Of a stretch of DNA of 64,000 nt, positions 1 to 64,000 are shown in pieces (position 1 is the first letter of the stretch; the number at the start of each line of letters is the position of its first letter). Origin of the DNA: Candidatus Poseidoniales archaeon (GTDB lineage Archaea; Thermoplasmatota; Poseidoniia; Poseidoniales; Poseidoniaceae); assembly GCA_003602475.1 (NCBI GenBank), contig QQSC01000015.1, forward strand, positions 46,313 to 110,312. Reading direction: 5' to 3'. The notes beneath the pieces were generated by a model that saw only the letters and a program-made list of their open reading frames with translations, searched no databases and was not told the DNA's origin. A program made the position numbers and the translations under genes.

Positions 1-11
1 ACCAGCCCGAT

Positions 12-1424
12 TTGTGGGCTCTTTTGCTTTCTTGGGCGTTCAGTCCTCTCATGTCTCACCCTGGTCGGTTGTTGCTGGGCGTGCAACACAACTGGTCTCG
101 GCCGTACTTCAAACGGGGGGGGAGTCAGCCAGAGGTGGTTCGCTCATTGGAGTTCTGTCATGGGATTTTGAACAGCATTGAAGGTTCGAGGGTCGCGGTT
201 GAAAACGACAGGGTGTTGATCGTTGGAAAACTGGGCCATGTGTACGAAGTCCGTGTTGGTGACGGCCAGCACGGCGCCCCGTACCAGATTCGACATTTGA
301 TGCACTTTCAAAACGGAGCGGGCGATGAATTGTGCATCCACAGCGGTGAACGCACGTCTTCGGTGCCCATCGGCGACACGTTGGGCTCGGTTCTGTTGTC
401 GCTGTACAACGACACCGTTGCCGCTCGTCACATTGAGAGTTTAGCCGTCGTTCTGTTGAACACGCCTCCCCTTGGGTTCCCAGAAGAACCAAACGAGCTT
501 TGGTGTGGAATGCTGGATAAAGACGCCGTTCGGGAGGTCAACGGCCTTCGAGACATGAGGGGAGGGTTCATGGGATTGCGCGCCCCGGGATATCGTTGGT
601 TTCAAGGTCGACGTGGCCAATCTGTTGAGGAAGGGCTGGATGAAGAACGGGAAGCTCAGATGTTTCACGGCCTCATACGTCGGCACAACCGTGGGCGGGG
701 CCGCCGACGTGGTCGTCGCTGGGTTACCAGGTTTCAAGCAGCGCTTGATTCGGGTGATGGGTTGCCGTACGATGACGTTGTTACGGGGTGGCGGGCTTCC
801 GTTGAACCCTATGAGGGCCGTGTCGCTCGCGGCCGTAGGCACCGTTGGGAACGCGGGCTTCCACGCCGCCATCAAATGGACTTCCGCCGGGCGATGAGAA
901 TCGCCCACCGACACAACGGCGACATGCATCAAATCGGAGACGGTCGAGACGGTGAACGGCGATGGTGTGAAGCCTTTTCTCGCGTATGGGGTCTTCTCCT
1001 CCACCAGCCCATCGGTTCATGGGTGGACGTACCCAGAGCCAATCACGACGCTCTGTCGTTCCAACACGCCGAACTTCGCCTCTCCGTCAGGTCTCAACTC
1101 GAACGTCGGTTTGTGCATCAGATGATACGATGGTGCGGTTATGTCGCAGAGGGAGAAATCGAAGGGTCTCTTCGTTTCCGACGTCGCGATCATCCGCAAG
1201 CCAACGCCCGAATGCAAGTGTGCGAGGCGTTGGGCAAACTTCAGAAAAAGCAGGGCGTTCGGGGTGCTCCTCCACGATGGTGGAATTACGCCGAACCCTT
1301 TGCCGCTCCCGGAGAAATGGGGGCGCTTCGTTGGCCGTTTCATGAAGATCTTACGGATGATCAGAATCAACAAAGAGGCAGGCAAGAGCTCATTCGCGAG
1401 GATTTGCCCATCTTCCTCGAGTGA
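12..1424 (+). CDS. Hypothetical protein with an Arg-rich central segment. The N-terminus may be cut by the window edge.
   Basis: It is the longest uninterrupted ORF in the first 1.4 kb. It ends convergently, with a 35-bp overlap, against the 3' end of the thioredoxin-like gene on the minus strand. Competing minus-strand ORFs are Pro/Thr-rich antisense-like. I recognised no family motif. Confidence 0.35.
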   Translation: MWALLLSWAFSPLMSHPGRLLLGVQHNWSRPYFKRGGSQPEVVRSLEFCHGILNSIEGSRVAVENDRVLIVGKLGHVYEVRVGDGQHGAPYQIRHLMHFQNGAGDELCIHSGERTSSVPIGDTLGSVLLSLYNDTVAARHIESLAVVLLNTPPLGFPEEPNELWCGMLDKDAVREVNGLRDMRGGFMGLRAPGYRWFQGRRGQSVEEGLDEEREAQMFHGLIRRHNRGRGRRRGRRWVTRFQAALDSGDGLPYDDVVTGWRASVEPYEGRVARGRRHRWERGLPRRHQMDFRRAMRIAHRHNGDMHQIGDGRDGERRWCEAFSRVWGLLLHQPIGSWVDVPRANHDALSFQHAELRLSVRSQLERRFVHQMIRWCGYVAEGEIEGSLRFRRRDHPQANARMQVCEALGKLQKKQGVRGAPPRWWNYAEPFAAPGEMGALRWPFHEDLTDDQNQQRGRQELIREDLPIFLE

Positions 1425-2289
1425 ACGCCACGGCCATCACCATAGCGGCAGTGGGCCATGCACCGATCCACGGCATGGATTCATCTTCGACAACCGGGTC
1501 GTCTTGTGGCGGAGCCACGGGTTCGGTCGGTGTGAGTTCGTAGACGAGATGGATTTCCAAGTCATCGTCATCGTGGGCAGCGGGCAAGTCAAGCGTGGCG
1601 GTACCGTTCATGGCATTTCCAAGGTCGTGGATGCTGTGAACGACATGCGGGTAGACCGCCAAACCGTTGCTGCCGTTTTCAAAATGAGCTTCGGTTTCAA
1701 CGACCCAAACGGTCACGTGGAGGTCGTAGCCATCCAATTGGCTTTGTTCAATGTCAAGTTGCCATGCAACGGTGCCTGAATCGAGGCCTGCAGGCGTCCA
1801 TGCGAAGGTTGTGCTGCCGTTGCCCAAGTCAAGGTTGGTGGTGGCCAGGTTGGTGAATTCGTTCACAAGCGTGCCGTCATCAGCCACGCTACCTATCTTT
1901 TTCATCGAGCCGTTGAACACCACGGTAGGTGGTGAATCGTAACCGTACTTGTCCTTCCATCTCTGGTCCAGAACATCGGTGCCGAAAGGATCCTCGGATT
2001 CGCCGATGGAACGGTGAACGTGATACTGCTGCAACAGACCATTGGCTTGCACTTCTTCAAGAGCGTGCTCAACATCAACGCAGTTGGTGCACCACGTGGC
2101 CGTAAACACCTCCACGACCGTTTTCAGGTCTTCCAACCCGCTCGTTTGCGTCGTGGTGTTGTTGGCGGCTGTCCACTGCCCTCCAAACATGACACCCTCT
2201 TCGGTTGGCTCAGCCGGCAGCGCCGAAGCTGAACCGCACAATGCGGTAAGGAGAACAAACGTAGCGCCCAGCACGTGCCATCGATTCAT
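1390..2289 (-). CDS. Secreted thioredoxin-fold protein with a C-terminal hydrophobic anchor.
   Basis: It has an N-terminal signal peptide (MNRWHVLGATFVLLTALCGSASA). It has a WCTNC (WCxxC) thioredoxin active-site motif. The C-terminus has a hydrophobic stretch followed by basic residues (AMVMAVAFTRGRW). Confidence 0.6.
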   Translation of the reverse strand: MNRWHVLGATFVLLTALCGSASALPAEPTEEGVMFGGQWTAANNTTTQTSGLEDLKTVVEVFTATWCTNCVDVEHALEEVQANGLLQQYHVHRSIGESEDPFGTDVLDQRWKDKYGYDSPPTVVFNGSMKKIGSVADDGTLVNEFTNLATTNLDLGNGSTTFAWTPAGLDSGTVAWQLDIEQSQLDGYDLHVTVWVVETEAHFENGSNGLAVYPHVVHSIHDLGNAMNGTATLDLPAAHDDDDLEIHLVYELTPTEPVAPPQDDPVVEDESMPWIGAWPTAAMVMAVAFTRGRWANPRE

Positions 2290-2327
2290 GACTTGCCATC
2301 GGGCCTTGGTCTTTCAACATCGTGGCT

Positions 2328-3497
2328 TTAATCTTCAACTTCACCGAGGTCGTCGGCATTCTCGGACACGAGGCCCCTGGTCAAATCGTTCACTGAATGC
2401 TTGACGAACAAGGCTTTGCCTTGTGGGTAGAGCCCTTCGTTGACGGCGTTCTGCAGGTTGCGGAGGCAGCTCTTGATGCCGGCACCGGAGCGGTCGCCAA
2501 CAGCTCTGCCCAAGGCGGCGAGGTTCTGGTGCTCAAGGCCCAACGAGGTAAGGGCGGCCAACATCACGCTGGAACAGAGCATGGATTCGGCCATGTTGCT
2601 CGTGTGGGCATCGATGGAAGGTTCCTCAATTCGTGTGAGCATCTCCCAATACACGATGTTCAAGGCCAACATTTCCCTCTCACTCAACCGGTTCTCAAGT
2701 GTTCCAAACAGGTTCTCGCTGTGAATCTCAAGTTTATCGGCCCGAATCCCTGCGATCACAGCCTCGAATTGAGTGGTGCGGGGCACAGGAGAGAAACCGT
2801 TTCGGCAACGGGCTTTGTAGTGCTGGGAAATCGTTGACTTGGCGTTCTTGAATTGAGTTTGCGTGAGGCCGTTCTGATTGAGCAATTCCACCCGGTTGAT
2901 GCTCGGGGCGCTGAACCATTCATGTGCAAGTTCTGCGATGGCGATGGCCATCAACAACAAGTTTTGGCGGTCACCGTCCCCTTTTACCCCAGCTCCTTTG
3001 CGGGTGATGCTCGTTTTGGGGCACTTCAGCAGTTTCCTCTCGCTGCTCCCCAGGGTTCTGCGTATGGCTTCCTGCTGAGGCGACAACTTTTGAGCGGTCG
3101 CTCGCGTAAGGAATTGAACCGTAGCCGCGAGGTTTGTACCAAACAATTCTTGCAAGGTGGCAACGAGCTGCCTGTACATCGGGTCCTTCTCGCGTTGTGT
3201 GGAGCGGTCCAATCGAGCCAACCGACGGAACATCGACCGGGTCTCTCGGCTCAGCAGTTGGCCGTTGACGTCCCTTCGGTCCCCAAATGGGTTCATGGTC
3301 GTCCCTGGTCCAAGGCCGTTCAGGGCGTTGACGCGTTCGCTTTGTCGTCCGTCGCCCATGGTGGTGGAACTGTTGGCGTTGGCATCAACGGGGTTGTGTT
3401 CTTCAACCGAACCGCACATGTCGCAGGCCATTTCACCTCGAACATCGTCGATCGTCCAGTCGGTTTCCTTCTCGCATTCTCCGCACATTTTCTTCAT
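2328..3497 (-). CDS. tfb: Divergent TFIIB/TFB-like transcription factor. It has an N-terminal C4 zinc ribbon and an expanded linker.
   Basis: The CGECEK…x15…CDMCGS motif is a CxxC-x15-CxxC TFIIB-type ribbon. The C-terminal helical region is weakly cyclin-like (SMLCSSVMLAALTSLG…GIKSCLRNLQNAV). The ORF track starts at 3545 (Met1); Met17 (MKKMCGECEK) is the likelier start. At about 390 aa it is longer than a canonical TFB. Confidence 0.5.
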   Translation of the reverse strand: MKKMCGECEKETDWTIDDVRGEMACDMCGSVEEHNPVDANANSSTTMGDGRQSERVNALNGLGPGTTMNPFGDRRDVNGQLLSRETRSMFRRLARLDRSTQREKDPMYRQLVATLQELFGTNLAATVQFLTRATAQKLSPQQEAIRRTLGSSERKLLKCPKTSITRKGAGVKGDGDRQNLLLMAIAIAELAHEWFSAPSINRVELLNQNGLTQTQFKNAKSTISQHYKARCRNGFSPVPRTTQFEAVIAGIRADKLEIHSENLFGTLENRLSEREMLALNIVYWEMLTRIEEPSIDAHTSNMAESMLCSSVMLAALTSLGLEHQNLAALGRAVGDRSGAGIKSCLRNLQNAVNEGLYPQGKALFVKHSVNDLTRGLVSENADDLGEVED

Positions 3498-3624
3498 TTT
3501 TCTTCCTCTCCTTACATGTCGGTCAAGTGTATATAAACAATCCAAATCTTGGTTCCCCCGATTTGGATCTTCTTCCTCCTCCCATCCGTCGAGATGGTTG
3601 GGTGGCGGCGGACTTTTACAAACA

Positions 3625-3695
3625 TGACCATATCTTAATTATGACACCTAGTATAAAAAGTTAACGCACGAATGCTTAATTTGTGCGGTGAAACG
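3625..3695. promoter_or_regulatory. AT-rich island, a candidate bidirectional BRE/TATA region between the divergent tfb-like gene and the addB-like gene.
   Basis: It is a local AT-rich stretch in a GC-rich genome: catatcttaattatgacacctagtataaaaagttaacgcacgaatgcttaatttg. On the minus strand it reads TTTTTATAC, which is TATA-like. Confidence 0.3.
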
Positions 3696-3736
3696 AGGCC
3701 ACATGCGCGAGAAAGCGTCGTCAATCTCACAACCAA

Positions 3737-6700
3737 ATGAACATATGGCCTAAATGTTCCATCCAGTTCCTCACGCACCTTCAATTACCCTCGCCGGCGC
3801 TTTCCGTGGTGAACACCATGTCGCACCATCGGATTACGTCGGAACGGGTACCCTCGGGTCAAGGCATGCCACCTTGGCTCTCACAGGCGTTCCTATCCGT
3901 CGACGACCCCGGTCTATTGGTGGTACACCCGAACGAAGCACACCGTCAACAAACGCTTCAGCGCCTCCACGACATGGGGGGTCATCCGTCGCCACAATCC
4001 CACACCACGATGAATCAATTGCTCCGTTTACTCCACGTCGATTTCCGATTGCCGGTGATGTTGAACGACGATGTCACGAACTTCATGGGACTCCATCGGA
4101 AATGCGAGGAAGCTGCCGAAGATTTCGCCTTCCCTCTGTTGCACACCCCTGGCGCAGGAGCATGGTCCATTCAGAAAACCAAACGCCTCGTGACCTTGTA
4201 TGCCGAAGTGGCTCCGATGCGTTCCCCGTTTTCATGGTCCTCCAATCCAGGCGTTGATGTCTTGCATCAATTGATGCTATCGTTGGAACATGAAGAGGGA
4301 GGAACGCTGCCCGCATTGCTGCCACACCACGTGCTGAACGCTCTTGGAGAAACCGAGGAAACACCGTTCCACTTCTCCACCATCAACGGCGTCATTCTGC
4401 TTGACATGGCCCCCGATTTCTCTGAAATTGAACAGGACATCATGATGTCCTTGTCGGTTCACTGTCCGCTCCATCAATTGATTCATCCCGGTTCGTTTCG
4501 CCTGGGGTTCCACGGAGCCTACCTCGTGGACGAACCACCTTGCACCGACGATACCTTACCAACATGGGTACCAAATCACGAGGTGTGGGACGGTGACGGG
4601 GCTTCTTGGACAAGTGAGGTCGGTGAATCTCGCAACCGGACCATCACGCGGGTGGTTCTCGACGATCCCGAACACATGCTTGACGCAACGGCTCACATCG
4701 TTCATGACGTCCTTCAACACCAAGGTGGGCGTGTTTTGGTGCTCGATGGACAAGCCCATCAGCGGCAAAGGGTTTGGCAACAACGCTTTGCACAGCTCGG
4801 CATCTTCTCAGGCTCATCCAGCAAATCGGTTGAAGGTCAGCCGGTTCATTCCGCGTTGATCCACGCAGCAGGATTGGGGCTGGGAATGGACGCCTGGTCG
4901 CTTCCATCGCTTCGCACCCTCATCGCCTCCACGGCGCTCCCATGGCCATCGGACATGTTCCCTGCCTTGGAGCACCCCACTCAGCCGGAGTGGCGACCAT
5001 CTCCTCACCTTGACGTCTTGACCGACATGGCGCAGAACTTCCACGTGTTGGGTGGGCCAGGGGCGATTGGCAGGTGGCTGGGAGCCCTCTCTCAAGCCCA
5101 ACCTTCTCTCATGGAGCGTCGACCGGATGAACGACGACAATCCTTGGAAGAAACGCAGTGGTGGTTGGCATGCATCTTGCGATCTTGGACGCCCCTCCTT
5201 CTTCCGGAAGACCGGTTTTTGGCCGACCGAATCCAGCAAGGATGCAGTTCAGGTCAACCTTTGCCAGTGCCTCAAGCCCCGTCAAACGGTTTGGCATGGC
5301 TGAGTGAAACCATTCAGCGGCTGGACTTCGAACGTCTTGGTGGGTCAGACGCCCGTTTTAACCGCGGCATGGGCGACCTCCATGACGTCATGGAGGCCCT
5401 GGTACGAATCGCCGAATCCGAGGGCACCGAAGGGTTGGTCGGTACGATGTTTATCGAGGTGTTGCGCATGATCGGGCAATCGCTTCGAATCGCCACCGTT
5501 GAACCACAATCAACGGATGTGCTTGTCCTCACACCAGAAGACGCCCTTGGCTGTGAGGCCGACGTGGTTGTGCTGGCTGGACTGGATGTCCAATCTTGGC
5601 CGATGAAACACGCTGTGGTGCCGTGGTTGGACCCAGCAGCCCAGCTCGAATTGGGCATGTTTCACAACGATTTACTCGTTCGTCAGGGGCGGCATCATTT
5701 ACGCCATGCGCTCAACGCAGGACAGCATGTTTGGGTGTTCGACACATCACCCGTTGAAGATGCAGGTCCAAGTGCGCCTTTAGCAGAATGGCTGACGGAA
5801 GTTCGACGCTCAGGGGCCATGTTGTCCATGCGCAACCCTCCTGCTTACGTCCCCACGACCCACCACCAAGGTCAAGGCAACGATCGATGTTGGGACTGGC
5901 GTGTTCGAGAAGAAGGTCTCGGGGCTTGGTTGTGCCCGCTGCCAACCGTGCAAGAGGAGGACGAACAAGGGGCTTTCATCCGACGTACTGGACCGTTGCC
6001 TCGTAATCGAAGACAAGCCGCAGGGGTCAATCTGCAACGTCATCGAACCGGCTCCACCAAGGTACTCAACCCGACTTCCCTCGTCCACGCCCATGAGATG
6101 GCCTTGGTGAGCGACCGTCATCGCCGTCAACCTGCTTCAAAACGCCTCGCAGAGGGTGAACATTTGCCGTGGAGCGGGCGAAATCGATTGGTCAGTATGG
6201 ACAGCGTGAACTATTCCCTGCTGGATACCAAGCAACTGGAAACGCCGAGCGTGGGAGCGCCCGAGTGGCCCCACCTTGGGTTCCGTCCGGAACGACGGTT
6301 GGCCATCGGCGTCGACCCGAGGCCATTGCCGCCCTACGGTTCAGCACCGGAAGGGCTGGCCAAGCGGATGGGGCGTCTGTCAAACGGATTCACCCGTGGG
6401 CGTTGGTCGCCCAGCCGACTCGAAAAGGTTCTCAGGTGTCCCCGTCAGGCTTGGGCCGAGACTCGGCTCGAGATCAACGAAGACGAATCGCATCCATCCG
6501 AAGACGTGGACAACCGAACCCGTGGACAATTGGTGCACGATCTTTCCGTGGCTTTGATGGAAGCCCACGGCCTTGAAGTGAGCGAGGAGACCAATCAATC
6601 GCCGGTCCCCCTTCACGAGGGGCCTTTGGAGACGTTAACGATGGCTTGGGGGGAAACGTTGGCTTTTCTTTCGGTGCACGCCACTTGGTTGGGCCGGCCA

Positions 6701-7540
6701 AACGCTGTGTCGGTCCATCGCACAAAGGCTCTGTTGAACGCCACACCGGATGAGTGGGGCCTTCACATGTCGGGGGATCTCGATTTGCCCATTGGCGGGC
6801 AAGTGGGCGCCATGGTCACCGCCGATTGGAAGTTGAAGGGGGCCGCACCTCTGGTGGTTGAATGGCCCGCTCGCCAATCCGCAGGCTCGCCAATTCCCAT
6901 CGATGCTGTCCGTGAGGACGGCACAAAGGGTGGTTTCGACATGTTCGGATACGCTGACAGAATTGACGCGGTGGTGCTGAGCGATGAACAACAAGACGTG
7001 TTGATCGCCTCAGGTGTGCTGTCCGACGAACACCACGACACACCTTACCCGCTGGACGGGCAGCCACGAGGAGCGCAACGGTTGATCGTTGTTCGAGACT
7101 TGAAAACGGTGAACGGCCCGAAGGTCGATCGAGCAGGCCTACGGCATGCCCGTTGCGTGTTCGAGGATCTTCAACTCGCCCTCTACGCTCGGGCTTGGGA
7201 AGTTGCTCATCCGAACGATCGCGTGGTGGGCGTTGGGGCAACCGAAATCGGTGAACAAACCGTCCATTATGTGGAATTGGACGAAGCACTCGACGGCATT
7301 GCTTCAACCTTAATGCTGGGTGATGTGACCGAACATCTGCGGCATCATTTCCCTGTGACTGAAGCCGACGGAGAGGGTCAGACCGCGTTCAGGCGATGGA
7401 TGGCTGAACGCCTCAAAGTTGCCCAGCGAGCGGTGGACGCCATGGCCAACGGCCATGCAAACGCCACGCCGGGAAGGCACTGTTCCTATTGTTCGCTTCA
7501 GGATGCTTGCGACGTGGCTGAATTGGGAGGTGGCCGTTGA
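3737..7540 (+). CDS. AddB/RexB-like nuclease subunit of a two-component helicase–nuclease. It has a C-terminal RecB-family PD-(D/E)XK domain with a 4-Cys Fe–S motif.
   Basis: The C-terminus has GYADRIDAVV (a GxxDRID-like motif II), VVRDLKT (a D-x-K motif III), and the cysteine pattern RHARC…HCSYCSLQDAC (C…CxxCx5C, as in AddB/Cas4). There is no Walker A near the N-terminus, consistent with an inactive-helicase AddB/RexB-type subunit. Its stop overlaps the next gene's ATG (ATGA, 4 nt). Confidence 0.6.
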   Translation: MNIWPKCSIQFLTHLQLPSPALSVVNTMSHHRITSERVPSGQGMPPWLSQAFLSVDDPGLLVVHPNEAHRQQTLQRLHDMGGHPSPQSHTTMNQLLRLLHVDFRLPVMLNDDVTNFMGLHRKCEEAAEDFAFPLLHTPGAGAWSIQKTKRLVTLYAEVAPMRSPFSWSSNPGVDVLHQLMLSLEHEEGGTLPALLPHHVLNALGETEETPFHFSTINGVILLDMAPDFSEIEQDIMMSLSVHCPLHQLIHPGSFRLGFHGAYLVDEPPCTDDTLPTWVPNHEVWDGDGASWTSEVGESRNRTITRVVLDDPEHMLDATAHIVHDVLQHQGGRVLVLDGQAHQRQRVWQQRFAQLGIFSGSSSKSVEGQPVHSALIHAAGLGLGMDAWSLPSLRTLIASTALPWPSDMFPALEHPTQPEWRPSPHLDVLTDMAQNFHVLGGPGAIGRWLGALSQAQPSLMERRPDERRQSLEETQWWLACILRSWTPLLLPEDRFLADRIQQGCSSGQPLPVPQAPSNGLAWLSETIQRLDFERLGGSDARFNRGMGDLHDVMEALVRIAESEGTEGLVGTMFIEVLRMIGQSLRIATVEPQSTDVLVLTPEDALGCEADVVVLAGLDVQSWPMKHAVVPWLDPAAQLELGMFHNDLLVRQGRHHLRHALNAGQHVWVFDTSPVEDAGPSAPLAEWLTEVRRSGAMLSMRNPPAYVPTTHHQGQGNDRCWDWRVREEGLGAWLCPLPTVQEEDEQGAFIRRTGPLPRNRRQAAGVNLQRHRTGSTKVLNPTSLVHAHEMALVSDRHRRQPASKRLAEGEHLPWSGRNRLVSMDSVNYSLLDTKQLETPSVGAPEWPHLGFRPERRLAIGVDPRPLPPYGSAPEGLAKRMGRLSNGFTRGRWSPSRLEKVLRCPRQAWAETRLEINEDESHPSEDVDNRTRGQLVHDLSVALMEAHGLEVSEETNQSPVPLHEGPLETLTMAWGETLAFLSVHATWLGRPNAVSVHRTKALLNATPDEWGLHMSGDLDLPIGGQVGAMVTADWKLKGAAPLVVEWPARQSAGSPIPIDAVREDGTKGGFDMFGYADRIDAVVLSDEQQDVLIASGVLSDEHHDTPYPLDGQPRGAQRLIVVRDLKTVNGPKVDRAGLRHARCVFEDLQLALYARAWEVAHPNDRVVGVGATEIGEQTVHYVELDEALDGIASTLMLGDVTEHLRHHFPVTEADGEGQTAFRRWMAERLKVAQRAVDAMANGHANATPGRHCSYCSLQDACDVAELGGGR

Positions 7541-10500
7541 TGGTGCGATTCAACAACAGTCAACGGCTTGGCCTCGACCTCGATCGCCACATCGCCCTCG
7601 ACGCCGGTGCGGGAACAGGAAAAACCACGGTGATGGCCGAGCGGTACGTTCAGCATCTAATTGCCCACGACCAGCGGGCCACGCACGTCACGCCACCCGG
7701 GCCAAGAACCCCGTTATCGGGCCTCGGAGCGTTGCGCGCACCACAACGGGAACGAACCGGAATCGATGCGTGGCCGGGGCTTCTGCCTGCTGAAGTGGTG
7801 GCCATCACGTTCACGAAAAAGGCCGCCGCTGAACTCAAGGCTCGTATTCGAGTTCGACTGGCGCGTTCACGAGCTCACGCACCAACCGAAGACGACACAG
7901 AGGGCATGTTTGACCCGAGACTGCGCTCAAACGCCGACGTCGAAATGCTCTTGTCTTCGCTTGACGAAGCACCGATTTCCACCATCGATGCTTTCCTCCA
8001 TCGGCTGGTTCAGCCTTACATCGACAGAGTGGCGTTGTACCCCGCTCACGATATGGTGGCCGAGGCGCAAACCCCGCTCATGCTCAACGATGCGCTCCAT
8101 ACGGTTTGGCGGGTGAGATCGGTTGAAGACGCCCATGAAGCAGGGGTGTTGAATCATCATCAGGCGTTCATCGATGCCAGGAATCGTTTGGTTACGCTGC
8201 TGGGAGGCCAGCAACCTGCGGAGGTGGTGCTCAAGGGATTGATGGGCCGTTCGCTGTTTGTTGAACAGTCTCACCGGTCAATGATTCAACGGGCAGAGCG
8301 GCTTGGATTGCCTTGGAACGGGCGAGGGCCAGCCCCTGTTGCGCTGCTGTTGGATCTCATCGCTGAACCCGTCGCAGATGATGTTGTTCCATTCGTGGAG
8401 GAACTTCATGCGACCTTGGGCACATGGAAGGACCTGTTCTTGGCTCACCATGCCAATTGCGTTGCTCCAAGTGAGGCTGAGACACACCTCACCCGGTTCA
8501 ATCATCTTGTTCGCATGGCACAAGCGCCTTGTCCACATCAGCCGGGGGACGCCCTCAGGTGGGCGTGGTCGTTGATGATGGCCTTGGCTTCATCATCAGG
8601 ACTGGACCGTCGCCCAACCTCCTTTTTTCCGCGAAACAACCTGCCCAATGCAGATGAATGGCCTTCTGGGCTGCTGAGCAAATCAAACGTTAAGGGGATG
8701 AGTAAAGGTGAGAAAGACGACCTTTACGCTATTGCTCAAGGTTTCCAAGATGTGCTTCGGGATCGTCTGAACAGTCCTTTGGGGTCGCTGGTGCATTTGC
8801 TTTCACGCGCCGCCTTCTTCCTCAATCCTGGCGACGGACTGGACGGCATTCCACTCACCTCACCTCTGCGAGTGGAACCGTTGGCGCTTCCGCTGACCGA
8901 TCAGCCTCCGGCGCTGGGAACCTACATTGACGGAGCGTTGCAAACCGAGGTGCTGAGCGACCTCATCACGATTCATCGTGCATGCCACCAAATCCTCGCC
9001 CGACGCAAATCACTGGACGGTTTGCATGACTTTGACGATTTGCAGCGTTATGCTGCGGATGTGCTCCTCGCACGTTGCCCAGACGCATGCCGACATCTCT
9101 ATCCTCCAGAGGTGATCGACGTGCTTGACGGGCTCGGCGATGAGCCTTGGAGCGATGCCCACATTACTCGGGCGTTGACGTTGCTCAGCGACCAGGAGCC
9201 GCTCCGCGAGGATTTGCATCGTCGATTTTTGATCTTGGGGGAGATCCGTCGACAATACAGGGCCTTCATCATCGACGAGTACCAAGACACCAATCCTTCC
9301 CATTTCCGCTTGTTGGCTCGCTTGTGGGGCCGGCGTACTCGCCAGTCCGACGATCCGATGCGACCTCAAGGTGACTGGGATCCCACCGTTTGCATCGTTG
9401 GGGACATGAAGCAATCGATTTACCGGTTCAGACAGGCCGAAGTATCGGTCATGCGAAGAGCAGTCGCCATGATTCGCACCTCCAACCTCCTCGAAAGCGG
9501 TGACACAAGGCTGAATCATCTCCAGCAGGAAGGGCACGGTCGCGACCCACGTCCGGTTGGTGCTGGAGGGGAAGGGGGTTCGTTCAGCAACGATCATTCC
9601 ATCACCGTTTCTGCACCGCACAGTTTTGTTCGTTTGGACATTGAGGATGGAGAAACCACCCCTTCAATCGATGGAGAACGGTTGTTTCGGCGGCAAGAAG
9701 GTCATATTGACCTGACATCCAACCACAGAACCCGAGCAAACCTGATGAACACCATGAACGATGTGTTCGACGAGGTGTTCGACCCGGTGCATCATGAACT
9801 TCCCGGTGACTGGCATGCAGAATCCCAGCGTTTGAGGCCTGCGAGAGAAACGGAGGAAGGGGGTGTATTGGAATGGCTTTTGCCGGTTCAAGGTGATTTG
9901 GGAGATGTCGCTGCTGACCTTGATGCCCCCCTCAACACCTTCGAAGACCCGAATGCCTCCGCCGTTCATTTGGAACACGAACTTCTCGCCCAACGGTTGT
10001 CATCGTTGGTCAACGGCGACTCCACGCGGGTGTGGAACAGCACCGAGGCATCCTGGACCAACGTGCCAGAAACGGGTCCTTCTGTTCGCCCTTCAGATGT
10101 GATGATTCTTGTCAATTCCCGTCGGCATTTACCTGACCTGGTGCAACGTTTACGCGCTCGAGGTTTGCCTGTCATGGCCGACCGAATGGGGTTGCTTTTG
10201 ACCCAACCCGCCGTCAAACCGCTCCAAGGCTTGTTGACCCTCATGGCCCGGCCAACATCTCGACTTGCAGCGTTCACGTTGGCTCGTTCACCCATCGTGG
10301 GCATGGACGAAGACGCTACGACGGCTTGCCTGCAAGGCATGGGGCCCAACGAAAACGCCTGGCCTCATTTGATCGCCCACGCCCCGAATGCGGGCGTTCG
10401 TATGCTCTTACAACGCCTCCGACGTTTGGTCGAACGCGGCGCTGTGTACGAGGTTTTTGACGATGTGTTGGACCATTCGGACCTGCTGGTGGCCCACCCT

Positions 10501-12465
10501 GATGACGCTCAACGTCAGTTTGCTGAGGCGTGGTTGACCATGATCCGAGAGATCGGTGCTGAACACGGCCACGATGTCTCCACCATTCACGCTCAGATGA
10601 ACACCCTTCGGGAACTCGACAGGGCAGGACCAAAAGCCATCAGTCCCGTCTCGACCGACGCCGTCCAGATCATGACCATTCACGGTTCGAAAGGCCTGCA
10701 GGCTCCGGTGGTGGTGGTCACCGGATTGTTCACCGCAGGCATTGCCGACGCCTCCATTTCGGTTCAGGACAACGTGCTCGTTACGCCTCAAGTGGTGGCC
10801 GGTCGCGTTCAGCCATGGCTGACACAAGAACGGCCGCTGGACGGCTTGTGGGCCTTTGCAACACAGATGAACAAAGCCCAAGACAAAGCTGAACTGCGAA
10901 GAAAGTTCTACGTCGCATTAACCCGAGTCAAAGACCGATTGATTCTCACCGGGTCCCCGGGGGACAGGACCAATTGGAACGCAACATCAGGCGATTTGGC
11001 GGTCAACATCAAGCCGGACGCGAGAACGATGGGCCACATGCTGTTCCTCGGTTTGCGAAGAGCGGCATGGGTGGCCGAGGCAACCGACGGGTTTTGGTTG
11101 CAGGGTGAAGAGGTTGGATGCGAGGTATTGCCACCGTACCAACCACGTCGCGACCCGGTTCCCTTCAATCCCGCTTTGATGCTCACCGATTCACCGTTGG
11201 GCGATGAAGGGGTCCAAGGATTGCGTGTCTACCATCATCCGAATTGCTTTGAGCACCCATCTCCGCCCTCGCCACAACAAACCATTGCAACGCTGGCGAA
11301 TGTTCTTCGCACCGTCGAAGCAGCGGTTCCAGAACCTGCCTTGGCTCTGACCTCAACGTCCGTTACCCTCAAAGGCGCCGCTCACCATCTTGATACCACG
11401 TCAACTTGTCCTCGGCGGTATTGGTTGGAGCACATCAAGGGCTGGTCGACCGAACCGTTTTGGCTTCCTGGAATGCCTCGACCTCCCAAACAACAGAAAG
11501 GATGGCCTGAGGCAACAACTTTCGGATTAATGATGCACAGGCTGTTGGAAATCGGGCTCCACAACCCTCGTCAACTCCATCCCAACTCCGCTCATCTTTC
11601 CAGATCTTGGATGCACGAAGGCCACGATCGCCTGACCAACAACTCGGCCATGGGTGAAGTGATGCATGAGTTTGGATTTGGATTCGAACAAGCGACGGGA
11701 ACGGATGAAGCTGTCTGGCGGGCCAGGTTGCATCATTTGGCCACCCTTGTCCAACGCGGGCGCCTTGGACAATACCTTGGAGGCGCCACCGTTGAGGGGT
11801 GGACCGTTGAGGCGTTGCGCACCGAATTGCCGTTTTTCCATCGTCATCCGATGACCATGGACCATCGAAATGAGGGCCCGTTCACCGCCCCATCCCACGT
11901 GACTTCTGTGGTGATGGAATTCAGCGGACGAGCAGATTTGGTGCTGGCACTTTCCAACGGAAAAGGTCCGGGAGCCCTCCAAGTGGTCGATCTAAAAACG
12001 AAAGGCTGCCTTTCCGGCTTCAACGAATCCGATCCAAGCAAAGGGCACCGCTTGCAAGCCATCGCCCCCGAGGTGACCGAACTCAGCCCTCTCAACGAAG
12101 CAGAAGCAGAGATGCTGGCTGAACACCGCCTTCAACTGACGCTGTACTCCATGGCCTTGGAGGCCATGGAACTTCAACGGCCACCTGAACAACGACGCAC
12201 CGTCTTGCCTCCCGCCATTTTGGTGGGTGCCAACGGCCGGATGGTGGCTTTGAGTGAAGACGAGTACGACCAGGCTCGCATCACGCTGGAAAACCATCTT
12301 CATTGGCGGGCCTTGATGCATTTAGAAGAGGACCCCACCGGCCCGGAACGGTTGCCACTTGAGGCCGATGCCTGCGGCATGTGCCCTTACCACCGGGGGC
12401 ATGTGCGGCGGTGTGGTCCAAAAGGCGAACCGTTGGGTTTGGGTCCGTTCACTTCTGACCCATGA
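7537..12465 (+). CDS. AddA/RexA-like UvrD-family (SF1A) helicase fused to a C-terminal RecB-type nuclease with a Cas4/AddB-like Fe–S cysteine cluster.
   Basis: Motif I is LDAGAGTGKTTV. Motif Ia is VAITFTKKAAAELK. Motif II is FIIDEYQDTN. Motif III is GDMKQSIYRFRQA. Motif IV is LTSNHRTRANLMN. Motifs V/VI are IMTIHGSKGLQAP and YVALTRVKDRLILTG. The nuclease region has TSTCPRRYWLEH, GRADLVLA, VVDLKTKG and the terminal CGMCPYHRGHVRRC. It is translationally coupled to the upstream gene. Confidence 0.8.
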   Translation: MMVRFNNSQRLGLDLDRHIALDAGAGTGKTTVMAERYVQHLIAHDQRATHVTPPGPRTPLSGLGALRAPQRERTGIDAWPGLLPAEVVAITFTKKAAAELKARIRVRLARSRAHAPTEDDTEGMFDPRLRSNADVEMLLSSLDEAPISTIDAFLHRLVQPYIDRVALYPAHDMVAEAQTPLMLNDALHTVWRVRSVEDAHEAGVLNHHQAFIDARNRLVTLLGGQQPAEVVLKGLMGRSLFVEQSHRSMIQRAERLGLPWNGRGPAPVALLLDLIAEPVADDVVPFVEELHATLGTWKDLFLAHHANCVAPSEAETHLTRFNHLVRMAQAPCPHQPGDALRWAWSLMMALASSSGLDRRPTSFFPRNNLPNADEWPSGLLSKSNVKGMSKGEKDDLYAIAQGFQDVLRDRLNSPLGSLVHLLSRAAFFLNPGDGLDGIPLTSPLRVEPLALPLTDQPPALGTYIDGALQTEVLSDLITIHRACHQILARRKSLDGLHDFDDLQRYAADVLLARCPDACRHLYPPEVIDVLDGLGDEPWSDAHITRALTLLSDQEPLREDLHRRFLILGEIRRQYRAFIIDEYQDTNPSHFRLLARLWGRRTRQSDDPMRPQGDWDPTVCIVGDMKQSIYRFRQAEVSVMRRAVAMIRTSNLLESGDTRLNHLQQEGHGRDPRPVGAGGEGGSFSNDHSITVSAPHSFVRLDIEDGETTPSIDGERLFRRQEGHIDLTSNHRTRANLMNTMNDVFDEVFDPVHHELPGDWHAESQRLRPARETEEGGVLEWLLPVQGDLGDVAADLDAPLNTFEDPNASAVHLEHELLAQRLSSLVNGDSTRVWNSTEASWTNVPETGPSVRPSDVMILVNSRRHLPDLVQRLRARGLPVMADRMGLLLTQPAVKPLQGLLTLMARPTSRLAAFTLARSPIVGMDEDATTACLQGMGPNENAWPHLIAHAPNAGVRMLLQRLRRLVERGAVYEVFDDVLDHSDLLVAHPDDAQRQFAEAWLTMIREIGAEHGHDVSTIHAQMNTLRELDRAGPKAISPVSTDAVQIMTIHGSKGLQAPVVVVTGLFTAGIADASISVQDNVLVTPQVVAGRVQPWLTQERPLDGLWAFATQMNKAQDKAELRRKFYVALTRVKDRLILTGSPGDRTNWNATSGDLAVNIKPDARTMGHMLFLGLRRAAWVAEATDGFWLQGEEVGCEVLPPYQPRRDPVPFNPALMLTDSPLGDEGVQGLRVYHHPNCFEHPSPPSPQQTIATLANVLRTVEAAVPEPALALTSTSVTLKGAAHHLDTTSTCPRRYWLEHIKGWSTEPFWLPGMPRPPKQQKGWPEATTFGLMMHRLLEIGLHNPRQLHPNSAHLSRSWMHEGHDRLTNNSAMGEVMHEFGFGFEQATGTDEAVWRARLHHLATLVQRGRLGQYLGGATVEGWTVEALRTELPFFHRHPMTMDHRNEGPFTAPSHVTSVVMEFSGRADLVLALSNGKGPGALQVVDLKTKGCLSGFNESDPSKGHRLQAIAPEVTELSPLNEAEAEMLAEHRLQLTLYSMALEAMELQRPPEQRRTVLPPAILVGANGRMVALSEDEYDQARITLENHLHWRALMHLEEDPTGPERLPLEADACGMCPYHRGHVRRCGPKGEPLGLGPFTSDP

Positions 12466-13102
12466 GCACCAACGTGCCGGACCAACCGTCCTTTTCCCCG
12501 GTCTGAAACGCTTCGACCTTGCGCAAGCCGGCCGCCTGGAAACCTTGCCGCCATTCGTCAATGGTGTGCATGGCCATGTGAACGTTGAGCGATGAAGACC
12601 AATCGTGACTGGCTTCGTTTTCAGCGTAGTGATCGATACCGATGACGATCCAACCATCTTCTTTGAGCCAATTGTTTCTCACCGATTTAAGAAACGACAT
12701 GGGGTCTTTGAGGTAATAGAGAAATTCCATGCTGTGCACGAGGTCCACCGGTTCATCGGGGGTCCATTCCGGTAGCATGGCGAGGGTGTAGGACCCCTCA
12801 GGGTCCACCGCTCTGGCCTTTTCAATCATGGTGCCGGCCCCGTCAACACCTGATGCATTTGCACAATTTGGATGAGCGCTGATTTTGCGAACAACCCAAC
12901 CGTTTCCACACCCCACATCGATGGCGGTGAATCCTTCATTCATGCCGGGTAGTACGGCTTCCAGCATGGTCATCACGCTGTTGCTGTGCCCTTTTTCCAT
13001 GCCTACATCTCGCCCGGAGGCGGCCCAGTCGCTGAACAAGTCCGTGGCTTTACGTTGGCTCATGGGCGTGGCTAACCTGCTCTCTTCCATCAAGATGTTC
13101 AT
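12449..13102 (-). CDS. Class I SAM-dependent methyltransferase.
   Basis: Motif I is IDVGCGNGW. It has a Rossmann-like fold pattern and a size of about 200 aa. Confidence 0.7.
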   Translation of the reverse strand: MNILMEESRLATPMSQRKATDLFSDWAASGRDVGMEKGHSNSVMTMLEAVLPGMNEGFTAIDVGCGNGWVVRKISAHPNCANASGVDGAGTMIEKARAVDPEGSYTLAMLPEWTPDEPVDLVHSMEFLYYLKDPMSFLKSVRNNWLKEDGWIVIGIDHYAENEASHDWSSSLNVHMAMHTIDEWRQGFQAAGLRKVEAFQTGEKDGWSGTLVLMGQK

Positions 13103-13113
13103 GGGAAAGGAAC

Positions 13114-14103
13114 ATGGTTTTCCACGGCCGCCCTCGGGTCATGCTTGACCTGTCCTCGACCTTGGATGATGTGCTCTACCCGCCCCATGAACCCCACACC
13201 ACAGGACGTCTTGCGGTGAGCGACCTTCACACCGTGGCTTGGGAAATGAGTGGCAACCCCGACGGCATCCCTGTGGTGGTCCTGCACGGAGGACCTGGAG
13301 GGGGAGGGCAGCCGTCTTACCGGCGATATTTCGATCCAGATGCATTCAACATCGTTCAATTCGATCAGCGCGGTTGCGGTTCATCCACCCCTCATGCAGA
13401 ATTAACCGACAACACAACCCACCACCTGGTTGAGGACATCGAACAGTTGCGAACTCACCTTGGCATTGAATCATGGCATGTCTTTGGCGGCTCGTGGGGT
13501 TCAACCCTGTCCCTCATCTACGCCCAGCACCATCCCAATCGCGTACGTTCATTGGTGCTTCGGGGTATTTTCATGTGCCGAAAGAGCGAACTTCGTTGGT
13601 TCTATCAGGACGGTGCGAGTCACCTTTTCCCCGATGCGTTTGAGCCCTACCGCGAGCACATTCCCGCGGAAGAACAGCACGATTTGATTTCAGCTTACTA
13701 TCAACGACTGACCAGTGAGGATGTCGACGTGCGAAGGGCTGCAGCCAAGGAATGGACGCGCTGGGAAATGGCCACGAGCCGATTGTTCCCAGACCCTTCT
13801 TATTTGGAAAAAGCAGAGGATCTTGACTTTGCGGTGGCTTTTGCTCGAATCGAATGCCACTATTTCATTAATGCGATTTTCGTAGAGGAGGCTCACATCC
13901 TTAATCGCGTTGAACGGCTCAAAGGCATTGACACGGTGATCGTTCAAGGGCGATACGACGTCGTTTGTCCTCCGAGGAGCGCATGGGAACTTCACAACGC
14001 CATGCCCGACAGTCGTTTGGTGATGGTGCCCGATGCCGGGCATTCCATGGGCGAAGTCAGCATCGCCCGTGAACTGGTCAAGGCCACCGATGCCTTGCGA
14101 TGA
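13114..14103 (+). CDS. pip: Proline iminopeptidase (prolyl aminopeptidase, alpha/beta hydrolase S33).
   Basis: It has VVVLHGGPGGG and FDQRGCGSS. The nucleophile elbow is GGSWGSTL. The C-terminal region has PDAGHS. The overall length is about 320 aa. Confidence 0.85.
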   Translation: MVFHGRPRVMLDLSSTLDDVLYPPHEPHTTGRLAVSDLHTVAWEMSGNPDGIPVVVLHGGPGGGGQPSYRRYFDPDAFNIVQFDQRGCGSSTPHAELTDNTTHHLVEDIEQLRTHLGIESWHVFGGSWGSTLSLIYAQHHPNRVRSLVLRGIFMCRKSELRWFYQDGASHLFPDAFEPYREHIPAEEQHDLISAYYQRLTSEDVDVRRAAAKEWTRWEMATSRLFPDPSYLEKAEDLDFAVAFARIECHYFINAIFVEEAHILNRVERLKGIDTVIVQGRYDVVCPPRSAWELHNAMPDSRLVMVPDAGHSMGEVSIARELVKATDALR

Positions 14104-14199
14104 AGGGCCAGACCCCGCCCTGCTCGGGTCCTTTCAGGCGTCGGCTTGATAGGGAGGTGTGAACTCGCGGAGAATGGAGGCTTGCCTCCCGGTGATTCA

Positions 14200-14973
14200 A
14201 TGACAGAAGGGACCATCACACCAGACATTCGCATCAAGGAACTGGAAGAAGCCTTGTCCACCGAAACAGACCGTCTGCAGAAACTGTTCGCTGCTTACGA
14301 AACTCAGGAAAAGGAACTGGTCGATGCCCGTGCAGAGATTGAAGTTCTTGAGAAGGAAATCATTGACCGGGAAATTGAGAAAGAATCCTTGGAATCCATC
14401 ATCGTTGAGAAAGATGTACGCGTCCGAGAACTTGAGATGAAGGCAACCAAAGCCTCCAAGCGAGTCGAGCACATCGAACCTGAACTGGAAAAGATGGAAG
14501 AAAAGTATTCACGAGAGAAAGACCGACTGGGCAAGGTGTTTGGTATCGCCGAGGAATTGGACAACGACCTGCGAATGGCAGTGACAGAAATGAAGGCTCG
14601 TGACGATTGGTACGTCGACCACATGAAAATTTTCGAGGACCTTAACAAGGCCATCAAGGACCGTTATGACATGATTGAGCGGGCGGTTGAATCCGAACGA
14701 AAATCTCAACACATGGCTCGTGTGTTTGAAGAACGACTCGAAGAAATGGTCGAAGCCCGAACCCAAGAAGCCCAAGAAGAAGGGTCCAATTCAGTTGAAG
14801 AGGATGCACCTTCAGAGGACCCAACCGAGGCAACAGAGGAAGAAACGACTGAACCCGTCGAAGCCCCCGAAGCCCCCGAAACCACTGAAGAGGAAGACAC
14901 GCCCTCCGAAGAAGCAGAAGAATCTCAAGCAGCATGGGGCGATGAAGCCGACCCGTGGTCGTCAAACGAGTAG
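14200..14973 (+). CDS. Coiled-coil protein with a highly acidic Glu/Thr/Pro-rich C-terminal tail.
   Basis: It has heptad-like E/K/L-rich sequence (IKELEEALSTETDRLQKLF…) and then a low-complexity acidic tail. Start taken at Met19 (GGTGA 4 nt upstream) rather than the track start at 14146. Confidence 0.45.
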   Translation: MTEGTITPDIRIKELEEALSTETDRLQKLFAAYETQEKELVDARAEIEVLEKEIIDREIEKESLESIIVEKDVRVRELEMKATKASKRVEHIEPELEKMEEKYSREKDRLGKVFGIAEELDNDLRMAVTEMKARDDWYVDHMKIFEDLNKAIKDRYDMIERAVESERKSQHMARVFEERLEEMVEARTQEAQEEGSNSVEEDAPSEDPTEATEEETTEPVEAPEAPETTEEEDTPSEEAEESQAAWGDEADPWSSNE

Positions 14974-14981
14974 GTGAACGA

Positions 14982-15848
14982 ATGGGCTTGCTGGCCCCAG
15001 GCGGCCAAACACACGTGTTGATGTTGTCTGTCATGGGCATATCTGCCTTGTCGGTTGGCGCTCTTATCGACCCCGTAGCGGGTCTGATGCCCCTCATCGG
15101 CATCCTTTGCCTCATGTTCGCTTCGTTTGTGGCTTATTTTTGGCGAGATCCCGACCGACCCATCCCCCGCACACCCGGCATTCTCCTCTCACCTGCGGAT
15201 GGCCGTTTGATGTTTGTTGAACGCGAACGGGCGGTGGGTCGGCGACCGAGTGCTGCAGAATTGACGTCGGGAGCGGTGGAATCTGATCCTCACACCGGAG
15301 ATTGGACAACAACACCGCTGTCCGAGCCTCTGTCGTTTGCCACCGAACAACGGTACGAGTCCGTTCCAACGGGTGAAGAATCTCCAACAGATGTTTGGCG
15401 GGCTGCGGTTTTCATGTCGCCCTTGGATGTTCACGTCAACCGAGCACCAGAAGCCGGCGAATTGGAACGCATTGAATTGCGACGTGGCAAGGGTCGTCGG
15501 CGAGGGCCGTTTGTGCCGGCCATGAGAAAGGAGAGCGAATGGAACGAACGCGTTCGTTCGGTGTTCGTTCTTGAGGATGGAACTCGAATGGAAGTGACCC
15601 AAATCGCAGGCGCTCTGGCTCGCAGCATTGTGCCCTACCTCTTCGTGGGTCAACCGGTCCGTCGCGGCCAGAGAATTGGAATGATCCGTCTGGGCTCTCG
15701 TGTCGACCTCCGTGTTCCCGCAGACCGCTACAACCCTGCAGAATGCATCCCGGCCTCGGCGAAGCATCCCGACCATCAAAACGGCGAACAGGTGCTGGCA
15801 GGACGAACAATCCTTTTCCATGCGAGACCGGCGGACCAGGAGGAGTAA
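14982..15848 (+). CDS. Phosphatidylserine (archaetidylserine) decarboxylase-like proenzyme with an internal acidic insertion.
   Basis: It has FWRDPDRPIP…LSPADGR and FMSPLDVHVNRAP (the SPxDYHRxHxP-like motif). Near the C-terminus it has IRLGSRVDL, where PSD proenzymes normally carry the LGST cleavage/pyruvoyl site. Start taken at Met10, where a GGTGA lies 4 nt upstream. Confidence 0.6.
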   Translation: MGLLAPGGQTHVLMLSVMGISALSVGALIDPVAGLMPLIGILCLMFASFVAYFWRDPDRPIPRTPGILLSPADGRLMFVERERAVGRRPSAAELTSGAVESDPHTGDWTTTPLSEPLSFATEQRYESVPTGEESPTDVWRAAVFMSPLDVHVNRAPEAGELERIELRRGKGRRRGPFVPAMRKESEWNERVRSVFVLEDGTRMEVTQIAGALARSIVPYLFVGQPVRRGQRIGMIRLGSRVDLRVPADRYNPAECIPASAKHPDHQNGEQVLAGRTILFHARPADQEE

Positions 15849-15850
15849 CC

Positions 15851-16918
15851 ATGTGGAAACGCTCCGTACCCGCCTTTCTTGTCCTGTTGCTGGTCAGCGC
15901 TCCGATGCTGTATTTTCAAGCCGGCAATTTGGTGTACAGCCAAGCAGCAGCCAGCAGTCCCGATTGTTCGGGCCACGCCGAGCGCAATTCACCTGACCGT
16001 TTCAGCGTGGAGTTGTGGCACGAGGACGTCAACGTCGTGACCCATGCAAAAAACGAAACCTTGGCCGATGACTTGGAGCATCTTTGGTTTGAGTCGTGGG
16101 ACAATGCGACCATTGAGGTGCCTAACGAATCCATTGAACTCGCTGCTTGGATCATGGAGAACAACGCATCCAGCCCTTGGGTCATCGTTGTTCATGGGAT
16201 TCGCTCGTGCAAGGCCAATCACGAAGTCCTTATTCCAGCGGCATGGCTTCATCAAGCCGGGTACAACGTGATCCTCTTTGACATGCGGGACCATGGTGAA
16301 AGCACGGTTGAAGACGGTTTGGTGTCTGCCGGTCAACGGGAACATCGCGATGTACTGGCTGTTTGGCAGTGGTTGCAAGACACCAAGGGTGCTCAACCAG
16401 AACACATCGGTGCGGTAGGCATCTCGATGGGTGCGGGCGCTGTGTCCATCGCTTTTGAGCAAGAGCCGCTGCTCCAATCCGTGTTCCTTGAGTCGCCGTA
16501 TTCTTCCATGGGCAACATCATCGAAGAGGAATTGGTGTTTGCCGGTTTCCCAGTTTTTCTCAAGGACGCCGCTCTCTTCGCTGGCAAGGTTTCTTCGGGT
16601 GACAATTTGGTGAAGTACGAACCGATCGAGGCGATGGATGTCGTGGGGGAACGCTCCGTGTTTGTGACCCACTCCCTCGAGGACATCCGCATCAACACCT
16701 ACCACGGGGAGTTGATGTGCGAGACCGCCCGAGCCAGCGTTGACGTCAACGGAACGGTGGACTGCTGGTTTGCCTCATCGGCGGTTTCTCACAGCGACGG
16801 CGACAAGGAAGGCGTGTTGTCCCACATCACGTTGATGTTGACGCAACCCGACGCTTATCGGGACCGACTTGTCAATTTCTTCGGAACCAGCATTGGCTCC
16901 CCGGATGCGGTGGTTTGA
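15851..16918 (+). CDS. Membrane-anchored alpha/beta-fold hydrolase.
   Basis: It has an N-terminal signal/TM segment (MWKRSVPAFLVLLLVSAPMLYF). The nucleophile elbow GISMGAG is a GxSxG motif. There is an AGGAGG Shine–Dalgarno-like sequence 6 nt upstream of the ATG. The ORF track's upstream extension from 15743 overlaps the previous gene and is unlikely. Confidence 0.7.
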   Translation: MWKRSVPAFLVLLLVSAPMLYFQAGNLVYSQAAASSPDCSGHAERNSPDRFSVELWHEDVNVVTHAKNETLADDLEHLWFESWDNATIEVPNESIELAAWIMENNASSPWVIVVHGIRSCKANHEVLIPAAWLHQAGYNVILFDMRDHGESTVEDGLVSAGQREHRDVLAVWQWLQDTKGAQPEHIGAVGISMGAGAVSIAFEQEPLLQSVFLESPYSSMGNIIEEELVFAGFPVFLKDAALFAGKVSSGDNLVKYEPIEAMDVVGERSVFVTHSLEDIRINTYHGELMCETARASVDVNGTVDCWFASSAVSHSDGDKEGVLSHITLMLTQPDAYRDRLVNFFGTSIGSPDAVV

Positions 16919-16952
16919 AACCCACCATGCTCACGACCAAGCAGGGACGACC

Positions 16953-18104
16953 ATGACGACGCCAATCAACACCCGTTTGCTTGGTTCGGGAGGCAAAGGT
17001 CTCCGCATCCACGACCTGGTCAAAGCTCCAGCGAACACACCGTGGGCCGTTGCCAAACAACAATCCTGGGACGCCAGCGAACCCGCAACGGTCTACACGA
17101 CACCCGAGGTTCGATGGGACAGTGAGCCGTGTTCCGCAGTGACGGTCATCCTTCGAACCAAGGGGTGCCACTGGTGGTGGTCATCGGGTTGCACCTTTTG
17201 CGGATACTTCAACGACACTCGAGACGATGTATCCAACGATGATTTGCACGCTCAATGGGCCCATGCTTTGGAGAAGTTTGACGATTTTGCAGACCATGAT
17301 ATGGTCAAGGTGTACACCTCCGGCAGTCTTCTTGAGGACCGAGAAATACCAGTGGCGTTCCAAGAGACCGTTCTTGCAGATTGTGCACGCCTGGGCAAGG
17401 AATTGGTCGTCGAGAGTCGCTGCGAGCAACTGACGGAAGAGAAACTCGCATGGGCCACTTCAGTGAATCCCCATTTCACCGTTGCCATTGGCCTTGAGGC
17501 CTACGACGACGAAGTGTTGAGGTTCCACGTGAACAAAGGGTTCACCACCTCATCTTGGGAGCGCGCTGTGGACCAATTGCAAGCCTTCAACCTCCGGGTT
17601 AAGACGTACTTGATGTTCAAACCCCCGTTCATGTCAGAGGCGGACGCCTTGGATCACAGCATCAACTGGATTGACGCCGTGGCCGACCGTTCCGACGAGA
17701 TCTCTGTCAACCCGATGAACATCCAACGCGGCACCGTCATTGATCGATTGCACCGTCACAACGAATACCGTCCACCGTGGTTGTGGTCGTTGGTGTCCAT
17801 GATCAAACAAAGTCACGCTTTGATTCATGCCGAACCCACCCGTCCACGCACCCGCCTTATCGTCCACCCAACGGCCGGTGGAAAAATCCGTGGCTCCCAC
17901 AATTGTGGCTCCTGCGACAGTGAAGTTGTGGCGGCCATCGAACGCTACGCAGTATCTGCCGATTTGATGGAGTTTGAGGGGTTGGACTGCGACTGCCGTT
18001 CCGTATGGGAGGCCGAACTTCGCAACGATCGGGCCCTCCCGGTGCCGCTCGGGGTGTCCAAACCCCGACGAGGCCAAGCAATTGATATCTTACGCTCACC
18101 ATAA
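16953..18104 (+). CDS. Fe–S enzyme, radical-SAM-like, with a non-canonical CX7CX2C cluster motif and a second C-terminal Cys cluster.
   Basis: It has KGCHWWWSSGCTFCGY (C-x7-C-x2-C, followed by an aromatic as in radical SAM loops). It has a C-terminal CGSCDS…LDCDC cluster. Start moved to Met29 to avoid overlap with the hydrolase. Confidence 0.45.
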   Translation: MTTPINTRLLGSGGKGLRIHDLVKAPANTPWAVAKQQSWDASEPATVYTTPEVRWDSEPCSAVTVILRTKGCHWWWSSGCTFCGYFNDTRDDVSNDDLHAQWAHALEKFDDFADHDMVKVYTSGSLLEDREIPVAFQETVLADCARLGKELVVESRCEQLTEEKLAWATSVNPHFTVAIGLEAYDDEVLRFHVNKGFTTSSWERAVDQLQAFNLRVKTYLMFKPPFMSEADALDHSINWIDAVADRSDEISVNPMNIQRGTVIDRLHRHNEYRPPWLWSLVSMIKQSHALIHAEPTRPRTRLIVHPTAGGKIRGSHNCGSCDSEVVAAIERYAVSADLMEFEGLDCDCRSVWEAELRNDRALPVPLGVSKPRRGQAIDILRSP

Positions 18105-18206
18105 TGCGCATTCAGTGAGCGTATTCTCTCCATTCATGTGGTGAATCTTTATCATCGCTCCACCGGTGGCGAGGGTTGTCCCTAAGGGGCAAGTTCTGGT
18201 GTTGGC

Positions 18207-18479
18207 ATGTCAAAATCTTCTGCTCTTCCTGATACCATGGTCGGAACCGGTGAACCATCGGCAAGCCGCGTGGTTATGTCGCTGATGTTCATCGGTATTC
18301 TCGGCCTCTACTCACTCTTTTCCAACGTGTTTGGTTGGGACAACCTCCCCGTGTTGGGCGAACTGGTGCCCCTTGTCCAAAACCTCGGTTCAGGTGGCAT
18401 CTGGTACTACCTCATCGGCTTCTTGGTTGGAATCGGCGCCATTGTGGCCACCCTCGTGGGCGAGGTGCTCGCAGAATAA
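18207..18479 (+). CDS. Small two-helix membrane protein.
   Basis: Two hydrophobic helices are predicted by eye. It lies 10 nt upstream of the large membrane protein, a possible operon. Confidence 0.4.
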   Translation: MSKSSALPDTMVGTGEPSASRVVMSLMFIGILGLYSLFSNVFGWDNLPVLGELVPLVQNLGSGGIWYYLIGFLVGIGAIVATLVGEVLAE

Positions 18480-18488
18480 GGAGGTGGA

Positions 18489-20471
18489 ATGATGGAAACG
18501 ATTCTCATTCTTGCAGCCTTTTTCATTGGCGCCGTTTACTTGATGTCCCGTTCGGTGGAAACCGGACTTGGCTCGGTTGGGGGTGCACTCCGCCAAATCG
18601 GCCTTTTCATCCTTCAAAAGAACCCTCCGGGCCTGGTTGACATCTTTGATGACCGCGACGGCAGCGGGTCACGGACATGGATGAACTTCGGTATGCTCTG
18701 GTTGGTTTTGGCCGGTTTGTTGGGCTTCCTTGATGGATGGCACAACTACGATCCAACCGCTTTGGATTCCCTCGCCAGCGTTGGCTGGTCGTACGACGAC
18801 GGTTCAGCGCTTCGAGAAGCCACCACCAACGTCCTTCAGTTCGCCCTTCTGTTTGGGCTTGTTGGAGCCTCCCTTGTCGCCGTTTCCCGAAACGGCAACG
18901 GCCGCTTGGCCAGTGAGGCCAACGCATCGCTGATCGCCGTTCTGTTGTCCGCCGTTTTGGTCGCTCAATACGTGTTGCCCTTCATCCTCGGGTTCGCCGA
19001 CGTCGACACGTCTGTTGCTCCATTCAGCATCGTTTTGTTCAGTTTGGAATCCATGGTCCTCGGGCTGCTGTTTGTTCCCGTACTGATCAACATCTTGCTC
19101 ACCGTATCGACACGAGAAAACGAAGACCTCTCCACGTCCTCATGGTTCCTCATCATGGGCGTTTTCGTCCACATCATGGCCATGCTAACCGTGTTCTTTG
19201 GCGACCTCGCTGGAAGCGAACAGGTTGAATGGTTTGGCAGGCGAGTCGGCTCGGGCTGGGTTCCGCTCGCCCTGATGTTCGCTGTGGGATACCATGTGGT
19301 CCCCATGGCTGCACAAGTCCCTATTTGGTCGGGAACTCTTCGTTCAGCGAGCATGTTCTTCCTCTTCATGACCGTTCCCGCTTTGTCCCTCACCGGTATC
19401 GAGGCAACAGGGTTCATGACCAATCTCATGGCCATCATGGTCACGTTGGGTCTCCTGCCTATTTTGGCTGCTTCTGTCAACATCGTGATGACGGCCATCA
19501 AGGGATTGGCTTCCGTGGCTGAAAACCCAGGGGCTATCGCTGGAATGTTTGCGTTTCTCTTGCTGCCATTCTACGCCGTTGGAACCTACTTCACCGGCAT
19601 GGACGCCTTTGTTGGTGCTGGTGAACTCGGGGCCATGGCGCACACCGTGAACACGGGACTTCTCTTCACGGTTGGTGGACTGTTGGTCCTGTCCGGCGTG
19701 TTTTCCAACTACCCCCTCGCTGTTGGTAAGCCTCTTTCGTCGGGCAACAGCACCTTGGCCGCATGGTTCGTGGCCATTGGCGGCGTCAGTTCAACCATCG
19801 TTTATCTCATGGGGAACTTCACCAAGAACGCCGTGGAACAAAGCGGCGCTGAGGACGTTGTTGCGGCCGACGGCGGCTTCTACCTCACTGGAGCAGCTCT
19901 GTTTTACCTCCTTGGTATTGGCGCCATCATGGCCAGCATGGCCGTTATTCGAACCGGAATTTCCCCAGCGAAGAAAATCATGGACACCTCTGTGGCTCAG
20001 GCCGTTTCCACCTACACCCTAACCGCTGGCTCTGCGACCACCATTCGAAATTTGATCGGTCGTGGCGTTGGCGTTGACACCGAATTGGTCATCAGCGAAA
20101 CAACCACCAAGAAAGGCGGTTCAACCGTGATTGCGGTTGATGCATCCCTTCACAACGACGAAGTGAAAGAATTCCCTTCCAAAGCCTCCGACGCCCTGGT
20201 TGAATTTGTTCAATACCTCGTGAATACCGGTCAATCCGTCATGGATGTGTTCATGGCCATGGACATGGACGGATCAGGCCGTGTAGACAGCCAAGAATTC
20301 CTGACGGCTTTGGTCAAAACCGACATCAAAGAATTGACCACCATGGACGCTGAAGCGTTGGTGGCCTCAATGGACCTTGATGGAGACGGGGAACTTAACC
20401 TTCCAGAACTCGACATCGCCATCGCTCAAATCAAGCGCGACCACAACCTCACAGCACAAGAGGAAGAGTGA
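18489..20471 (+). CDS. Polytopic membrane protein (about 14 TM) with a C-terminal pair of canonical EF-hand Ca2+-binding loops.
   Basis: There are many long hydrophobic helices. The C-terminus has DMDGSGRVDSQEF and DLDGDGELNLPEL, which are canonical DxDxDG 12-residue EF-hand loops. Confidence 0.7.
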   Translation: MMETILILAAFFIGAVYLMSRSVETGLGSVGGALRQIGLFILQKNPPGLVDIFDDRDGSGSRTWMNFGMLWLVLAGLLGFLDGWHNYDPTALDSLASVGWSYDDGSALREATTNVLQFALLFGLVGASLVAVSRNGNGRLASEANASLIAVLLSAVLVAQYVLPFILGFADVDTSVAPFSIVLFSLESMVLGLLFVPVLINILLTVSTRENEDLSTSSWFLIMGVFVHIMAMLTVFFGDLAGSEQVEWFGRRVGSGWVPLALMFAVGYHVVPMAAQVPIWSGTLRSASMFFLFMTVPALSLTGIEATGFMTNLMAIMVTLGLLPILAASVNIVMTAIKGLASVAENPGAIAGMFAFLLLPFYAVGTYFTGMDAFVGAGELGAMAHTVNTGLLFTVGGLLVLSGVFSNYPLAVGKPLSSGNSTLAAWFVAIGGVSSTIVYLMGNFTKNAVEQSGAEDVVAADGGFYLTGAALFYLLGIGAIMASMAVIRTGISPAKKIMDTSVAQAVSTYTLTAGSATTIRNLIGRGVGVDTELVISETTTKKGGSTVIAVDASLHNDEVKEFPSKASDALVEFVQYLVNTGQSVMDVFMAMDMDGSGRVDSQEFLTALVKTDIKELTTMDAEALVASMDLDGDGELNLPELDIAIAQIKRDHNLTAQEEE

Positions 20472-20483
20472 GCACCCACGGAT

Positions 20484-21773
20484 GTGGTGTCGGTGCGAAT
20501 CGGTTTGGTCGGCAAACCCAACGTGGGCAAGTCCACGTTCTTCTCGGCATCAACTCTCGCCCAAGTGGACATTGCCAACTATCCATTTTGCACGATTGAC
20601 CCCAACGTGGGCGTGGCGTTCGTCGAAGCCCGTCAACCATGTCCATGCAAAGATTTGCGCCAACGGTTGGAAGCGGAGGGGCGCATGGAGCCCGTGTCGC
20701 CCGACGACCCTCGCCAAGGCAGCCTTTGCGAACCGAGAACAGGTTCCTGCATTGGGCACCGCCGTCGGGTGCCGGTGGCGATGGTCGATGTCGCCGGGTT
20801 GGTGCCTGGTGCAAGTGAAGGGAAAGGTCGAGGAAATGCATTTTTAGCCGACCTGGCAAATTGCGATGTTCTCATCCAGGTGGTCGATGCTGCTGGGACG
20901 ACCGATCTTGAAGGACAGTTCCAAGGGACTGGAGCCTCGCTGAGTGAAGCACAATCGGGCTTGAAAGCTGAAATCGAATTCCTTCAACATGAACTGGACG
21001 CTTGGATTGGCCACCTCCTGACCGATGGATGGAACCGAGGGGTGCGCCGTGTTCAAGCCGAAGGAGAACGGGGGCTCCTGTCGTACATACACGAGAAACT
21101 GAGTGGTTTAGGCGCCAATCCACATCTGGTGGCGACTGGCTATCAGTCGTTCAAGAACACGGTTGAAGCTGGCCCACAACCTTGGGAATGGGATGCAACC
21201 ATCCTCCACCGTTTGGGGGCTAGTATGCGAGCTGTTTTGTTCCCAGTGGCGTACGCTGCAAACAAATGGGACATTGCTCCGGAGGGCTCAATCCCGACCT
21301 CCGGCAACACGCCGCTTCACCCGTGCATGGCGGACGTTGAACTGGCGCTCAAGCGTGCAGATTTAGCGGGGCTCATTCGATACGAGCCCGGTTCTTCCAT
21401 GTTTGACGTGCCCAATGCCGAACAGCTGACTGAGGCTCAGGCCAAGGCGCTTCGCCACATGGCAGAACGAATGGAATCGCTGAAGGGCACGGGATTGGCT
21501 CCATTGATGGATCACGTCCTCTTTTCAATGTTGGATCGCATGGTGGTTTACCCCGTACAAGATGAGTCGCGTTGGGTTGATGGAGACGGCCGCGTGCTCC
21601 CGGATGCATTTGTTGTCCCTCAACAAACACAAGCCAAACCTCTTGCTTATCTTGTTCACAGTGATTTAGGGGACGGTTTCATTCGAGGCGTTGACGGCCG
21701 GACCAAGCGGGTGGTCGGGGCTGAGCACGAACTCAACGACGGCGATGTCCTGAAGATTCACGCCAAGGCGTGA
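20484..21773 (+). CDS. ychF: YchF/OLA1-family ribosome-associated P-loop NTPase with a C-terminal TGS domain.
   Basis: It has GLVGKPNVGKSTFFSA and NYPFCTIDPNVGV, which form the Obg-like G1 and switch regions. The C-terminal TGS-like segment is DGDVLKIHAKA. Confidence 0.85.
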   Translation: MVSVRIGLVGKPNVGKSTFFSASTLAQVDIANYPFCTIDPNVGVAFVEARQPCPCKDLRQRLEAEGRMEPVSPDDPRQGSLCEPRTGSCIGHRRRVPVAMVDVAGLVPGASEGKGRGNAFLADLANCDVLIQVVDAAGTTDLEGQFQGTGASLSEAQSGLKAEIEFLQHELDAWIGHLLTDGWNRGVRRVQAEGERGLLSYIHEKLSGLGANPHLVATGYQSFKNTVEAGPQPWEWDATILHRLGASMRAVLFPVAYAANKWDIAPEGSIPTSGNTPLHPCMADVELALKRADLAGLIRYEPGSSMFDVPNAEQLTEAQAKALRHMAERMESLKGTGLAPLMDHVLFSMLDRMVVYPVQDESRWVDGDGRVLPDAFVVPQQTQAKPLAYLVHSDLGDGFIRGVDGRTKRVVGAEHELNDGDVLKIHAKA

Positions 21774-21780
21774 TTGATGT

Positions 21781-22167
21781 TCAATGGCCTTTTGGTCGGT
21801 CGTAGGCCGGGGATAGACGGGCCATTTGACCTGAAAATCTTCCGCCTCGATAAAAGAACAAAATGGGCGCCAACAGGGTAAGCAAAATCAGAAGGCCGAG
21901 GAAAAACAAGCCCCACGGCTCAACATCGGAAAGGAGCATCCCCCACAAAACCCACAAGAAGGGGATGTAAAGGAAAACGCTGTACCGTCGTGCAACGGCG
22001 GAAAAGCGTGCACTGGCCGTGCTCTTGTTGAACAAAACGGGGACATCGCTCTCAGCAACCAAACCTTGCTCAACACCGCAGCGAACACAGACCTGGGTCT
22101 TGGGTCCGTTGCCGTGAATAAAGAACTCGCGAGGGTAGGTCGATCCACAGTGTCGGCAGGCTGGCAT
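21781..22167 (-). CDS. Zinc-ribbon plus two-TM membrane protein, hypothetical.
   Basis: The CRHCGS…CVRCG motif is a CxxC…CxxC zinc ribbon. It is followed by two hydrophobic helices. Confidence 0.45.
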   Translation of the reverse strand: MPACRHCGSTYPREFFIHGNGPKTQVCVRCGVEQGLVAESDVPVLFNKSTASARFSAVARRYSVFLYIPFLWVLWGMLLSDVEPWGLFFLGLLILLTLLAPILFFYRGGRFSGQMARLSPAYDRPKGH

Positions 22168-22203
22168 GGTCCTTCCTCAACCCACCCACCAAGAAGTGAT
22201 TCT

Positions 22204-24453
22204 TCAACCATCCGATGGAAGGGATAGAAATCGCTCAATGAGTTGAACACCTTGGGGCGAGCCAACCGATTCGGGGTGAAATTGGAGCCCGTGGACCGCA
22301 GCCTGTTCATGCCGTATGCCCATCACGGCCTCCGTACCCAGTTCCGTTGCGTTCACCAACATGGTGTGTGTGCTGCTGGTCACCTCGACGGTCAAGGAAT
22401 TGTAGCGGGTTTGTTCCAAGGCCGTATCGCTTTTTGAAAACAACCCGGTTCCATCGTGGTTGATTTGAACCGGCACGCCGTGTACGGGTCCGTTGGGCGA
22501 GCGCACCAGTCGCATGCCGCTGGCAACCCCCAACGCTTGATGGCCCAGGCACACACCCAAAACGGGGCAGAGCAGTTGTCCAGCAACGGCGTGATGGGCC
22601 ATCGCCATGGTCAAGTCAGCATCTTCCGGTGCTCCTGGGCCCGGTCCCAAGACGATGTGCGAAGGTTGCAGCCGATCAAGGAGGTCGAACAAAATCACTG
22701 GGTCGTGGAGTTCCCTCATCGCGGGTGAACGCCCATGAACAACCACAACATCTCTTCCGGTTCCAGCAATTGCATGGACGATGTTGTTGCTGAACGAATC
22801 AAGATTGTCAACGAACAGCACGCCCCCCTCCAGTTTCTCAAGAAGGGCCTCTGGTAGGGAAACAACACTTCCCGAGTGTTCAGAAGCATGTCCCGATTGC
22901 CGCTGCGACCGTTGAACAGGATGGACACTGAGGGACCTGTTTGGCAAGTCGGTTTCGCTGGGGTTTGACCATCCAGCAGCGGTGAGCAAAGCGTTGGCTT
23001 TCCACTGGCTTTCCTCAACTTCGGATTTCGGTACAGAGCCAATTGTGATTCCACCACCAGCACCAACGGTACCGGTCCATTGACGGCCGGATCGTCTTGC
23101 TTCAAGTGTGCGAATGAGGATGTTCCAAGTGCTCTGGCCGGTGTGCACGTCCACCCAGCCCAAGGAACCCGTCCAAAACGATCGGGGTTGTTGTTCCAGT
23201 TCATCAACAGCGGCACAGACCATGGTTCGAGGACAACCGGTGATGGAGCCACCGGGAAAGACGGCTTGAAGGGCGTCCAAACCGTCACGGCCTTCGTGAA
23301 ATTGCCCTTCAACATGGCTGACAAGGTGTTGAACGTTGGCGTAAGCTTCCACATCAAAACGGCTGACACGAACCGAACCAACGGCACAGACGGTCCCTAT
23401 GTCGTGACGCATGAGGTCAACCAACATTCTGTGTTCGGCTCGCTCCTTGTCGTCGTTGAGCATGTGTTCTCGCAAGCGTTGTGCTTCTTCCTCATCGTCC
23501 CCTTGCGGGACCGTGCCCTTGATGGGCGCGGTTCGAACCGTGATCTCGTCGTTTTCGAGCAGGCATTCGGGGGATGAACTGGCGATGGCAAAACCGAGGT
23601 CCGTTGCTTCAAGGTAGGCCGAGTACGGTGCAGGATTGCTGACGAGTAGCCGCTGAAAGACAGCGTACGGATGATCGATGGGGCCCGACCAATGCTTTCC
23701 GATGTTGGCCTGGTAGAATTGTCCGTTGCGAATGCTTTCTCTCACGATGTTGATCAGGTCAATATGGCGCTCAGGTGAGAGTGAAACGTGAGGTTCAGCG
23801 ATGTTGACAACGACCGGGGCATTGGGAGCTGCTCCAATGGTTTCGACATGTTTCAAAGCTTGATGCCCCCAGTCGGAGGAGGAGAGAACGTGGTGTTGTT
23901 CGGTCGCTCTGTCGATGAGCACACCGTTTTCAATCCGCCAAAGCACGGTGAGTATTTCGTTCTCTTCAGGAGGGTGTTGGAGGCGAAGTGGCTGCGTCCA
24001 TTGGACCATGTCATAGGCAACAGCACCGCACCAGAAGGGACGTTGAGGTGCTGAACGAGGACCTTGATGGTCAAACATATGGTTGGGAGTGATGTCCACC
24101 AGTTTCCTGAGCAGGTCACCAATGTCATCGGCCATGATGGTTGTTTGGTGGTACCAAGAGCCGTGTTTCCATTCCTCAACTTGCGCCCGCAATTGAGGGG
24201 TTTCTTCCTCCAAAACGAGTTCACCCTTTGATGGGGCATGCGGCGTTGCCGCAGGCAGAACGCTTTGGCTGGGCTGTCGAACGATCACGCGGGCCTTTGC
24301 TGGCGCTGCAATCAACGACCACTTGGCCAGAGGGGTTGAAGGCCCACCCGAGACCAGAATGGCCCTGTCAGGGGCGCCGTGTTTGATGGCTGATTCCCCA
24401 ATCAAGCCCGCTTGCAGGAGGGCATGATCAATGGCCATGATGCGCTCATTCAT
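22204..24453 (-). CDS. pabAB: Aminodeoxychorismate synthase (or anthranilate synthase) fusion of component I and component II: chorismate-binding domain plus type-1 glutamine amidotransferase.
   Basis: The chorismate-binding core has FPGGSITGCP and GGGITIGS motifs. The C-terminal GATase has VLFVDNLDSFSNN and catalytic Cys and His regions (GVCLGHQALG, LQFHPES). Confidence 0.8.
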   Translation of the reverse strand: MNERIMAIDHALLQAGLIGESAIKHGAPDRAILVSGGPSTPLAKWSLIAAPAKARVIVRQPSQSVLPAATPHAPSKGELVLEEETPQLRAQVEEWKHGSWYHQTTIMADDIGDLLRKLVDITPNHMFDHQGPRSAPQRPFWCGAVAYDMVQWTQPLRLQHPPEENEILTVLWRIENGVLIDRATEQHHVLSSSDWGHQALKHVETIGAAPNAPVVVNIAEPHVSLSPERHIDLINIVRESIRNGQFYQANIGKHWSGPIDHPYAVFQRLLVSNPAPYSAYLEATDLGFAIASSSPECLLENDEITVRTAPIKGTVPQGDDEEEAQRLREHMLNDDKERAEHRMLVDLMRHDIGTVCAVGSVRVSRFDVEAYANVQHLVSHVEGQFHEGRDGLDALQAVFPGGSITGCPRTMVCAAVDELEQQPRSFWTGSLGWVDVHTGQSTWNILIRTLEARRSGRQWTGTVGAGGGITIGSVPKSEVEESQWKANALLTAAGWSNPSETDLPNRSLSVHPVQRSQRQSGHASEHSGSVVSLPEALLEKLEGGVLFVDNLDSFSNNIVHAIAGTGRDVVVVHGRSPAMRELHDPVILFDLLDRLQPSHIVLGPGPGAPEDADLTMAMAHHAVAGQLLCPVLGVCLGHQALGVASGMRLVRSPNGPVHGVPVQINHDGTGLFSKSDTALEQTRYNSLTVEVTSSTHTMLVNATELGTEAVMGIRHEQAAVHGLQFHPESVGSPQGVQLIERFLSLPSDG

Positions 24454-25183
24454 CTCTCGGCCCCAACGGTGTCCATGTGGCCGGCTGGGAATAATGTTCG
24501 CTCAAGCGTTGTTGGAGATGTTCAGAAAAGGCTGTGAAACCGCCCATTGGCTCCCCGTCGATGGCATCGATACGAACCACGCCCAGTCCGGTACCCACGA
24601 CGACCAATTCGTTGCAGCGAGCGACCAATCGTTCGTTCAGTCGCCCCCGTTGGACGGGGTAACCATCGTTGGGAAGGGTTTGTTCAAACCATGCAGCAAC
24701 CACGCCGTCAACCCCTCCGTCGTCAGGATGTGGGAGCCAAACCGTACCGTCTTCGTCCAACAGCATGGGCGTACCGCGATCGGCGTCCACGAGGGCATGG
24801 TCGTGAACAAATAGAGCCACATCGCACCCCCTGTCTTCTGCTTGTGCTCGCGCTTCAAGGTAGGGTTCCCATTGTCCGTGCTTGGTCCCGTTGACGCTGG
24901 GTGTCCAGCGCGGTGCAGGCAACGTGATGGCTTCCATTGGCTCATCGTGAAGGCCTCGTTGGCGCTGTGTGAGCGACCAACCGCTTTCAGAACCAAAGGC
25001 CAAACGCACCATTCCGTGTGGTGGTATCGCTTCGAAGTGAGCGGGTTCCAACGGACCCAGCGTCATGCGAAGACGCTGGGCATGCTTCTGAATTCGCTGC
25101 CAATGTTGTGGCCAATCTGCAACCTCGTTGTGGGCGTTGACCAACAACGTGGTGAACACTTCACGGCGGGGCCCTCGAACCAT
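24446..25183 (-). CDS. Class-IV (fold type IV) PLP enzyme-like protein, a probable aminodeoxychorismate lyase.
   Basis: It has an 8-nt overlap with the pabAB-like gene. Its size and weak D-aminotransferase/ADC-lyase-like pattern fit. No strong motif was seen, so the call rests mainly on context. Confidence 0.45.
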   Translation of the reverse strand: MVRGPRREVFTTLLVNAHNEVADWPQHWQRIQKHAQRLRMTLGPLEPAHFEAIPPHGMVRLAFGSESGWSLTQRQRGLHDEPMEAITLPAPRWTPSVNGTKHGQWEPYLEARAQAEDRGCDVALFVHDHALVDADRGTPMLLDEDGTVWLPHPDDGGVDGVVAAWFEQTLPNDGYPVQRGRLNERLVARCNELVVVGTGLGVVRIDAIDGEPMGGFTAFSEHLQQRLSEHYSQPATWTPLGPRDE

Positions 25184-25192
25184 GGGGACGCC

Positions 25193-28100
25193 TCACAGCA
25201 AGTCATCAAGGAAGGAGGTGTCAACCTTCGGTTGTGATGGGGCCTGGGGCTCGTCGACAAGACCGTCGAGCAGATTCATGTCCACACGGGGTTGGACGAC
25301 GGGTTGAGGCGCTTGGTAAGCGGTTTGCCCGTAGTCGGGACTCTGAATCTGTTCTGCCGCGGCGTAAATGTCGCTGGCCTGTTGAGCCGAGACGCCTTGA
25401 GGCGGACTGGGCGCAGGCATTCCTTGCGGTGCTTCCCACGACGGGGTCTCGATGCCCCAGGTGGCTTCTTGGAGTTCCCAATTCTTGTTTCGCTTTTGGC
25501 CACCGCTTCGGCTTCTGGCCACGAGAACGAGCAACAGCAGAACGACGATCACCATGCCAGCCGCCACGAGGTTCGGGCCAGTAAGCAACGATTCAAGTTG
25601 CAAACCGTCCCCGTCCTCGGTTGATTCAGTACCTGCTTCATCACCGTTGACCGGTAGAAGAAGCAAGGATTCAACGGTGGTTTTGCTCACGGTTTCATCA
25701 AACGCCACAACGGCGAGATGCCATCCCGTGGTGTTGTCAAGTTCCTCATACAGTTCCGAGGTGATGAGATAACTGTTGGACGCTCGAACCTCACCAACCA
25801 TGGTAGCGATGCCGGTGTCCTCAAACGCCTCATCATGGATGTAGACTTGGTAGCCTCTGACACGTGCGTCGGTGGAATGGTTCCATTCGACCAAGATGCT
25901 CGTTTCTTCAAACCACGATACTCCAACATTGGCAATGTCGGGCAAGTAGACTCCGGGGTCGGTGATGCCTTCGTTTGTGGCTTCGGCTGAGACCATCGTT
26001 AGCATGTCGGTGAACGAGTTTGAAGAAGAGTCCACAACGACCACAGCGGCCCAGATTTGCTGGCCCGGAACCACAGGAGTATCTCCGGCCACGAGGTCAA
26101 TCACCACGGGCAAAGCAGGGTTTCGACCGAGGGTTGCCACGGGTGTCAACAACGCCGTCACCTCACCGTTGAAGTCGTAGGTGGCCGCATACACTTCGTA
26201 CGCAGCAACATCTCCGGCCTCGGACAGATCAAAGTCGAGCAACAACGCTTGACCGTTGTCGTTGGGGCGATCAACCAAACGCACCTCAGTCAACCGTTCC
26301 GGAGCTGTGTTGTCGTTGAGGTTGTCCACGGGTGTGACGGTGGCTTGCGTAAGATCCGTCAGGTGAACGTTGCCCCGCAGGTCGTGAACGGTTACGGCGG
26401 TGTAAAGCTCAATCCCTGGCTGAATCAATCCTGGTGCTCCGTCTGTCAAACCACCACCGTTGGTGTACAAAGCCGTGGACAGCGTCAGTTGGATGGGGTT
26501 TGTTTCCTCGTCGATCCATTGCTTGTTGAAGCTGAAGCAACCGCAGGCGTTGGCGTCGGTGCCCGTCAACGCATAAAGCGCTGAGAGGTCGGTAACCGGT
26601 TGGTCGGCAACCCATACGGTGTACGAGGCGAAATCGTCGACTTGGCTGGGTTCCCAGACCACATCGATGGCGGTTCCATCGTCTTCTGGATGGTCAAACG
26701 CCAGCAGGGTGGTGATGCGATTGGGTGTTGAGCCTTGACCAATGACGTTTTGCATTGGTGTTGCGAGGACCAAGGTAACGTCGTCGATGTTGCCGTTGAG
26801 CCAAGCGTCGTAAGCCACCACACCAACGGCGTAACTGCGACCGTCGGTCAACGGAATTCCATCAAGTCTGTTCAGAACGATTGATGTTGTCAGGCAATCG
26901 TTGATGATCGCCGCCTGGGAAAAGGATTCCACGCTGCTCGGGTCGCTCAACGACAGGCTGGCGTCGTTTTGCATGGCTTCGTCCCACGGAGACATGAACA
27001 CGGTGTAGAAGGCGCAATCTTCTGCGTCGCTTGCGTTCCACTCAACGTTGATTCTGCCACCTTCGTCCTCCGGAACATCGAGCGCTCGAGTGCCTTCAAT
27101 GGGGTCAGGGGCTTGGTTGTCGTTGAGTTCCCCGGTTGGAACGACGGGGCCGACGACGGTGATGTCCGAGAGGTTCTCTTGTCCCGACTGGTCGACGCAA
27201 GTCCACCCGATCCAAACCGGCACACCTGGGGTGAGGGCGATGGTGCTCAAGTTGCCTTGATTGGGGAGGTAGGTTGAAGCGGGGGTGAGGCCGAAGGCAT
27301 CGGTGAACGGTGTTGTGGCCACATAGACGTTGGTGGACGCCAAATCAAGCGCTGTGCACCTTGCCCATTCCAAGCTCAGGTCCCCGTCGTTGTCGTCCCC
27401 TTCAGCGGGCAATGCTTGAGCCCAAGCGGGCGGGCGAGGAACTTCGTTTGATGAGGTGGCTGGTCCGACCGAGGGCGAGATGTCGCCCCATCGGCCGTCG
27501 TTGTATTCAACCACGACAACCGCGTGGTAATCCACACCGTCCTGTAGGGGAACACCGTTGGCGGTTTGAACCTCGGTTGAGAGGCGACTGTGGAGCGAAA
27601 CCGCCTTGTCAGGGGTCCGTTGCATCAGCATCGCTTCTGTGGGTGCGGTTTCCCAAGGACCTTCGTTCACAAACACGACATAGCGTGCGAAATCTTCGTC
27701 GTGCACAAGGGACCACGAAGCCATCAAGGCACCGCCGCCGTCATCGGGTCGGTCGGTGAGGTCTTGCATCACCACTGGAGTATCGGTTCGGACGTAGTCG
27801 TAGGTGATTCTCGCTTCCATTGATCCGTTGGAAGGCGACAACAACCGCAGGCTCACGTGACGAGTGTTGTTGTAGAGAGGTGCCACATCAACAGCGCTTT
27901 GGAGGTTCATTCCCAGGGCGGGGTCGTTGCTGAGGTCGAGGGTGATGTCGTACAGCAGCCGTTCGGATTGGGTCCAAACAGCAGCTCCATTCACCGGAGA
28001 GGTGAACACGAGTGGTACGTTTTGGAACAACACGCCATGCGCACCAGCCGTCCCGAGTTCAGCATTGAGGGCGTACGGGTCCGAGGGGTCAACAAGCGTG

Positions 28101-31100
28101 ATGTTGACACCTGGATGGGTCATGTCGGTGATGTTGAGGCCTCCTCCGTTGCCAAGAGTTCGAACCGTTAGCGGGTGAGCCCGTCGCATGGTGTAGTCTT
28201 CAACAGGCGAGTATTGACCGCTGTTTTCCCATCCGAACAAACCCTCCTCGGTGGTAATCCAAAGATGATTTGCACCAAGCGTCCCGTCGAGAATTTCGCC
28301 CGGTCGGAAGGTGCCGAGAACGGCGTGGGCTCCAGTTCGGGCCTCGAGAAGAATGGCGCTTTGCAGCGAGGTCATGGCGAGCAACTGCTCCCCATCGCTG
28401 ACCATGCCGGTCACGCTGGGTTGAGTTTGCATAGCGGCGTTTCCATCTTCGAATTCATCGCTTGAACTGTTCCAATGGGTGAGTGGGCCCGAACCCGTCG
28501 CCACGTGAACGCCCCACCAGTCGCTGGCAAGGGCGGTGACCGTGTTTGAGGGAAGTTGGTCGAAGCGATGGGTTGAATCCACGGCGTTGCTGCTCAACGA
28601 GGCGATGCTTACCCCCGGTCGTTCCGCACCACGGCCGTCGTGAGCCAGGACCAGCATGGGGTTGATGCCACCAGGGTTGAGCACCGTCAAACCCCATGTT
28701 GAATCTCCGAGCAATCCATCGTTTGAGTCGATGGTCGTTGCGATGCCGGTTGTTTCATCCCAAGCCACCAAACCGAGCGGTGTGGCCATGTATACCGTGG
28801 TGCCCACGGCCAAAATATCCTCCACAATGCTGGTGGGCAATCCGTTGGCGGCTGTGATTGAATCCATCCAATCGGCTTGAGCGTAATCCCATCGGCCGAC
28901 ACCGCCGTCGGTGGCGATGTAGAGAATGCTGCTGGTTTCTGTGAATCCGTTGATCACGCTGGAAGGTAGACCGCCAACGAGGCGTCCACTTGTGAACTGC
29001 TGACTGCTGACGTCAAAGCGTTGCACGCCCGGCGGGCTTCCACCGTCACCAGAAAGACCGATGATGAGTTCGGTTCCGCTCACCGCCATGGTGTCCATTT
29101 TGTTGTGCAATGCGCCGTTTCGCATGCTCACGGCGCCGGTGGTGGTGTCGAGAACCATCAACCCGCTGGGGTTGGTGGTGATGTAGAGGTCGGTCCCGTC
29201 AAGATGCATGCTGCCAGCCACCGAGTTGGCCGTGAGTGTCCATCCGTAGTCCCACTCCACGCTTCCGTTGGGCAGGAAGGTTCCTTGCAACAAGCCGGCA
29301 GAAGTGCCGAAGTTGCCCGTTTGCCCGCCGCCAGTAAGAACGCCGGTGGCCGCCCAAATGTGCGTGGCGTTTGATGCCATGGCGGTTACTTGACCGCTCA
29401 CAAGGCCGGGGAGATCAACCACCTTTTGGATGCCGAGAGAGGAGAGGGTCGAGACATGACTGTAGCCAGAAGTTCCACCTGCTTGACCGATCATCCAGCC
29501 CGTGTTGGATCCCATCCATTGCAACGATGTGACGGATGAACCCGCCCCGGAAACGGCGGCTTGGCCGCTTGATGCCCCGTTCGAGGCGAGCAGAGAATAC
29601 CCGCCTCCGATGGCGCTTCCTACGGACCCAATACCGTGTCCGACGATCAATTGACCGTTGGCATGGGCCAAACCGTCGTACCATATTCGGTCGGCAGGGA
29701 GGTTATGGCTGGATTGGGTCAAACTTGTGAGCCATGTTGAGGTCGTGTAGCTGTATTTTGAGATGGGTTGGTTGTCTTGGTAGTACCCAACGTAGAGGGT
29801 TTCTGAAGTGTCGCAAGCCACCGAGGCGGGCTGATTGCCATCGAGGTCAAACCGTTCAAAAGCGGCGTCCATGGTTTGATTCTGGACGTCCAGCCGAGCA
29901 ATGCCGTCGGGGTACATGGCAATGTTGAGCAAACCACCGCACTCGACCATCGCAATGGGGTAGCCGTTGGGGACATTGGCATCCGAATTGGCTTCGTAGG
30001 TCGTCCAGGCCCCTGAACCGTCAAGATGGCTGACAATGCCTTCGGCAAAGCCGCCCCACGATTGCAATCGAGCCCCACCAACGATCAAGTCGCTTCCGTC
30101 GGTCCAAAGGTCGAGGAACTGGTCGCCTGCATTGCTGGGCATGTTCACGCCTTCAGACCATGCCGTAGCCCATTGGTTTGAGGTTTCATTGTAGCGTAGG
30201 ATTTCGTCGTTGGCCGCCATCAGCGTGAGGCCTTCGAATTCAACAATGCCACGGATTGGTAAATCAAAACCGTCCCATGAGCCGGTAAGCGTGCCGTTTG
30301 GAGCGTACAGGTCAAGCCGGAGTTCGCCCCAAGCCACCCACGTGTTGCCGTTGCTGCTGGTGTAGGCCGTGACCCTGTCAATGGAGCCGGTGGGCAAAAG
30401 AGCAGAATCAAACGCATTCGATGAGGTGTTCCACACCGCAATACCGCCCGAGCCGTCAGCGTTCCACCACTGGCCGGATGAAAGTGAAATGAACAGATGA
30501 TCGCCCCTGAGGTGCATGCTGTAGACGTCGCCGTTGTTTTCGCTGAGTTCAGTCCCGATGTCAAGAGCACCAGGGTTCGTGAAATTAACCACATCCAATC
30601 GCCCTACTTCGTCACCGTTTGTGCTTGAATGGTAGTACATGATGCCGTTGTGAATGGTCATTTGGTAGGCGGAGCCTGAAGCATCGTAGAGGTTGCTGTT
30701 CGTTTCGATGTCGTAGATTTCAGCGCCCGTCGTGGTGTTGATGAGTTGAAATCCGTCGTTGCCGCCGACCCACAAATGCCCGGGGCGCACGTCCGCTACC
30801 AAGCCGGTAATGTCGTCGTTTCCACCGTCCAACTGACCGTTGGCTTCTGAAAACGATGACAACCATTGGCCAGATGTGAGGTTGTAGCGCAAGACACCCA
30901 ATCCATCGGTGCCAATGTAGGCAATGTCGTCAATGATTTCCACCACGGCGTTCCCTGTCTGCGAGGCTTCGCCCCAGTTGAAATCGTGCTGGAACGTGGA
31001 TTTGTCGATCACACCAACGCCGGTGGTCGTCCCACCAAAGACGTAATTTGAGTTCAAACCAACCGAATACGTGGCCCAGTTTGGCATGCCGTCGAAGACG

Positions 31101-33484
31101 TTTTGGCAATCGTTGATTCCCAGCGTGGCGATGCTGTATTTGCAGACCCCGATGTTGGTGGCGGCGTACAAACTTCCTCCAGAAATGCTTACATCAACTG
31201 CGAAATCAAAGAACTGATTTGGCCGAGTGTCCCAAGAAGATCCCTGGCCGAATGTGGTGAATTGTGAACCGTCCCATTTCCGTGCACCTTGCTGGGTGCC
31301 GATGTAAAGGTTGGAGCCGTCCGATTCAAGCGCATAGATCTGGTTGCTTGGCAGTTGGGGGTTTCGCCCATTGCTGGTAAACGGGGCCAGAATTTCACCG
31401 GTTAGGAGGTTTTTCCGGGCCACGCCGTATCCGGGTAGGCCGAGAAACAACTCGTTCCCGACCGTGGCTACCGGTGCAAAACTGACACCGTTCACACCGG
31501 TTGATATCCATGGCGTCATCCAGGTGCCGTTGGCGATATCGTATCGCAAAACGCCCTCGTCTTGACTCGCAACATACCCGATGCCGTTGTGAAGGGCGAC
31601 ATCACCGAGATCTTGGGTGGGCAAGTCGCCGTTGGCTGTTACCGAGCAGGTTCCAGTGGTGCGGTCAACGTGAACAACGGTGCCGGTGCTCAAGGAAATG
31701 AAGACGGATGCGGCATCCACAGCCATGCTGACGATGTCGGCGTTGAATGTATTGGAGCAATTCTGACCGTTGATGGTGCCCAAGAGAGCACCTGAAGTGG
31801 ACCATTGCTCAACGGAAAACCCATTGTCGGTGCCGACGAACAAATCCGTGCCGTCGGTGGCCAACTCCAGCACTTCTTGACCGTTCAACGACCACGGAGT
31901 TTGCCAAACGGCGTTGGCCACATCGTAGCGCATCACCCCCGTTCCGTCTGAAGTCCCGATGTAAACCACGCCTCCCAACTCCAGCACTTCTTGCATGTCG
32001 TCCGTGGCGGGCCCGCTGGAAAGAAGCATGTTCCCTTGATGCAGGGTGTTGGACTGCGGCGTCATCTTCGCCAGCAACCCACTGCCATCCGAGAGCATGA
32101 TCGTGTCGTTGGTGGGGGCTGCGGGGCCCGTCGAGGGCCAAATGAAAGCGAATTCGGCGTCGTTGACCAGCCCCACACTGCTCAAATCAACGGTTGTTCC
32201 GAACACACCCATCGTCGTGTTGTAGGTGTGGACGGAGGGGCCGTTGGCGATGAGGACCGCATCACCAACCGCTGCAATTCCGCCAATGCGGTTGTCGTCG
32301 AGCCAATTGCCCTCGTTCCAGGTGGACAACCAAAATCCAGCGTTGTGGTTGTAGCGGCCGATGCCGTTGTCAAGAGAGCCAAGCAGGAGTTGATTGCCAA
32401 CCGTGAGGAAGGTGTGGATGCTGTCAGAGTGAAGGACGTTGGCAGATGACCATGCAGAGAGGGATTGTGCCGTCACAGTATCGTAGCGCAAGACCCCTGT
32501 GCCTTGGATGGCAGCATAGATGACGCCTCCTGTCTCATGGAGGGCGAGAGCCGTCCCTGCGGAATCGCTGACGGTGATCAAGCTGGTCCAAGATGCACCA
32601 TCAAACATCATGAGGCCGTTGTTGTTGGCTGCGAACACCTCACCTGCTGAGGACAGCATGAACGCATCAGGTGTGCTGGGAGGTGCTGGAACCGGCGATT
32701 GAACGCTCAAATCAAGCAGCGAGAAAGCGTGGAGCGAACCGTCTCCAGCCAACACGTGAAGGAGGCCATTGGCGGTGTCGACCACCAAATTTCGTGCTCC
32801 CTGGTGGGTTTCAAGATCGATCAAATCCAACACATGAGGGTCGGTGTTGGCATGAAGCATCATCAAATCGTTGTTCATGGCCAGGAAGAGCACGCCCGTG
32901 TCGGGGTGGACGGCGACATCGTGCAGCACGGTTGGCAAGGGCCGTAGAGACACGGCCGGGTCGACCGGGGCCAATGTTTGAATGACCAAGTCCGTGATGA
33001 CAGCACTGGAGGGCAAATCCCAACCTGCTGCTGAATTGGAATTTGGCGACATTCGACCGCTGTAGGTGGGGCCGCTGGCGAAGCCTTCAGCTTCACCCAA
33101 CACGCCCAATCCGCGCCAATCGAGGAGATTCACACCCAACCCGTCGACGGCAAGCATCGGCTCCTCTACGGTCATTCCTGCTTGACCGCTCGCCCGAATC
33201 TCAAGCGTGACGTTGGACAATTCAGCACCCGGTGCGAACGATAGATTCCACATCGTCGAGGCTTGTTGGCCGCTGATTGAGTCGGCTCCCGTGGCATCCA
33301 ACGTGACCCATCCCGTGTCGTCGGAGCCTTCCAGTGGCCACGATACTCCGCTGGGTTCAGCGTGAGCAGAAACGGTGGGAACCATCAGCATTGGTGAAAT
33401 GGACATCATGAGCATCAGCACGACCATTTCCACAGCCCTTCGGCCGGCTGGAGGTGAAACCCGGCTTGCGTCGCGTGAACTCAT
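25193..33484 (-). CDS. Giant (2763 aa) cell-surface protein. It has a signal peptide, many beta-propeller (two-component-regulator-propeller-like) repeats, FN3/Ig-like repeats, and a C-terminal TM anchor with a cytoplasmic tail.
   Basis: It has an N-terminal signal peptide. There are more than ten repeats of the type GVLRYD…W / GVMRYDVANAVWQTPW / GIARLDVQNQTMDAAF. The C-terminal third has repeated 'Y-x-V-x-V-x-A-x-D-x-x-G/N-N' strands, which are FN3-like. The TM segment is LVAAGMVIVVLLLLVLVA, followed by basic residues and a 100-aa P/Q-rich tail. Confidence 0.85.
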   Translation of the reverse strand: MSSRDASRVSPPAGRRAVEMVVLMLMMSISPMLMVPTVSAHAEPSGVSWPLEGSDDTGWVTLDATGADSISGQQASTMWNLSFAPGAELSNVTLEIRASGQAGMTVEEPMLAVDGLGVNLLDWRGLGVLGEAEGFASGPTYSGRMSPNSNSAAGWDLPSSAVITDLVIQTLAPVDPAVSLRPLPTVLHDVAVHPDTGVLFLAMNNDLMMLHANTDPHVLDLIDLETHQGARNLVVDTANGLLHVLAGDGSLHAFSLLDLSVQSPVPAPPSTPDAFMLSSAGEVFAANNNGLMMFDGASWTSLITVSDSAGTALALHETGGVIYAAIQGTGVLRYDTVTAQSLSAWSSANVLHSDSIHTFLTVGNQLLLGSLDNGIGRYNHNAGFWLSTWNEGNWLDDNRIGGIAAVGDAVLIANGPSVHTYNTTMGVFGTTVDLSSVGLVNDAEFAFIWPSTGPAAPTNDTIMLSDGSGLLAKMTPQSNTLHQGNMLLSSGPATDDMQEVLELGGVVYIGTSDGTGVMRYDVANAVWQTPWSLNGQEVLELATDGTDLFVGTDNGFSVEQWSTSGALLGTINGQNCSNTFNADIVSMAVDAASVFISLSTGTVVHVDRTTGTCSVTANGDLPTQDLGDVALHNGIGYVASQDEGVLRYDIANGTWMTPWISTGVNGVSFAPVATVGNELFLGLPGYGVARKNLLTGEILAPFTSNGRNPQLPSNQIYALESDGSNLYIGTQQGARKWDGSQFTTFGQGSSWDTRPNQFFDFAVDVSISGGSLYAATNIGVCKYSIATLGINDCQNVFDGMPNWATYSVGLNSNYVFGGTTTGVGVIDKSTFQHDFNWGEASQTGNAVVEIIDDIAYIGTDGLGVLRYNLTSGQWLSSFSEANGQLDGGNDDITGLVADVRPGHLWVGGNDGFQLINTTTGAEIYDIETNSNLYDASGSAYQMTIHNGIMYYHSSTNGDEVGRLDVVNFTNPGALDIGTELSENNGDVYSMHLRGDHLFISLSSGQWWNADGSGGIAVWNTSSNAFDSALLPTGSIDRVTAYTSSNGNTWVAWGELRLDLYAPNGTLTGSWDGFDLPIRGIVEFEGLTLMAANDEILRYNETSNQWATAWSEGVNMPSNAGDQFLDLWTDGSDLIVGGARLQSWGGFAEGIVSHLDGSGAWTTYEANSDANVPNGYPIAMVECGGLLNIAMYPDGIARLDVQNQTMDAAFERFDLDGNQPASVACDTSETLYVGYYQDNQPISKYSYTTSTWLTSLTQSSHNLPADRIWYDGLAHANGQLIVGHGIGSVGSAIGGGYSLLASNGASSGQAAVSGAGSSVTSLQWMGSNTGWMIGQAGGTSGYSHVSTLSSLGIQKVVDLPGLVSGQVTAMASNATHIWAATGVLTGGGQTGNFGTSAGLLQGTFLPNGSVEWDYGWTLTANSVAGSMHLDGTDLYITTNPSGLMVLDTTTGAVSMRNGALHNKMDTMAVSGTELIIGLSGDGGSPPGVQRFDVSSQQFTSGRLVGGLPSSVINGFTETSSILYIATDGGVGRWDYAQADWMDSITAANGLPTSIVEDILAVGTTVYMATPLGLVAWDETTGIATTIDSNDGLLGDSTWGLTVLNPGGINPMLVLAHDGRGAERPGVSIASLSSNAVDSTHRFDQLPSNTVTALASDWWGVHVATGSGPLTHWNSSSDEFEDGNAAMQTQPSVTGMVSDGEQLLAMTSLQSAILLEARTGAHAVLGTFRPGEILDGTLGANHLWITTEEGLFGWENSGQYSPVEDYTMRRAHPLTVRTLGNGGGLNITDMTHPGVNITLVDPSDPYALNAELGTAGAHGVLFQNVPLVFTSPVNGAAVWTQSERLLYDITLDLSNDPALGMNLQSAVDVAPLYNNTRHVSLRLLSPSNGSMEARITYDYVRTDTPVVMQDLTDRPDDGGGALMASWSLVHDEDFARYVVFVNEGPWETAPTEAMLMQRTPDKAVSLHSRLSTEVQTANGVPLQDGVDYHAVVVVEYNDGRWGDISPSVGPATSSNEVPRPPAWAQALPAEGDDNDGDLSLEWARCTALDLASTNVYVATTPFTDAFGLTPASTYLPNQGNLSTIALTPGVPVWIGWTCVDQSGQENLSDITVVGPVVPTGELNDNQAPDPIEGTRALDVPEDEGGRINVEWNASDAEDCAFYTVFMSPWDEAMQNDASLSLSDPSSVESFSQAAIINDCLTTSIVLNRLDGIPLTDGRSYAVGVVAYDAWLNGNIDDVTLVLATPMQNVIGQGSTPNRITTLLAFDHPEDDGTAIDVVWEPSQVDDFASYTVWVADQPVTDLSALYALTGTDANACGCFSFNKQWIDEETNPIQLTLSTALYTNGGGLTDGAPGLIQPGIELYTAVTVHDLRGNVHLTDLTQATVTPVDNLNDNTAPERLTEVRLVDRPNDNGQALLLDFDLSEAGDVAAYEVYAATYDFNGEVTALLTPVATLGRNPALPVVIDLVAGDTPVVPGQQIWAAVVVVDSSSNSFTDMLTMVSAEATNEGITDPGVYLPDIANVGVSWFEETSILVEWNHSTDARVRGYQVYIHDEAFEDTGIATMVGEVRASNSYLITSELYEELDNTTGWHLAVVAFDETVSKTTVESLLLLPVNGDEAGTESTEDGDGLQLESLLTGPNLVAAGMVIVVLLLLVLVARSRSGGQKRNKNWELQEATWGIETPSWEAPQGMPAPSPPQGVSAQQASDIYAAAEQIQSPDYGQTAYQAPQPVVQPRVDMNLLDGLVDEPQAPSQPKVDTSFLDDLL

Positions 33485-33495
33485 GAAATTAAGCC

Positions 33496-33510
33496 GGCTT
33501 TCAACATATT
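33496..33510. promoter_or_regulatory. Perfect palindrome TTCAA-CATAT-TTGAA in the divergent intergenic region between the giant surface-protein gene and maeB.
   Basis: The inverted repeat is seen directly in the sequence. It lies about 12–26 nt upstream of the minus-strand ATG, where a TATA/BRE would sit for a leaderless transcript. The ATAT core is TATA-like. Confidence 0.25.
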
Positions 33511-33590
33511 TGAACGCGGTCCCTTAATGCGCCCGTTTTGCTCAGCAGGAGCGGGTTTGGCCGAGATGTTGCGCCCGTCAAACGGGGACG

Positions 33591-35963
33591 GTGCCCGCGC
33601 TGAGGGTCACAAGACTGAAACACCCGCCTCCTCAGGACGGACAGGGTGTTAAAATCGAACGCGATACCAAGGAAGAACATCTTCGAAAAGAAGCCCTTGC
33701 CTACCACGAGCTCGAACCGCGCGGGAAAATCAAGGTTGTACCCACGAAACCTCACGCTACTGCGCACGAGTTGAGTTTGGCGTATTCTCCGGGCGTGGCT
33801 TATCCGTGTTTGGAAATCGCAGAGCGGCCCGAAGACGCCTATCGCTACACATCCAAGGGGAATTTGGTTGCTGTTATCTCCAACGGTACGGCCGTCCTCG
33901 GCCTTGGAAACATAGGGGCGTTGGCGAGCAAACCCGTCATGGAGGGCAAGGGACTTTTGCTCAAAACCTTCGCTGGCATCGACGTCTTTGATATTGAGGT
34001 GGACACCGAGGACCCGGAAGCCTTCATTCAGACGGTGGTGAACATTTCCAAGACGTTTGGTGGCATCAATCTCGAGGACATCAAAGCGCCGGAGTGCTTT
34101 GAAATCGAACGTCGAATCGCTGAAGCGACCGATATTCCGGTGATGCACGACGATCAACACGGCACCGCCATCATCTCGGCGGCGGCGCTGTTGAACGCTG
34201 CTGAATTGCAAGAAAAGCCTCTTGCGGACATCAAGGTGGTTGTGATTGGGGCTGGGGCTTCAGCATTGGCTTGCGCAACGCATTACGTCGCCATCGGTGT
34301 GGACATGGCCAACATCACGTTGGTCGACAGCAAAGGCATCGTGACCAAGCAACGGTTGGAAGACGGAGAGATCAACGAATACAAAGCACCCTTCGCCAAG
34401 GACCGAGAACCGGGCGATTTGGCCGATGCATTGGTGGGCGCTGACGTGATGCTCGGCTTGTCCCGAGGCGGGTTGGTCACCAAGGAAATGGTCGCCAGCA
34501 TGGCGGACCGACCGATCGTGTTCGCTCTGGCCAACCCCACGCCTGAGATTCTTCCCGAGGAAATCTTGACGGTTCGTCAAGACGCCATCATAGCCACTGG
34601 ACGCTCCGACTATGCAAATCAGGTGAACAACGTGCTCGGGTTCCCTTACATCTTCAGAGGCGCCCTTGATGTTCGAGCCAGGGACATCACACAGAACATG
34701 AAAATGGCGGCCACTCGGGCGCTGGCAGCCTTGGCCAAGGAACCCGTTCCCGATTACATTTCAGAAGCCTACGACGGTGTAACGATGCAGTACGGACCCG
34801 AATACATCATTCCCAAACCGTTTGACCGGAGGGTGTTGATCTGGGAGGCCGCCGCCGTAGCGCAGGCAGCCGTTGACGAAGGCATAGCGAGCGTGACCGC
34901 CGACTCTTTTGATGTTGAAGTCTACAAGGAAGAACTCGAAGCCCGGCTTGGAGAATCCTATTCGGTGATGCGCCAGGTGATCAACCAAGTCAAAGGCAAG
35001 GGCAAGCGTATCGTGTTCCCGGAGGGCGACAACGAATCTGTTCTTCGGGCTGCAGCCCAATTGGCCGAACAGCGAATTTGCTTCCCCGTGCTGCTGGGTC
35101 CCGTTGATCGAATCGACCGTATGGTGGAGGAACTTGGCTTGGATTTCGCCTATGAACGCTACGACCCCCGGTACGACGAGCGACGAAAAGGAATCTACAC
35201 CGAGGCGTTTGTTGAGCAACGGCGCCGCAAAGGTGTCACGGCCCCTGACGCCTCACGATTGCTGAAAAGTCGCCCATATTTTGCATCGATGATGGTGAAG
35301 CAAGGCGACGCTGACGGGTTCGTTGGGGGCGTTAGTCGCCACTACGGCGATGTCCTTCGCCCAACGTTGCAACTCATCGGACCGGCAGAAGACAGCCATT
35401 GCACCATCGGATGCTACATGATGAACATCAAGGGGCGCACGATCTTCCTCGCTGATGCAACGGTCAATGTTTACCCCGACAGCAGAACGCTCGCTGAAAT
35501 TGCGGTTCAAACCGCCCGAGTTGCACGCAGATTTGGATTGAACCCCCGTGTAGCCATGCTTTCGTTCTCGAATTTTGGTTCTACACGAGCCCAACGAAGC
35601 GAACGCATTGAGGACGCTGTGATGATGGCTAGAGAACTCGACCCGACGTTGATGATCGACGGTCCCATGCAAGCCGATGTTGCGTTGAACACCAAGGCGC
35701 GGGGCGGGTACCCGTTCACAGACCTCGTTGGTCTCGCCAACGTGTTGGTGCTCCCCAACCTGGCCGCTGCCAACATCGCCTACAAACTGCTTGAGGAATT
35801 GGGCGATGCAGAAATGACGGGGCCTATTCTCGAAGGCATGGCCCACCCTGTTCAGTTGGTTGCTCGCCAAGACGGCGTTCGCCACATCGTCAACATGGCC
35901 ACCATGTGCGCAGCGGATGCGATTCGAAGAGAATCCTATTGGGAATCACTGACCGAGGATTGA
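33591..35963 (+). CDS. maeB: NADP-dependent malic enzyme, MaeB-type fusion of a malic enzyme domain with a C-terminal phosphotransacetylase-like domain.
   Basis: The N-terminus has LAYSPGVA and GTAVLGLGNIGA (NAD(P)-binding). The protein is 790 aa with a PTA-like C-terminal half, as in MaeB-type enzymes. Confidence 0.9.
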   Translation: MPALRVTRLKHPPPQDGQGVKIERDTKEEHLRKEALAYHELEPRGKIKVVPTKPHATAHELSLAYSPGVAYPCLEIAERPEDAYRYTSKGNLVAVISNGTAVLGLGNIGALASKPVMEGKGLLLKTFAGIDVFDIEVDTEDPEAFIQTVVNISKTFGGINLEDIKAPECFEIERRIAEATDIPVMHDDQHGTAIISAAALLNAAELQEKPLADIKVVVIGAGASALACATHYVAIGVDMANITLVDSKGIVTKQRLEDGEINEYKAPFAKDREPGDLADALVGADVMLGLSRGGLVTKEMVASMADRPIVFALANPTPEILPEEILTVRQDAIIATGRSDYANQVNNVLGFPYIFRGALDVRARDITQNMKMAATRALAALAKEPVPDYISEAYDGVTMQYGPEYIIPKPFDRRVLIWEAAAVAQAAVDEGIASVTADSFDVEVYKEELEARLGESYSVMRQVINQVKGKGKRIVFPEGDNESVLRAAAQLAEQRICFPVLLGPVDRIDRMVEELGLDFAYERYDPRYDERRKGIYTEAFVEQRRRKGVTAPDASRLLKSRPYFASMMVKQGDADGFVGGVSRHYGDVLRPTLQLIGPAEDSHCTIGCYMMNIKGRTIFLADATVNVYPDSRTLAEIAVQTARVARRFGLNPRVAMLSFSNFGSTRAQRSERIEDAVMMARELDPTLMIDGPMQADVALNTKARGGYPFTDLVGLANVLVLPNLAAANIAYKLLEELGDAEMTGPILEGMAHPVQLVARQDGVRHIVNMATMCAADAIRRESYWESLTED

Positions 35964-36838
35964 GAACGCAACTCTCCGAGTGTGAGAACAGGGCGGCGCG
36001 GTCGCCACAACGCTCCGGTGAAGAACCCTGCACACAGACCACCCAACAGCAGGTTGAGCCAACCTTCAGCAGCGTAGTCGCCCATCCCTCTCAACACCGG
36101 TATCATGAACGAAGGGACAATGCCCAGAGCGGTCGTCCACAACAGTTCTGAGCGAAGATTCCCCCACCGGTCGGCAGAATCCGGGACACGAGTTGGTGGA
36201 CCTTCACGAATCGGTGTGAGCACCAAACGACCGACGACGTTTGGCAACGCCCGTCCATAAGGGACGCTGCCGAGCGCCGTCACGTGCTGGCGTTGGGGAT
36301 GAACCGCAACAGCAGCTCGCTGGTGAGCCGCTGGTCCGAGCCATTCGTTCGGCCGAGGACGGCCGTCCATCATGGCCCCGCGATAGTTGGCAGCAGGAGC
36401 GTCCACCAGACGTTCGGTGATGCCAGAAGGCACCTCGATGACCTTACCGATTCGAGCGGCTTGCCATTCGCCTTCCGATGGAGGCCGAACGGTCCAACCC
36501 TCCGAGTAGGGAGAATTTTTGAAATCGGGTGAATCCATCAGGTGGCTTGCCAATTCATCGAGGTCTGCGGAGGTGAGTTCCATCCATTCATCATTTCCGT
36601 TTTCCTCGGTGCTGATGCCCAACGCTCGCTTCACTTCGGTGGGTCGTAGCGGGGTTTTGAGGATGAAGAATTCAGGGAGTTGCACTTCATGGCTGGGCCG
36701 TTGTGACCCGTAAATCCAACCGCCTTTCGTGGTCCCCAAGATCGTCGTGCTCGCCGTTACCTCGTGGAAGCGGAGGCCGTTGAGTTGGATGCAGGTCACC
36801 GCCTTCACGCCAATGAGCCCATCATTCGTGTGTACCAA
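35936..36838 (-). CDS. FGE-sulfatase (formylglycine-generating-enzyme-like) domain protein with a C-terminal membrane anchor.
   Basis: It has PPSEGEWQAARIG, which resembles the FGE signature (LPTEAEWEYAARGG), and PEFFILKTPLRPTEV. C-terminal hydrophobic helices are present. Confidence 0.45.
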   Translation of the reverse strand: MVHTNDGLIGVKAVTCIQLNGLRFHEVTASTTILGTTKGGWIYGSQRPSHEVQLPEFFILKTPLRPTEVKRALGISTEENGNDEWMELTSADLDELASHLMDSPDFKNSPYSEGWTVRPPSEGEWQAARIGKVIEVPSGITERLVDAPAANYRGAMMDGRPRPNEWLGPAAHQRAAVAVHPQRQHVTALGSVPYGRALPNVVGRLVLTPIREGPPTRVPDSADRWGNLRSELLWTTALGIVPSFMIPVLRGMGDYAAEGWLNLLLGGLCAGFFTGALWRPRRPVLTLGELRSQSSVSDSQ

Positions 36839-37497
36839 GCCATCCCCATCGTGTGGTCTTCCAGCAACTTGAATTGCGGGAATGGAGAGATTGAGCGCAT
36901 GTACCCAAAGGCAGCGAAGTCAACGATGTCCGGTTGGTCACCGCCAAAAAAAGGCTGTTCGTCGTGCGCTGCGGTGAATTCCGTCAACAGGTCGTGCCAC
37001 AATTTTTTCGGTGTTCGACCGTCGGATTTCACACGCTTTCGGGCGATGATGCCCCACATGATGGGAAAGCCAGCCCAAGCATAGAGGCGTTTGGAGATGA
37101 AGCCAAATTCTTCGAGTTTGGAGATGCGTGTGGTGGTTTTCAACGCCGAGCCCAGGGTGCCGTAAAGAATGGGCACGGTGGCCTTTGACATGTTGGTGTC
37201 CGCCCATTCAAGCCAGGTTTTGGTCCGCTCCTGATTGAGATGGCGGGTAAGTTGACCCTCGTTGTGATGCTTGTCGAGGTACTTCATGAGCGGCGTAGAA
37301 TCCACAACATGCTCGCCCGATGCAGCGGTGAACACGGGAACTTTACCCCAGTCGCCTGCAAAAGCAACATCTTTTTTGATTCGCATGCCGTTCACGGGGA
37401 CATATTCGACATCCAATCCGATGTGTTCGATGACCCCTCGTACCTTCCAACAAAAGGGGCAGGTGTTGAGGAGGTGAAGCGTGGGTTGTTCTCCCAT
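36805..37497 (-). CDS. Glutaredoxin-2/GST-like protein with a CPFC active site.
   Basis: The N-terminal thioredoxin fold has LHLLNTCPFCWKVR. Its size (230 aa) and C-terminal helical domain are typical of GrxB/GST. Confidence 0.65.
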   Translation of the reverse strand: MGEQPTLHLLNTCPFCWKVRGVIEHIGLDVEYVPVNGMRIKKDVAFAGDWGKVPVFTAASGEHVVDSTPLMKYLDKHHNEGQLTRHLNQERTKTWLEWADTNMSKATVPILYGTLGSALKTTTRISKLEEFGFISKRLYAWAGFPIMWGIIARKRVKSDGRTPKKLWHDLLTEFTAAHDEQPFFGGDQPDIVDFAAFGYMRSISPFPQFKLLEDHTMGMAWYTRMMGSLA

Positions 37498-37522
37498 GTC
37501 GTAGGGAGTGGTGGAACCTTCT

Positions 37523-37864
37523 TCAACTCTCGTGCTCGCTCAAGGTGGACGGTTTCCATCCGGGTTTCCAAAACGCCAAGTTGTCGAGCCAGCCCAACCA
37601 TTCTTCATCGGTGCAGGTCAACAGGCGAAAGGCTCGTGATTCCAACCCCTCTCGCAGTGAGGATGGCATGGTACCTGCTTCCATGGCGTCGTGCCATTCA
37701 ACCTGCATTTGACGAATTTGCCGTCGAGCCTCCTCAGGCGTGTCAAAATTCATCTCGCAGGTGTCGCGTAAATCGCTCAACCACGTCCGTGTGTCTTTCA
37801 GCATCGGGTCGTTCGAGCCGCTGTAGGGCGCGTCGCGTTTCTTTCCAAACGGCCACCAACCCAT
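37523..37864 (-). CDS. Small hypothetical protein. This is a trimmed version of the 188-aa track ORF.
   Basis: Only the C-terminal 113 codons (from MGWWPFGKK…) avoid overlap with the RlmH-like gene on the opposite strand. No motif was found. Confidence 0.25.
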   Translation of the reverse strand: MGWWPFGKKRDAPYSGSNDPMLKDTRTWLSDLRDTCEMNFDTPEEARRQIRQMQVEWHDAMEAGTMPSSLREGLESRAFRLLTCTDEEWLGWLDNLAFWKPGWKPSTLSEHES

Positions 37865-37939
37865 GCGGCAACGTCTCCTCCGGAGTCCTTGGACTTGTTG
37901 GGGCCAAGGGTTGAAGTTGCCGAGGCACTGTTGCGTACC

Positions 37940-38374
37940 ATGGGAAGGGTGACGCTCCACTTGCACGGCGCCCCAAAGAATCGAGCAGCACGGACCATGC
38001 TTTCCACGTACACCGACCGTCTCAAGAGTCAAGGCGTTGGCCTCGTCGTTCACAGCGATAAACGCACAACGAAGGCTTACATCGATCACTTGTCAGCCCT
38101 GTCTGGCACGCTTGTTTTACTTGATGAAGCCGGCGAACACCTCACCTCCGAGGCGCTGGCTGATCGGCTCAAGGGTTGGCGGATGAGTGCTCAAGACATT
38201 CATCTCGCCATCGGTCCGGCCGAAGGGTGGAAGGACGACGAACGTCGCTACGGTCACCAGCGCCTTTCGTTGTCGTTGATGACCTTCCCGCATGAACTGG
38301 CGGCGGTGATGCTGGCGGAACAAGTGTACAGAGCTCATGAGATTCTCCGCGGCTCCGCTTATCACAAACCATGA
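37940..38374 (+). CDS. rlmH: RlmH-like SPOUT rRNA (pseudouridine-N3) methyltransferase.
   Basis: By family knowledge the C-terminal half aligns with RlmH: LVLLDEAGEHLTSEALADRL, LAIGPAEGW, and the terminal GSAYHKP (compare HPYHRE). Start taken at Met18 (MGRVTLHLHG). Confidence 0.7.
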   Translation: MGRVTLHLHGAPKNRAARTMLSTYTDRLKSQGVGLVVHSDKRTTKAYIDHLSALSGTLVLLDEAGEHLTSEALADRLKGWRMSAQDIHLAIGPAEGWKDDERRYGHQRLSLSLMTFPHELAAVMLAEQVYRAHEILRGSAYHKP

Positions 38375-38408
38375 TATTGGCCGGCGGTTGAGCAGAACAT
38401 GAACGGTC

Positions 38409-39179
38409 ATGATTCTTGATGAACACACTGGTAAGTGGTTGGTCTATCTTTTGCTTGCAGTGGTCTCCATCTCCATGCTCTTGGGCAGCAAAAATCAGCC
38501 CTTTCCAGAAATTTCTCGGCGGTTTGGCTGGGTCTTGACGTCGCTGACCGCTCTGCTGTTGGTCGGTGAACAAGCACCTCGTCCGGTCTCGCTTGATGTG
38601 TTGCTCGTTCTAACACTCGCCGTGGGCAGTTACGGCGTGCTCGCTGGTGTTCACCACATGGTGAGAACCCGTCACGATGTGTTGGTCGCTCCCTTGACCG
38701 GATTCTTGTTTTGCACCGGTGCGGGAGGCCTCATGGTCCAGACATGGCCATCGTTGAACGCGCTTGAGCAATGGTCGGGTTTTCTGATGCTGGTGTTGCT
38801 CGCGGGCGGACAAACCTGGTTGGTGTTTCGCGGTCTGCTCATCGGGCGCCTCCCGTTGTCATGGAGCCAAGCCGGCATGGTGGCGCTCGAACGGGGCCGC
38901 TTGCACGGCTCCCACGGGGCTGTAGCGTGCTTTGAGAAAGGTTGGGACGCCGACGAGGAGCATCTCAACCCCATGGCTTATGTGGCGCTCCAGCGAATTC
39001 ACTCGTTTTTGGGAGATGCGCATCAAGCCACGGAGTGGCAGGAAGCGTTGGACGACGCCGGTGGCATCAACGCCGTTGCGCCAGAATGGATCGAGGCCAT
39101 TGAACAAGCGCTTGACCGAATCGAGCGCTTGGCCGGCGATTCCAACGGAACATCGGGAGTCGAATCCGTTGCATCATGA
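38409..39179 (+). CDS. Integral membrane protein (5–6 TM) with a C-terminal soluble helical domain, hypothetical.
   Basis: Hydrophobic helices can be seen by eye. No motif was found. Confidence 0.45.
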   Translation: MILDEHTGKWLVYLLLAVVSISMLLGSKNQPFPEISRRFGWVLTSLTALLLVGEQAPRPVSLDVLLVLTLAVGSYGVLAGVHHMVRTRHDVLVAPLTGFLFCTGAGGLMVQTWPSLNALEQWSGFLMLVLLAGGQTWLVFRGLLIGRLPLSWSQAGMVALERGRLHGSHGAVACFEKGWDADEEHLNPMAYVALQRIHSFLGDAHQATEWQEALDDAGGINAVAPEWIEAIEQALDRIERLAGDSNGTSGVESVAS

Positions 39180-39225
39180 AGCGGAGAACAAAAGACCTTA
39201 TATCCATGAAAACCAATAACACATC

Positions 39226-39489
39226 ATGGAAAAGCACCTCCACGATGAACAAGATTGGCCCATGGGGACTCTTCTTTGGTTTGCAGTTGTCGTTTGGTTT
39301 TCATCCAGTCTTCTTTCACAGTCCGCTTTCATGGCGGTCCACGGTCTTCCCTACGATGCGGTGTCCATGCTCAAGTCCTTGGGCCCCGTTTACTACCTCA
39401 TCGTGGCGATGGAACTGGCGATGTGGGTGGCTGTGATCGCTTGGGGCGGGCACCGTTTTGTGGCTCGGCGACGTGCCGTTACCGCCTGA
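39226..39489 (+). CDS. Small two-TM membrane protein, hypothetical.
   Basis: It has two hydrophobic segments and a basic C-terminus. Confidence 0.35.
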   Translation: MEKHLHDEQDWPMGTLLWFAVVVWFSSSLLSQSAFMAVHGLPYDAVSMLKSLGPVYYLIVAMELAMWVAVIAWGGHRFVARRRAVTA

Positions 39490-39625
39490 TGTTCATTTTC
39501 GTGCTCGCCTTGGTGCGTCCTTGGAACAACCCGAACCCAACTCAACGGTCGGAACCCCCAAACCGGCCGAAAAACGCCATAACCTCATGGCATTTCGCCG
39601 ATGACATAAAGAATCGTCAAGACGA

Positions 39626-40120
39626 GTGGTCTCCGTGAGTCCACCTTCAGACCTTCCCATGTTTGCAGGGTGCCCCATGGATGTGGAGGCCCTTGACGAA
39701 CACCATCACTTGCCCTATGATCTACCCGACGATGCTCAGATCGTGACCATTGAACACGCTCGTTCGCATCTCGATTCAGCGCGTGACATCCTGATGGTGT
39801 TGCAAGCGATGGGAGAAGAAGCGCACGACCTGACCAATGAACTCGAACTGCTGCTGGACCTCTACGAAATGAGTCATTCCCATGTCGCTCAAGTCGCCGA
39901 GCATCTTGGTCGCCTCGTGCGGCAATGGCAGGGTTTGGTGGATGACTTGAACGCTATGGGGGCTCGCATCGTTTCAATGGACCCGGGTCGCCTGGAATGG
40001 TACGGTGTGGTCGATCGTCAAATGGCGCTGTTTTCGTGGACTGTTGGAGAGGAAGACATCGAGTGGTATTACAGGATGGAAGAAGGCTTTCCAGCCCGCA
40101 AACCCCTCATAGAAGCGTGA
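39626..40120 (+). CDS. Hypothetical cytoplasmic protein.
   Basis: It is a clean ORF in a gene-dense same-strand run. It is acidic and helical. Confidence 0.4.
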   Translation: MVSVSPPSDLPMFAGCPMDVEALDEHHHLPYDLPDDAQIVTIEHARSHLDSARDILMVLQAMGEEAHDLTNELELLLDLYEMSHSHVAQVAEHLGRLVRQWQGLVDDLNAMGARIVSMDPGRLEWYGVVDRQMALFSWTVGEEDIEWYYRMEEGFPARKPLIEA

Positions 40121-40142
40121 CCTCGGAGAACCGGGCGAGGTC

Positions 40143-40838
40143 ATGGTCAACATCACGAGAGTGTACACCGGCGGCGGCGATAAAGGCGAATCTTCCTTGG
40201 TTGACGGCTCCCGCCGTTCCAAAGCAGATCCAAGGTTCGAGGTGGTCGGTCTGTGCGACGAATTCAACAGTCTTCTGGGCACGGTGTTGATGGAAATCGA
40301 CCGTCTCCCGAACCACGACGATGGCGGCCAGCGCACCAGTGTTCGCCGCATTCAGCAGGTGGTTGGCGAAGCCCTTGGAAGAACACAACACGAGGTGTTT
40401 GACTTGGGCGCAGAATTGGCTTGCCCGCCCGAGACGCTCCCCGAATTCATGGTGCTCATCAACGAAGACCAAGCCAACGTGCTGGTCGATGAAATGGATG
40501 CGTTGTTGGAATGGCTTGAACCTTTGAACAGCTTCATTCTCCCCACCGGTGAACCTCCTGTGGCCATGATGCACGTGGCTCGAACGATGGTTCGGAGATT
40601 GGAACGCTCCGTCGTTCGGTTGAGAGAACATGAAGGCGAATCTTCCGTCCGTCCGATTGTGTTGATTTACATCAACCGCCTCTCAGACTGGTTGTTTGTG
40701 ATGGCTCGGTGGGTCAGCCATGTTCTTCAAAACGAGGAAACAAAGTGGGTGCCGTTGGGCAAGCGAACGGCTGAACGAGGCATTGGTCAACGGGTTCGTC
40801 AAATGCGTTCCAACGACGACGATTTGTCCTCGATTTAA
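40143..40838 (+). CDS. PduO-type ATP:cob(I)alamin adenosyltransferase.
   Basis: It has TRVYTGGGDKGESSLVDGSRRSKADPRFEVVGLCDEFNS, which matches the PduO/MMAB N-terminal signature (TKIYTRTGDKGTTSL…DELN). Confidence 0.8.
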   Translation: MVNITRVYTGGGDKGESSLVDGSRRSKADPRFEVVGLCDEFNSLLGTVLMEIDRLPNHDDGGQRTSVRRIQQVVGEALGRTQHEVFDLGAELACPPETLPEFMVLINEDQANVLVDEMDALLEWLEPLNSFILPTGEPPVAMMHVARTMVRRLERSVVRLREHEGESSVRPIVLIYINRLSDWLFVMARWVSHVLQNEETKWVPLGKRTAERGIGQRVRQMRSNDDDLSSI

Positions 40839-40841
40839 CCT

Positions 40842-41327
40842 TCAAGCAAGGTGAGGGGCTGCTCCGAGGGCAGCATGAAGCACACCGCGGGTTTCATCGT
40901 GGGTAACAAATTCCAAGGCTTGATCCCACGGCAGCCACAAGTACCCGCGATGTTCTTTGGAGAGTTGGACCGTTATCTCATCGGTTTCACCAAGGTACCA
41001 ATGGACTTCTTTGTCCCTTCGTTTGCCCTTGTGGTGGTAGCTGTACGACGTTCGGTATGCAAACCCGCCGACGAATTTGAGGTCAACAATTCCGGTCTCC
41101 TCATGAAGTTCACGTCGAACCGTGGCCATGTGATCCGCATCGCTGTCCTCCACGTGGCCTTTGGGCAGGTCCCAATGCCCTTGAGGGTACTGAAGAAGCA
41201 GCACCGTGCCGCAATTGACAAGCACAACACCGCATGAGGTCTCCATGCGCCTCCCTGCTCGGTCTCCTTGATGGTCATGACGGCTCGAGGCGAACGTTGA
41301 TGGCCGTTCACGGAGAGCAAAGAGCAT
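40842..41327 (-). CDS. Nudix hydrolase.
   Basis: The Nudix box is GHVEDSDADHMATVRRELHEETGI (Gx5Ex7REUxEExGU). Confidence 0.8.
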   Translation of the reverse strand: MLFALRERPSTFASSRHDHQGDRAGRRMETSCGVVLVNCGTVLLLQYPQGHWDLPKGHVEDSDADHMATVRRELHEETGIVDLKFVGGFAYRTSYSYHHKGKRRDKEVHWYLGETDEITVQLSKEHRGYLWLPWDQALEFVTHDETRGVLHAALGAAPHLA

Positions 41328-42312
41328 GGCGGTTCAAGCCCTGCAAGCTGGCGAAGTCCCCTTTTATTCGCTTATTTTAGCCGATGCTGACCTTGACGGG
41401 CTAATGGGAGCCGCGCTCCTCAAGGCTTTCCGGCCGGAGGCTTCGGTTCGGTTTTCCCATGCCGCCGCCGTTCGAGGCGGACTCGATGACGGGTACATCA
41501 ACGCCCAGACCGCCATGGTTGACCTTCCGTTCCATCCCAATTGTGGATGGTACATCGACCACCATGCCACCAACCGACCAACGGCCGAAGAATCCACAGC
41601 CTTCACCCAGAAAGGTGGTGTGGTGGATTGGGATGCGGCTCCTTCTGCTGCGCGTGTGGTCCACGATCTGCTGAAGAACGTGACACCTGTTGACCATTTG
41701 ACGTCGCTGATGCCTTGGGTGGACGCCCTTGATTCGGGAGGAATTTCACTCACCGATTTTCGAGAGGACGGTCCGGCATTGCAACTTTCGAGATGCTGTT
41801 CGCTGCGCCACGAGCCCATGATGCATCGAATCGTTGACCTGTTGGCGAATGGAGCGGATTTGGACACCGTTTTGAGGGATGAGGAAGTTGGGCCGCTGGT
41901 GCAGAATCTACGTGCTGAGCGGCAACACGCAGAAGAGATGGTGGCCAAGTACACCACCATCCACAACCGACTTGCAGTTTGCAGGTTGGAGGACACCGGG
42001 CTACGAATCAACGGCTATTTGGTCACGGCATGGGCGGGTGACCGCGCCGATGCATGCTGTGTGGTCCACGGTTACGCCGATGGCCGATTGGACGACCGAG
42101 AACGCCCTCCCATCGGCGCCAGTTTCTATGCCAATTCGTTTTTGCCAGGGGCGCAAGGGATGTACGACCTGTCTCGCATGGCCACCTCTCTTGATCCGAC
42201 CGGGGGGGGGCATCGAAACGCTTGCGGTTGCCGTGTCCAGCCACCCGGCCTGGAAGCCAACCTGAGCCACTGGTTGTCGATGTGGGACGCCAGAGACGAC
42301 GTCCTTGTTTGA
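41326..42312 (+). CDS. DHH/DHHA1 phosphoesterase, NrnA-like nanoRNase/pAp phosphatase.
   Basis: It has LILADADLDG (DHH motif I), YIDHHATN (the DHH motif) and GGGHRNACG (the DHHA1 GGGH motif). Confidence 0.7.
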   Translation: MAVQALQAGEVPFYSLILADADLDGLMGAALLKAFRPEASVRFSHAAAVRGGLDDGYINAQTAMVDLPFHPNCGWYIDHHATNRPTAEESTAFTQKGGVVDWDAAPSAARVVHDLLKNVTPVDHLTSLMPWVDALDSGGISLTDFREDGPALQLSRCCSLRHEPMMHRIVDLLANGADLDTVLRDEEVGPLVQNLRAERQHAEEMVAKYTTIHNRLAVCRLEDTGLRINGYLVTAWAGDRADACCVVHGYADGRLDDRERPPIGASFYANSFLPGAQGMYDLSRMATSLDPTGGGHRNACGCRVQPPGLEANLSHWLSMWDARDDVLV

Positions 42313-42318
42313 AACGCC

Positions 42319-42588
42319 TCAAAACTTCGGCATGGCCGAGGTGTTCGATGAGGAATGCTCAATGTTCATTGCCTCTGATTCTACGGTTTCGATGCCGTCT
42401 TCGTCCACCACACGTTCTCGTCCGTCTGCGGTGACCTCGACCTTCTTGACGTTGAGTCGATTCACGGTGGCTTTTAGCACCTCAAACTCGATTTCCAAGT
42501 CCTCAAGAGCGTCTCTTGAGGTCTCGATGTGCTTCTCCACGCGACCAAGAAGTTTCTTCATCTTCTTGAGGGTTCGAGCGTCGGACAT
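42319..42588 (-). CDS. Small coiled-coil protein, hypothetical.
   Basis: It is an 89-aa charged helical ORF immediately upstream of the MMPL exporter gene on the same strand. Confidence 0.3.
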   Translation of the reverse strand: MSDARTLKKMKKLLGRVEKHIETSRDALEDLEIEFEVLKATVNRLNVKKVEVTADGRERVVDEDGIETVESEAMNIEHSSSNTSAMPKF

Positions 42589-42637
42589 GTGTCATCGTCG
42601 TGCCGTTTCCTTTTGAGTGTTCGGGGGGGCTTTCTGC

Positions 42638-44968
42638 TCATTCTTCACTGCTCGGAACGGGCTCAACGGTGGGCGGGGATGACCCGCCGAGGAAAGCGGG
42701 GGACCACCAATTCCATTTCCCCATCAAACGCATTGTTGAAGGGACCACGAGGGCGCGTACCAACGTCGCATCAATGAAAATCGCCAACGCCAGTCCCAAT
42801 CCGATCTGCTTTAGGATGATGATGCTCGAAAGCCCGAAAGCGCTGAACACCACGACCATGATGGCGGCGGCACCGGTGATGAGCCCCCCGGTCTTTTGCA
42901 GCCCTTGGGCGACCGCTGCGGTGTTGTCGCCTGTTCGCTCCCACTCCTCATGGATCCGAGAGAGCATCAGCACCTCGTAGTCCATCGATAACCCGAACAC
43001 GATGCAGAACATGATGACGGGGTTGCCCGAATCGATGGGTTGGGGCGTGAAATTGAGCAGGTCAGCACCGTAGCCCCACTGGAACACCCAGACCAGCATA
43101 CCGAAGGACGCCGAAATGGAAAGGATGTTCATGGCGATGGCCTTGATGGGGATGACCACCGAGCGAACCTGAAGGAAAATGAGCAACATTGTAGCGATGA
43201 GAATGAACGCCAGTGCACGGGGGAGATTGTCGGCGATGGCGTCGAGGTTGTCGGCGTTGTAAGCAGCGAAACCGGCCACGAGCATGCGGTCGTTTTCTCC
43301 TGTGAAATCGTCGAGGAATGCCCCGCGCTCATCTCGGATGTCTTCGACCATCTCTCGGGATTCGACACTGGTTTGGTCTCCCTCGAGTTGCAAAGAAATC
43401 ATGGTGGCTTCGTCTCCAATAAGGGCGGTGCGCAAACTCTCCCTCACGGCCACTTGTTCAGGCGGCAGGAATTCGCTGGGCGCCTGCCAGAATTCAACCA
43501 CTTGCGTGGCGTTCATCCCCTGGCTGGGTAGGCCAACGCCAATGCCACCGGTCGCTCGGGGGTCGTCGAGTAGACCCGTGATGTAGGCGTGCTGAAGGCG
43601 GAGATTGGTTTCGTTGAGGGGGTCGGCTCCATCGGTGTCGATGACCAAGAAGATGGAATTGGCTGCTTGGTCCGGCCAAACCTCGTCGATGACCTCCATG
43701 CCCATTCGCGATTCATCCTCGGGTGGCAAAGCCTTCCACGAGGAGAGGGAAAATTCAGCGTAGGCAAAGGGAACGCCAGCACCGATGAGCAAAATGAGTG
43801 TGGGGATGAGCACGGTCCAGGGGCGATCCATGACCCGCTTGGCAAGGCGGGCCCATACACCGTCGTCTTTCGCGCTCATGTCGAGGGAGTACGGAATCTT
43901 GAGCTTGTTCACCCGATGACCCAATTGGGCCATCACTGCGGGCAGGACGATGGTGGAGTACACCATGGCAATGGACACCGCAATGGTTCCACCAATGCCG
44001 AGCGAGGGCAAGGAAGTGTTGGTGAAAAACAGCATCCCCATGAGACCAATGGCCACGGTAATGCCCGAGTAGAACACCGCCTTTCCAGCCGTAGCGCAAC
44101 TCATGGCCGTGGCGGTTCGGACGTCCCGACCTCGCTCAAGTTCCTCTCGAAACCTGTTCACGAGGAAGAGCGAATAATCAATGGAAACACCGATGCCGAT
44201 AAGCGAGATGATGTTCGTGGCGTAGACGGTGACGTCGGTCACGTTGGAGAGCCAAATGGTCATCCCGATGGCAGCCACCACGGTGCCCACCCCAACACCC
44301 ACTGGGAGCAGAGCTGCCACTACGGAGCCGAACACCACGCCGAGGATGATGAGTGAAAGCGGGCCAGAGACCAATTCGGCCTTGATCAGGTCGTTCTTGA
44401 TGCGGTCATCAAAGGTCCAATCAATGGCGATGCCGTCGGTTGCAAAGCCTTCGAACTCTCCACCGATGCTGATGCTGTCGTACAGCTCGCCGTGGAGGGA
44501 TTTGGCGTCTTTTCGATTGGTTTGAAGTTCAACTTGGTTGATGGCGTAATGGCCGTCTTCGGTGCTGGCGGTCACGTCCTCTCGGTCAACCTCGTCGACG
44601 GTCCACGAATACACGACGTTGATGTCCCGATGTCCGCTGTATTGTTCGAGGGCATCCATGACGGCTTGTTGCCACACTTCAGAAGAGTCGTTGAGTGTTG
44701 GGTGGTACACCACATAGCGGAAATATTGACCCGAATCGTTGTCAGAGGAAGCGAATCGATCAGAGATAAGGCGGAATCCTTCAACCGATTCAACATCGTC
44801 TTCACCGAACCCTTCGGCCCAATCGGCACCAATGGCGATCAAGCTGGACATCAGGACGCAAGAAACAAGGCCGAAGGCCATCATCAACTTCTTGTGGTCA
44901 TGGATGAATTCTCCAAGTTTGTAGAAGGCCCGTCCTTCCAGCATCTTGGGGTCTGTAGCGCCTTCCAT
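42638..44968 (-). CDS. MMPL/RND-superfamily exporter with 12 TM and two large extracytoplasmic loops.
   Basis: It has two hydrophobic six-helix bundles separated by soluble domains. It is 776 aa. It is SSD/MMPL-like (…GIGVSIDYSLFLVNRFREE…). Confidence 0.75.
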   Translation of the reverse strand: MEGATDPKMLEGRAFYKLGEFIHDHKKLMMAFGLVSCVLMSSLIAIGADWAEGFGEDDVESVEGFRLISDRFASSDNDSGQYFRYVVYHPTLNDSSEVWQQAVMDALEQYSGHRDINVVYSWTVDEVDREDVTASTEDGHYAINQVELQTNRKDAKSLHGELYDSISIGGEFEGFATDGIAIDWTFDDRIKNDLIKAELVSGPLSLIILGVVFGSVVAALLPVGVGVGTVVAAIGMTIWLSNVTDVTVYATNIISLIGIGVSIDYSLFLVNRFREELERGRDVRTATAMSCATAGKAVFYSGITVAIGLMGMLFFTNTSLPSLGIGGTIAVSIAMVYSTIVLPAVMAQLGHRVNKLKIPYSLDMSAKDDGVWARLAKRVMDRPWTVLIPTLILLIGAGVPFAYAEFSLSSWKALPPEDESRMGMEVIDEVWPDQAANSIFLVIDTDGADPLNETNLRLQHAYITGLLDDPRATGGIGVGLPSQGMNATQVVEFWQAPSEFLPPEQVAVRESLRTALIGDEATMISLQLEGDQTSVESREMVEDIRDERGAFLDDFTGENDRMLVAGFAAYNADNLDAIADNLPRALAFILIATMLLIFLQVRSVVIPIKAIAMNILSISASFGMLVWVFQWGYGADLLNFTPQPIDSGNPVIMFCIVFGLSMDYEVLMLSRIHEEWERTGDNTAAVAQGLQKTGGLITGAAAIMVVVFSAFGLSSIIILKQIGLGLALAIFIDATLVRALVVPSTMRLMGKWNWWSPAFLGGSSPPTVEPVPSSEE

Positions 44969-45035
44969 GACGCGGCGAAAAAATACCGCTTTTTATACCG
45001 CTGTCTAAATGCCCCACGAAACTCCGTTTGACCGG

Positions 45036-45545
45036 TCAGGCAAGAAAGATGTCGAAGGTGTAGATGAATCCCATGAACGCATGAAGAAAGACGAGGTAAA
45101 TCACCAAGTCAGCCGCTCTTCCGTGTTTGGTTTTGGCCAGTGCATACGATTCACCGTTCTCGCGAAGTGTTTTTGCCTCCCGTCCGAACCGAGAAAGGGC
45201 CACGAGTAAAGCGAACCCAACCGGGCCCATGTAGCCGTGAAGGGATTGCGGCCAGATGTCTGCCCACACGCTGCCTTGGGTGTACCAACCGTTGACCATA
45301 CGACCAACAAAGGCCACGACGATGACCAACCCGGTGGCCACGAGCAAGCGTTCGCCGTTTCGCTCGTGGCGGGCCCGGTGTTGTTCACGCTCGTCACCCT
45401 TGAGTTCTTTCGAGTGTTTTCGCCACGTGTATTGCCACCACACCCATACCACCAACCCCGACGCGAGAAGGGGGTGCAGCAAGAGGGCGATGGCAGGGAC
45501 GAGTTCCATGTGACCAGCGGGTTGTGTCAGTTCGGTTGAGTTCAT
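45036..45545 (-). CDS. Integral membrane protein (4 TM), hypothetical.
   Basis: Hydrophobic helices are present. It is divergent from the PIN-protein gene. Confidence 0.45.
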   Translation of the reverse strand: MNSTELTQPAGHMELVPAIALLLHPLLASGLVVWVWWQYTWRKHSKELKGDEREQHRARHERNGERLLVATGLVIVVAFVGRMVNGWYTQGSVWADIWPQSLHGYMGPVGFALLVALSRFGREAKTLRENGESYALAKTKHGRAADLVIYLVFLHAFMGFIYTFDIFLA

Positions 45546-45635
45546 GGACCTATGTGTGGCTACAACCCTCCATCTTCGTGCATCGGTGGGTTGAAAGCGG
45601 CAGGATGGAGGCGAATGGTAAGGAGGCGTGTGTGC

Positions 45636-48600
45636 ATGGCAGAATCCTACATGGCAACATGCCTCGCCGTCGCCTTTGAACGGCCAGCCTCTCCGAACGT
45701 TCGAACCTCACGAATGAGCAAGGATTCCGCTTGGCAGCTCTTGGCGAAGGAAAAACCACTTCGCGCCATGGTGTTGGTCGCCGTCAACGAACAGGAACCT
45801 CCACCGGCTGAAGACGACGAGGGCGCTTCACCCCGGACACCAGCGTCGCGCCCAAGAGGACGTTCTCGCCGAGGCAGCCGAAGCAGTGGGCCTCGCCACA
45901 TGGACTGGCTCCCCACCGCTGAAGAGGTCATCAACGACCAGCCATACAACACGGCGTTTCAGCTGGCCACGCTTTTGGTGCACAAGCAACTTGACGCCGA
46001 CGCTTGGGACGATGCATGGAACGCCAACGAAACGGCGCTTCGTGAAATCTGTCTCAACAAAGGCGTCCATCCGGTTTGGCACACCATCGCGGACAAGACC
46101 CCACTCTTGGCTCAATTCTTGGCCTTCCCCGCCGTTGAACCGTCGGAAGAAACGCCCACGGTCAACCTTGACACCTCCCTTTTGCGGTTCGATCCTCAGG
46201 ATCTGATTTCGCTGAACCGCCTCATCACCGGAGCCGTTGAAGCCAGTTCGTCTCCGGACACCAAAGTGGCTCTGCAAAAAGCAGCCTCTCAGGTGACCAC
46301 AAAGCGAAAGGTAACGGTTGATGACTCGCTTACGGACCTCACCGGTTCGTTGGCCTTCGTCCCCGTTTACCTCAATCTTCATGCCGGTCAAGAGGTTTCT
46401 GAAGCTCTTTGGAAGGCGGTGAACGATGTTGACACAGAACTTCACGACGCCCTCAAGGATTACGCTCGTTTGGCATCGGGGCAGGTTGATGATTGGGCCG
46501 CTGTTATGGCGCTCAAGAACGACAACAGCCTCGACGTGGCCCGTACGCTTCTCGCCTGGCTCCATGCCCCTGCTGATGCTGAACACATGCCGTCAGCAAC
46601 GTTGACTGAGGGCATTAACCTGATTTCAGAGGCCGGAATAACCCTCGCCGACGACCGGCTGACATGGTGGCGTTTGAAGGCCTTTCAAAAGGAAGGGAAG
46701 AAGGACGACGCCCTCGAAGTGCTGATCACCCTCTCGCTGGATGCGAATGCGGACGTGGCCGAGTTGCTGCCGCTCATCGTTGAACTCGACGACGAAAAAG
46801 CAGATTCGTGGCTCGAAGGTCACATCGATGTCCTTGAGCCAGCAGCCTGCGTGCACATGATTCGACACGAGAACCTTCGAACGCCCCTCCGCCTGCTGGC
46901 AGCGGAGCGTCTGTGCGATGCTGGCGACGATTCATGGAACGAAGTCGCTGCCTTGGCTTTGCCTTTGCTGGCACGCTCCCTTGATCTTGAACGTCTGGCG
47001 ATCGTGTTTTCCAACAGCGCCGACTTGGCGCTCTCAGAGCCTCATTTTGCTCTCATGACCGCTCATCTCGCCCCCGCTTCACTCCATGCTTCCCTGGGAG
47101 AGGGGCTCAATGCATGCCGGCAACAGGCGATTCAAGCCATCCATGGCGTAGAACTTCCCGGGGCTTTTTCGCCTCTCTCTGAACACCTTTTGCTGCTTCT
47201 TGAAGGCATCAACAATGATTCCCCAGAGCTGGCAGAAGTCTTGAATTTGCCTGCATTGCGTGCATTTTCACCCATCAGTGCGGCATTGGTCGCTGGCGGT
47301 GTGGTCAAACCAACCTCCTTGCGTAATCTCGAGAAGGAGCTCGACGAACTTGACATTGACGCCATCGAAAAGCGTCTGTTCGAAGTCATTCTTCTGACCC
47401 TTCGAATGAACGGCTTCATTCAGGACCATCAAATCGGACGGGCTCGAAACGAAACCGTTGCCGCAATCAACGACATGGTGAACCACCCGTCCATCCCGTA
47501 CCGGCTCATGGATTCGTTTTCCTTCCTGGTTCTCGAGCATGATTTGGGCTTGTCGCATCTGGTCGACTGGTATCAACAACACGCTCCGCTTTCGTCTTGG
47601 GCTCCCCTGGCGCGTGCCGCTTTGTTCGCTGCCAACGGTGACGAATTGAATTCCGCACGTGAATACATGAGAGCAGCAGAAGCCTTCAGCCAATCCGAGC
47701 GACAACACAACGACGAGAGCGGCGAAGACGACGATTCCGCTCTGGCCCTACCGCTTGCTCTCTACCGGAAATCCCTGATTCACTTTGCAAACGCCCAGCA
47801 GTGGGCGGAGGCCGTTAGCCTCCTCGAACGCGTCCCCGCCTTGAAAACAGCCATCACCGAGCGGTTCAAACTCTACCTCAAGGTCAGTCACACCGTTGGC
47901 AGTGACACCGACAAAGCCATGCGCATGATTCGGGAACACCTCCAGATGCGCGTACCCTACGAGGATGAAGATGTTGAGGGCAACATCGTCGTCAAACACC
48001 GAACGGTGTACAACGAGGAAGAACTTGACCTGCTCAAGAATTACCCTTACGACAAGGCTCACCAACTTCCTCCTGAGCCTTTCCTCGGTCGAGTAACCGC
48101 AGCATCAACTCGCATCGGTCGCGATTTGCGACGCTCAAGGAAGGAACACGAGCAACACTTCAGGCAAGCCATGCACGGTTCTTCGCCTTCGATGACCGAG
48201 GTCTATGAAATCGCTAAATCAGCTGCTGAGGAATCGCCTTTCGAGGGGCTGATGTACCTCGAGCGAGCACAAAACACCACGAAGTTCACCCTCCCGGACC
48301 GTCGGCGCCTCGCCGGTGTTGAATCCACGCTGTTCGCTCAGCACAAAGACGACATTCCAACCAAGAAACGCCGCTTCTTGCGAAACCTCCCCCTTCATCC
48401 GTTGGTGATTGTCGACACCAACATCTTGGTGGACGCCTTGGTGGACCGTGTTCACCAACAACTCAACCTTCTCGCAGGAACAAACCCCAATGTCATGAGC
48501 ATGAATCGATTCCACCGAATCTTGCTTCATCATGCCAAGGCCGACCACCTTCACCTCATGGTTCCCCAAGACGTGCGAGGCGAGTTGAAACAATTCGCCA

Positions 48601-49082
48601 AAGATCAGCGCTTGCGGTATCGGTTCAGCGGAGCCATGGTTGACGATGATGCCTTGAATCAAGCGTTGTCCGAGGACATCATGCTGGGATTGGTTGACCA
48701 AGTGCTCCAAGACTACACGACATGGACTCCGACCGAAGCGATGATGACGGACATGGCCGACGTCACCGAAGATTTGAACACCTTCCTTCAGCGCCATGAA
48801 GACGTCTTTGAGGACCTTACAGAAGTCAAAAACGCACGGGGTATCACCTATCGAACCACCCTTGATGAGCGAACGATTTACCCCGAAGAAACGGATTTGG
48901 ACATTTATCGCCTTGCCATGCACCTCTCTGAACAATGCCTGCCCTCCATCGGATGCATTCTCGTGGCCACCATGGACGGTGACTTTACGTTGCTCGACCG
49001 GGCTATCGAAGAACGGTTTGGCTTCAGCGTGACCAAAAACCACAGGACCCTCAAGACCTGGCTAAGGATTCAAACAAACTGA
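45636..49082 (+). CDS. Large (about 1148 aa) alpha-solenoid (TPR/HEAT-like) protein with a C-terminal PIN-domain nuclease.
   Basis: The C-terminus has LVIVDTNILVDA (PIN motif 1), QDVRGEL (an acidic centre) and ILVATMDGDFTLL (the C-terminal T-x-D-x-DF PIN motif). Start chosen at the ATG with GGAGG 9 nt upstream. The track start at 45552 would leave only 6 bp to the divergent gene. Confidence 0.6.
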   Translation: MAESYMATCLAVAFERPASPNVRTSRMSKDSAWQLLAKEKPLRAMVLVAVNEQEPPPAEDDEGASPRTPASRPRGRSRRGSRSSGPRHMDWLPTAEEVINDQPYNTAFQLATLLVHKQLDADAWDDAWNANETALREICLNKGVHPVWHTIADKTPLLAQFLAFPAVEPSEETPTVNLDTSLLRFDPQDLISLNRLITGAVEASSSPDTKVALQKAASQVTTKRKVTVDDSLTDLTGSLAFVPVYLNLHAGQEVSEALWKAVNDVDTELHDALKDYARLASGQVDDWAAVMALKNDNSLDVARTLLAWLHAPADAEHMPSATLTEGINLISEAGITLADDRLTWWRLKAFQKEGKKDDALEVLITLSLDANADVAELLPLIVELDDEKADSWLEGHIDVLEPAACVHMIRHENLRTPLRLLAAERLCDAGDDSWNEVAALALPLLARSLDLERLAIVFSNSADLALSEPHFALMTAHLAPASLHASLGEGLNACRQQAIQAIHGVELPGAFSPLSEHLLLLLEGINNDSPELAEVLNLPALRAFSPISAALVAGGVVKPTSLRNLEKELDELDIDAIEKRLFEVILLTLRMNGFIQDHQIGRARNETVAAINDMVNHPSIPYRLMDSFSFLVLEHDLGLSHLVDWYQQHAPLSSWAPLARAALFAANGDELNSAREYMRAAEAFSQSERQHNDESGEDDDSALALPLALYRKSLIHFANAQQWAEAVSLLERVPALKTAITERFKLYLKVSHTVGSDTDKAMRMIREHLQMRVPYEDEDVEGNIVVKHRTVYNEEELDLLKNYPYDKAHQLPPEPFLGRVTAASTRIGRDLRRSRKEHEQHFRQAMHGSSPSMTEVYEIAKSAAEESPFEGLMYLERAQNTTKFTLPDRRRLAGVESTLFAQHKDDIPTKKRRFLRNLPLHPLVIVDTNILVDALVDRVHQQLNLLAGTNPNVMSMNRFHRILLHHAKADHLHLMVPQDVRGELKQFAKDQRLRYRFSGAMVDDDALNQALSEDIMLGLVDQVLQDYTTWTPTEAMMTDMADVTEDLNTFLQRHEDVFEDLTEVKNARGITYRTTLDERTIYPEETDLDIYRLAMHLSEQCLPSIGCILVATMDGDFTLLDRAIEERFGFSVTKNHRTLKTWLRIQTN

Positions 49083-49438
49083 GGAAAATCGCCCTTGCTC
49101 TTTGGAAGAGGACTGCGATGAAGCTCCACTTCGTCAAGGAACATCTTGCCAAGCAGCATGGGGCATTTCAGGTGACGGCGGTCAGCGACGGTCATTTCGA
49201 CATCGTGTGTGATTCGACCCACTCGCACCTTGGCGACGACCAACGGGCGGGTCTGTCGTCCCATGGCGTTACGAACACTGACTGAACCGATCGTCTCCAG
49301 TCCCAAGGCTTCAGCCAGACCGGCGTCGATGGAGCAACGCTTGGCACCGGTGTCAATTTTGGCCTTGATGCGTACCCACCAACGGCGTTCTTGAGCGCCC
49401 CTGACGCTCACCCAGCGGGCCTCATAGGACGCTGCCAT
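49070..49438 (-). CDS. Retropepsin-like aspartic protease domain protein (Zn_protease/DUF785-type).
   Basis: It has AKIDTGAKRCSIDAGLAEALGL, with a D-T-G-A catalytic motif and the flanking pattern typical of the RimK-associated retropepsin-like family. Confidence 0.5.
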   Translation of the reverse strand: MAASYEARWVSVRGAQERRWWVRIKAKIDTGAKRCSIDAGLAEALGLETIGSVSVRNAMGRQTRPLVVAKVRVGRITHDVEMTVADRRHLKCPMLLGKMFLDEVELHRSPLPKSKGDFPQFV

Positions 49439-49461
49439 ATGCTCAACTCATGGGCGGGCGT

Positions 49462-50688
49462 TCACATGTGGTGAATCATCGCTTCGCCAAAGGCGCTGCA
49501 GGACAGCAACGTCGCATCGTCCATCAAGCGTTCGAAGTCGTAGGTGACCGTCTTGTTCGAAATGGCACCTTCCATGCCTTTGACAATGAGGTCGGCTGCC
49601 TCGGTCCATCCCATGTGCCTCAACATCATTTCAGCGGATAGAATGAGGGAGCCGGGGTTGACTTTGTTTTGCCCAGCGTACTTTGGTGCTGTGCCGTGGG
49701 TGGCCTCAAAGATGGAGATGCCCGTGTCGTAGTTGATGTTGGCACCTGGTGCAATGCCAATGCCGCCAACCTGTGCAGCGAGAGCATCGGAAATGTAGTC
49801 GCCGTTCAGGTTCATGGTCGCCAACACACTGTATTCGGCGGGACGAGTGATGATTTGCTGCAACATGGCGTCGGCAATGACGTCCTTGATGACGATGTTG
49901 TTGCCGGTCTTGGGGTTTGTCAAGGTGCACCACGGTCCACCATCAAGCAGTTCAGCCCCAAACTCTTCTTGGGCCAGTGCATAGCCCCAGTCGCGGAACC
50001 CACCTTCGGTGAACTTCATGATGTTGCCTTTGTGCACCAATGTCACGCTGGGTTTGTCCGTGTCGATGGCGTATTGGATGGCGGCGCGAACGATTCGGGC
50101 CGTTCCTTCTTGAGAAATGGGTTTGATGCCAATTCCTGAGGTGTTTGGGAACCTGATTTTGTCGACGCCCATCTCGTTCTGCAAGAAGTCAATGACGCGC
50201 TTCACGCCTTCTGACCCTGCTTCCCACTCGATTCCAGCGTAGACATCTTCGCTGTTTTCACGGAAGATGATCATGTCAACGTCTCCTGGTGCCTTGACGG
50301 GAGATGGTGTTCCATCGTACCACCGTACGGGGCGAACGCAGGCGTAAAGGTCCAATTTTTGCCGAAGTGCAACGTTGAGGGAGCGAATGCCGCCGCCGAC
50401 CGGGGTGGTTAACGGCCCTTTGATGGAAACCAGTCCGGATTTCATGGCGTCAAGCGTTGCCTGAGGCAACCATTCGCCGGTTGCATTGAACGCTTTCTCG
50501 CCAGCCAGCACTTCGCTCCAAACAATTCCCTTCTCTCCGTTGTAGGCTTTGGAGACCGCAGCATCCACAACTCCGGTCATCACCGGTGTGATGTCAACGC
50601 CGATACCGTCGCCTTCGATGTAGTGAATCACGGGGTCGTTTGGGACGACCAAATGGCCGTCGTTCATGGTGATCGGTGTTCCTGACAT
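49462..50688 (-). CDS. icd: NADP-dependent isocitrate dehydrogenase.
   Basis: Its full length of about 408 aa is typical of prokaryotic IDH. It has [24 protein letters not shown] and [26 protein letters not shown]. Confidence 0.9.
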
Positions 50689-50746
50689 GGTGCTCAGCGT
50701 GAGCGACCGACCGCTCCTTCAAGAATGAACCGCTCTTGGCTTATCC

Positions 50747-51142
50747 ATGCAAGGAAAGGTGGAGTGGACAAGCGGAACGAACTTGGTGGGCACGAACGCC
50801 GCCGGGCAAACCATTGACATGGACTGGGAAAACGGGCCATCGCCCATGCAACTCACCCTGCAGGCCATCGGCGCCTGTTCGCTGGTCGATGTGGTGGTGG
50901 GCATGAAGGACCGCTCACTCGAAGCCGCTTGGGTGGAACTGGATTCTACGAGGGCAGCGTCAACGCCTCGCCGGTTCACGTCCCTAACCATGACGTATCA
51001 TGTGCGAGGGGACGTTCCAAAGAAACTTGTGGAGCGGGTTGTCGCCAAAAGCCACGAGAAATACTGCTCGGTGTCCCATTCGTTGGCGAAGGACATCACC
51101 GTCGATTGGACGGTGGTGCTTCACCCCTCAAGCGAACGTTGA
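50747..51142 (+). CDS. OsmC/Ohr-family peroxiredoxin-like protein.
   Basis: It has PMQLTLQAIGACSLVDV and KYCSVSHSL, the two conserved Cys regions of OsmC. Confidence 0.6.
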   Translation: MQGKVEWTSGTNLVGTNAAGQTIDMDWENGPSPMQLTLQAIGACSLVDVVVGMKDRSLEAAWVELDSTRAASTPRRFTSLTMTYHVRGDVPKKLVERVVAKSHEKYCSVSHSLAKDITVDWTVVLHPSSER

Positions 51143-51607
51143 ACCTTGGATTTGTCCCATGGCTTCGGTCAACGCCCGTTGAAGCGCGTTGTACACCGGC
51201 TTCCATTTTTGGTGAAGTCCTTTTGGTGCCTTGAGAGGAACCGGGCCGTTGGATGTCGATAAGACGGTGGCAAACGGTCGAATTTGGGTGCCACCCATTT
51301 CCATGATGAGCGACAAGTGGTAAGCGTCGTTGTCCTTGTGGACCTTGATTGATTCCATGTGAAGATGAGCGTTGTCGACACCGATTTTCTCTTCTTCGAA
51401 AAGTTCACGAGCAAGGGTTGTCAACAGCTGTTCTGTATCCACCTCGGACTGGATTTCTTCGGGCTCTTCATCGTCATCATCGTCCATGAAGGCAGCCAGG
51501 ATGTCGTCGTGGTCAATGGATTGGTTGACAGCGTGCGTTGGGGGTGCAACACCAAGCAGTTCGTACATGTCGACTTCGCTTTCGTCAAAGATCGGTTCTT
51601 CCATCAT
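51128..51607 (-). CDS. Acidic hypothetical protein.
   Basis: It is a clean ORF with an Asp/Glu-rich N-terminus (DDDDDEEPEE). Confidence 0.35.
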   Translation of the reverse strand: MMEEPIFDESEVDMYELLGVAPPTHAVNQSIDHDDILAAFMDDDDDEEPEEIQSEVDTEQLLTTLARELFEEEKIGVDNAHLHMESIKVHKDNDAYHLSLIMEMGGTQIRPFATVLSTSNGPVPLKAPKGLHQKWKPVYNALQRALTEAMGQIQGSTFA

Positions 51608-51718
51608 ATCTTCCCATTGACGACCGTTTGCACATAAAGCATCGTTTCTCCCGGAAGGTCTTGCATCATCTCAAGATGCAATGCGAAGCCTCAAACCTCA
51701 GCCCCACGAGGGCGTCTT

Positions 51719-52333
51719 GTGAAGGTCGTCCTTCGATGTGTTGTCCTTTTGGGGCTCGCCTTGTGTTTGGTCGCAGCCCCCACGATGCCGGCGTCGCCAC
51801 ACGGTGTGGGTGACGAGGGGAATCAAGGATGCCAATGTCACGCTGAAGACCCGTCATTGAACGTCCAACTCACCGGGTTGCCAGAGGCTTACTCGATGAA
51901 CACCACCTACAACCTCACCCTGTTGATGGAAGGCGACGTCCCGATACAAGAGAACCGTTCACAAGGCGGGTTTCGAATGGTGGTGACCAACGGTACACTC
52001 CACTTCAACGATACAGAAGCACAAGAAATGGATCGTGGATGGACTCACAGAGAGGCTGGAACCCAACAGCGGTCCTGGTCGTTTCAATGGACGTCCCCAT
52101 CGGAAAGCGACAGCCGAACCGAGTTTAGAATATGGGCCAATGCAGTGAACGGAAACCAAGCGCAAACGGGTGACGGGTGGTCGTCGTTGCAGGTGGTTGT
52201 GCCGGGTGAAGATTTCAGTGGGGAACTCGAAGCGAGCGAAGGAATCGACGGCTTGAGCAGCAGCGAACGTTTGCTTTTGGGAGCAGTGCTCGTCGTCATG
52301 GCGGGCTTGCTGTGGGCGGGTGCCCGCCCCTGA
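51719..52333 (+). CDS. Secreted protein with a C-terminal hydrophobic anchor. It may be a metal/heme-binding domain (CxCH).
   Basis: It has a signal peptide (MKVVLRCVVLLGLALCLVAA). It has a GCQCHA motif. The C-terminus is LLLGAVLVVMAGLLWAGARP. Confidence 0.5.
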   Translation: MKVVLRCVVLLGLALCLVAAPTMPASPHGVGDEGNQGCQCHAEDPSLNVQLTGLPEAYSMNTTYNLTLLMEGDVPIQENRSQGGFRMVVTNGTLHFNDTEAQEMDRGWTHREAGTQQRSWSFQWTSPSESDSRTEFRIWANAVNGNQAQTGDGWSSLQVVVPGEDFSGELEASEGIDGLSSSERLLLGAVLVVMAGLLWAGARP

Positions 52334-53464
52334 TCAATTTACAAACTCGATGTGACGATGGCGCAAAGCACGAATCTGACGATTCTCGTTGGCACCGTGA
52401 ATCTGGTCACTTTTGACACCGGTGAGCACCAGCATGACCCTCAATTCATCACCGTATTTCTCTTCGTTGGGCGCTGCGCCCCAAATCAGGCGCACATGAG
52501 GGGAGACGCGTTCCTTGACAATTTGAGCGCAGCGTTCAGCTTCTCCAAGGGTGAGGCTGTCCCCTCCCATGACATTGATGAGCGCATCACGAGCATCGCT
52601 GATGTCCAAGTCAAGCAGCGGTGAATGGAGTGCTTCCATCGTTGCAGCCTCGGCACGCCCGGGTCCTTTTGCAGCACCAAGGCCAATCATGGCCACGCCC
52701 GAACCGGAGTGAACCACGGCCTTGAGGTCCTCAAAGTCAAGGTTGACCAAACCGTCGGTGGTCAACATTTCAGACAGACCGGTGATCGAACGTACGAGCA
52801 GTTCATCGCCGACCCGAAAGGCACTGGCGATTGGTAAATCCTTGACGCCTTCAATTTCCAGAAGGCGTTCGTTGGGAATGACAATGATGGTGTCACAGTG
52901 CTCGCGCAGGCGCTCCAAACCCCATTCAGCGTTTTGTTTGCGTAGCGAACCTTCGGATTTGAACGGGTAGGTTACCACGGCGATGGTGACGGCGCCTTGC
53001 GCCTTAGCCAATCGAGCCACGTGGCCAGCCGCACCCGTTCCCGACCCTCCGCCCATTCCAGCCGTGATGATGGCCAACTGGGTGTCGTTGGTGATTCTGT
53101 GAAGCACGGTTTCCGATTCGAGGGCTGCTGCTTCCCCTTTGGTGGGGTCGCCACCCGCGCCGCGGCCGCGAGCGGTTCGACCGATCAACACCTTGTCGTC
53201 GAGTGGTGATTGAAGAAGGGCCTGAGCGTCGGTGTTGATGGCGTAACCGGTAACGAACGAGGATTCGAACATCCCCTCGTCAAACAAGCGCCCAACAGCG
53301 TTGCATCCTGCTCCACCAACACCATAGACACGAATCCGGGGCTGGAGGGATTCCAAAAGAGCCTTCAATTCAACTTCAGCATCTTCTCCCTGAAGGGTCG
53401 GATCCGGCTTCAAACGCAATTCGTCTTCAGAACGCTCCAGAACGCGGTCAATCAAATGGCGCAT
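52334..53464 (-). CDS. ftsZ: Cell division GTPase FtsZ.
   Basis: It has IRVYGVGGAGCNAV and the tubulin signature GGGSGTGAAG, plus TIAVVTYPFKSEG. Start taken at Met88 (MRHLIDRV…). The track's 463-aa extension is an Arg-rich read-through. Confidence 0.9.
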   Translation of the reverse strand: MRHLIDRVLERSEDELRLKPDPTLQGEDAEVELKALLESLQPRIRVYGVGGAGCNAVGRLFDEGMFESSFVTGYAINTDAQALLQSPLDDKVLIGRTARGRGAGGDPTKGEAAALESETVLHRITNDTQLAIITAGMGGGSGTGAAGHVARLAKAQGAVTIAVVTYPFKSEGSLRKQNAEWGLERLREHCDTIIVIPNERLLEIEGVKDLPIASAFRVGDELLVRSITGLSEMLTTDGLVNLDFEDLKAVVHSGSGVAMIGLGAAKGPGRAEAATMEALHSPLLDLDISDARDALINVMGGDSLTLGEAERCAQIVKERVSPHVRLIWGAAPNEEKYGDELRVMLVLTGVKSDQIHGANENRQIRALRHRHIEFVN

Positions 53465-53550
53465 GGGGTTAAGTTCGTTCAACGGAATTTGAATGTGTTG
53501 CCGTGCGAGGGGCGTCGCGTGGATGTTTCTGCAGCGGATTTGGGTTGCCG

Positions 53551-54585
53551 TCAATCGCGCAATCCTTCTTCCGTGACCTGGTACACACATTCCCCGTCCG
53601 GTAGGTTCGGGGAGTCGACCAATCTTGCGATTCTTCGGCCACCTTTGGCCTTTCGGAGGTAGAGTCTGAAGGTGCTGGCGTGGGCCAAAATGTGACCTCC
53701 GATGGGCTTTGTTGGGTCGCCCCACATGGCATCGGGTTTCGAGTGAACTTGATTGGTCACCAAAACCAGAGCGTTGTTCACATCAGCCAGCTTCTTGAGG
53801 TCCTTCAGGTGGCTGTTCAACTTTTGTTGTCGGCGGGCAAGCATGCCACGGCCAATGAATTCCGCTCTGAAATGCGATGTAAGCGAATCAACGATGATCA
53901 TCTTGACGTTCAGTCCCTTGCTCATTCGCTTGATCTCGTCAGCCAACAACATTTGGTGGGCTGAGTTGTATGCGCGAGCAACATGGATTCTGGAAAGCAC
54001 GTAGTCCGGGTCGAGGCCGTGACCTCGTGCCATTTGCGTGATGCGCTCGGGACGGAAGGTGTCCTCAGTATCGATGTAAAAGACATCCCCGTCGAAACCG
54101 CCTTGTTCGGCAGGCAGGGTGCAATTTACCGCCAATTGGTGGCCGATTTGCGTTTTTCCGCTGCCGAATTCACCGTAGACTTCGACCAGTGCCTGCGTTT
54201 CAAAACCACCACCCAAGAGGTCATCAATGGACTGGACTTTGGAAGAGAGTTTTTGCACTTCACGACGTCGTTCAAGGAGGGCGTCACCGGAGACGAAACC
54301 ACCGATGTTGGCCATTTTCTTTGCAGCAGCGATGATTTTGGCGGAAACGGCCTCACCAAGTTCGGCTTCTTCTGCAAGGTCAGCAGGGGACATGACGGCC
54401 AGTGCGAGCAGTTCGTCGAAACCGGCTTCTCTCAATTTTTCAGCGGTTGCTGGACCCACGCCGGGCAGGTCTTCGATGGTGACGGTCGGTTCCTCTTCTT
54501 CCTCCATGAGTGGTACCTTTTCCTCGCTTGGTGCTTCATTCTTTTCAACGGTGATCTTGGCTTTTTTCTTCGATTTTGTCGGCAT
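53551..54585 (-). CDS. radA: DNA repair and recombination protein RadA (archaeal Rad51/RecA homologue).
   Basis: The N-terminal HhH is [17 protein letters not shown]. Walker A is GEFGSGKTQ. It has the RadA core ([14 protein letters not shown]… LVLVTNQV). Start taken at MPTKSKKK. Confidence 0.9.
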
Positions 54586-54756
54586 TGGGCATTCCTTCTT
54601 GGACGTCCTTGTCGGGCTTGAGTATATGAAGAACCGAACCACGGTTGAGGCAATGGTCGGTTGTTTTGGCTGGTCAATCAACCGTTGAACAGGAGAGCAG
54701 TGCTACGAAAATTTCACTTTGTGTTTCACATTTACCCAATTGAAAGTGGTGACACA

Positions 54757-55575
54757 TCAAGCATCGGTGGGCGTTTCAAGTGGGTTTGGTTCAGATTCAA
54801 GAGCGCTGTACAGCACACGAACTTCATGACTGATGTCAAGGTTTTCCTCCTCGCTTTGACCCTGCTCAACTTCGATCCGCCATTCTCCCGAGTTGATGTT
54901 GCTTTCACCGTGACTCCAGTCGGCACTCTGACCTTCTCCAACCTGCTCACTGTGGCTCGCACGGGTGGCGTCGGCGGCGTCGTAAAGGGTCCACGTCACC
55001 GTTACTGGGGTGCCAGGGGGAACGATGTCGTTTCGATTTGTGATGGTTGAATTCAGGGCGATGGTGTTGGGGACGGGACAATCGCAATCCGGCGAGGTGT
55101 CCAACACCATGGTGCTGGGTTCGTTGGTGTTCGTCTGAGTCCATTCGATTTGCTTGTCAATTCGAACCGTGACCAACGCCGTTCCTGAATTGTTCTGTTC
55201 GTCTGTTGCGGTGAGGGTGACGGTGAACAAGCCATGTGTCAGGTATTCGTAACTGATCTCGGCCTGGTCGTTGGCGTTGACCGTGATGGCGTTTGACCCT
55301 TCATCGTCGTCTCCTGGGTCCATGGTGAACGACTTCATGTTCCCGGCCTTGGACGTGACTCGAGCAAAGTCAAAGGAGAGAGATACGCCGTCAAGGGTGA
55401 GGGTTTGGCCGTTCTGCACGCGCTCTAGGATGGTTCCCGATGTGTCGTCGTAATGGACGTTCATCCGTACCAAGTCCGCACCAGCGTCGTCTTCATCGGT
55501 GCCGAGGCAACCGCTCAACGCCGTGAGCATGAGCATGGACAAGACAGCAACGACCCCCGTTGTGTTTGTCCCCAT
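54757..55575 (-). CDS. Secreted lipoprotein-like protein with a PKD/Ig-like domain.
   Basis: The signal peptide ends in the lipobox-like LSGC. It has FTVTLTATDEQNNSGTALVTVRI, a PKD-type strand pattern. Confidence 0.55.
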   Translation of the reverse strand: MGTNTTGVVAVLSMLMLTALSGCLGTDEDDAGADLVRMNVHYDDTSGTILERVQNGQTLTLDGVSLSFDFARVTSKAGNMKSFTMDPGDDDEGSNAITVNANDQAEISYEYLTHGLFTVTLTATDEQNNSGTALVTVRIDKQIEWTQTNTNEPSTMVLDTSPDCDCPVPNTIALNSTITNRNDIVPPGTPVTVTWTLYDAADATRASHSEQVGEGQSADWSHGESNINSGEWRIEVEQGQSEEENLDISHEVRVLYSALESEPNPLETPTDA

Positions 55576-55685
55576 GCCTTGAGGTGTGGACCTCTTCCTT
55601 CTTCATCAATTCGCTTCTTTATCGGATTTTAGCCTGTGAGGGCTCGGGCGGTGGGTTGAAAACCAAGAACAGAAGCGGAAAGGTT

Positions 55686-55763
55686 AGCGAGGTGGGGTAG
55701 TCTGGATATCCCGTCGGGCTCATAACCCGGAGATCGATGGTTCAAATCCATCCCTCGCTACCA
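55686..55763 (+). tRNA. tRNA-Met (anticodon CAU), a probable archaeal initiator. The 3' CCA is encoded.
   Basis: The cloverleaf was read by hand. The acceptor is AGCGAGG/CCTCGCT with an A1:U72 pair. The anticodon stem has GGG/CCC next to the loop CUCAUAA. The T-arm is GATGG-TTCAAAT-CCATC. The discriminator A is followed by CCA. Confidence 0.8.
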
Positions 55764-56513
55764 TCAACCGTACTGGTAGTAGTCGTGCTTGGGCTGCAGG
55801 CTGTCCAACGCCGATTGCAGTTGAGCATTGGCGGCTTGCTCACCGCTGATGATGGCCTCCCGCTGGGCGGACAGTCCATTGGATTTGGTTTGGCATGCTT
55901 CTGCAAACTCCGGAAAACCGTTCGCCCCAGAATTCAATGCTTCAATCACTTCTGGGAGTGCGACGGCTGGTGAATTGTTCGGTTCAAGGACGAACACCCC
56001 CCCGGTTCGAATGACCGGACCGGCGGCTTCAACGGCGCTCAACAACCGCTTGACGTGTTGAGTGGAGGGGACGGTTGAAGCCGCAAGACACGCGGCTTGG
56101 AGGTGGCCGGTTGCCAAGTCTTCGCACCGAGCAAAGGATTTCTTGGCCGCCCCGTCCTTTCCCGCTGCAGCGAAAATCCGCCCTGCACGCAGATGGTCTT
56201 CGTGTTCGGGGCGCATCGATCCGAGAAGTTGTGGTGCGTGTTTTTTCAGCAGCTTGACCAGTTTTTTTCGTTCCTTGTGCATTCGTTTTGCAGCCGGCAA
56301 CCCTTGCTGTGGTTTTTGCCTGAGAATGCAGACGTCACACAGCAACCTGAGTCCCTTGAGGAGATGGATTTGCTGTTGTGCGTCACGTTTCTTGACGGCC
56401 ATCATGTGGTCACAGAATTGCGTGGCCATGACCTCGGACAACTCAAGGCGGCCACCTTCGATGTAGCGCTCAATTTGGACCAATGTTTGCGAGGGGTCCT
56501 GCATCCCGAACAT
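55764..56513 (-). CDS. Hypothetical helical protein. Its stop abuts the tRNA-iMet 3' end.
   Basis: It is the C-terminal 250 codons of the 358-aa track ORF. It was trimmed so that it does not overlap the divergent Fap7-like start. There is no family motif. Confidence 0.35.
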   Translation of the reverse strand: MFGMQDPSQTLVQIERYIEGGRLELSEVMATQFCDHMMAVKKRDAQQQIHLLKGLRLLCDVCILRQKPQQGLPAAKRMHKERKKLVKLLKKHAPQLLGSMRPEHEDHLRAGRIFAAAGKDGAAKKSFARCEDLATGHLQAACLAASTVPSTQHVKRLLSAVEAAGPVIRTGGVFVLEPNNSPAVALPEVIEALNSGANGFPEFAEACQTKSNGLSAQREAIISGEQAANAQLQSALDSLQPKHDYYQYG

Positions 56514-56603
56514 GGTACCGTTTTGATGCGGGTTGTCGGGGCATATGGAGCCTTTGCTTTCATGCCCTTGCGGCTTATAGGCTCGCATGATGTGTCGTCG
56601 ACC

Positions 56604-57140
56604 ATGAGCGGTAACCATGCCATAGCGTTGACCGGGACACCCGGGGTTGGCAAATCGAGTTTGGCCGAAGCCCTCGGTGCAGCAGGATGGGGCATCGTTG
56701 ACGTTGAGGATGCTGCACGAGACCACGGCTGCCTGGGCGAAACAGAGGCCGACGGCGCAGCGCCAGTGGACGTGCACGCGCTTTCTGAGCGTTGGTCGCC
56801 CCCCGACGAAAACATCGTCGTGGACGGGCACCTTTCCCACTTCCTTGACGTTACTGCGGTGGTGTTGCTGAGGTGTTCACCCGACCTCATCCGTGACCGC
56901 TTGGCTCCTCGGGGCTACAACGATGCCAAAATCCAAGCCAACGTGGAATGGGAGCTGACGGCAGGACACTGGTCAGAACTGCTCGAATTTGAAATCGACG
57001 TACCCGTCCTCGAACTTGATGCCGGCAAACGTTCGACCGCTTCCCTGGCAGCGGAGGTCCTCGCGTGGCTGGCTGACGGATGTCCAGCGCCTCCGTTGCT
57101 CGAAGCGGCTGCGGCCGCAACGGATTGGCTGAACGAATGA
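56604..57140 (+). CDS. Fap7/AK6-type putative adenylate kinase (archaeal small NTP kinase).
   Basis: The P-loop is AIALTGTPGVGKSSLA. Its size of about 178 aa and a LID-like RGY…K segment fit. Start at Met170 of the track ORF (atgagcggtaac…). The upstream 169 codons overlap the divergent gene. Confidence 0.65.
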   Translation: MSGNHAIALTGTPGVGKSSLAEALGAAGWGIVDVEDAARDHGCLGETEADGAAPVDVHALSERWSPPDENIVVDGHLSHFLDVTAVVLLRCSPDLIRDRLAPRGYNDAKIQANVEWELTAGHWSELLEFEIDVPVLELDAGKRSTASLAAEVLAWLADGCPAPPLLEAAAAATDWLNE

Positions 57141-57197
57141 CGCCCACTCTCTCTTCTGCGCCACAAAGCATAACCTCCGAAGGTCGGTGGTCGGTTT

Positions 57198-57950
57198 ATG
57201 GCCCTTGAAAAGATGAGGAAACGCTGGGAAGCGGCCCTTCAACCCGTGATTCGGGCCAGTTACAACCTCTCTCCCATCACGGTGACGTGGTGGGCGGTTC
57301 CTCTTGGCGTGGGCGGTGGCCTCGCCGCTATGTACGCCCCAGACTCCACATCGGGTGGCTGGTGGTTGCTGGGGTCAGCGCTCCTGATTTCATTGGCGAT
57401 GCTGGTTGACGGCCTTGACGGCTCGTTGGCAAGAGCAAAAGGGGAAGTGTCCCGTTGGGGAGACTACCTTGACCACACGATTGACCGGGTTCTGGACGCC
57501 ACGTGGGTGGTGTGCATCAGCGCTTCCGTGTTTGTCGACGATCTTGCCTTCGGATTTGCAGCTGCATTCTTGACCCTCCTCGGCTCCTACATGGGCACGC
57601 AAGCCCAAGCGGTGGCTGGGTCCCGAAATTATCGAGGGTTCTCCAGAGCGGACCGAACCGTGCTCACCCTTCTTTCACTGGTGGTGATGGGCTTGATGCT
57701 GCTGCTTGGTCTGCACGTTGATGCGATGTTGGTAGGTCCGTTGGACCACGTCCCTGTGAACCCTCTGAGTTTGATTGTTCTGATCTCTGCGCTGGGAGGC
57801 ATGTGGACGTTCGCCGTGCGATTTATGCAAGCACAGGCAGAAATACGAGCCCTCGATGCGGCAGACCCGTTGCCTCAGCCCAACAGAGCCAACGCCGAGG
57901 CCGACGGTTTTGTTGAGGCCGCCCTCCCCAAACATCGTTCTGGTGAATGA
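57198..57950 (+). CDS. CDP-alcohol phosphatidyltransferase (archaetidylserine/inositol-phosphate synthase-like).
   Basis: The signature DGLDGSLARAKGEVSRWGDYLDHTIDRVLD is D-G-x2-A-R-x8-G-x3-D-x3-D. Multiple TM helices are present. Confidence 0.85.
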   Translation: MALEKMRKRWEAALQPVIRASYNLSPITVTWWAVPLGVGGGLAAMYAPDSTSGGWWLLGSALLISLAMLVDGLDGSLARAKGEVSRWGDYLDHTIDRVLDATWVVCISASVFVDDLAFGFAAAFLTLLGSYMGTQAQAVAGSRNYRGFSRADRTVLTLLSLVVMGLMLLLGLHVDAMLVGPLDHVPVNPLSLIVLISALGGMWTFAVRFMQAQAEIRALDAADPLPQPNRANAEADGFVEAALPKHRSGE

Positions 57951-58027
57951 GCCCTTTCGCCTCTTAGACGACTGGTTTTGGCCTGACAAAAGCGACATAG
58001 TCATAACGGACGCAGGCGACCTCGTGA

Positions 58028-61000
58028 GTGATGGGTGGTCCACAGACTGAACGAAGAAGCCAACTCCGCGCTGCGGTGTTGGTCGGCCTCATGCTCTTTT
58101 CCCTGCTGAGCGTAGCACCGGCGCAGGCTACTGGAGAGCCGGCCAACCTCCAAGCACAGGACATCACGGCTGCGTTCGACCCACTGACCGAAGTCACCAC
58201 CATCACCTGGGAAAACTCGGACACCAACGATGGCAACGCAATACAAGGGTTTGCAGGCGCTGAATACAACGTTTACCGGCACAACGCCCCCATCGATTCA
58301 AGCAACGTGGTGGGGTTGACTCCCTTCGCCACCGTTGATGCCTGTAACTTGAACCTCCCCAACGTATCGGGCAACCCGTTCAATTGCAGAGGAAGCACCT
58401 ACGAGACCCATTCCGTATCCTTCCCTGTTTCTCCTGGCGTGAACGGTTCGTTCTATTACGCCATCACCACCATGCTCGGCAACGGGACTGAGGCTGGTGA
58501 ATTCATCATGAACGAATCCCACGTGTACGATCCAGTCATTGAGCAGACGACCGCTGTTCAAACCCCGATCATCTTGACCGTTGACTTCGTGCCTGCCGAC
58601 AGTGAAACCACCATTCGCTGGTACAATTACAACGACCTGTTCTCTGGCGAGGACATTCACCCCGAAACAGGAGATAACGCCATGACCATTCGCATTTGGC
58701 GCACAACTTACGCCATGAACCGGGTGCTTGGGGCCAGTTTGATCAACGATGAAACCCCCATCGCCACGTTGCCCGCGACCACGAACGAACACGTGGTGAC
58801 GGTTCCACCCAACACCGACCGCACCAGCTACTATTCCATCACCTATCACCTGCCAAACTATTCAACGCCCGGCGAGGACTACGAAGACGTCCGATTCCTC
58901 GGGGACAACACGATGACTGACCCAGTCGTGGAAGACAACCGCCCACCTTCTCAACCGGTGCTCACCGCTGCGAATTTCGTTGCCGATGGAGCATCGGGAG
59001 GTGGCAACACCGTGCTCTCATGGAACAGCGTACCCGGAGAGGAAGGGGAAACATACCGCGTCTACCGTTCGGATGAACCGTTCAACAGCACCCTTGCCGA
59101 TAATGTTCAACTCGTCGTCACGGACATTCACGAGGCTGCAACCGGGACCAGCGTTCCAGTCGCCACCGGGTACCTCGGTCATTCCTACTATTGCGTGACC
59201 ACCGTGGACGCCATCGGCGTCATGGACACCGACACCACCGCAGCTTCCTGCACCAACGCCATCTTTGAAGACGCCTTTTACAATTGGATTGCCGAACCCA
59301 CCGCAGTTGATGCGGAATTCATCGGAAACCGAACGGTTCGAATCACTTGGGCGGACCAGTTGGGAGTTAACGGAGAAATCTATCACATTTGGCACATTGA
59401 TTACCCCAACATGCCCGGTTCCCAATTCGTAGAGAACGGAACGGCGATGTACCTTGGCACGGTCTCTGACAGTGTAGGCGAATTCGAGTACACCCTCGAG
59501 GAAGGGTTTGTTTTGGCGGACCAAGCCTACTGCGTAACCACCGAAGCGTTGTACGGGAATGTCAATGGCACATACCACTACACCGCTCTCAATCAAAACT
59601 GCGATTCCATTTCGTTGATTGACACTCAAAAACCTCAACCGGCCCGCATTCGCACCGCTTTCTCTCTTGGCTCCATCCAACGGGTGAGTTTGGAATGGTT
59701 GGACGATGTCAACGAAATCAACGAGACCTACTCCATTTGGCGCCATTATGGAGCGCCTTTCGGCAGCGATGCTACAGAATTCTCAGACACCTCCGATGAA
59801 GGTTGGGAGATGATTCTCGACGGCATCGACGAGGGCAACGACGATACCATTGTACGAGAGTTTGACATTGCGGACAACGTTGACCGAGACGTGTGGTACG
59901 GCATTGCCGTCACCGACACTTGGGGCAACACCAACACGGAATTGTTCGCCGGATTCGGCGGCAACGGGTTCCAAGTGTCAGAAGACACCCGCCCGGCCAA
60001 CGCCACCATGACCCTCTTGGACTCAAACGGTGCTGAATATTCGTCTTCGACCCTTGTTTCAGGGCAATACACGTTCCATTTCCAAATTGATGAGGATTTG
60101 TACGAAACACCCAGCATCAGCATGTTCACGCCCGCTGGGGCCATTGCTGAGAACGAGGTGGTGTCGCTGATCAATGAGAACCGCAACAACCCCAATGTTG
60201 GACCACTTTACTCGTACGATTTCAGCATCAGCGATACCACCAACGCGGGACTCCTCACCGTCCAATTGTTGCTTGAAGACGAATGGTCCAACGCCGCCAA
60301 TCAAACTTGGACCAACCTGTTTATTGACGCACAGGTCCCAGAAGTCACCATCTTTGCCCCGACCCCATCCAGTGACGGTTCGAAATACCTCTATGGAAAC
60401 AGAATCAATCTTTTGGCTGGGGCTACCGACGACGTTGGTGTCACCTCCTTCCAGTACCGCTTCACCTACCATTACGGCGGACAGAGCGGTCAATCCCAAG
60501 CAACACCGTGGGCCGATCTGCAGGGAATTACGGTCAATGGCGACAACAACATGAGCCTCACGGCCGACATGGAAGTGTCCTCGGGCAACTTTGAGCCGGG
60601 CTTCCACCGGTTGTCGATTCAAGCCACCGATGCAGCAGGGAACAACATTCAGCAAAGCGTCGATTTCATTGTTGATTACTGCCGTAACCGTTTGGACGGC
60701 ACCACGTACTGCAACTATGAGGAAAGCCTCCTGCCGCCAATTGAACCAGAAGTCGTCACTCCGGCCCTCTCCGACCCACCCTATGTGGTGGTCTTTGTCG
60801 TGGCGTTCATCAACATCCTGGCCATCGTCGTGGCCCTTCTTGTCATCCAAGTGAGCATGTCAGGCCCCAAGAAAAAGAAGCGGGGAGGCGACGAGGAAGA
60901 AGACGAAGACTGGATGGCTGAATTCATGGGAGGCAGCGGAGGCGGTGCTCAAGAACTTGACATGGATTCTGTCACCGACACCAGCGGCGGTTCTCCAGAG

Positions 61001-61300
61001 AACGAAGAGAAGAAGGAAGAGGACGCCGATGCTAAGGAATCGGAAGAAGAGGACGACCCCTTTGCCATCAACATCGTGCAGCGTAAGAAGCGTCGTAAGA
61101 AGAAGGAAGTTGAGCCCGAAGAGGACGACGACGACGACGACGACGATGACGACGATGACGACGACGACGATGACGACGACGACGACGAGGACGAGGCACC
61201 CAAGAAGAAGCCCGTCCGACGCAGCGTTGGTCGCCGGGCTGCCCCCAACAAGGCGCCCGTGAAACGTCGTGCGGTCAAGCGAAAATCAGACGACGATTGA
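58028..61300 (+). CDS. Large (1090 aa) surface protein. It has a signal peptide, tandem FN3/Ig-like domains, a TM anchor, and a highly charged cytoplasmic tail with poly-Asp.
   Basis: The signal peptide is LVGLMLFSLLSVAPAQA. There are repeated 'YY-x-ITT/VTT…GN' strand motifs. The TM is VVVFVVAFINILAIVVALLVI, followed by KKKKRGG. The tail has E/D/K blocks including about 25 consecutive D/E. Confidence 0.8.
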   Translation: MMGGPQTERRSQLRAAVLVGLMLFSLLSVAPAQATGEPANLQAQDITAAFDPLTEVTTITWENSDTNDGNAIQGFAGAEYNVYRHNAPIDSSNVVGLTPFATVDACNLNLPNVSGNPFNCRGSTYETHSVSFPVSPGVNGSFYYAITTMLGNGTEAGEFIMNESHVYDPVIEQTTAVQTPIILTVDFVPADSETTIRWYNYNDLFSGEDIHPETGDNAMTIRIWRTTYAMNRVLGASLINDETPIATLPATTNEHVVTVPPNTDRTSYYSITYHLPNYSTPGEDYEDVRFLGDNTMTDPVVEDNRPPSQPVLTAANFVADGASGGGNTVLSWNSVPGEEGETYRVYRSDEPFNSTLADNVQLVVTDIHEAATGTSVPVATGYLGHSYYCVTTVDAIGVMDTDTTAASCTNAIFEDAFYNWIAEPTAVDAEFIGNRTVRITWADQLGVNGEIYHIWHIDYPNMPGSQFVENGTAMYLGTVSDSVGEFEYTLEEGFVLADQAYCVTTEALYGNVNGTYHYTALNQNCDSISLIDTQKPQPARIRTAFSLGSIQRVSLEWLDDVNEINETYSIWRHYGAPFGSDATEFSDTSDEGWEMILDGIDEGNDDTIVREFDIADNVDRDVWYGIAVTDTWGNTNTELFAGFGGNGFQVSEDTRPANATMTLLDSNGAEYSSSTLVSGQYTFHFQIDEDLYETPSISMFTPAGAIAENEVVSLINENRNNPNVGPLYSYDFSISDTTNAGLLTVQLLLEDEWSNAANQTWTNLFIDAQVPEVTIFAPTPSSDGSKYLYGNRINLLAGATDDVGVTSFQYRFTYHYGGQSGQSQATPWADLQGITVNGDNNMSLTADMEVSSGNFEPGFHRLSIQATDAAGNNIQQSVDFIVDYCRNRLDGTTYCNYEESLLPPIEPEVVTPALSDPPYVVVFVVAFINILAIVVALLVIQVSMSGPKKKKRGGDEEEDEDWMAEFMGGSGGGAQELDMDSVTDTSGGSPENEEKKEEDADAKESEEEDDPFAINIVQRKKRRKKKEVEPEEDDDDDDDDDDDDDDDDDDDDDEDEAPKKKPVRRSVGRRAAPNKAPVKRRAVKRKSDDD
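61123..61196. repeat. (GAC/GAT)n trinucleotide microsatellite of about 24 units, encoding the poly-Asp tract in the surface-protein tail.
   Basis: It is seen directly: gaggacgacgacgacgacgacgacgatgacgacgatgacgacgacgacgatgacgacgacgacgacgaggacgag. Confidence 0.9.
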
Positions 61301-61314
61301 ACCCATTTTGAGGC

Positions 61315-61857
61315 ATGACCATGGTCAACCTTCTCCGATTGGGACAGGGCATGATGGCGCTGGCAGTGCTGCTCTCTGCAGCCGGTTGGATCGGATTTAC
61401 CCTGGAAGGTGAAGTGAACGATGTTCCTACTCCAAACTTCCCCGACCGGTCCTTCTTTGCGGACGACCCACTTCCAGAACAGGTGCTGGCTCCCTTCTTG
61501 ACCGCCGAACTGACGTTGACTTGGGACCGTGATGATGTCTATGCCGTCATTGTGGATGAAGACGAAAAGAACACTTGCGAAGCCACTCCGGCCGGTTTGG
61601 CACAAAACAGCGGCACCAACTCTTGCGGCCCGTACGACGCCGACATTGTGGCCATCAGCGACAACGGGAACGAGGGCCTTGTTTGGACGGTCGAATCGGG
61701 CGTCTATTACGTGGGCGTTGGAACCGCCGGCTCAGGACTCCCCGAGGGTTCCGAGGTCAACATGGCCTACGAAGTCCACCTTCAGGCAGGGTTTGGTTCG
61801 TTCTTCGTCTTCGCTTCCATCGGCGTGGTTGGGTTTGCCATGACCCGTTCCGAGTGA
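61315..61857 (+). CDS. Small secreted protein with a C-terminal hydrophobic anchor, with a possible sortase-type C-terminal signal.
   Basis: It has a signal peptide (LAVLLSAAGWIGF). The C-terminus is QAGFGSFFVFASIGVVGFAMTRSE: a Gly-rich linker, a hydrophobic helix, then a basic residue. Confidence 0.5.
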   Translation: MTMVNLLRLGQGMMALAVLLSAAGWIGFTLEGEVNDVPTPNFPDRSFFADDPLPEQVLAPFLTAELTLTWDRDDVYAVIVDEDEKNTCEATPAGLAQNSGTNSCGPYDADIVAISDNGNEGLVWTVESGVYYVGVGTAGSGLPEGSEVNMAYEVHLQAGFGSFFVFASIGVVGFAMTRSE

Positions 61858-61858
61858 A

Positions 61859-63118
61859 TCACTCAACGCCATCGTAGTAGGTGGCTACGGCCCGATCGAG
61901 GTCTTGAATCACTTGAGCTTCATCAACGGTCTGTGTCACGCCGTTGATTCGCAGGCCTTGCCCGTTGACCCACAGGTCAAGACAGTCCGCACCGTTGAAA
62001 ATCAAGTTCGCTAAGTGACGGTTGTTGCTTCGGCCAAGAGGGTGCATCCTGACGTCGTCGAGGTTCCAAACCGCCCAATCCTGACTGCCTTTTGTGGCCA
62101 TGTCCATCAGTTCAGTCGCCGGCAGAAGCGTCGCGTCCCAGTGGTCGTGCCGCTGCACGAGACCCGCCAGTCTCGCCTCAGCTTGCATGTTCAAACCGCT
62201 CCCAGATGACGCCGCTCCATCCGTTCCGAGACGAACGTCAACTCCAGCATCTCGGTACGCTGGCCACGACATCGTTCCACCGCAGGCCAGTTTCATGTTG
62301 GAGGAGGGGCAGTGAACGGCGGTAACTTCGTGCTGCTTCATCAGTCGAATTTCGTTCTTCTTCACCCAAGAGGCATGGGCGCATACGGTGCCGGGTTGAA
62401 AGAAGTCGATGCTGTCGAGGTATTCCACCGGATAGCGCCCGTGAGCATCGTAACAATCGGCGATTTCCTTTCGAGTTTCACTGACATGGATGTGAAGGCG
62501 CGCTGAACGTCGTTGGGCCAAGTCCGACGCGCTTCGCAACGTCTCTTCGCTGCACAGGTAGACGGAATGGGTGGCGATGGCGTACTGAACGAGGTCATCG
62601 CTTCGGTTGTTCTTGAGCAGGGCATCAAGTTCGTCCAAGGCGGATGCAGCATCGGGGTGGCTCGGAAGTGCCGCATCGCTCACAGGGCCTCCGATCAGTC
62701 CACGAAGTCCGGCATCGGTGAGCACCTTTCCCGTCGTGTGTGGGTGAAAGTACATGTCTGCAGCAAAGGTGCTTCCCGTTCGAATCATCTCAGCAGCGGC
62801 CGATTGGGCCCCAATTCGGACATACTCCGGGGTGATGCGGGCTTCGGTTGGAAAGATGGCTTCGTTCAACCATCTGTGAAGGGGGTAGCCATCGCTAAAA
62901 TCGCGAGCGTTCAGTTGCATGGCCAAGTGCGTATGCCAGTTTTGGAAACTTCTGGTGACCACGCGATTCGTACCGTCAAGGTCGTGAGCCACATCCTCAT
63001 CACCGTTTGAAGGCGACCACGAGCCGTCACCATGCAACAGAACATCGCCGGTGCTTTTGACGCCCCCGCGGTCGTACAGCACCGTGTTTCGGTACCTCAC
63101 CGTGGTGGCGTCGCTCAT
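61859..63118 (-). CDS. Amidohydrolase-superfamily deaminase, of the MTA/SAH deaminase (MtaD) / SsnA / chlorohydrolase type.
   Basis: It has WHTHLAM (an HxH metal site), HVSET and GTDGAAS motifs. It is about 419 aa. Confidence 0.75.
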   Translation of the reverse strand: MSDATTVRYRNTVLYDRGGVKSTGDVLLHGDGSWSPSNGDEDVAHDLDGTNRVVTRSFQNWHTHLAMQLNARDFSDGYPLHRWLNEAIFPTEARITPEYVRIGAQSAAAEMIRTGSTFAADMYFHPHTTGKVLTDAGLRGLIGGPVSDAALPSHPDAASALDELDALLKNNRSDDLVQYAIATHSVYLCSEETLRSASDLAQRRSARLHIHVSETRKEIADCYDAHGRYPVEYLDSIDFFQPGTVCAHASWVKKNEIRLMKQHEVTAVHCPSSNMKLACGGTMSWPAYRDAGVDVRLGTDGAASSGSGLNMQAEARLAGLVQRHDHWDATLLPATELMDMATKGSQDWAVWNLDDVRMHPLGRSNNRHLANLIFNGADCLDLWVNGQGLRINGVTQTVDEAQVIQDLDRAVATYYDGVE

Positions 63119-63202
63119 GTTGTGTCCTTGAGGTCATGCTTCAAGAACGCTGAGGTTCGGACCGAGGGGCTTATGTTGGATTGACGACGGCGGTCATTTG
63201 CC

Positions 63203-63275
63203 GCCACTGTGGCTTAGTTGGTAGAGCATCTGATTCGTAATCAGAAGGTCGGGAGTTCGAATCTCCCCAGTGGCT
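63203..63275 (+). tRNA. tRNA-Thr (anticodon CGU).
   Basis: The cloverleaf was read by hand. The acceptor is GCCACTG/CAGTGGC. The D-arm is GCTT-AGTTGGTA-GAGC. The anticodon stem is TCTGA/TCAGA with the loop TTCGTAA. The T-arm is GGGAG-TTCGAAT-CTCCC. The discriminator is T and CCA is not fully encoded. Confidence 0.8.
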
Positions 63276-63277
63276 CC

Positions 63278-64000
63278 TCAAACATTCTTCTCGGCGGTGA
63301 CACTCACGTCCATGCTGAACGATTGAGCACTGGCTTCCAAACTGGCGATGGCAGGCAGCGTTCTGCCGGCGATGAAATCCAAACAAGCGCCGCCTCCCGT
63401 TGAGACGTGGCCCATCTTGCTGGCAAGCCCTCGTTTGGCCACCAACGTAGCGGTGTGACCGCCACCCACGACAACGTAAGCGTCGGACTCTGCACAGGCG
63501 TTGAGCATCTCGACGGTGCCAAGGGCAAAATCGTTCAGTTCAAACACGCCTGCTGGACCGTTGAGTATGACGGTTCCAGCGCTTTTTATGGCGTTGGAGA
63601 GGTGACGAATGGACGCCAAACCCATGTCAAACAGCGGGGCTTCAAGGGGAAGGTTGTCAATGCTCATGTCCACTCGGTTGCCTTCCACATTGGCCGCCAC
63701 GTCAACGGGAAGATGGATTTGGTCGCCGTGGTCGTTGATGAGGGCCTTGGCCTGACCAACGGTGGTCATCCAGTGGTCGCCGAGTTCGTTTTTGAGGAAA
63801 GAACGGTTCACATCACCGATGTCGATGCCTGCCAAATCCAAGAGGAGATTGGCCACTCCACCGGTGGGCCAGACCTCATCGGCAATGCCGTTGCGAAGCA
63901 TGTTGTCGGCCACCTGAATGGAATCGTTGACCTTGACGCCGCCCAGTACGGCTAAACAGGGACGGTTGGGAGATTCAAGCGCCTCCCCCAGTTTCTTCAA
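63278..64000 (-). CDS. pgk: Phosphoglycerate kinase, C-terminal roughly 240 codons. The 5' part lies beyond the window end.
   Basis: It has LAVLGGVKVNDSI (PGK ILGGAKVSDKI), a hinge, and the C-terminal STGGGACLDFIAG. The frame is open to position 64000. Confidence 0.85.
   Translation of the reverse strand: MKKLGEALESPNRPCLAVLGGVKVNDSIQVADNMLRNGIADEVWPTGGVANLLLDLAGIDIGDVNRSFLKNELGDHWMTTVGQAKALINDHGDQIHLPVDVAANVEGNRVDMSIDNLPLEAPLFDMGLASIRHLSNAIKSAGTVILNGPAGVFELNDFALGTVEMLNACAESDAYVVVGGGHTATLVAKRGLASKMGHVSTGGGACLDFIAGRTLPAIASLEASAQSFSMDVSVTAEKNV

Follow-up and report, generated by a model that had tools for sequence, protein, structure and literature searches.

A divergent, probably AddAB-type helicase-nuclease gene pair in the core chromosome of Poseidoniales archaea

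What do two very large, adjacent open reading frames encode in a 64,000-nucleotide stretch of a Candidatus Poseidoniales genome (contig QQSC01000015.1; the whole stretch is called the window here)? An earlier note on this DNA had read them as a bacterial-type AddAB or RexAB pair that had reached an archaeon by horizontal acquisition, or alternatively as a novel defence-type helicase-nuclease. Reviews usually treat this enzyme class as missing from archaea. In current work RecBCD and AddAB nucleases are still said to be "not present in archaea", and there is no report of Chi sites from archaea (bioRxiv 10.64898/2026.05.08.723854). The analysis described below makes it very likely that the two proteins, P1 and P2, form an AddAB-type heterodimeric helicase-nuclease, encoded by a core chromosomal gene pair of the Poseidoniales. 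The features of the pair are as follows.

3737..7540, + strand: longest open reading frame of P1 (AddB-like), 1267 aa in the ORF list
3818..6316, + strand: N-terminal inactivated UvrD-like helicase fold of P1, by fold match to domains of AddB, AdnA and RecC
6389..7537, + strand: RecB-family (PD-(D/E)XK) nuclease of P1, Pfam PDDEXK_1, E 3e-17
7526..7542, + strand: coupling junction, with GGAGGTG at 7526-7532, the P1 stop TGA at 7538-7540 and the P2 ATG at 7540-7542
7537..12465, + strand: open reading frame of P2 (AddA-like), 1642 aa including the TTG at 7537
7540..12465, + strand: P2 from its ATG, 1641 aa, Pfam UvrD-helicase, UvrD_C and PDDEXK_1
7540..10974, + strand: SF1A motor of P2, with Walker A at 7603-7626, DEYQD at 9274-9288 and motif III GDMKQSIYRFRQA at 9400-9438
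11377..12462, + strand: RecB-family nuclease of P2, residues D1466, D1484/K1486 and Q1532/Y1536, Pfam PDDEXK_1

Both giant reading frames (1267 and 1642 aa) are present as the earlier note had given them. Their sizes are far above chance expectation for DNA of 56% GC, and each protein has hundreds of full-length homologues. P1 probably starts at the ATG at 3818 (residue M28), because the homologue alignment begins there, which would give a protein of about 1240 aa; the P2 homologues align from the ATG at 7540. The junction, read directly from the letters (...GGAGGTGGCCGTTGATGGTG...), carries a Shine-Dalgarno-like GGAGGTG 7 nt upstream of the point where the genes overlap by 1 nt (TGATG), and use of the alternative P2 start, TTG at 7537, would produce a 4-nt TTGA overlap. 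The translational coupling proposed earlier stands, but the ATGA overlap placed at 7537–7540 does not, the actual overlap being the single nucleotide at 7540. Gene overlaps of 4 to 8 nt are likewise found in a distant relative (L010) and in two outgroup pairs (L011 and L013). In every relative examined the B-type gene lies upstream of the A-type gene, adjacent to it and on the same strand, with the two never separated, and the pair is retained jointly even in relatives with just 28-37% identity.

P2 has the full set of SF1A UvrD-family motifs that had been ascribed to it. Pfam matches comprise UvrD-helicase (split into two stretches), UvrD_C and a C-terminal PDDEXK_1, and the motor motifs, namely Walker A GAGTGKT, motif Ia, IIDEYQDT, GDMKQSIYRFRQA, LTSNHRT, TIHGSKGLQAPVV and YVALTRVKDRL, are invariant in 28 homologues and again in a set of 60. 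The C-terminal RecB-type nuclease, also claimed earlier, is equally intact, with its catalytic residues present in 28/28 homologues, and a 1+3 arrangement of cysteines, C1290 (11407-11409) and C1612/C1615/C1625 (12373-12414), is kept in 24-28 of the 28. Between motifs Ia and II the protein is expanded by ~300 aa (residues ~170-480); this region is predicted as helices with a pLDDT of 80-95 and is kept even in a 30%-identical relative (L009). An extra insert of ~80 aa lies downstream of motif III.

Ranked against NCBIfam models, P2 scores highest with addA_Gpos (149 bits), followed by addA_alphas, recB and PcrA/UvrD, and it falls below both curated AddA cut-offs (149 vs 708 bits for TIGR02785; 125 vs 861 for TIGR02784). 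Judged by these scores, P2 is a distant superfamily member and no equivalog of either characterised AddA subfamily. Its best sequence match in the PDB is B. subtilis AddA (3u44_A, 6e-18), and AdnB is also among the matches. A predicted model of residues 1-1200, whose confidence is low across the conserved motifs of the 1A core and which served solely for ranking fold matches, gave AddA chain A as the top four Foldseek matches (6e-21), ahead of RecB (~1e-11). Both the sequence rankings and the model ranking place P2 nearer to AddA than to RecB, UvrD, PcrA or AdnB.

P1 is called hypothetical in public annotations. As had been proposed, it ends in a RecB-type nuclease, and the catalytic residues D1074, D1121/K1123 (7097-7105) and Q1146/Y1150 are conserved in 37/37 homologues. 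Putative 'iron-staple' cysteines, C901 (6437-6439) and C1249/C1252/C1258 (7481-7510), are found in 35-37 of the 37, and a weak Cas4 match of the family profile surrounds C901. The claim that P1 has no Walker A also held: the corresponding position reads V-[VI]-[HY]-P-N-E in all 37 homologues (VVHPNE in P1 itself), an aligned GK[ST] is absent throughout their alignment, and helicase motifs were detected neither by Pfam nor in the homologue alignment.

The sequence likeness of P1 to bacterial AddB is confined to the nuclease and one short segment of the 2A domain. The best match to an AddB model (addB_alphas, residues 570-666, E 0.0018) reached 16 bits, with the cut-off at 486, placing P1 under the cut-offs of both AddB models (TIGR02773 and TIGR02786), and the same region aligns weakly, by hhalign, to a bacterial partner protein. 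The sequence evidence for membership of the AddB family consists of these two matches. Searches of PDB sequences with P1, whether by single sequence or by family profile, returned a marginal Cas4 match only and no AddB; run against a 5.8-billion-protein set, the profile recovered only the same 92 Poseidoniales clusters, again with no AddB. The HMM matches that the earlier note had expected were thus obtained for P2 (UvrD-helicase, UvrD_C and PDDEXK_1) and for the nuclease of P1 (PDDEXK_1), but not for an AddB model, where 16 bits was the best score.

It is by its fold that P1 is recognised. The AlphaFold model (residues 68-1267, pLDDT 86.2) has as its top Foldseek matches the AddB chain (chain B) of five B. 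subtilis AddAB structures, with E values of 4e-20 to 2e-18 and TM scores of 0.51-0.53 over the full length (~1150 target residues), followed by AdnA and then RecC. The N-terminal ~850 residues fold as the inactivated helicase domains of AddB, AdnA and RecC, and may serve as a channel for single-stranded DNA or possibly as a sequence-recognition domain.

In structure both subunits match B. subtilis AddAB (PDB 3U44, 3U4Q, 4CEH, 4CEI, 4CEJ) best, in line with the comparison suggested earlier, and for P2 it is the best PDB sequence match as well. The AddB–AddA order and logic described in the earlier note are borne out by sequence and fold in both subunits. Shared features are the B-then-A gene order with translational coupling, an A subunit that joins a complete SF1A UvrD-like motor to a C-terminal RecB-family nuclease, and a B subunit in which a UvrD-like fold without helicase motifs precedes a nuclease whose 'iron staple' cysteines are arranged 1+3. 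Identity in the structural alignments is, however, only 12% for P1 and 17-18% for P2. B. subtilis AddB has a Walker A and P1 has none; since not every AddB subfamily is known to have this motif, its absence argues against the B. subtilis subtype and not against the class. In B. subtilis the AddB Walker A stabilises the Chi complex (PMC3321194). P2 is ~400 aa longer than its counterpart: it is expanded by helices between motifs Ia and II, carries the insert that follows motif III and has a more extended C-terminal part. It too bears a four-cysteine pattern, whereas B. subtilis AddAB has its Fe-S cluster in AddB alone (PMC3378879). The host recombinase is RecA there and RadA here. The pair is a divergent AddAB variant.

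Two related enzymes were considered and rejected. Mycobacterial AdnAB is a heterodimer of two subunits that each combine a UvrD-like part with a RecB-type nuclease, and its AddB-equivalent subunit holds an Fe-S cluster. AdnA ranks second among the structural matches of P1, and AdnB matches P2 in sequence. AdnA is a nucleotide-binding subunit with both Walker motifs, A and B, in place (PMC3321194, PMC13000450), whereas P1 has neither motif; the lack of a Walker A in P1 and the ranking of AdnA under AddB as a fold match led to the rejection of AdnAB. E. coli RecBCD shares the logic of one 3'→5' motor-nuclease and one dead-helicase scanning subunit, with P2 resembling RecB and the helicase-like region of P1 resembling RecC. 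It was rejected on two grounds: no third helicase gene lies in or beside the P1–P2 operon, which has no RecD-like gene, and P1 keeps all of its catalytic residues together with a putative Fe-S motif, whereas the nuclease-like domain of RecC is inactive. P2 also scores lower for RecB than for AddA.

Homologues of P1 and P2 occur throughout the Poseidoniales at 29–99% identity, and a GTDB genome scan with a single-protein query returned eight close Poseidonia loci. In seven other Poseidonia species the pair lies within a block of housekeeping genes in collinear order, and this gene order is kept in part in a distant relative, on the 3.0-Mb contig ERZ26167216 ctg495766, of 70.8% GC. Between genomes the pair diverges at a rate equal to or faster than that of the neighbouring genes, while its GC, GC3 and codon usage are indistinguishable from those of the flanks. 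The neighbours encode a methyltransferase, hydrolases, a PS decarboxylase and a radical-SAM protein; the flanks consist of lipid, metabolic and housekeeping genes, and no defence or mobile genes adjoin the pair. P1 and P2 are a conserved, vertically inherited, core chromosomal pair of the Poseidoniales (Marine Group II). The archaeal context listed earlier was confirmed for RadA, FtsZ and a tRNA-Met with A1:U72, but not for TFB, for which Pfam scans of all window ORFs of at least 200 aa gave no match. The two protein genes are placed as follows.

53554-54681, - strand: RadA, confirmed in the window
52337-53725, - strand: FtsZ, confirmed in the window

Outside its own family, P2 is closest to AddA-like proteins of non-canonical type, encoded by bacteria and by haloarchaeal plasmids. 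The bacterial proteins (for example Planctomycetota P0279; L013, beside ruvA) are among its nearest non-family relatives (106-118 bits, E 2.7e-30 to 1.3e-25) and show some of the smallest tree distances to it. In these pairs both nucleases carry cysteines, a C-terminal CxxC...C as in P2 being found in 20/72 such AddA-like proteins, and the partner has a weak profile likeness to P1 from the 2A domain through the nuclease; in L013 the gene for a 1315-aa PDDEXK partner overlaps that for a 1348-aa AddA-like protein. Identity is about 30-35%, however, and over partial stretches only, and the bacterial proteins measure 1100-1360 aa and lack the ~300-aa expansion, against 1500-1716 aa in the P2 family. 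The bacterial pairs are uncharacterised, so the likeness joins two unstudied groups.

The haloarchaeal pairs (Natrarchaeobaculum L011; Haloferax and Halogeometricum, many on megaplasmids) likewise have archaeal hosts and an overlapping two-gene operon, in which a nuclease partner precedes a UvrD-nuclease whose best NCBIfam family is AddA. Their partner is only 771 aa long and matches P1 solely in the nuclease domain, the AddA-like protein is without the C-terminal cysteine cluster, and in the tree they form a separate small clade. Their contexts are plasmid-borne or defence-like, whereas the Poseidoniales pair is core and syntenic. With AddA-like and PD-(D/E)XK pairs common on haloarchaeal plasmids, the statement in the earlier note that AddAB-class machines are bacterial was too strong.

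Phage DNA is degraded by RecBCD and AddAB too, and the best-surviving alternative is that the pair is a dedicated anti-virus or anti-plasmid defence system, a UvrD-nuclease fusion with a partner nuclease that chiefly destroys foreign DNA, as has been proposed for UvrD-Cas4 fusions and Gabija GajB. We regard this as unlikely. Many PADLOC GajB (UvrD helicase) profiles match P2, the best at 5e-21, but these are generic matches to the UvrD fold, and apart from a weak Cas4 match P1 found nothing in PADLOC. UvrD-Cas4-like fusions of bacteria and mesophilic archaea do occur in restriction-modification or defence contexts (PMC5704561), and the haloarchaeal pair L011, of a kind frequent on haloarchaeal plasmids, adjoins an SNF2/PLD protein and an MmeI-type methylase-nuclease. 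Next to the Poseidoniales pair, by contrast, GajA/OLD nuclease, restriction-modification, Dcm/Vsr and other defence genes are absent; its flanks are collinear across species and in the distant genome, unlike a variable 'island' pattern, and it is spread over the order and not patchy. The partner P1, moreover, has the AddB fold and is no stand-alone nuclease. A Gabija or UvrD-Cas4 module was rejected on the generic nature of the GajB matches and the lack of an OLD nuclease or of restriction-modification/Dcm-Vsr neighbours, and the novel defence-type system put forward earlier likewise receives no support from the context.

An AddAB architecture is typically bacterial, many bacterial-like genes are known from Marine Group II genomes, and the nearest non-family relatives of P2 include bacterial AddA-like proteins (from Planctomycetota and Calditrichota, one of them beside ruvA), all of which would suit a bacterial addAB island that entered an archaeal chromosome recently. 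Such an island is nevertheless very improbable, and was rejected on synteny and composition. Base composition and codon usage do not deviate from the flanks, a comparison that the earlier note had suggested, and the synteny extends over seven congeneric species and the distant 71%-GC relative. Among 1.84 billion representative proteins, collinear full-length matches run down to about 395 bits, and the next full-length match lies at 142 bits or below. In a neighbour-joining tree of 100 AddA-like representatives the P2 family holds together as a single clade on a long branch, and no particular group stands as its sister; because the tree distances (1.7-2.1) are saturated, a donor cannot be named. 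As a recent or detectable event, the horizontal acquisition proposed earlier is not supported by the synteny, the composition or the spread of homologues; proteins closely related to P1 and to P2 are found widely across this archaeal order, an outcome that the earlier note had itself named as counting against its reading. The Poseidoniales lineage probably gained or retained the pair early, at its base or before it, and not by a recent transfer; ancient interdomain transfer is plausible.

That P2 is a UvrD/PcrA-type repair helicase paralogue beside an unrelated PD-(D/E)XK nuclease gene, with no AddAB-like complex, is scarcely credible: the P1 sequence is recognised only as a member of the PD-(D/E)XK nuclease family and is annotated as hypothetical, but its N-terminal ~850 residues have the AddB/AdnA/RecC-like inactivated helicase fold, on which an unrelated neighbour nuclease was rejected, P2 has a nuclease domain of its own and ranks with AddA/RecB rather than UvrD/PcrA, and the translationally coupled genes are together in all relatives examined.

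For an AddAB-type enzyme, the most likely function, by analogy, is ATP-driven resection of double-stranded DNA ends to give 3′ tails for RadA. The steps can be derived by homology to B. subtilis AddAB. A complex of P1 and P2 would bind a double-strand DNA end, and P2, as the sole active motor, would translocate 3'→5' on the 3'-ended strand and unwind the duplex. The P2 nuclease would cut the 3' strand, and the P1 nuclease would receive the 5' strand once displaced; the cysteines of the two nucleases may bind Fe-S clusters. The motor-dead, helicase-like N-terminal part of P1 would form the channel for the 3' strand, and may read a regulatory Chi-like sequence there that switches the enzyme to production of a 3' tail. 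This tail would then be bound by the archaeal recombinase RadA, whose gene lies in the same window. Linear foreign DNA would presumably also be degraded, as it is by RecBCD and AddAB. A bolder proposal, which we hold to be possible but doubtful, is that AddAB is the main double-strand-break resection enzyme of the Poseidoniales, feeding a eukaryote-like RadA under Chi-like control by P1, and that it might have replaced HerA-NurA. If true, it would give Archaea their first Chi system and their first functional partnership of AddAB with RadA.

The AddAB architecture was already known, AddAB-like pairs occur on haloarchaeal plasmids too, and transfer of addAB into archaea was suggested as early as 2009, in work cited in PMC2887965. 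Our literature search found no paper tying the Poseidoniales to AddAB or to Mre11/Rad50. What the present locus adds is an AddAB-type enzyme, complete and with its catalytic residues in place, that is conserved and syntenic wherever examined in an ecologically dominant archaeal order, and set in a genome whose recombinase is RadA. Among archaea, the Poseidoniales rank with the most abundant in the surface ocean. For annotation the pair carries a warning, as its AddB-like partner was missed by sequence models and recognised through its fold. If the enzyme is active, it would become testable how a bacterial-type resection motor passes DNA to a Rad51-type recombinase, whether archaeal genomes bear Chi-like polarity signals, and whether HerA-NurA and Mre11-Rad50 are truly universal in archaeal recombination.

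The upstream, AddB-like protein (P1) and the downstream, AddA-like protein (P2) are encoded as follows:

3737..7540, + strand, P1 ORF, 1267 aa, longest ORF
7526-7532, + strand, GGAGGTG, Shine-Dalgarno-like, read in the sequence
7537..12465, + strand, P2 ORF, 1642 aa, mechanical start TTG 7537

At the junction (GGAGGTGGCCGTTGATGGTG) the stop codon of P1 (TGA 7538-7540) overlaps the start of P2 (ATG 7540) by 1 nt, and the M-[IV]-x-F-N N-termini of P2 homologues agree with this ATG. The tight translational coupling described in the earlier note therefore stands, but not the literal ATGA overlap. The alignment of P1 homologues begins at residue M28, so that P1 is likely to start at ATG 3818, with GGTGA in front. 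The P2 gene converges on a class I SAM-methyltransferase gene (12449-13102, - strand), their 3' ends overlapping by 17 nt (12449-12465), and this layout is kept in all Poseidonia loci.

Pfam detects UvrD-helicase (two stretches), UvrD_C and PDDEXK_1 in P2, and the NCBIfam models rank addA_Gpos (149 bits) above addA_alphas, recB and PcrA/Rep/UvrD, with all scores far under the curated cut-offs. Among PDB sequences the top match is B. subtilis AddA (3u44_A, 5.9e-18), followed by AdnB. With an AlphaFold model of residues 1-1200 (mean pLDDT 72, 1A core weak), AddA chain A takes the first four Foldseek places (5.8e-21 to 6e-17, TM ~0.43), ahead of RecB (~1e-11) and then UvrD. Across 28 homologues there is no variation in any motor motif (GAGTGKT, DEYQDT, GDMKQSIYRFRQA and others) or at nuclease residues D1466, D1484/K1486 and Q1532/Y1536, and cysteines C1290, C1612, C1615 and C1625 are kept in 24-28 of the 28. 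B. subtilis AddA is ~400 aa shorter than P2. Three features account for most of the difference: a helical expansion (residues ~170-480), modelled with confidence, that separates motifs Ia and II; ~80 aa inserted after motif III; and a longer C-terminal part. The expansion is retained even in a relative of only 30% identity.

For P1, Pfam finds only the C-terminal PDDEXK_1 nuclease, NCBIfam gives addB_alphas at 16 bits (residues 570-666), and PDB sequences offer nothing further except a marginal Cas4 match; a large protein search with P1 did not find AddB. Its identity as an AddB-like protein is settled by the predicted fold. Foldseek aligns the AlphaFold model of residues 68-1267 (93 sequences, pLDDT 86.2) along the full length with AddB chain B in each of the five B. 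subtilis AddAB structures (E 4e-20 to 2e-18, TM 0.48-0.53, 12% identity); AdnA ranks next, then RecC. Each protein thus finds its best match, independently and reciprocally, in the corresponding AddAB subunit (P1 in AddB, P2 in AddA), which bears out the AddB–AddA architecture proposed earlier. In the homologue alignment P1 has no Walker A, the site reading V-[VI]-[HY]-P-N-E with no aligned GK[ST] anywhere; in this one respect P1 is more like RecC than B. subtilis AddB is. Nuclease residues D1074, D1121/K1123 and Q1146/Y1150 are kept in 37/37 homologues, and the AddB/Cas4-type 1+3 cysteines of P1 (C901, C1249, C1252, C1258) in 35-37 of the 37. Many Trp, His, Arg and Gly residues in the N-terminal region are invariant. 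Such conservation suggests a surface constrained by contact with DNA, and could fit a role in sequence recognition.

The pair bears the marks of vertical inheritance and long residence. Named P1 and P2 homologues come from Candidatus Poseidoniales and Poseidoniaceae MAGs, one locus at 98% identity being from a North Sea Poseidoniales MAG, and full-length homologues are numerous (44-98% identity for P2, 29-99% for P1). The whole block (three upstream ORFs, P1, P2, methyltransferase, hydrolases, PS decarboxylase, radical-SAM protein, EF-hand protein) is collinear in seven other Poseidonia species, at 60-63% identity for P2, 46-48% for P1 and 39-90% for the neighbours. A 3.0-Mb contig of 70.8% GC (L010, ENA ERZ26167216) carries P1 (28% identical) and P2 (32-37%) with a 4-nt overlap, and keeps the downstream PS decarboxylase, radical-SAM protein and Obg-like GTPase at 50-64% identity. 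The pair and part of the downstream order are retained there despite a 15-point GC gap from the window. The GC of the two genes (0.58/0.57 against 0.56±0.02), their GC3 and their codon usage equal the rest of the window, so the pair does not stand out by composition. Given the many homologues within Poseidoniales and the block collinear in the seven species and partly in L010, the horizontal acquisition proposed in the earlier note is not upheld as a recent event. Neither a recent island nor a defence hotspot fits this pattern.

Within the block, the 660-aa protein at 18489-20471 (+) bears a C-terminal EF-hand pair, a calcium-binding type unusual in an archaeon, and is syntenic across Poseidonia at 57-65% identity. 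The archaeal neighbourhood noted earlier is present as regards RadA (Rad51 + HHH_5), FtsZ and a tRNA-Met with A1:U72, but a Pfam scan of all window ORFs of 200 aa or more found no TFB. The evidence that the window is archaeal comes from the names given to homologues, from RadA and the tRNA features, and from PTH2 at a related locus. RadA and FtsZ adjoin on the minus strand (52334-54681), and since their longest ORFs overlap by ~170 nt the true FtsZ start is probably downstream of GTG 53725. Very large ORFs at 25193-33484 (-, 2763 aa), 45552-49082 (+, 1176 aa) and 58028-61300 (+, 1090 aa) have no Pfam match. A 328-aa ORF (41326-42312, +) has DHH-phosphoesterase-like motifs (DADLDG ... DHH) but no Pfam match at E ≤ 1e-4; it is a possible divergent protein of the RecJ/NrnA kind and, as such, of potential relevance to DNA-end processing.

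P2 residues 1-1200 were searched against 1.84 billion representative proteins. Collinear full-length matches (1500-1716 aa) reach down to ~395 bits, with same-family fragments beneath, after which full-length proteins (1100-1360 aa) resume only at 142 bits or less. In this outgroup of AddA-like proteins outside the Poseidoniales-type family, AddA NCBIfam models score best in 8/8 proteins scanned, all under cut-offs; named members are haloarchaeal (Natrarchaeobaculum, Halogeometricum, Haloferax) and bacterial (Planctomycetota, Calditrichota). In a neighbour-joining tree with saturated distances the 25 Poseidoniales-type members form one monophyletic clade with a long branch and no specific sister. 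The C-terminal CxxC...C of P2 is common to 20/72 outgroup proteins, several of the closest included and at least two of them bacterial (P0279, P0287); haloarchaeal AddA-like proteins are without it. These motifs suggest an AddAB subtype, not previously studied, with Fe-S-type motifs in both nucleases, and a subtype with cysteines in both exists among bacterial AddAB-like proteins too. One such bacterial locus (L013, GCA_974773005.1, 3061-11047) has a 1315-aa PDDEXK partner and ruvA adjoining.

The haloarchaeal pair, seen in 72 plasmid records, consists of overlapping PD-(D/E)XK (771 aa) and AddA-like (~1240-1300 aa) genes, and its short partner resembles P1 in the nuclease domain alone. Such pairs lie often on megaplasmids or in defence-like contexts; in Natrarchaeobaculum sulfurireducens (L011, CP027033, 4689-10888) the pair adjoins an SNF2/PLD protein and an MmeI-type methylase-nuclease. 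Their context looks accessory or defence-like. From the search, tree, cysteine and locus comparisons, AddAB-like pairs are not exclusive to Poseidoniales among archaea and bacteria, and for the ultimate origin of the present pair an ancient bacterial source is plausible.

By homology to AddAB (PMC3321194, PMC3378879), P1 and P2 would form a heterodimer binding dsDNA ends. P2 would be the sole 3'→5' motor and the nuclease cutting the 3' strand. In P1, the nuclease would act on the 5' strand and the dead helicase would form the channel through which the 3' strand runs, and the resulting 3' tail would be handed to RadA. A role in defence is a weakened alternative, as the genomic context of the pair speaks against it. 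The two roles are nevertheless compatible, since linear foreign DNA is among the substrates that RecBCD and AddAB destroy.

The architecture of the pair is already known, and public databases list its proteins by generic names. In 2009 it was proposed that addAB had been transferred into archaea (as cited in PMC2887965), and current literature still calls these nucleases absent from archaea (bioRxiv 10.64898/2026.05.08.723854); our literature search found no paper on AddAB in Poseidoniales. We rate the pair as a divergent AddAB variant, valuable chiefly because an AddAB-RadA pathway, perhaps with Chi-like control, could be tested for in an abundant lineage of archaea.
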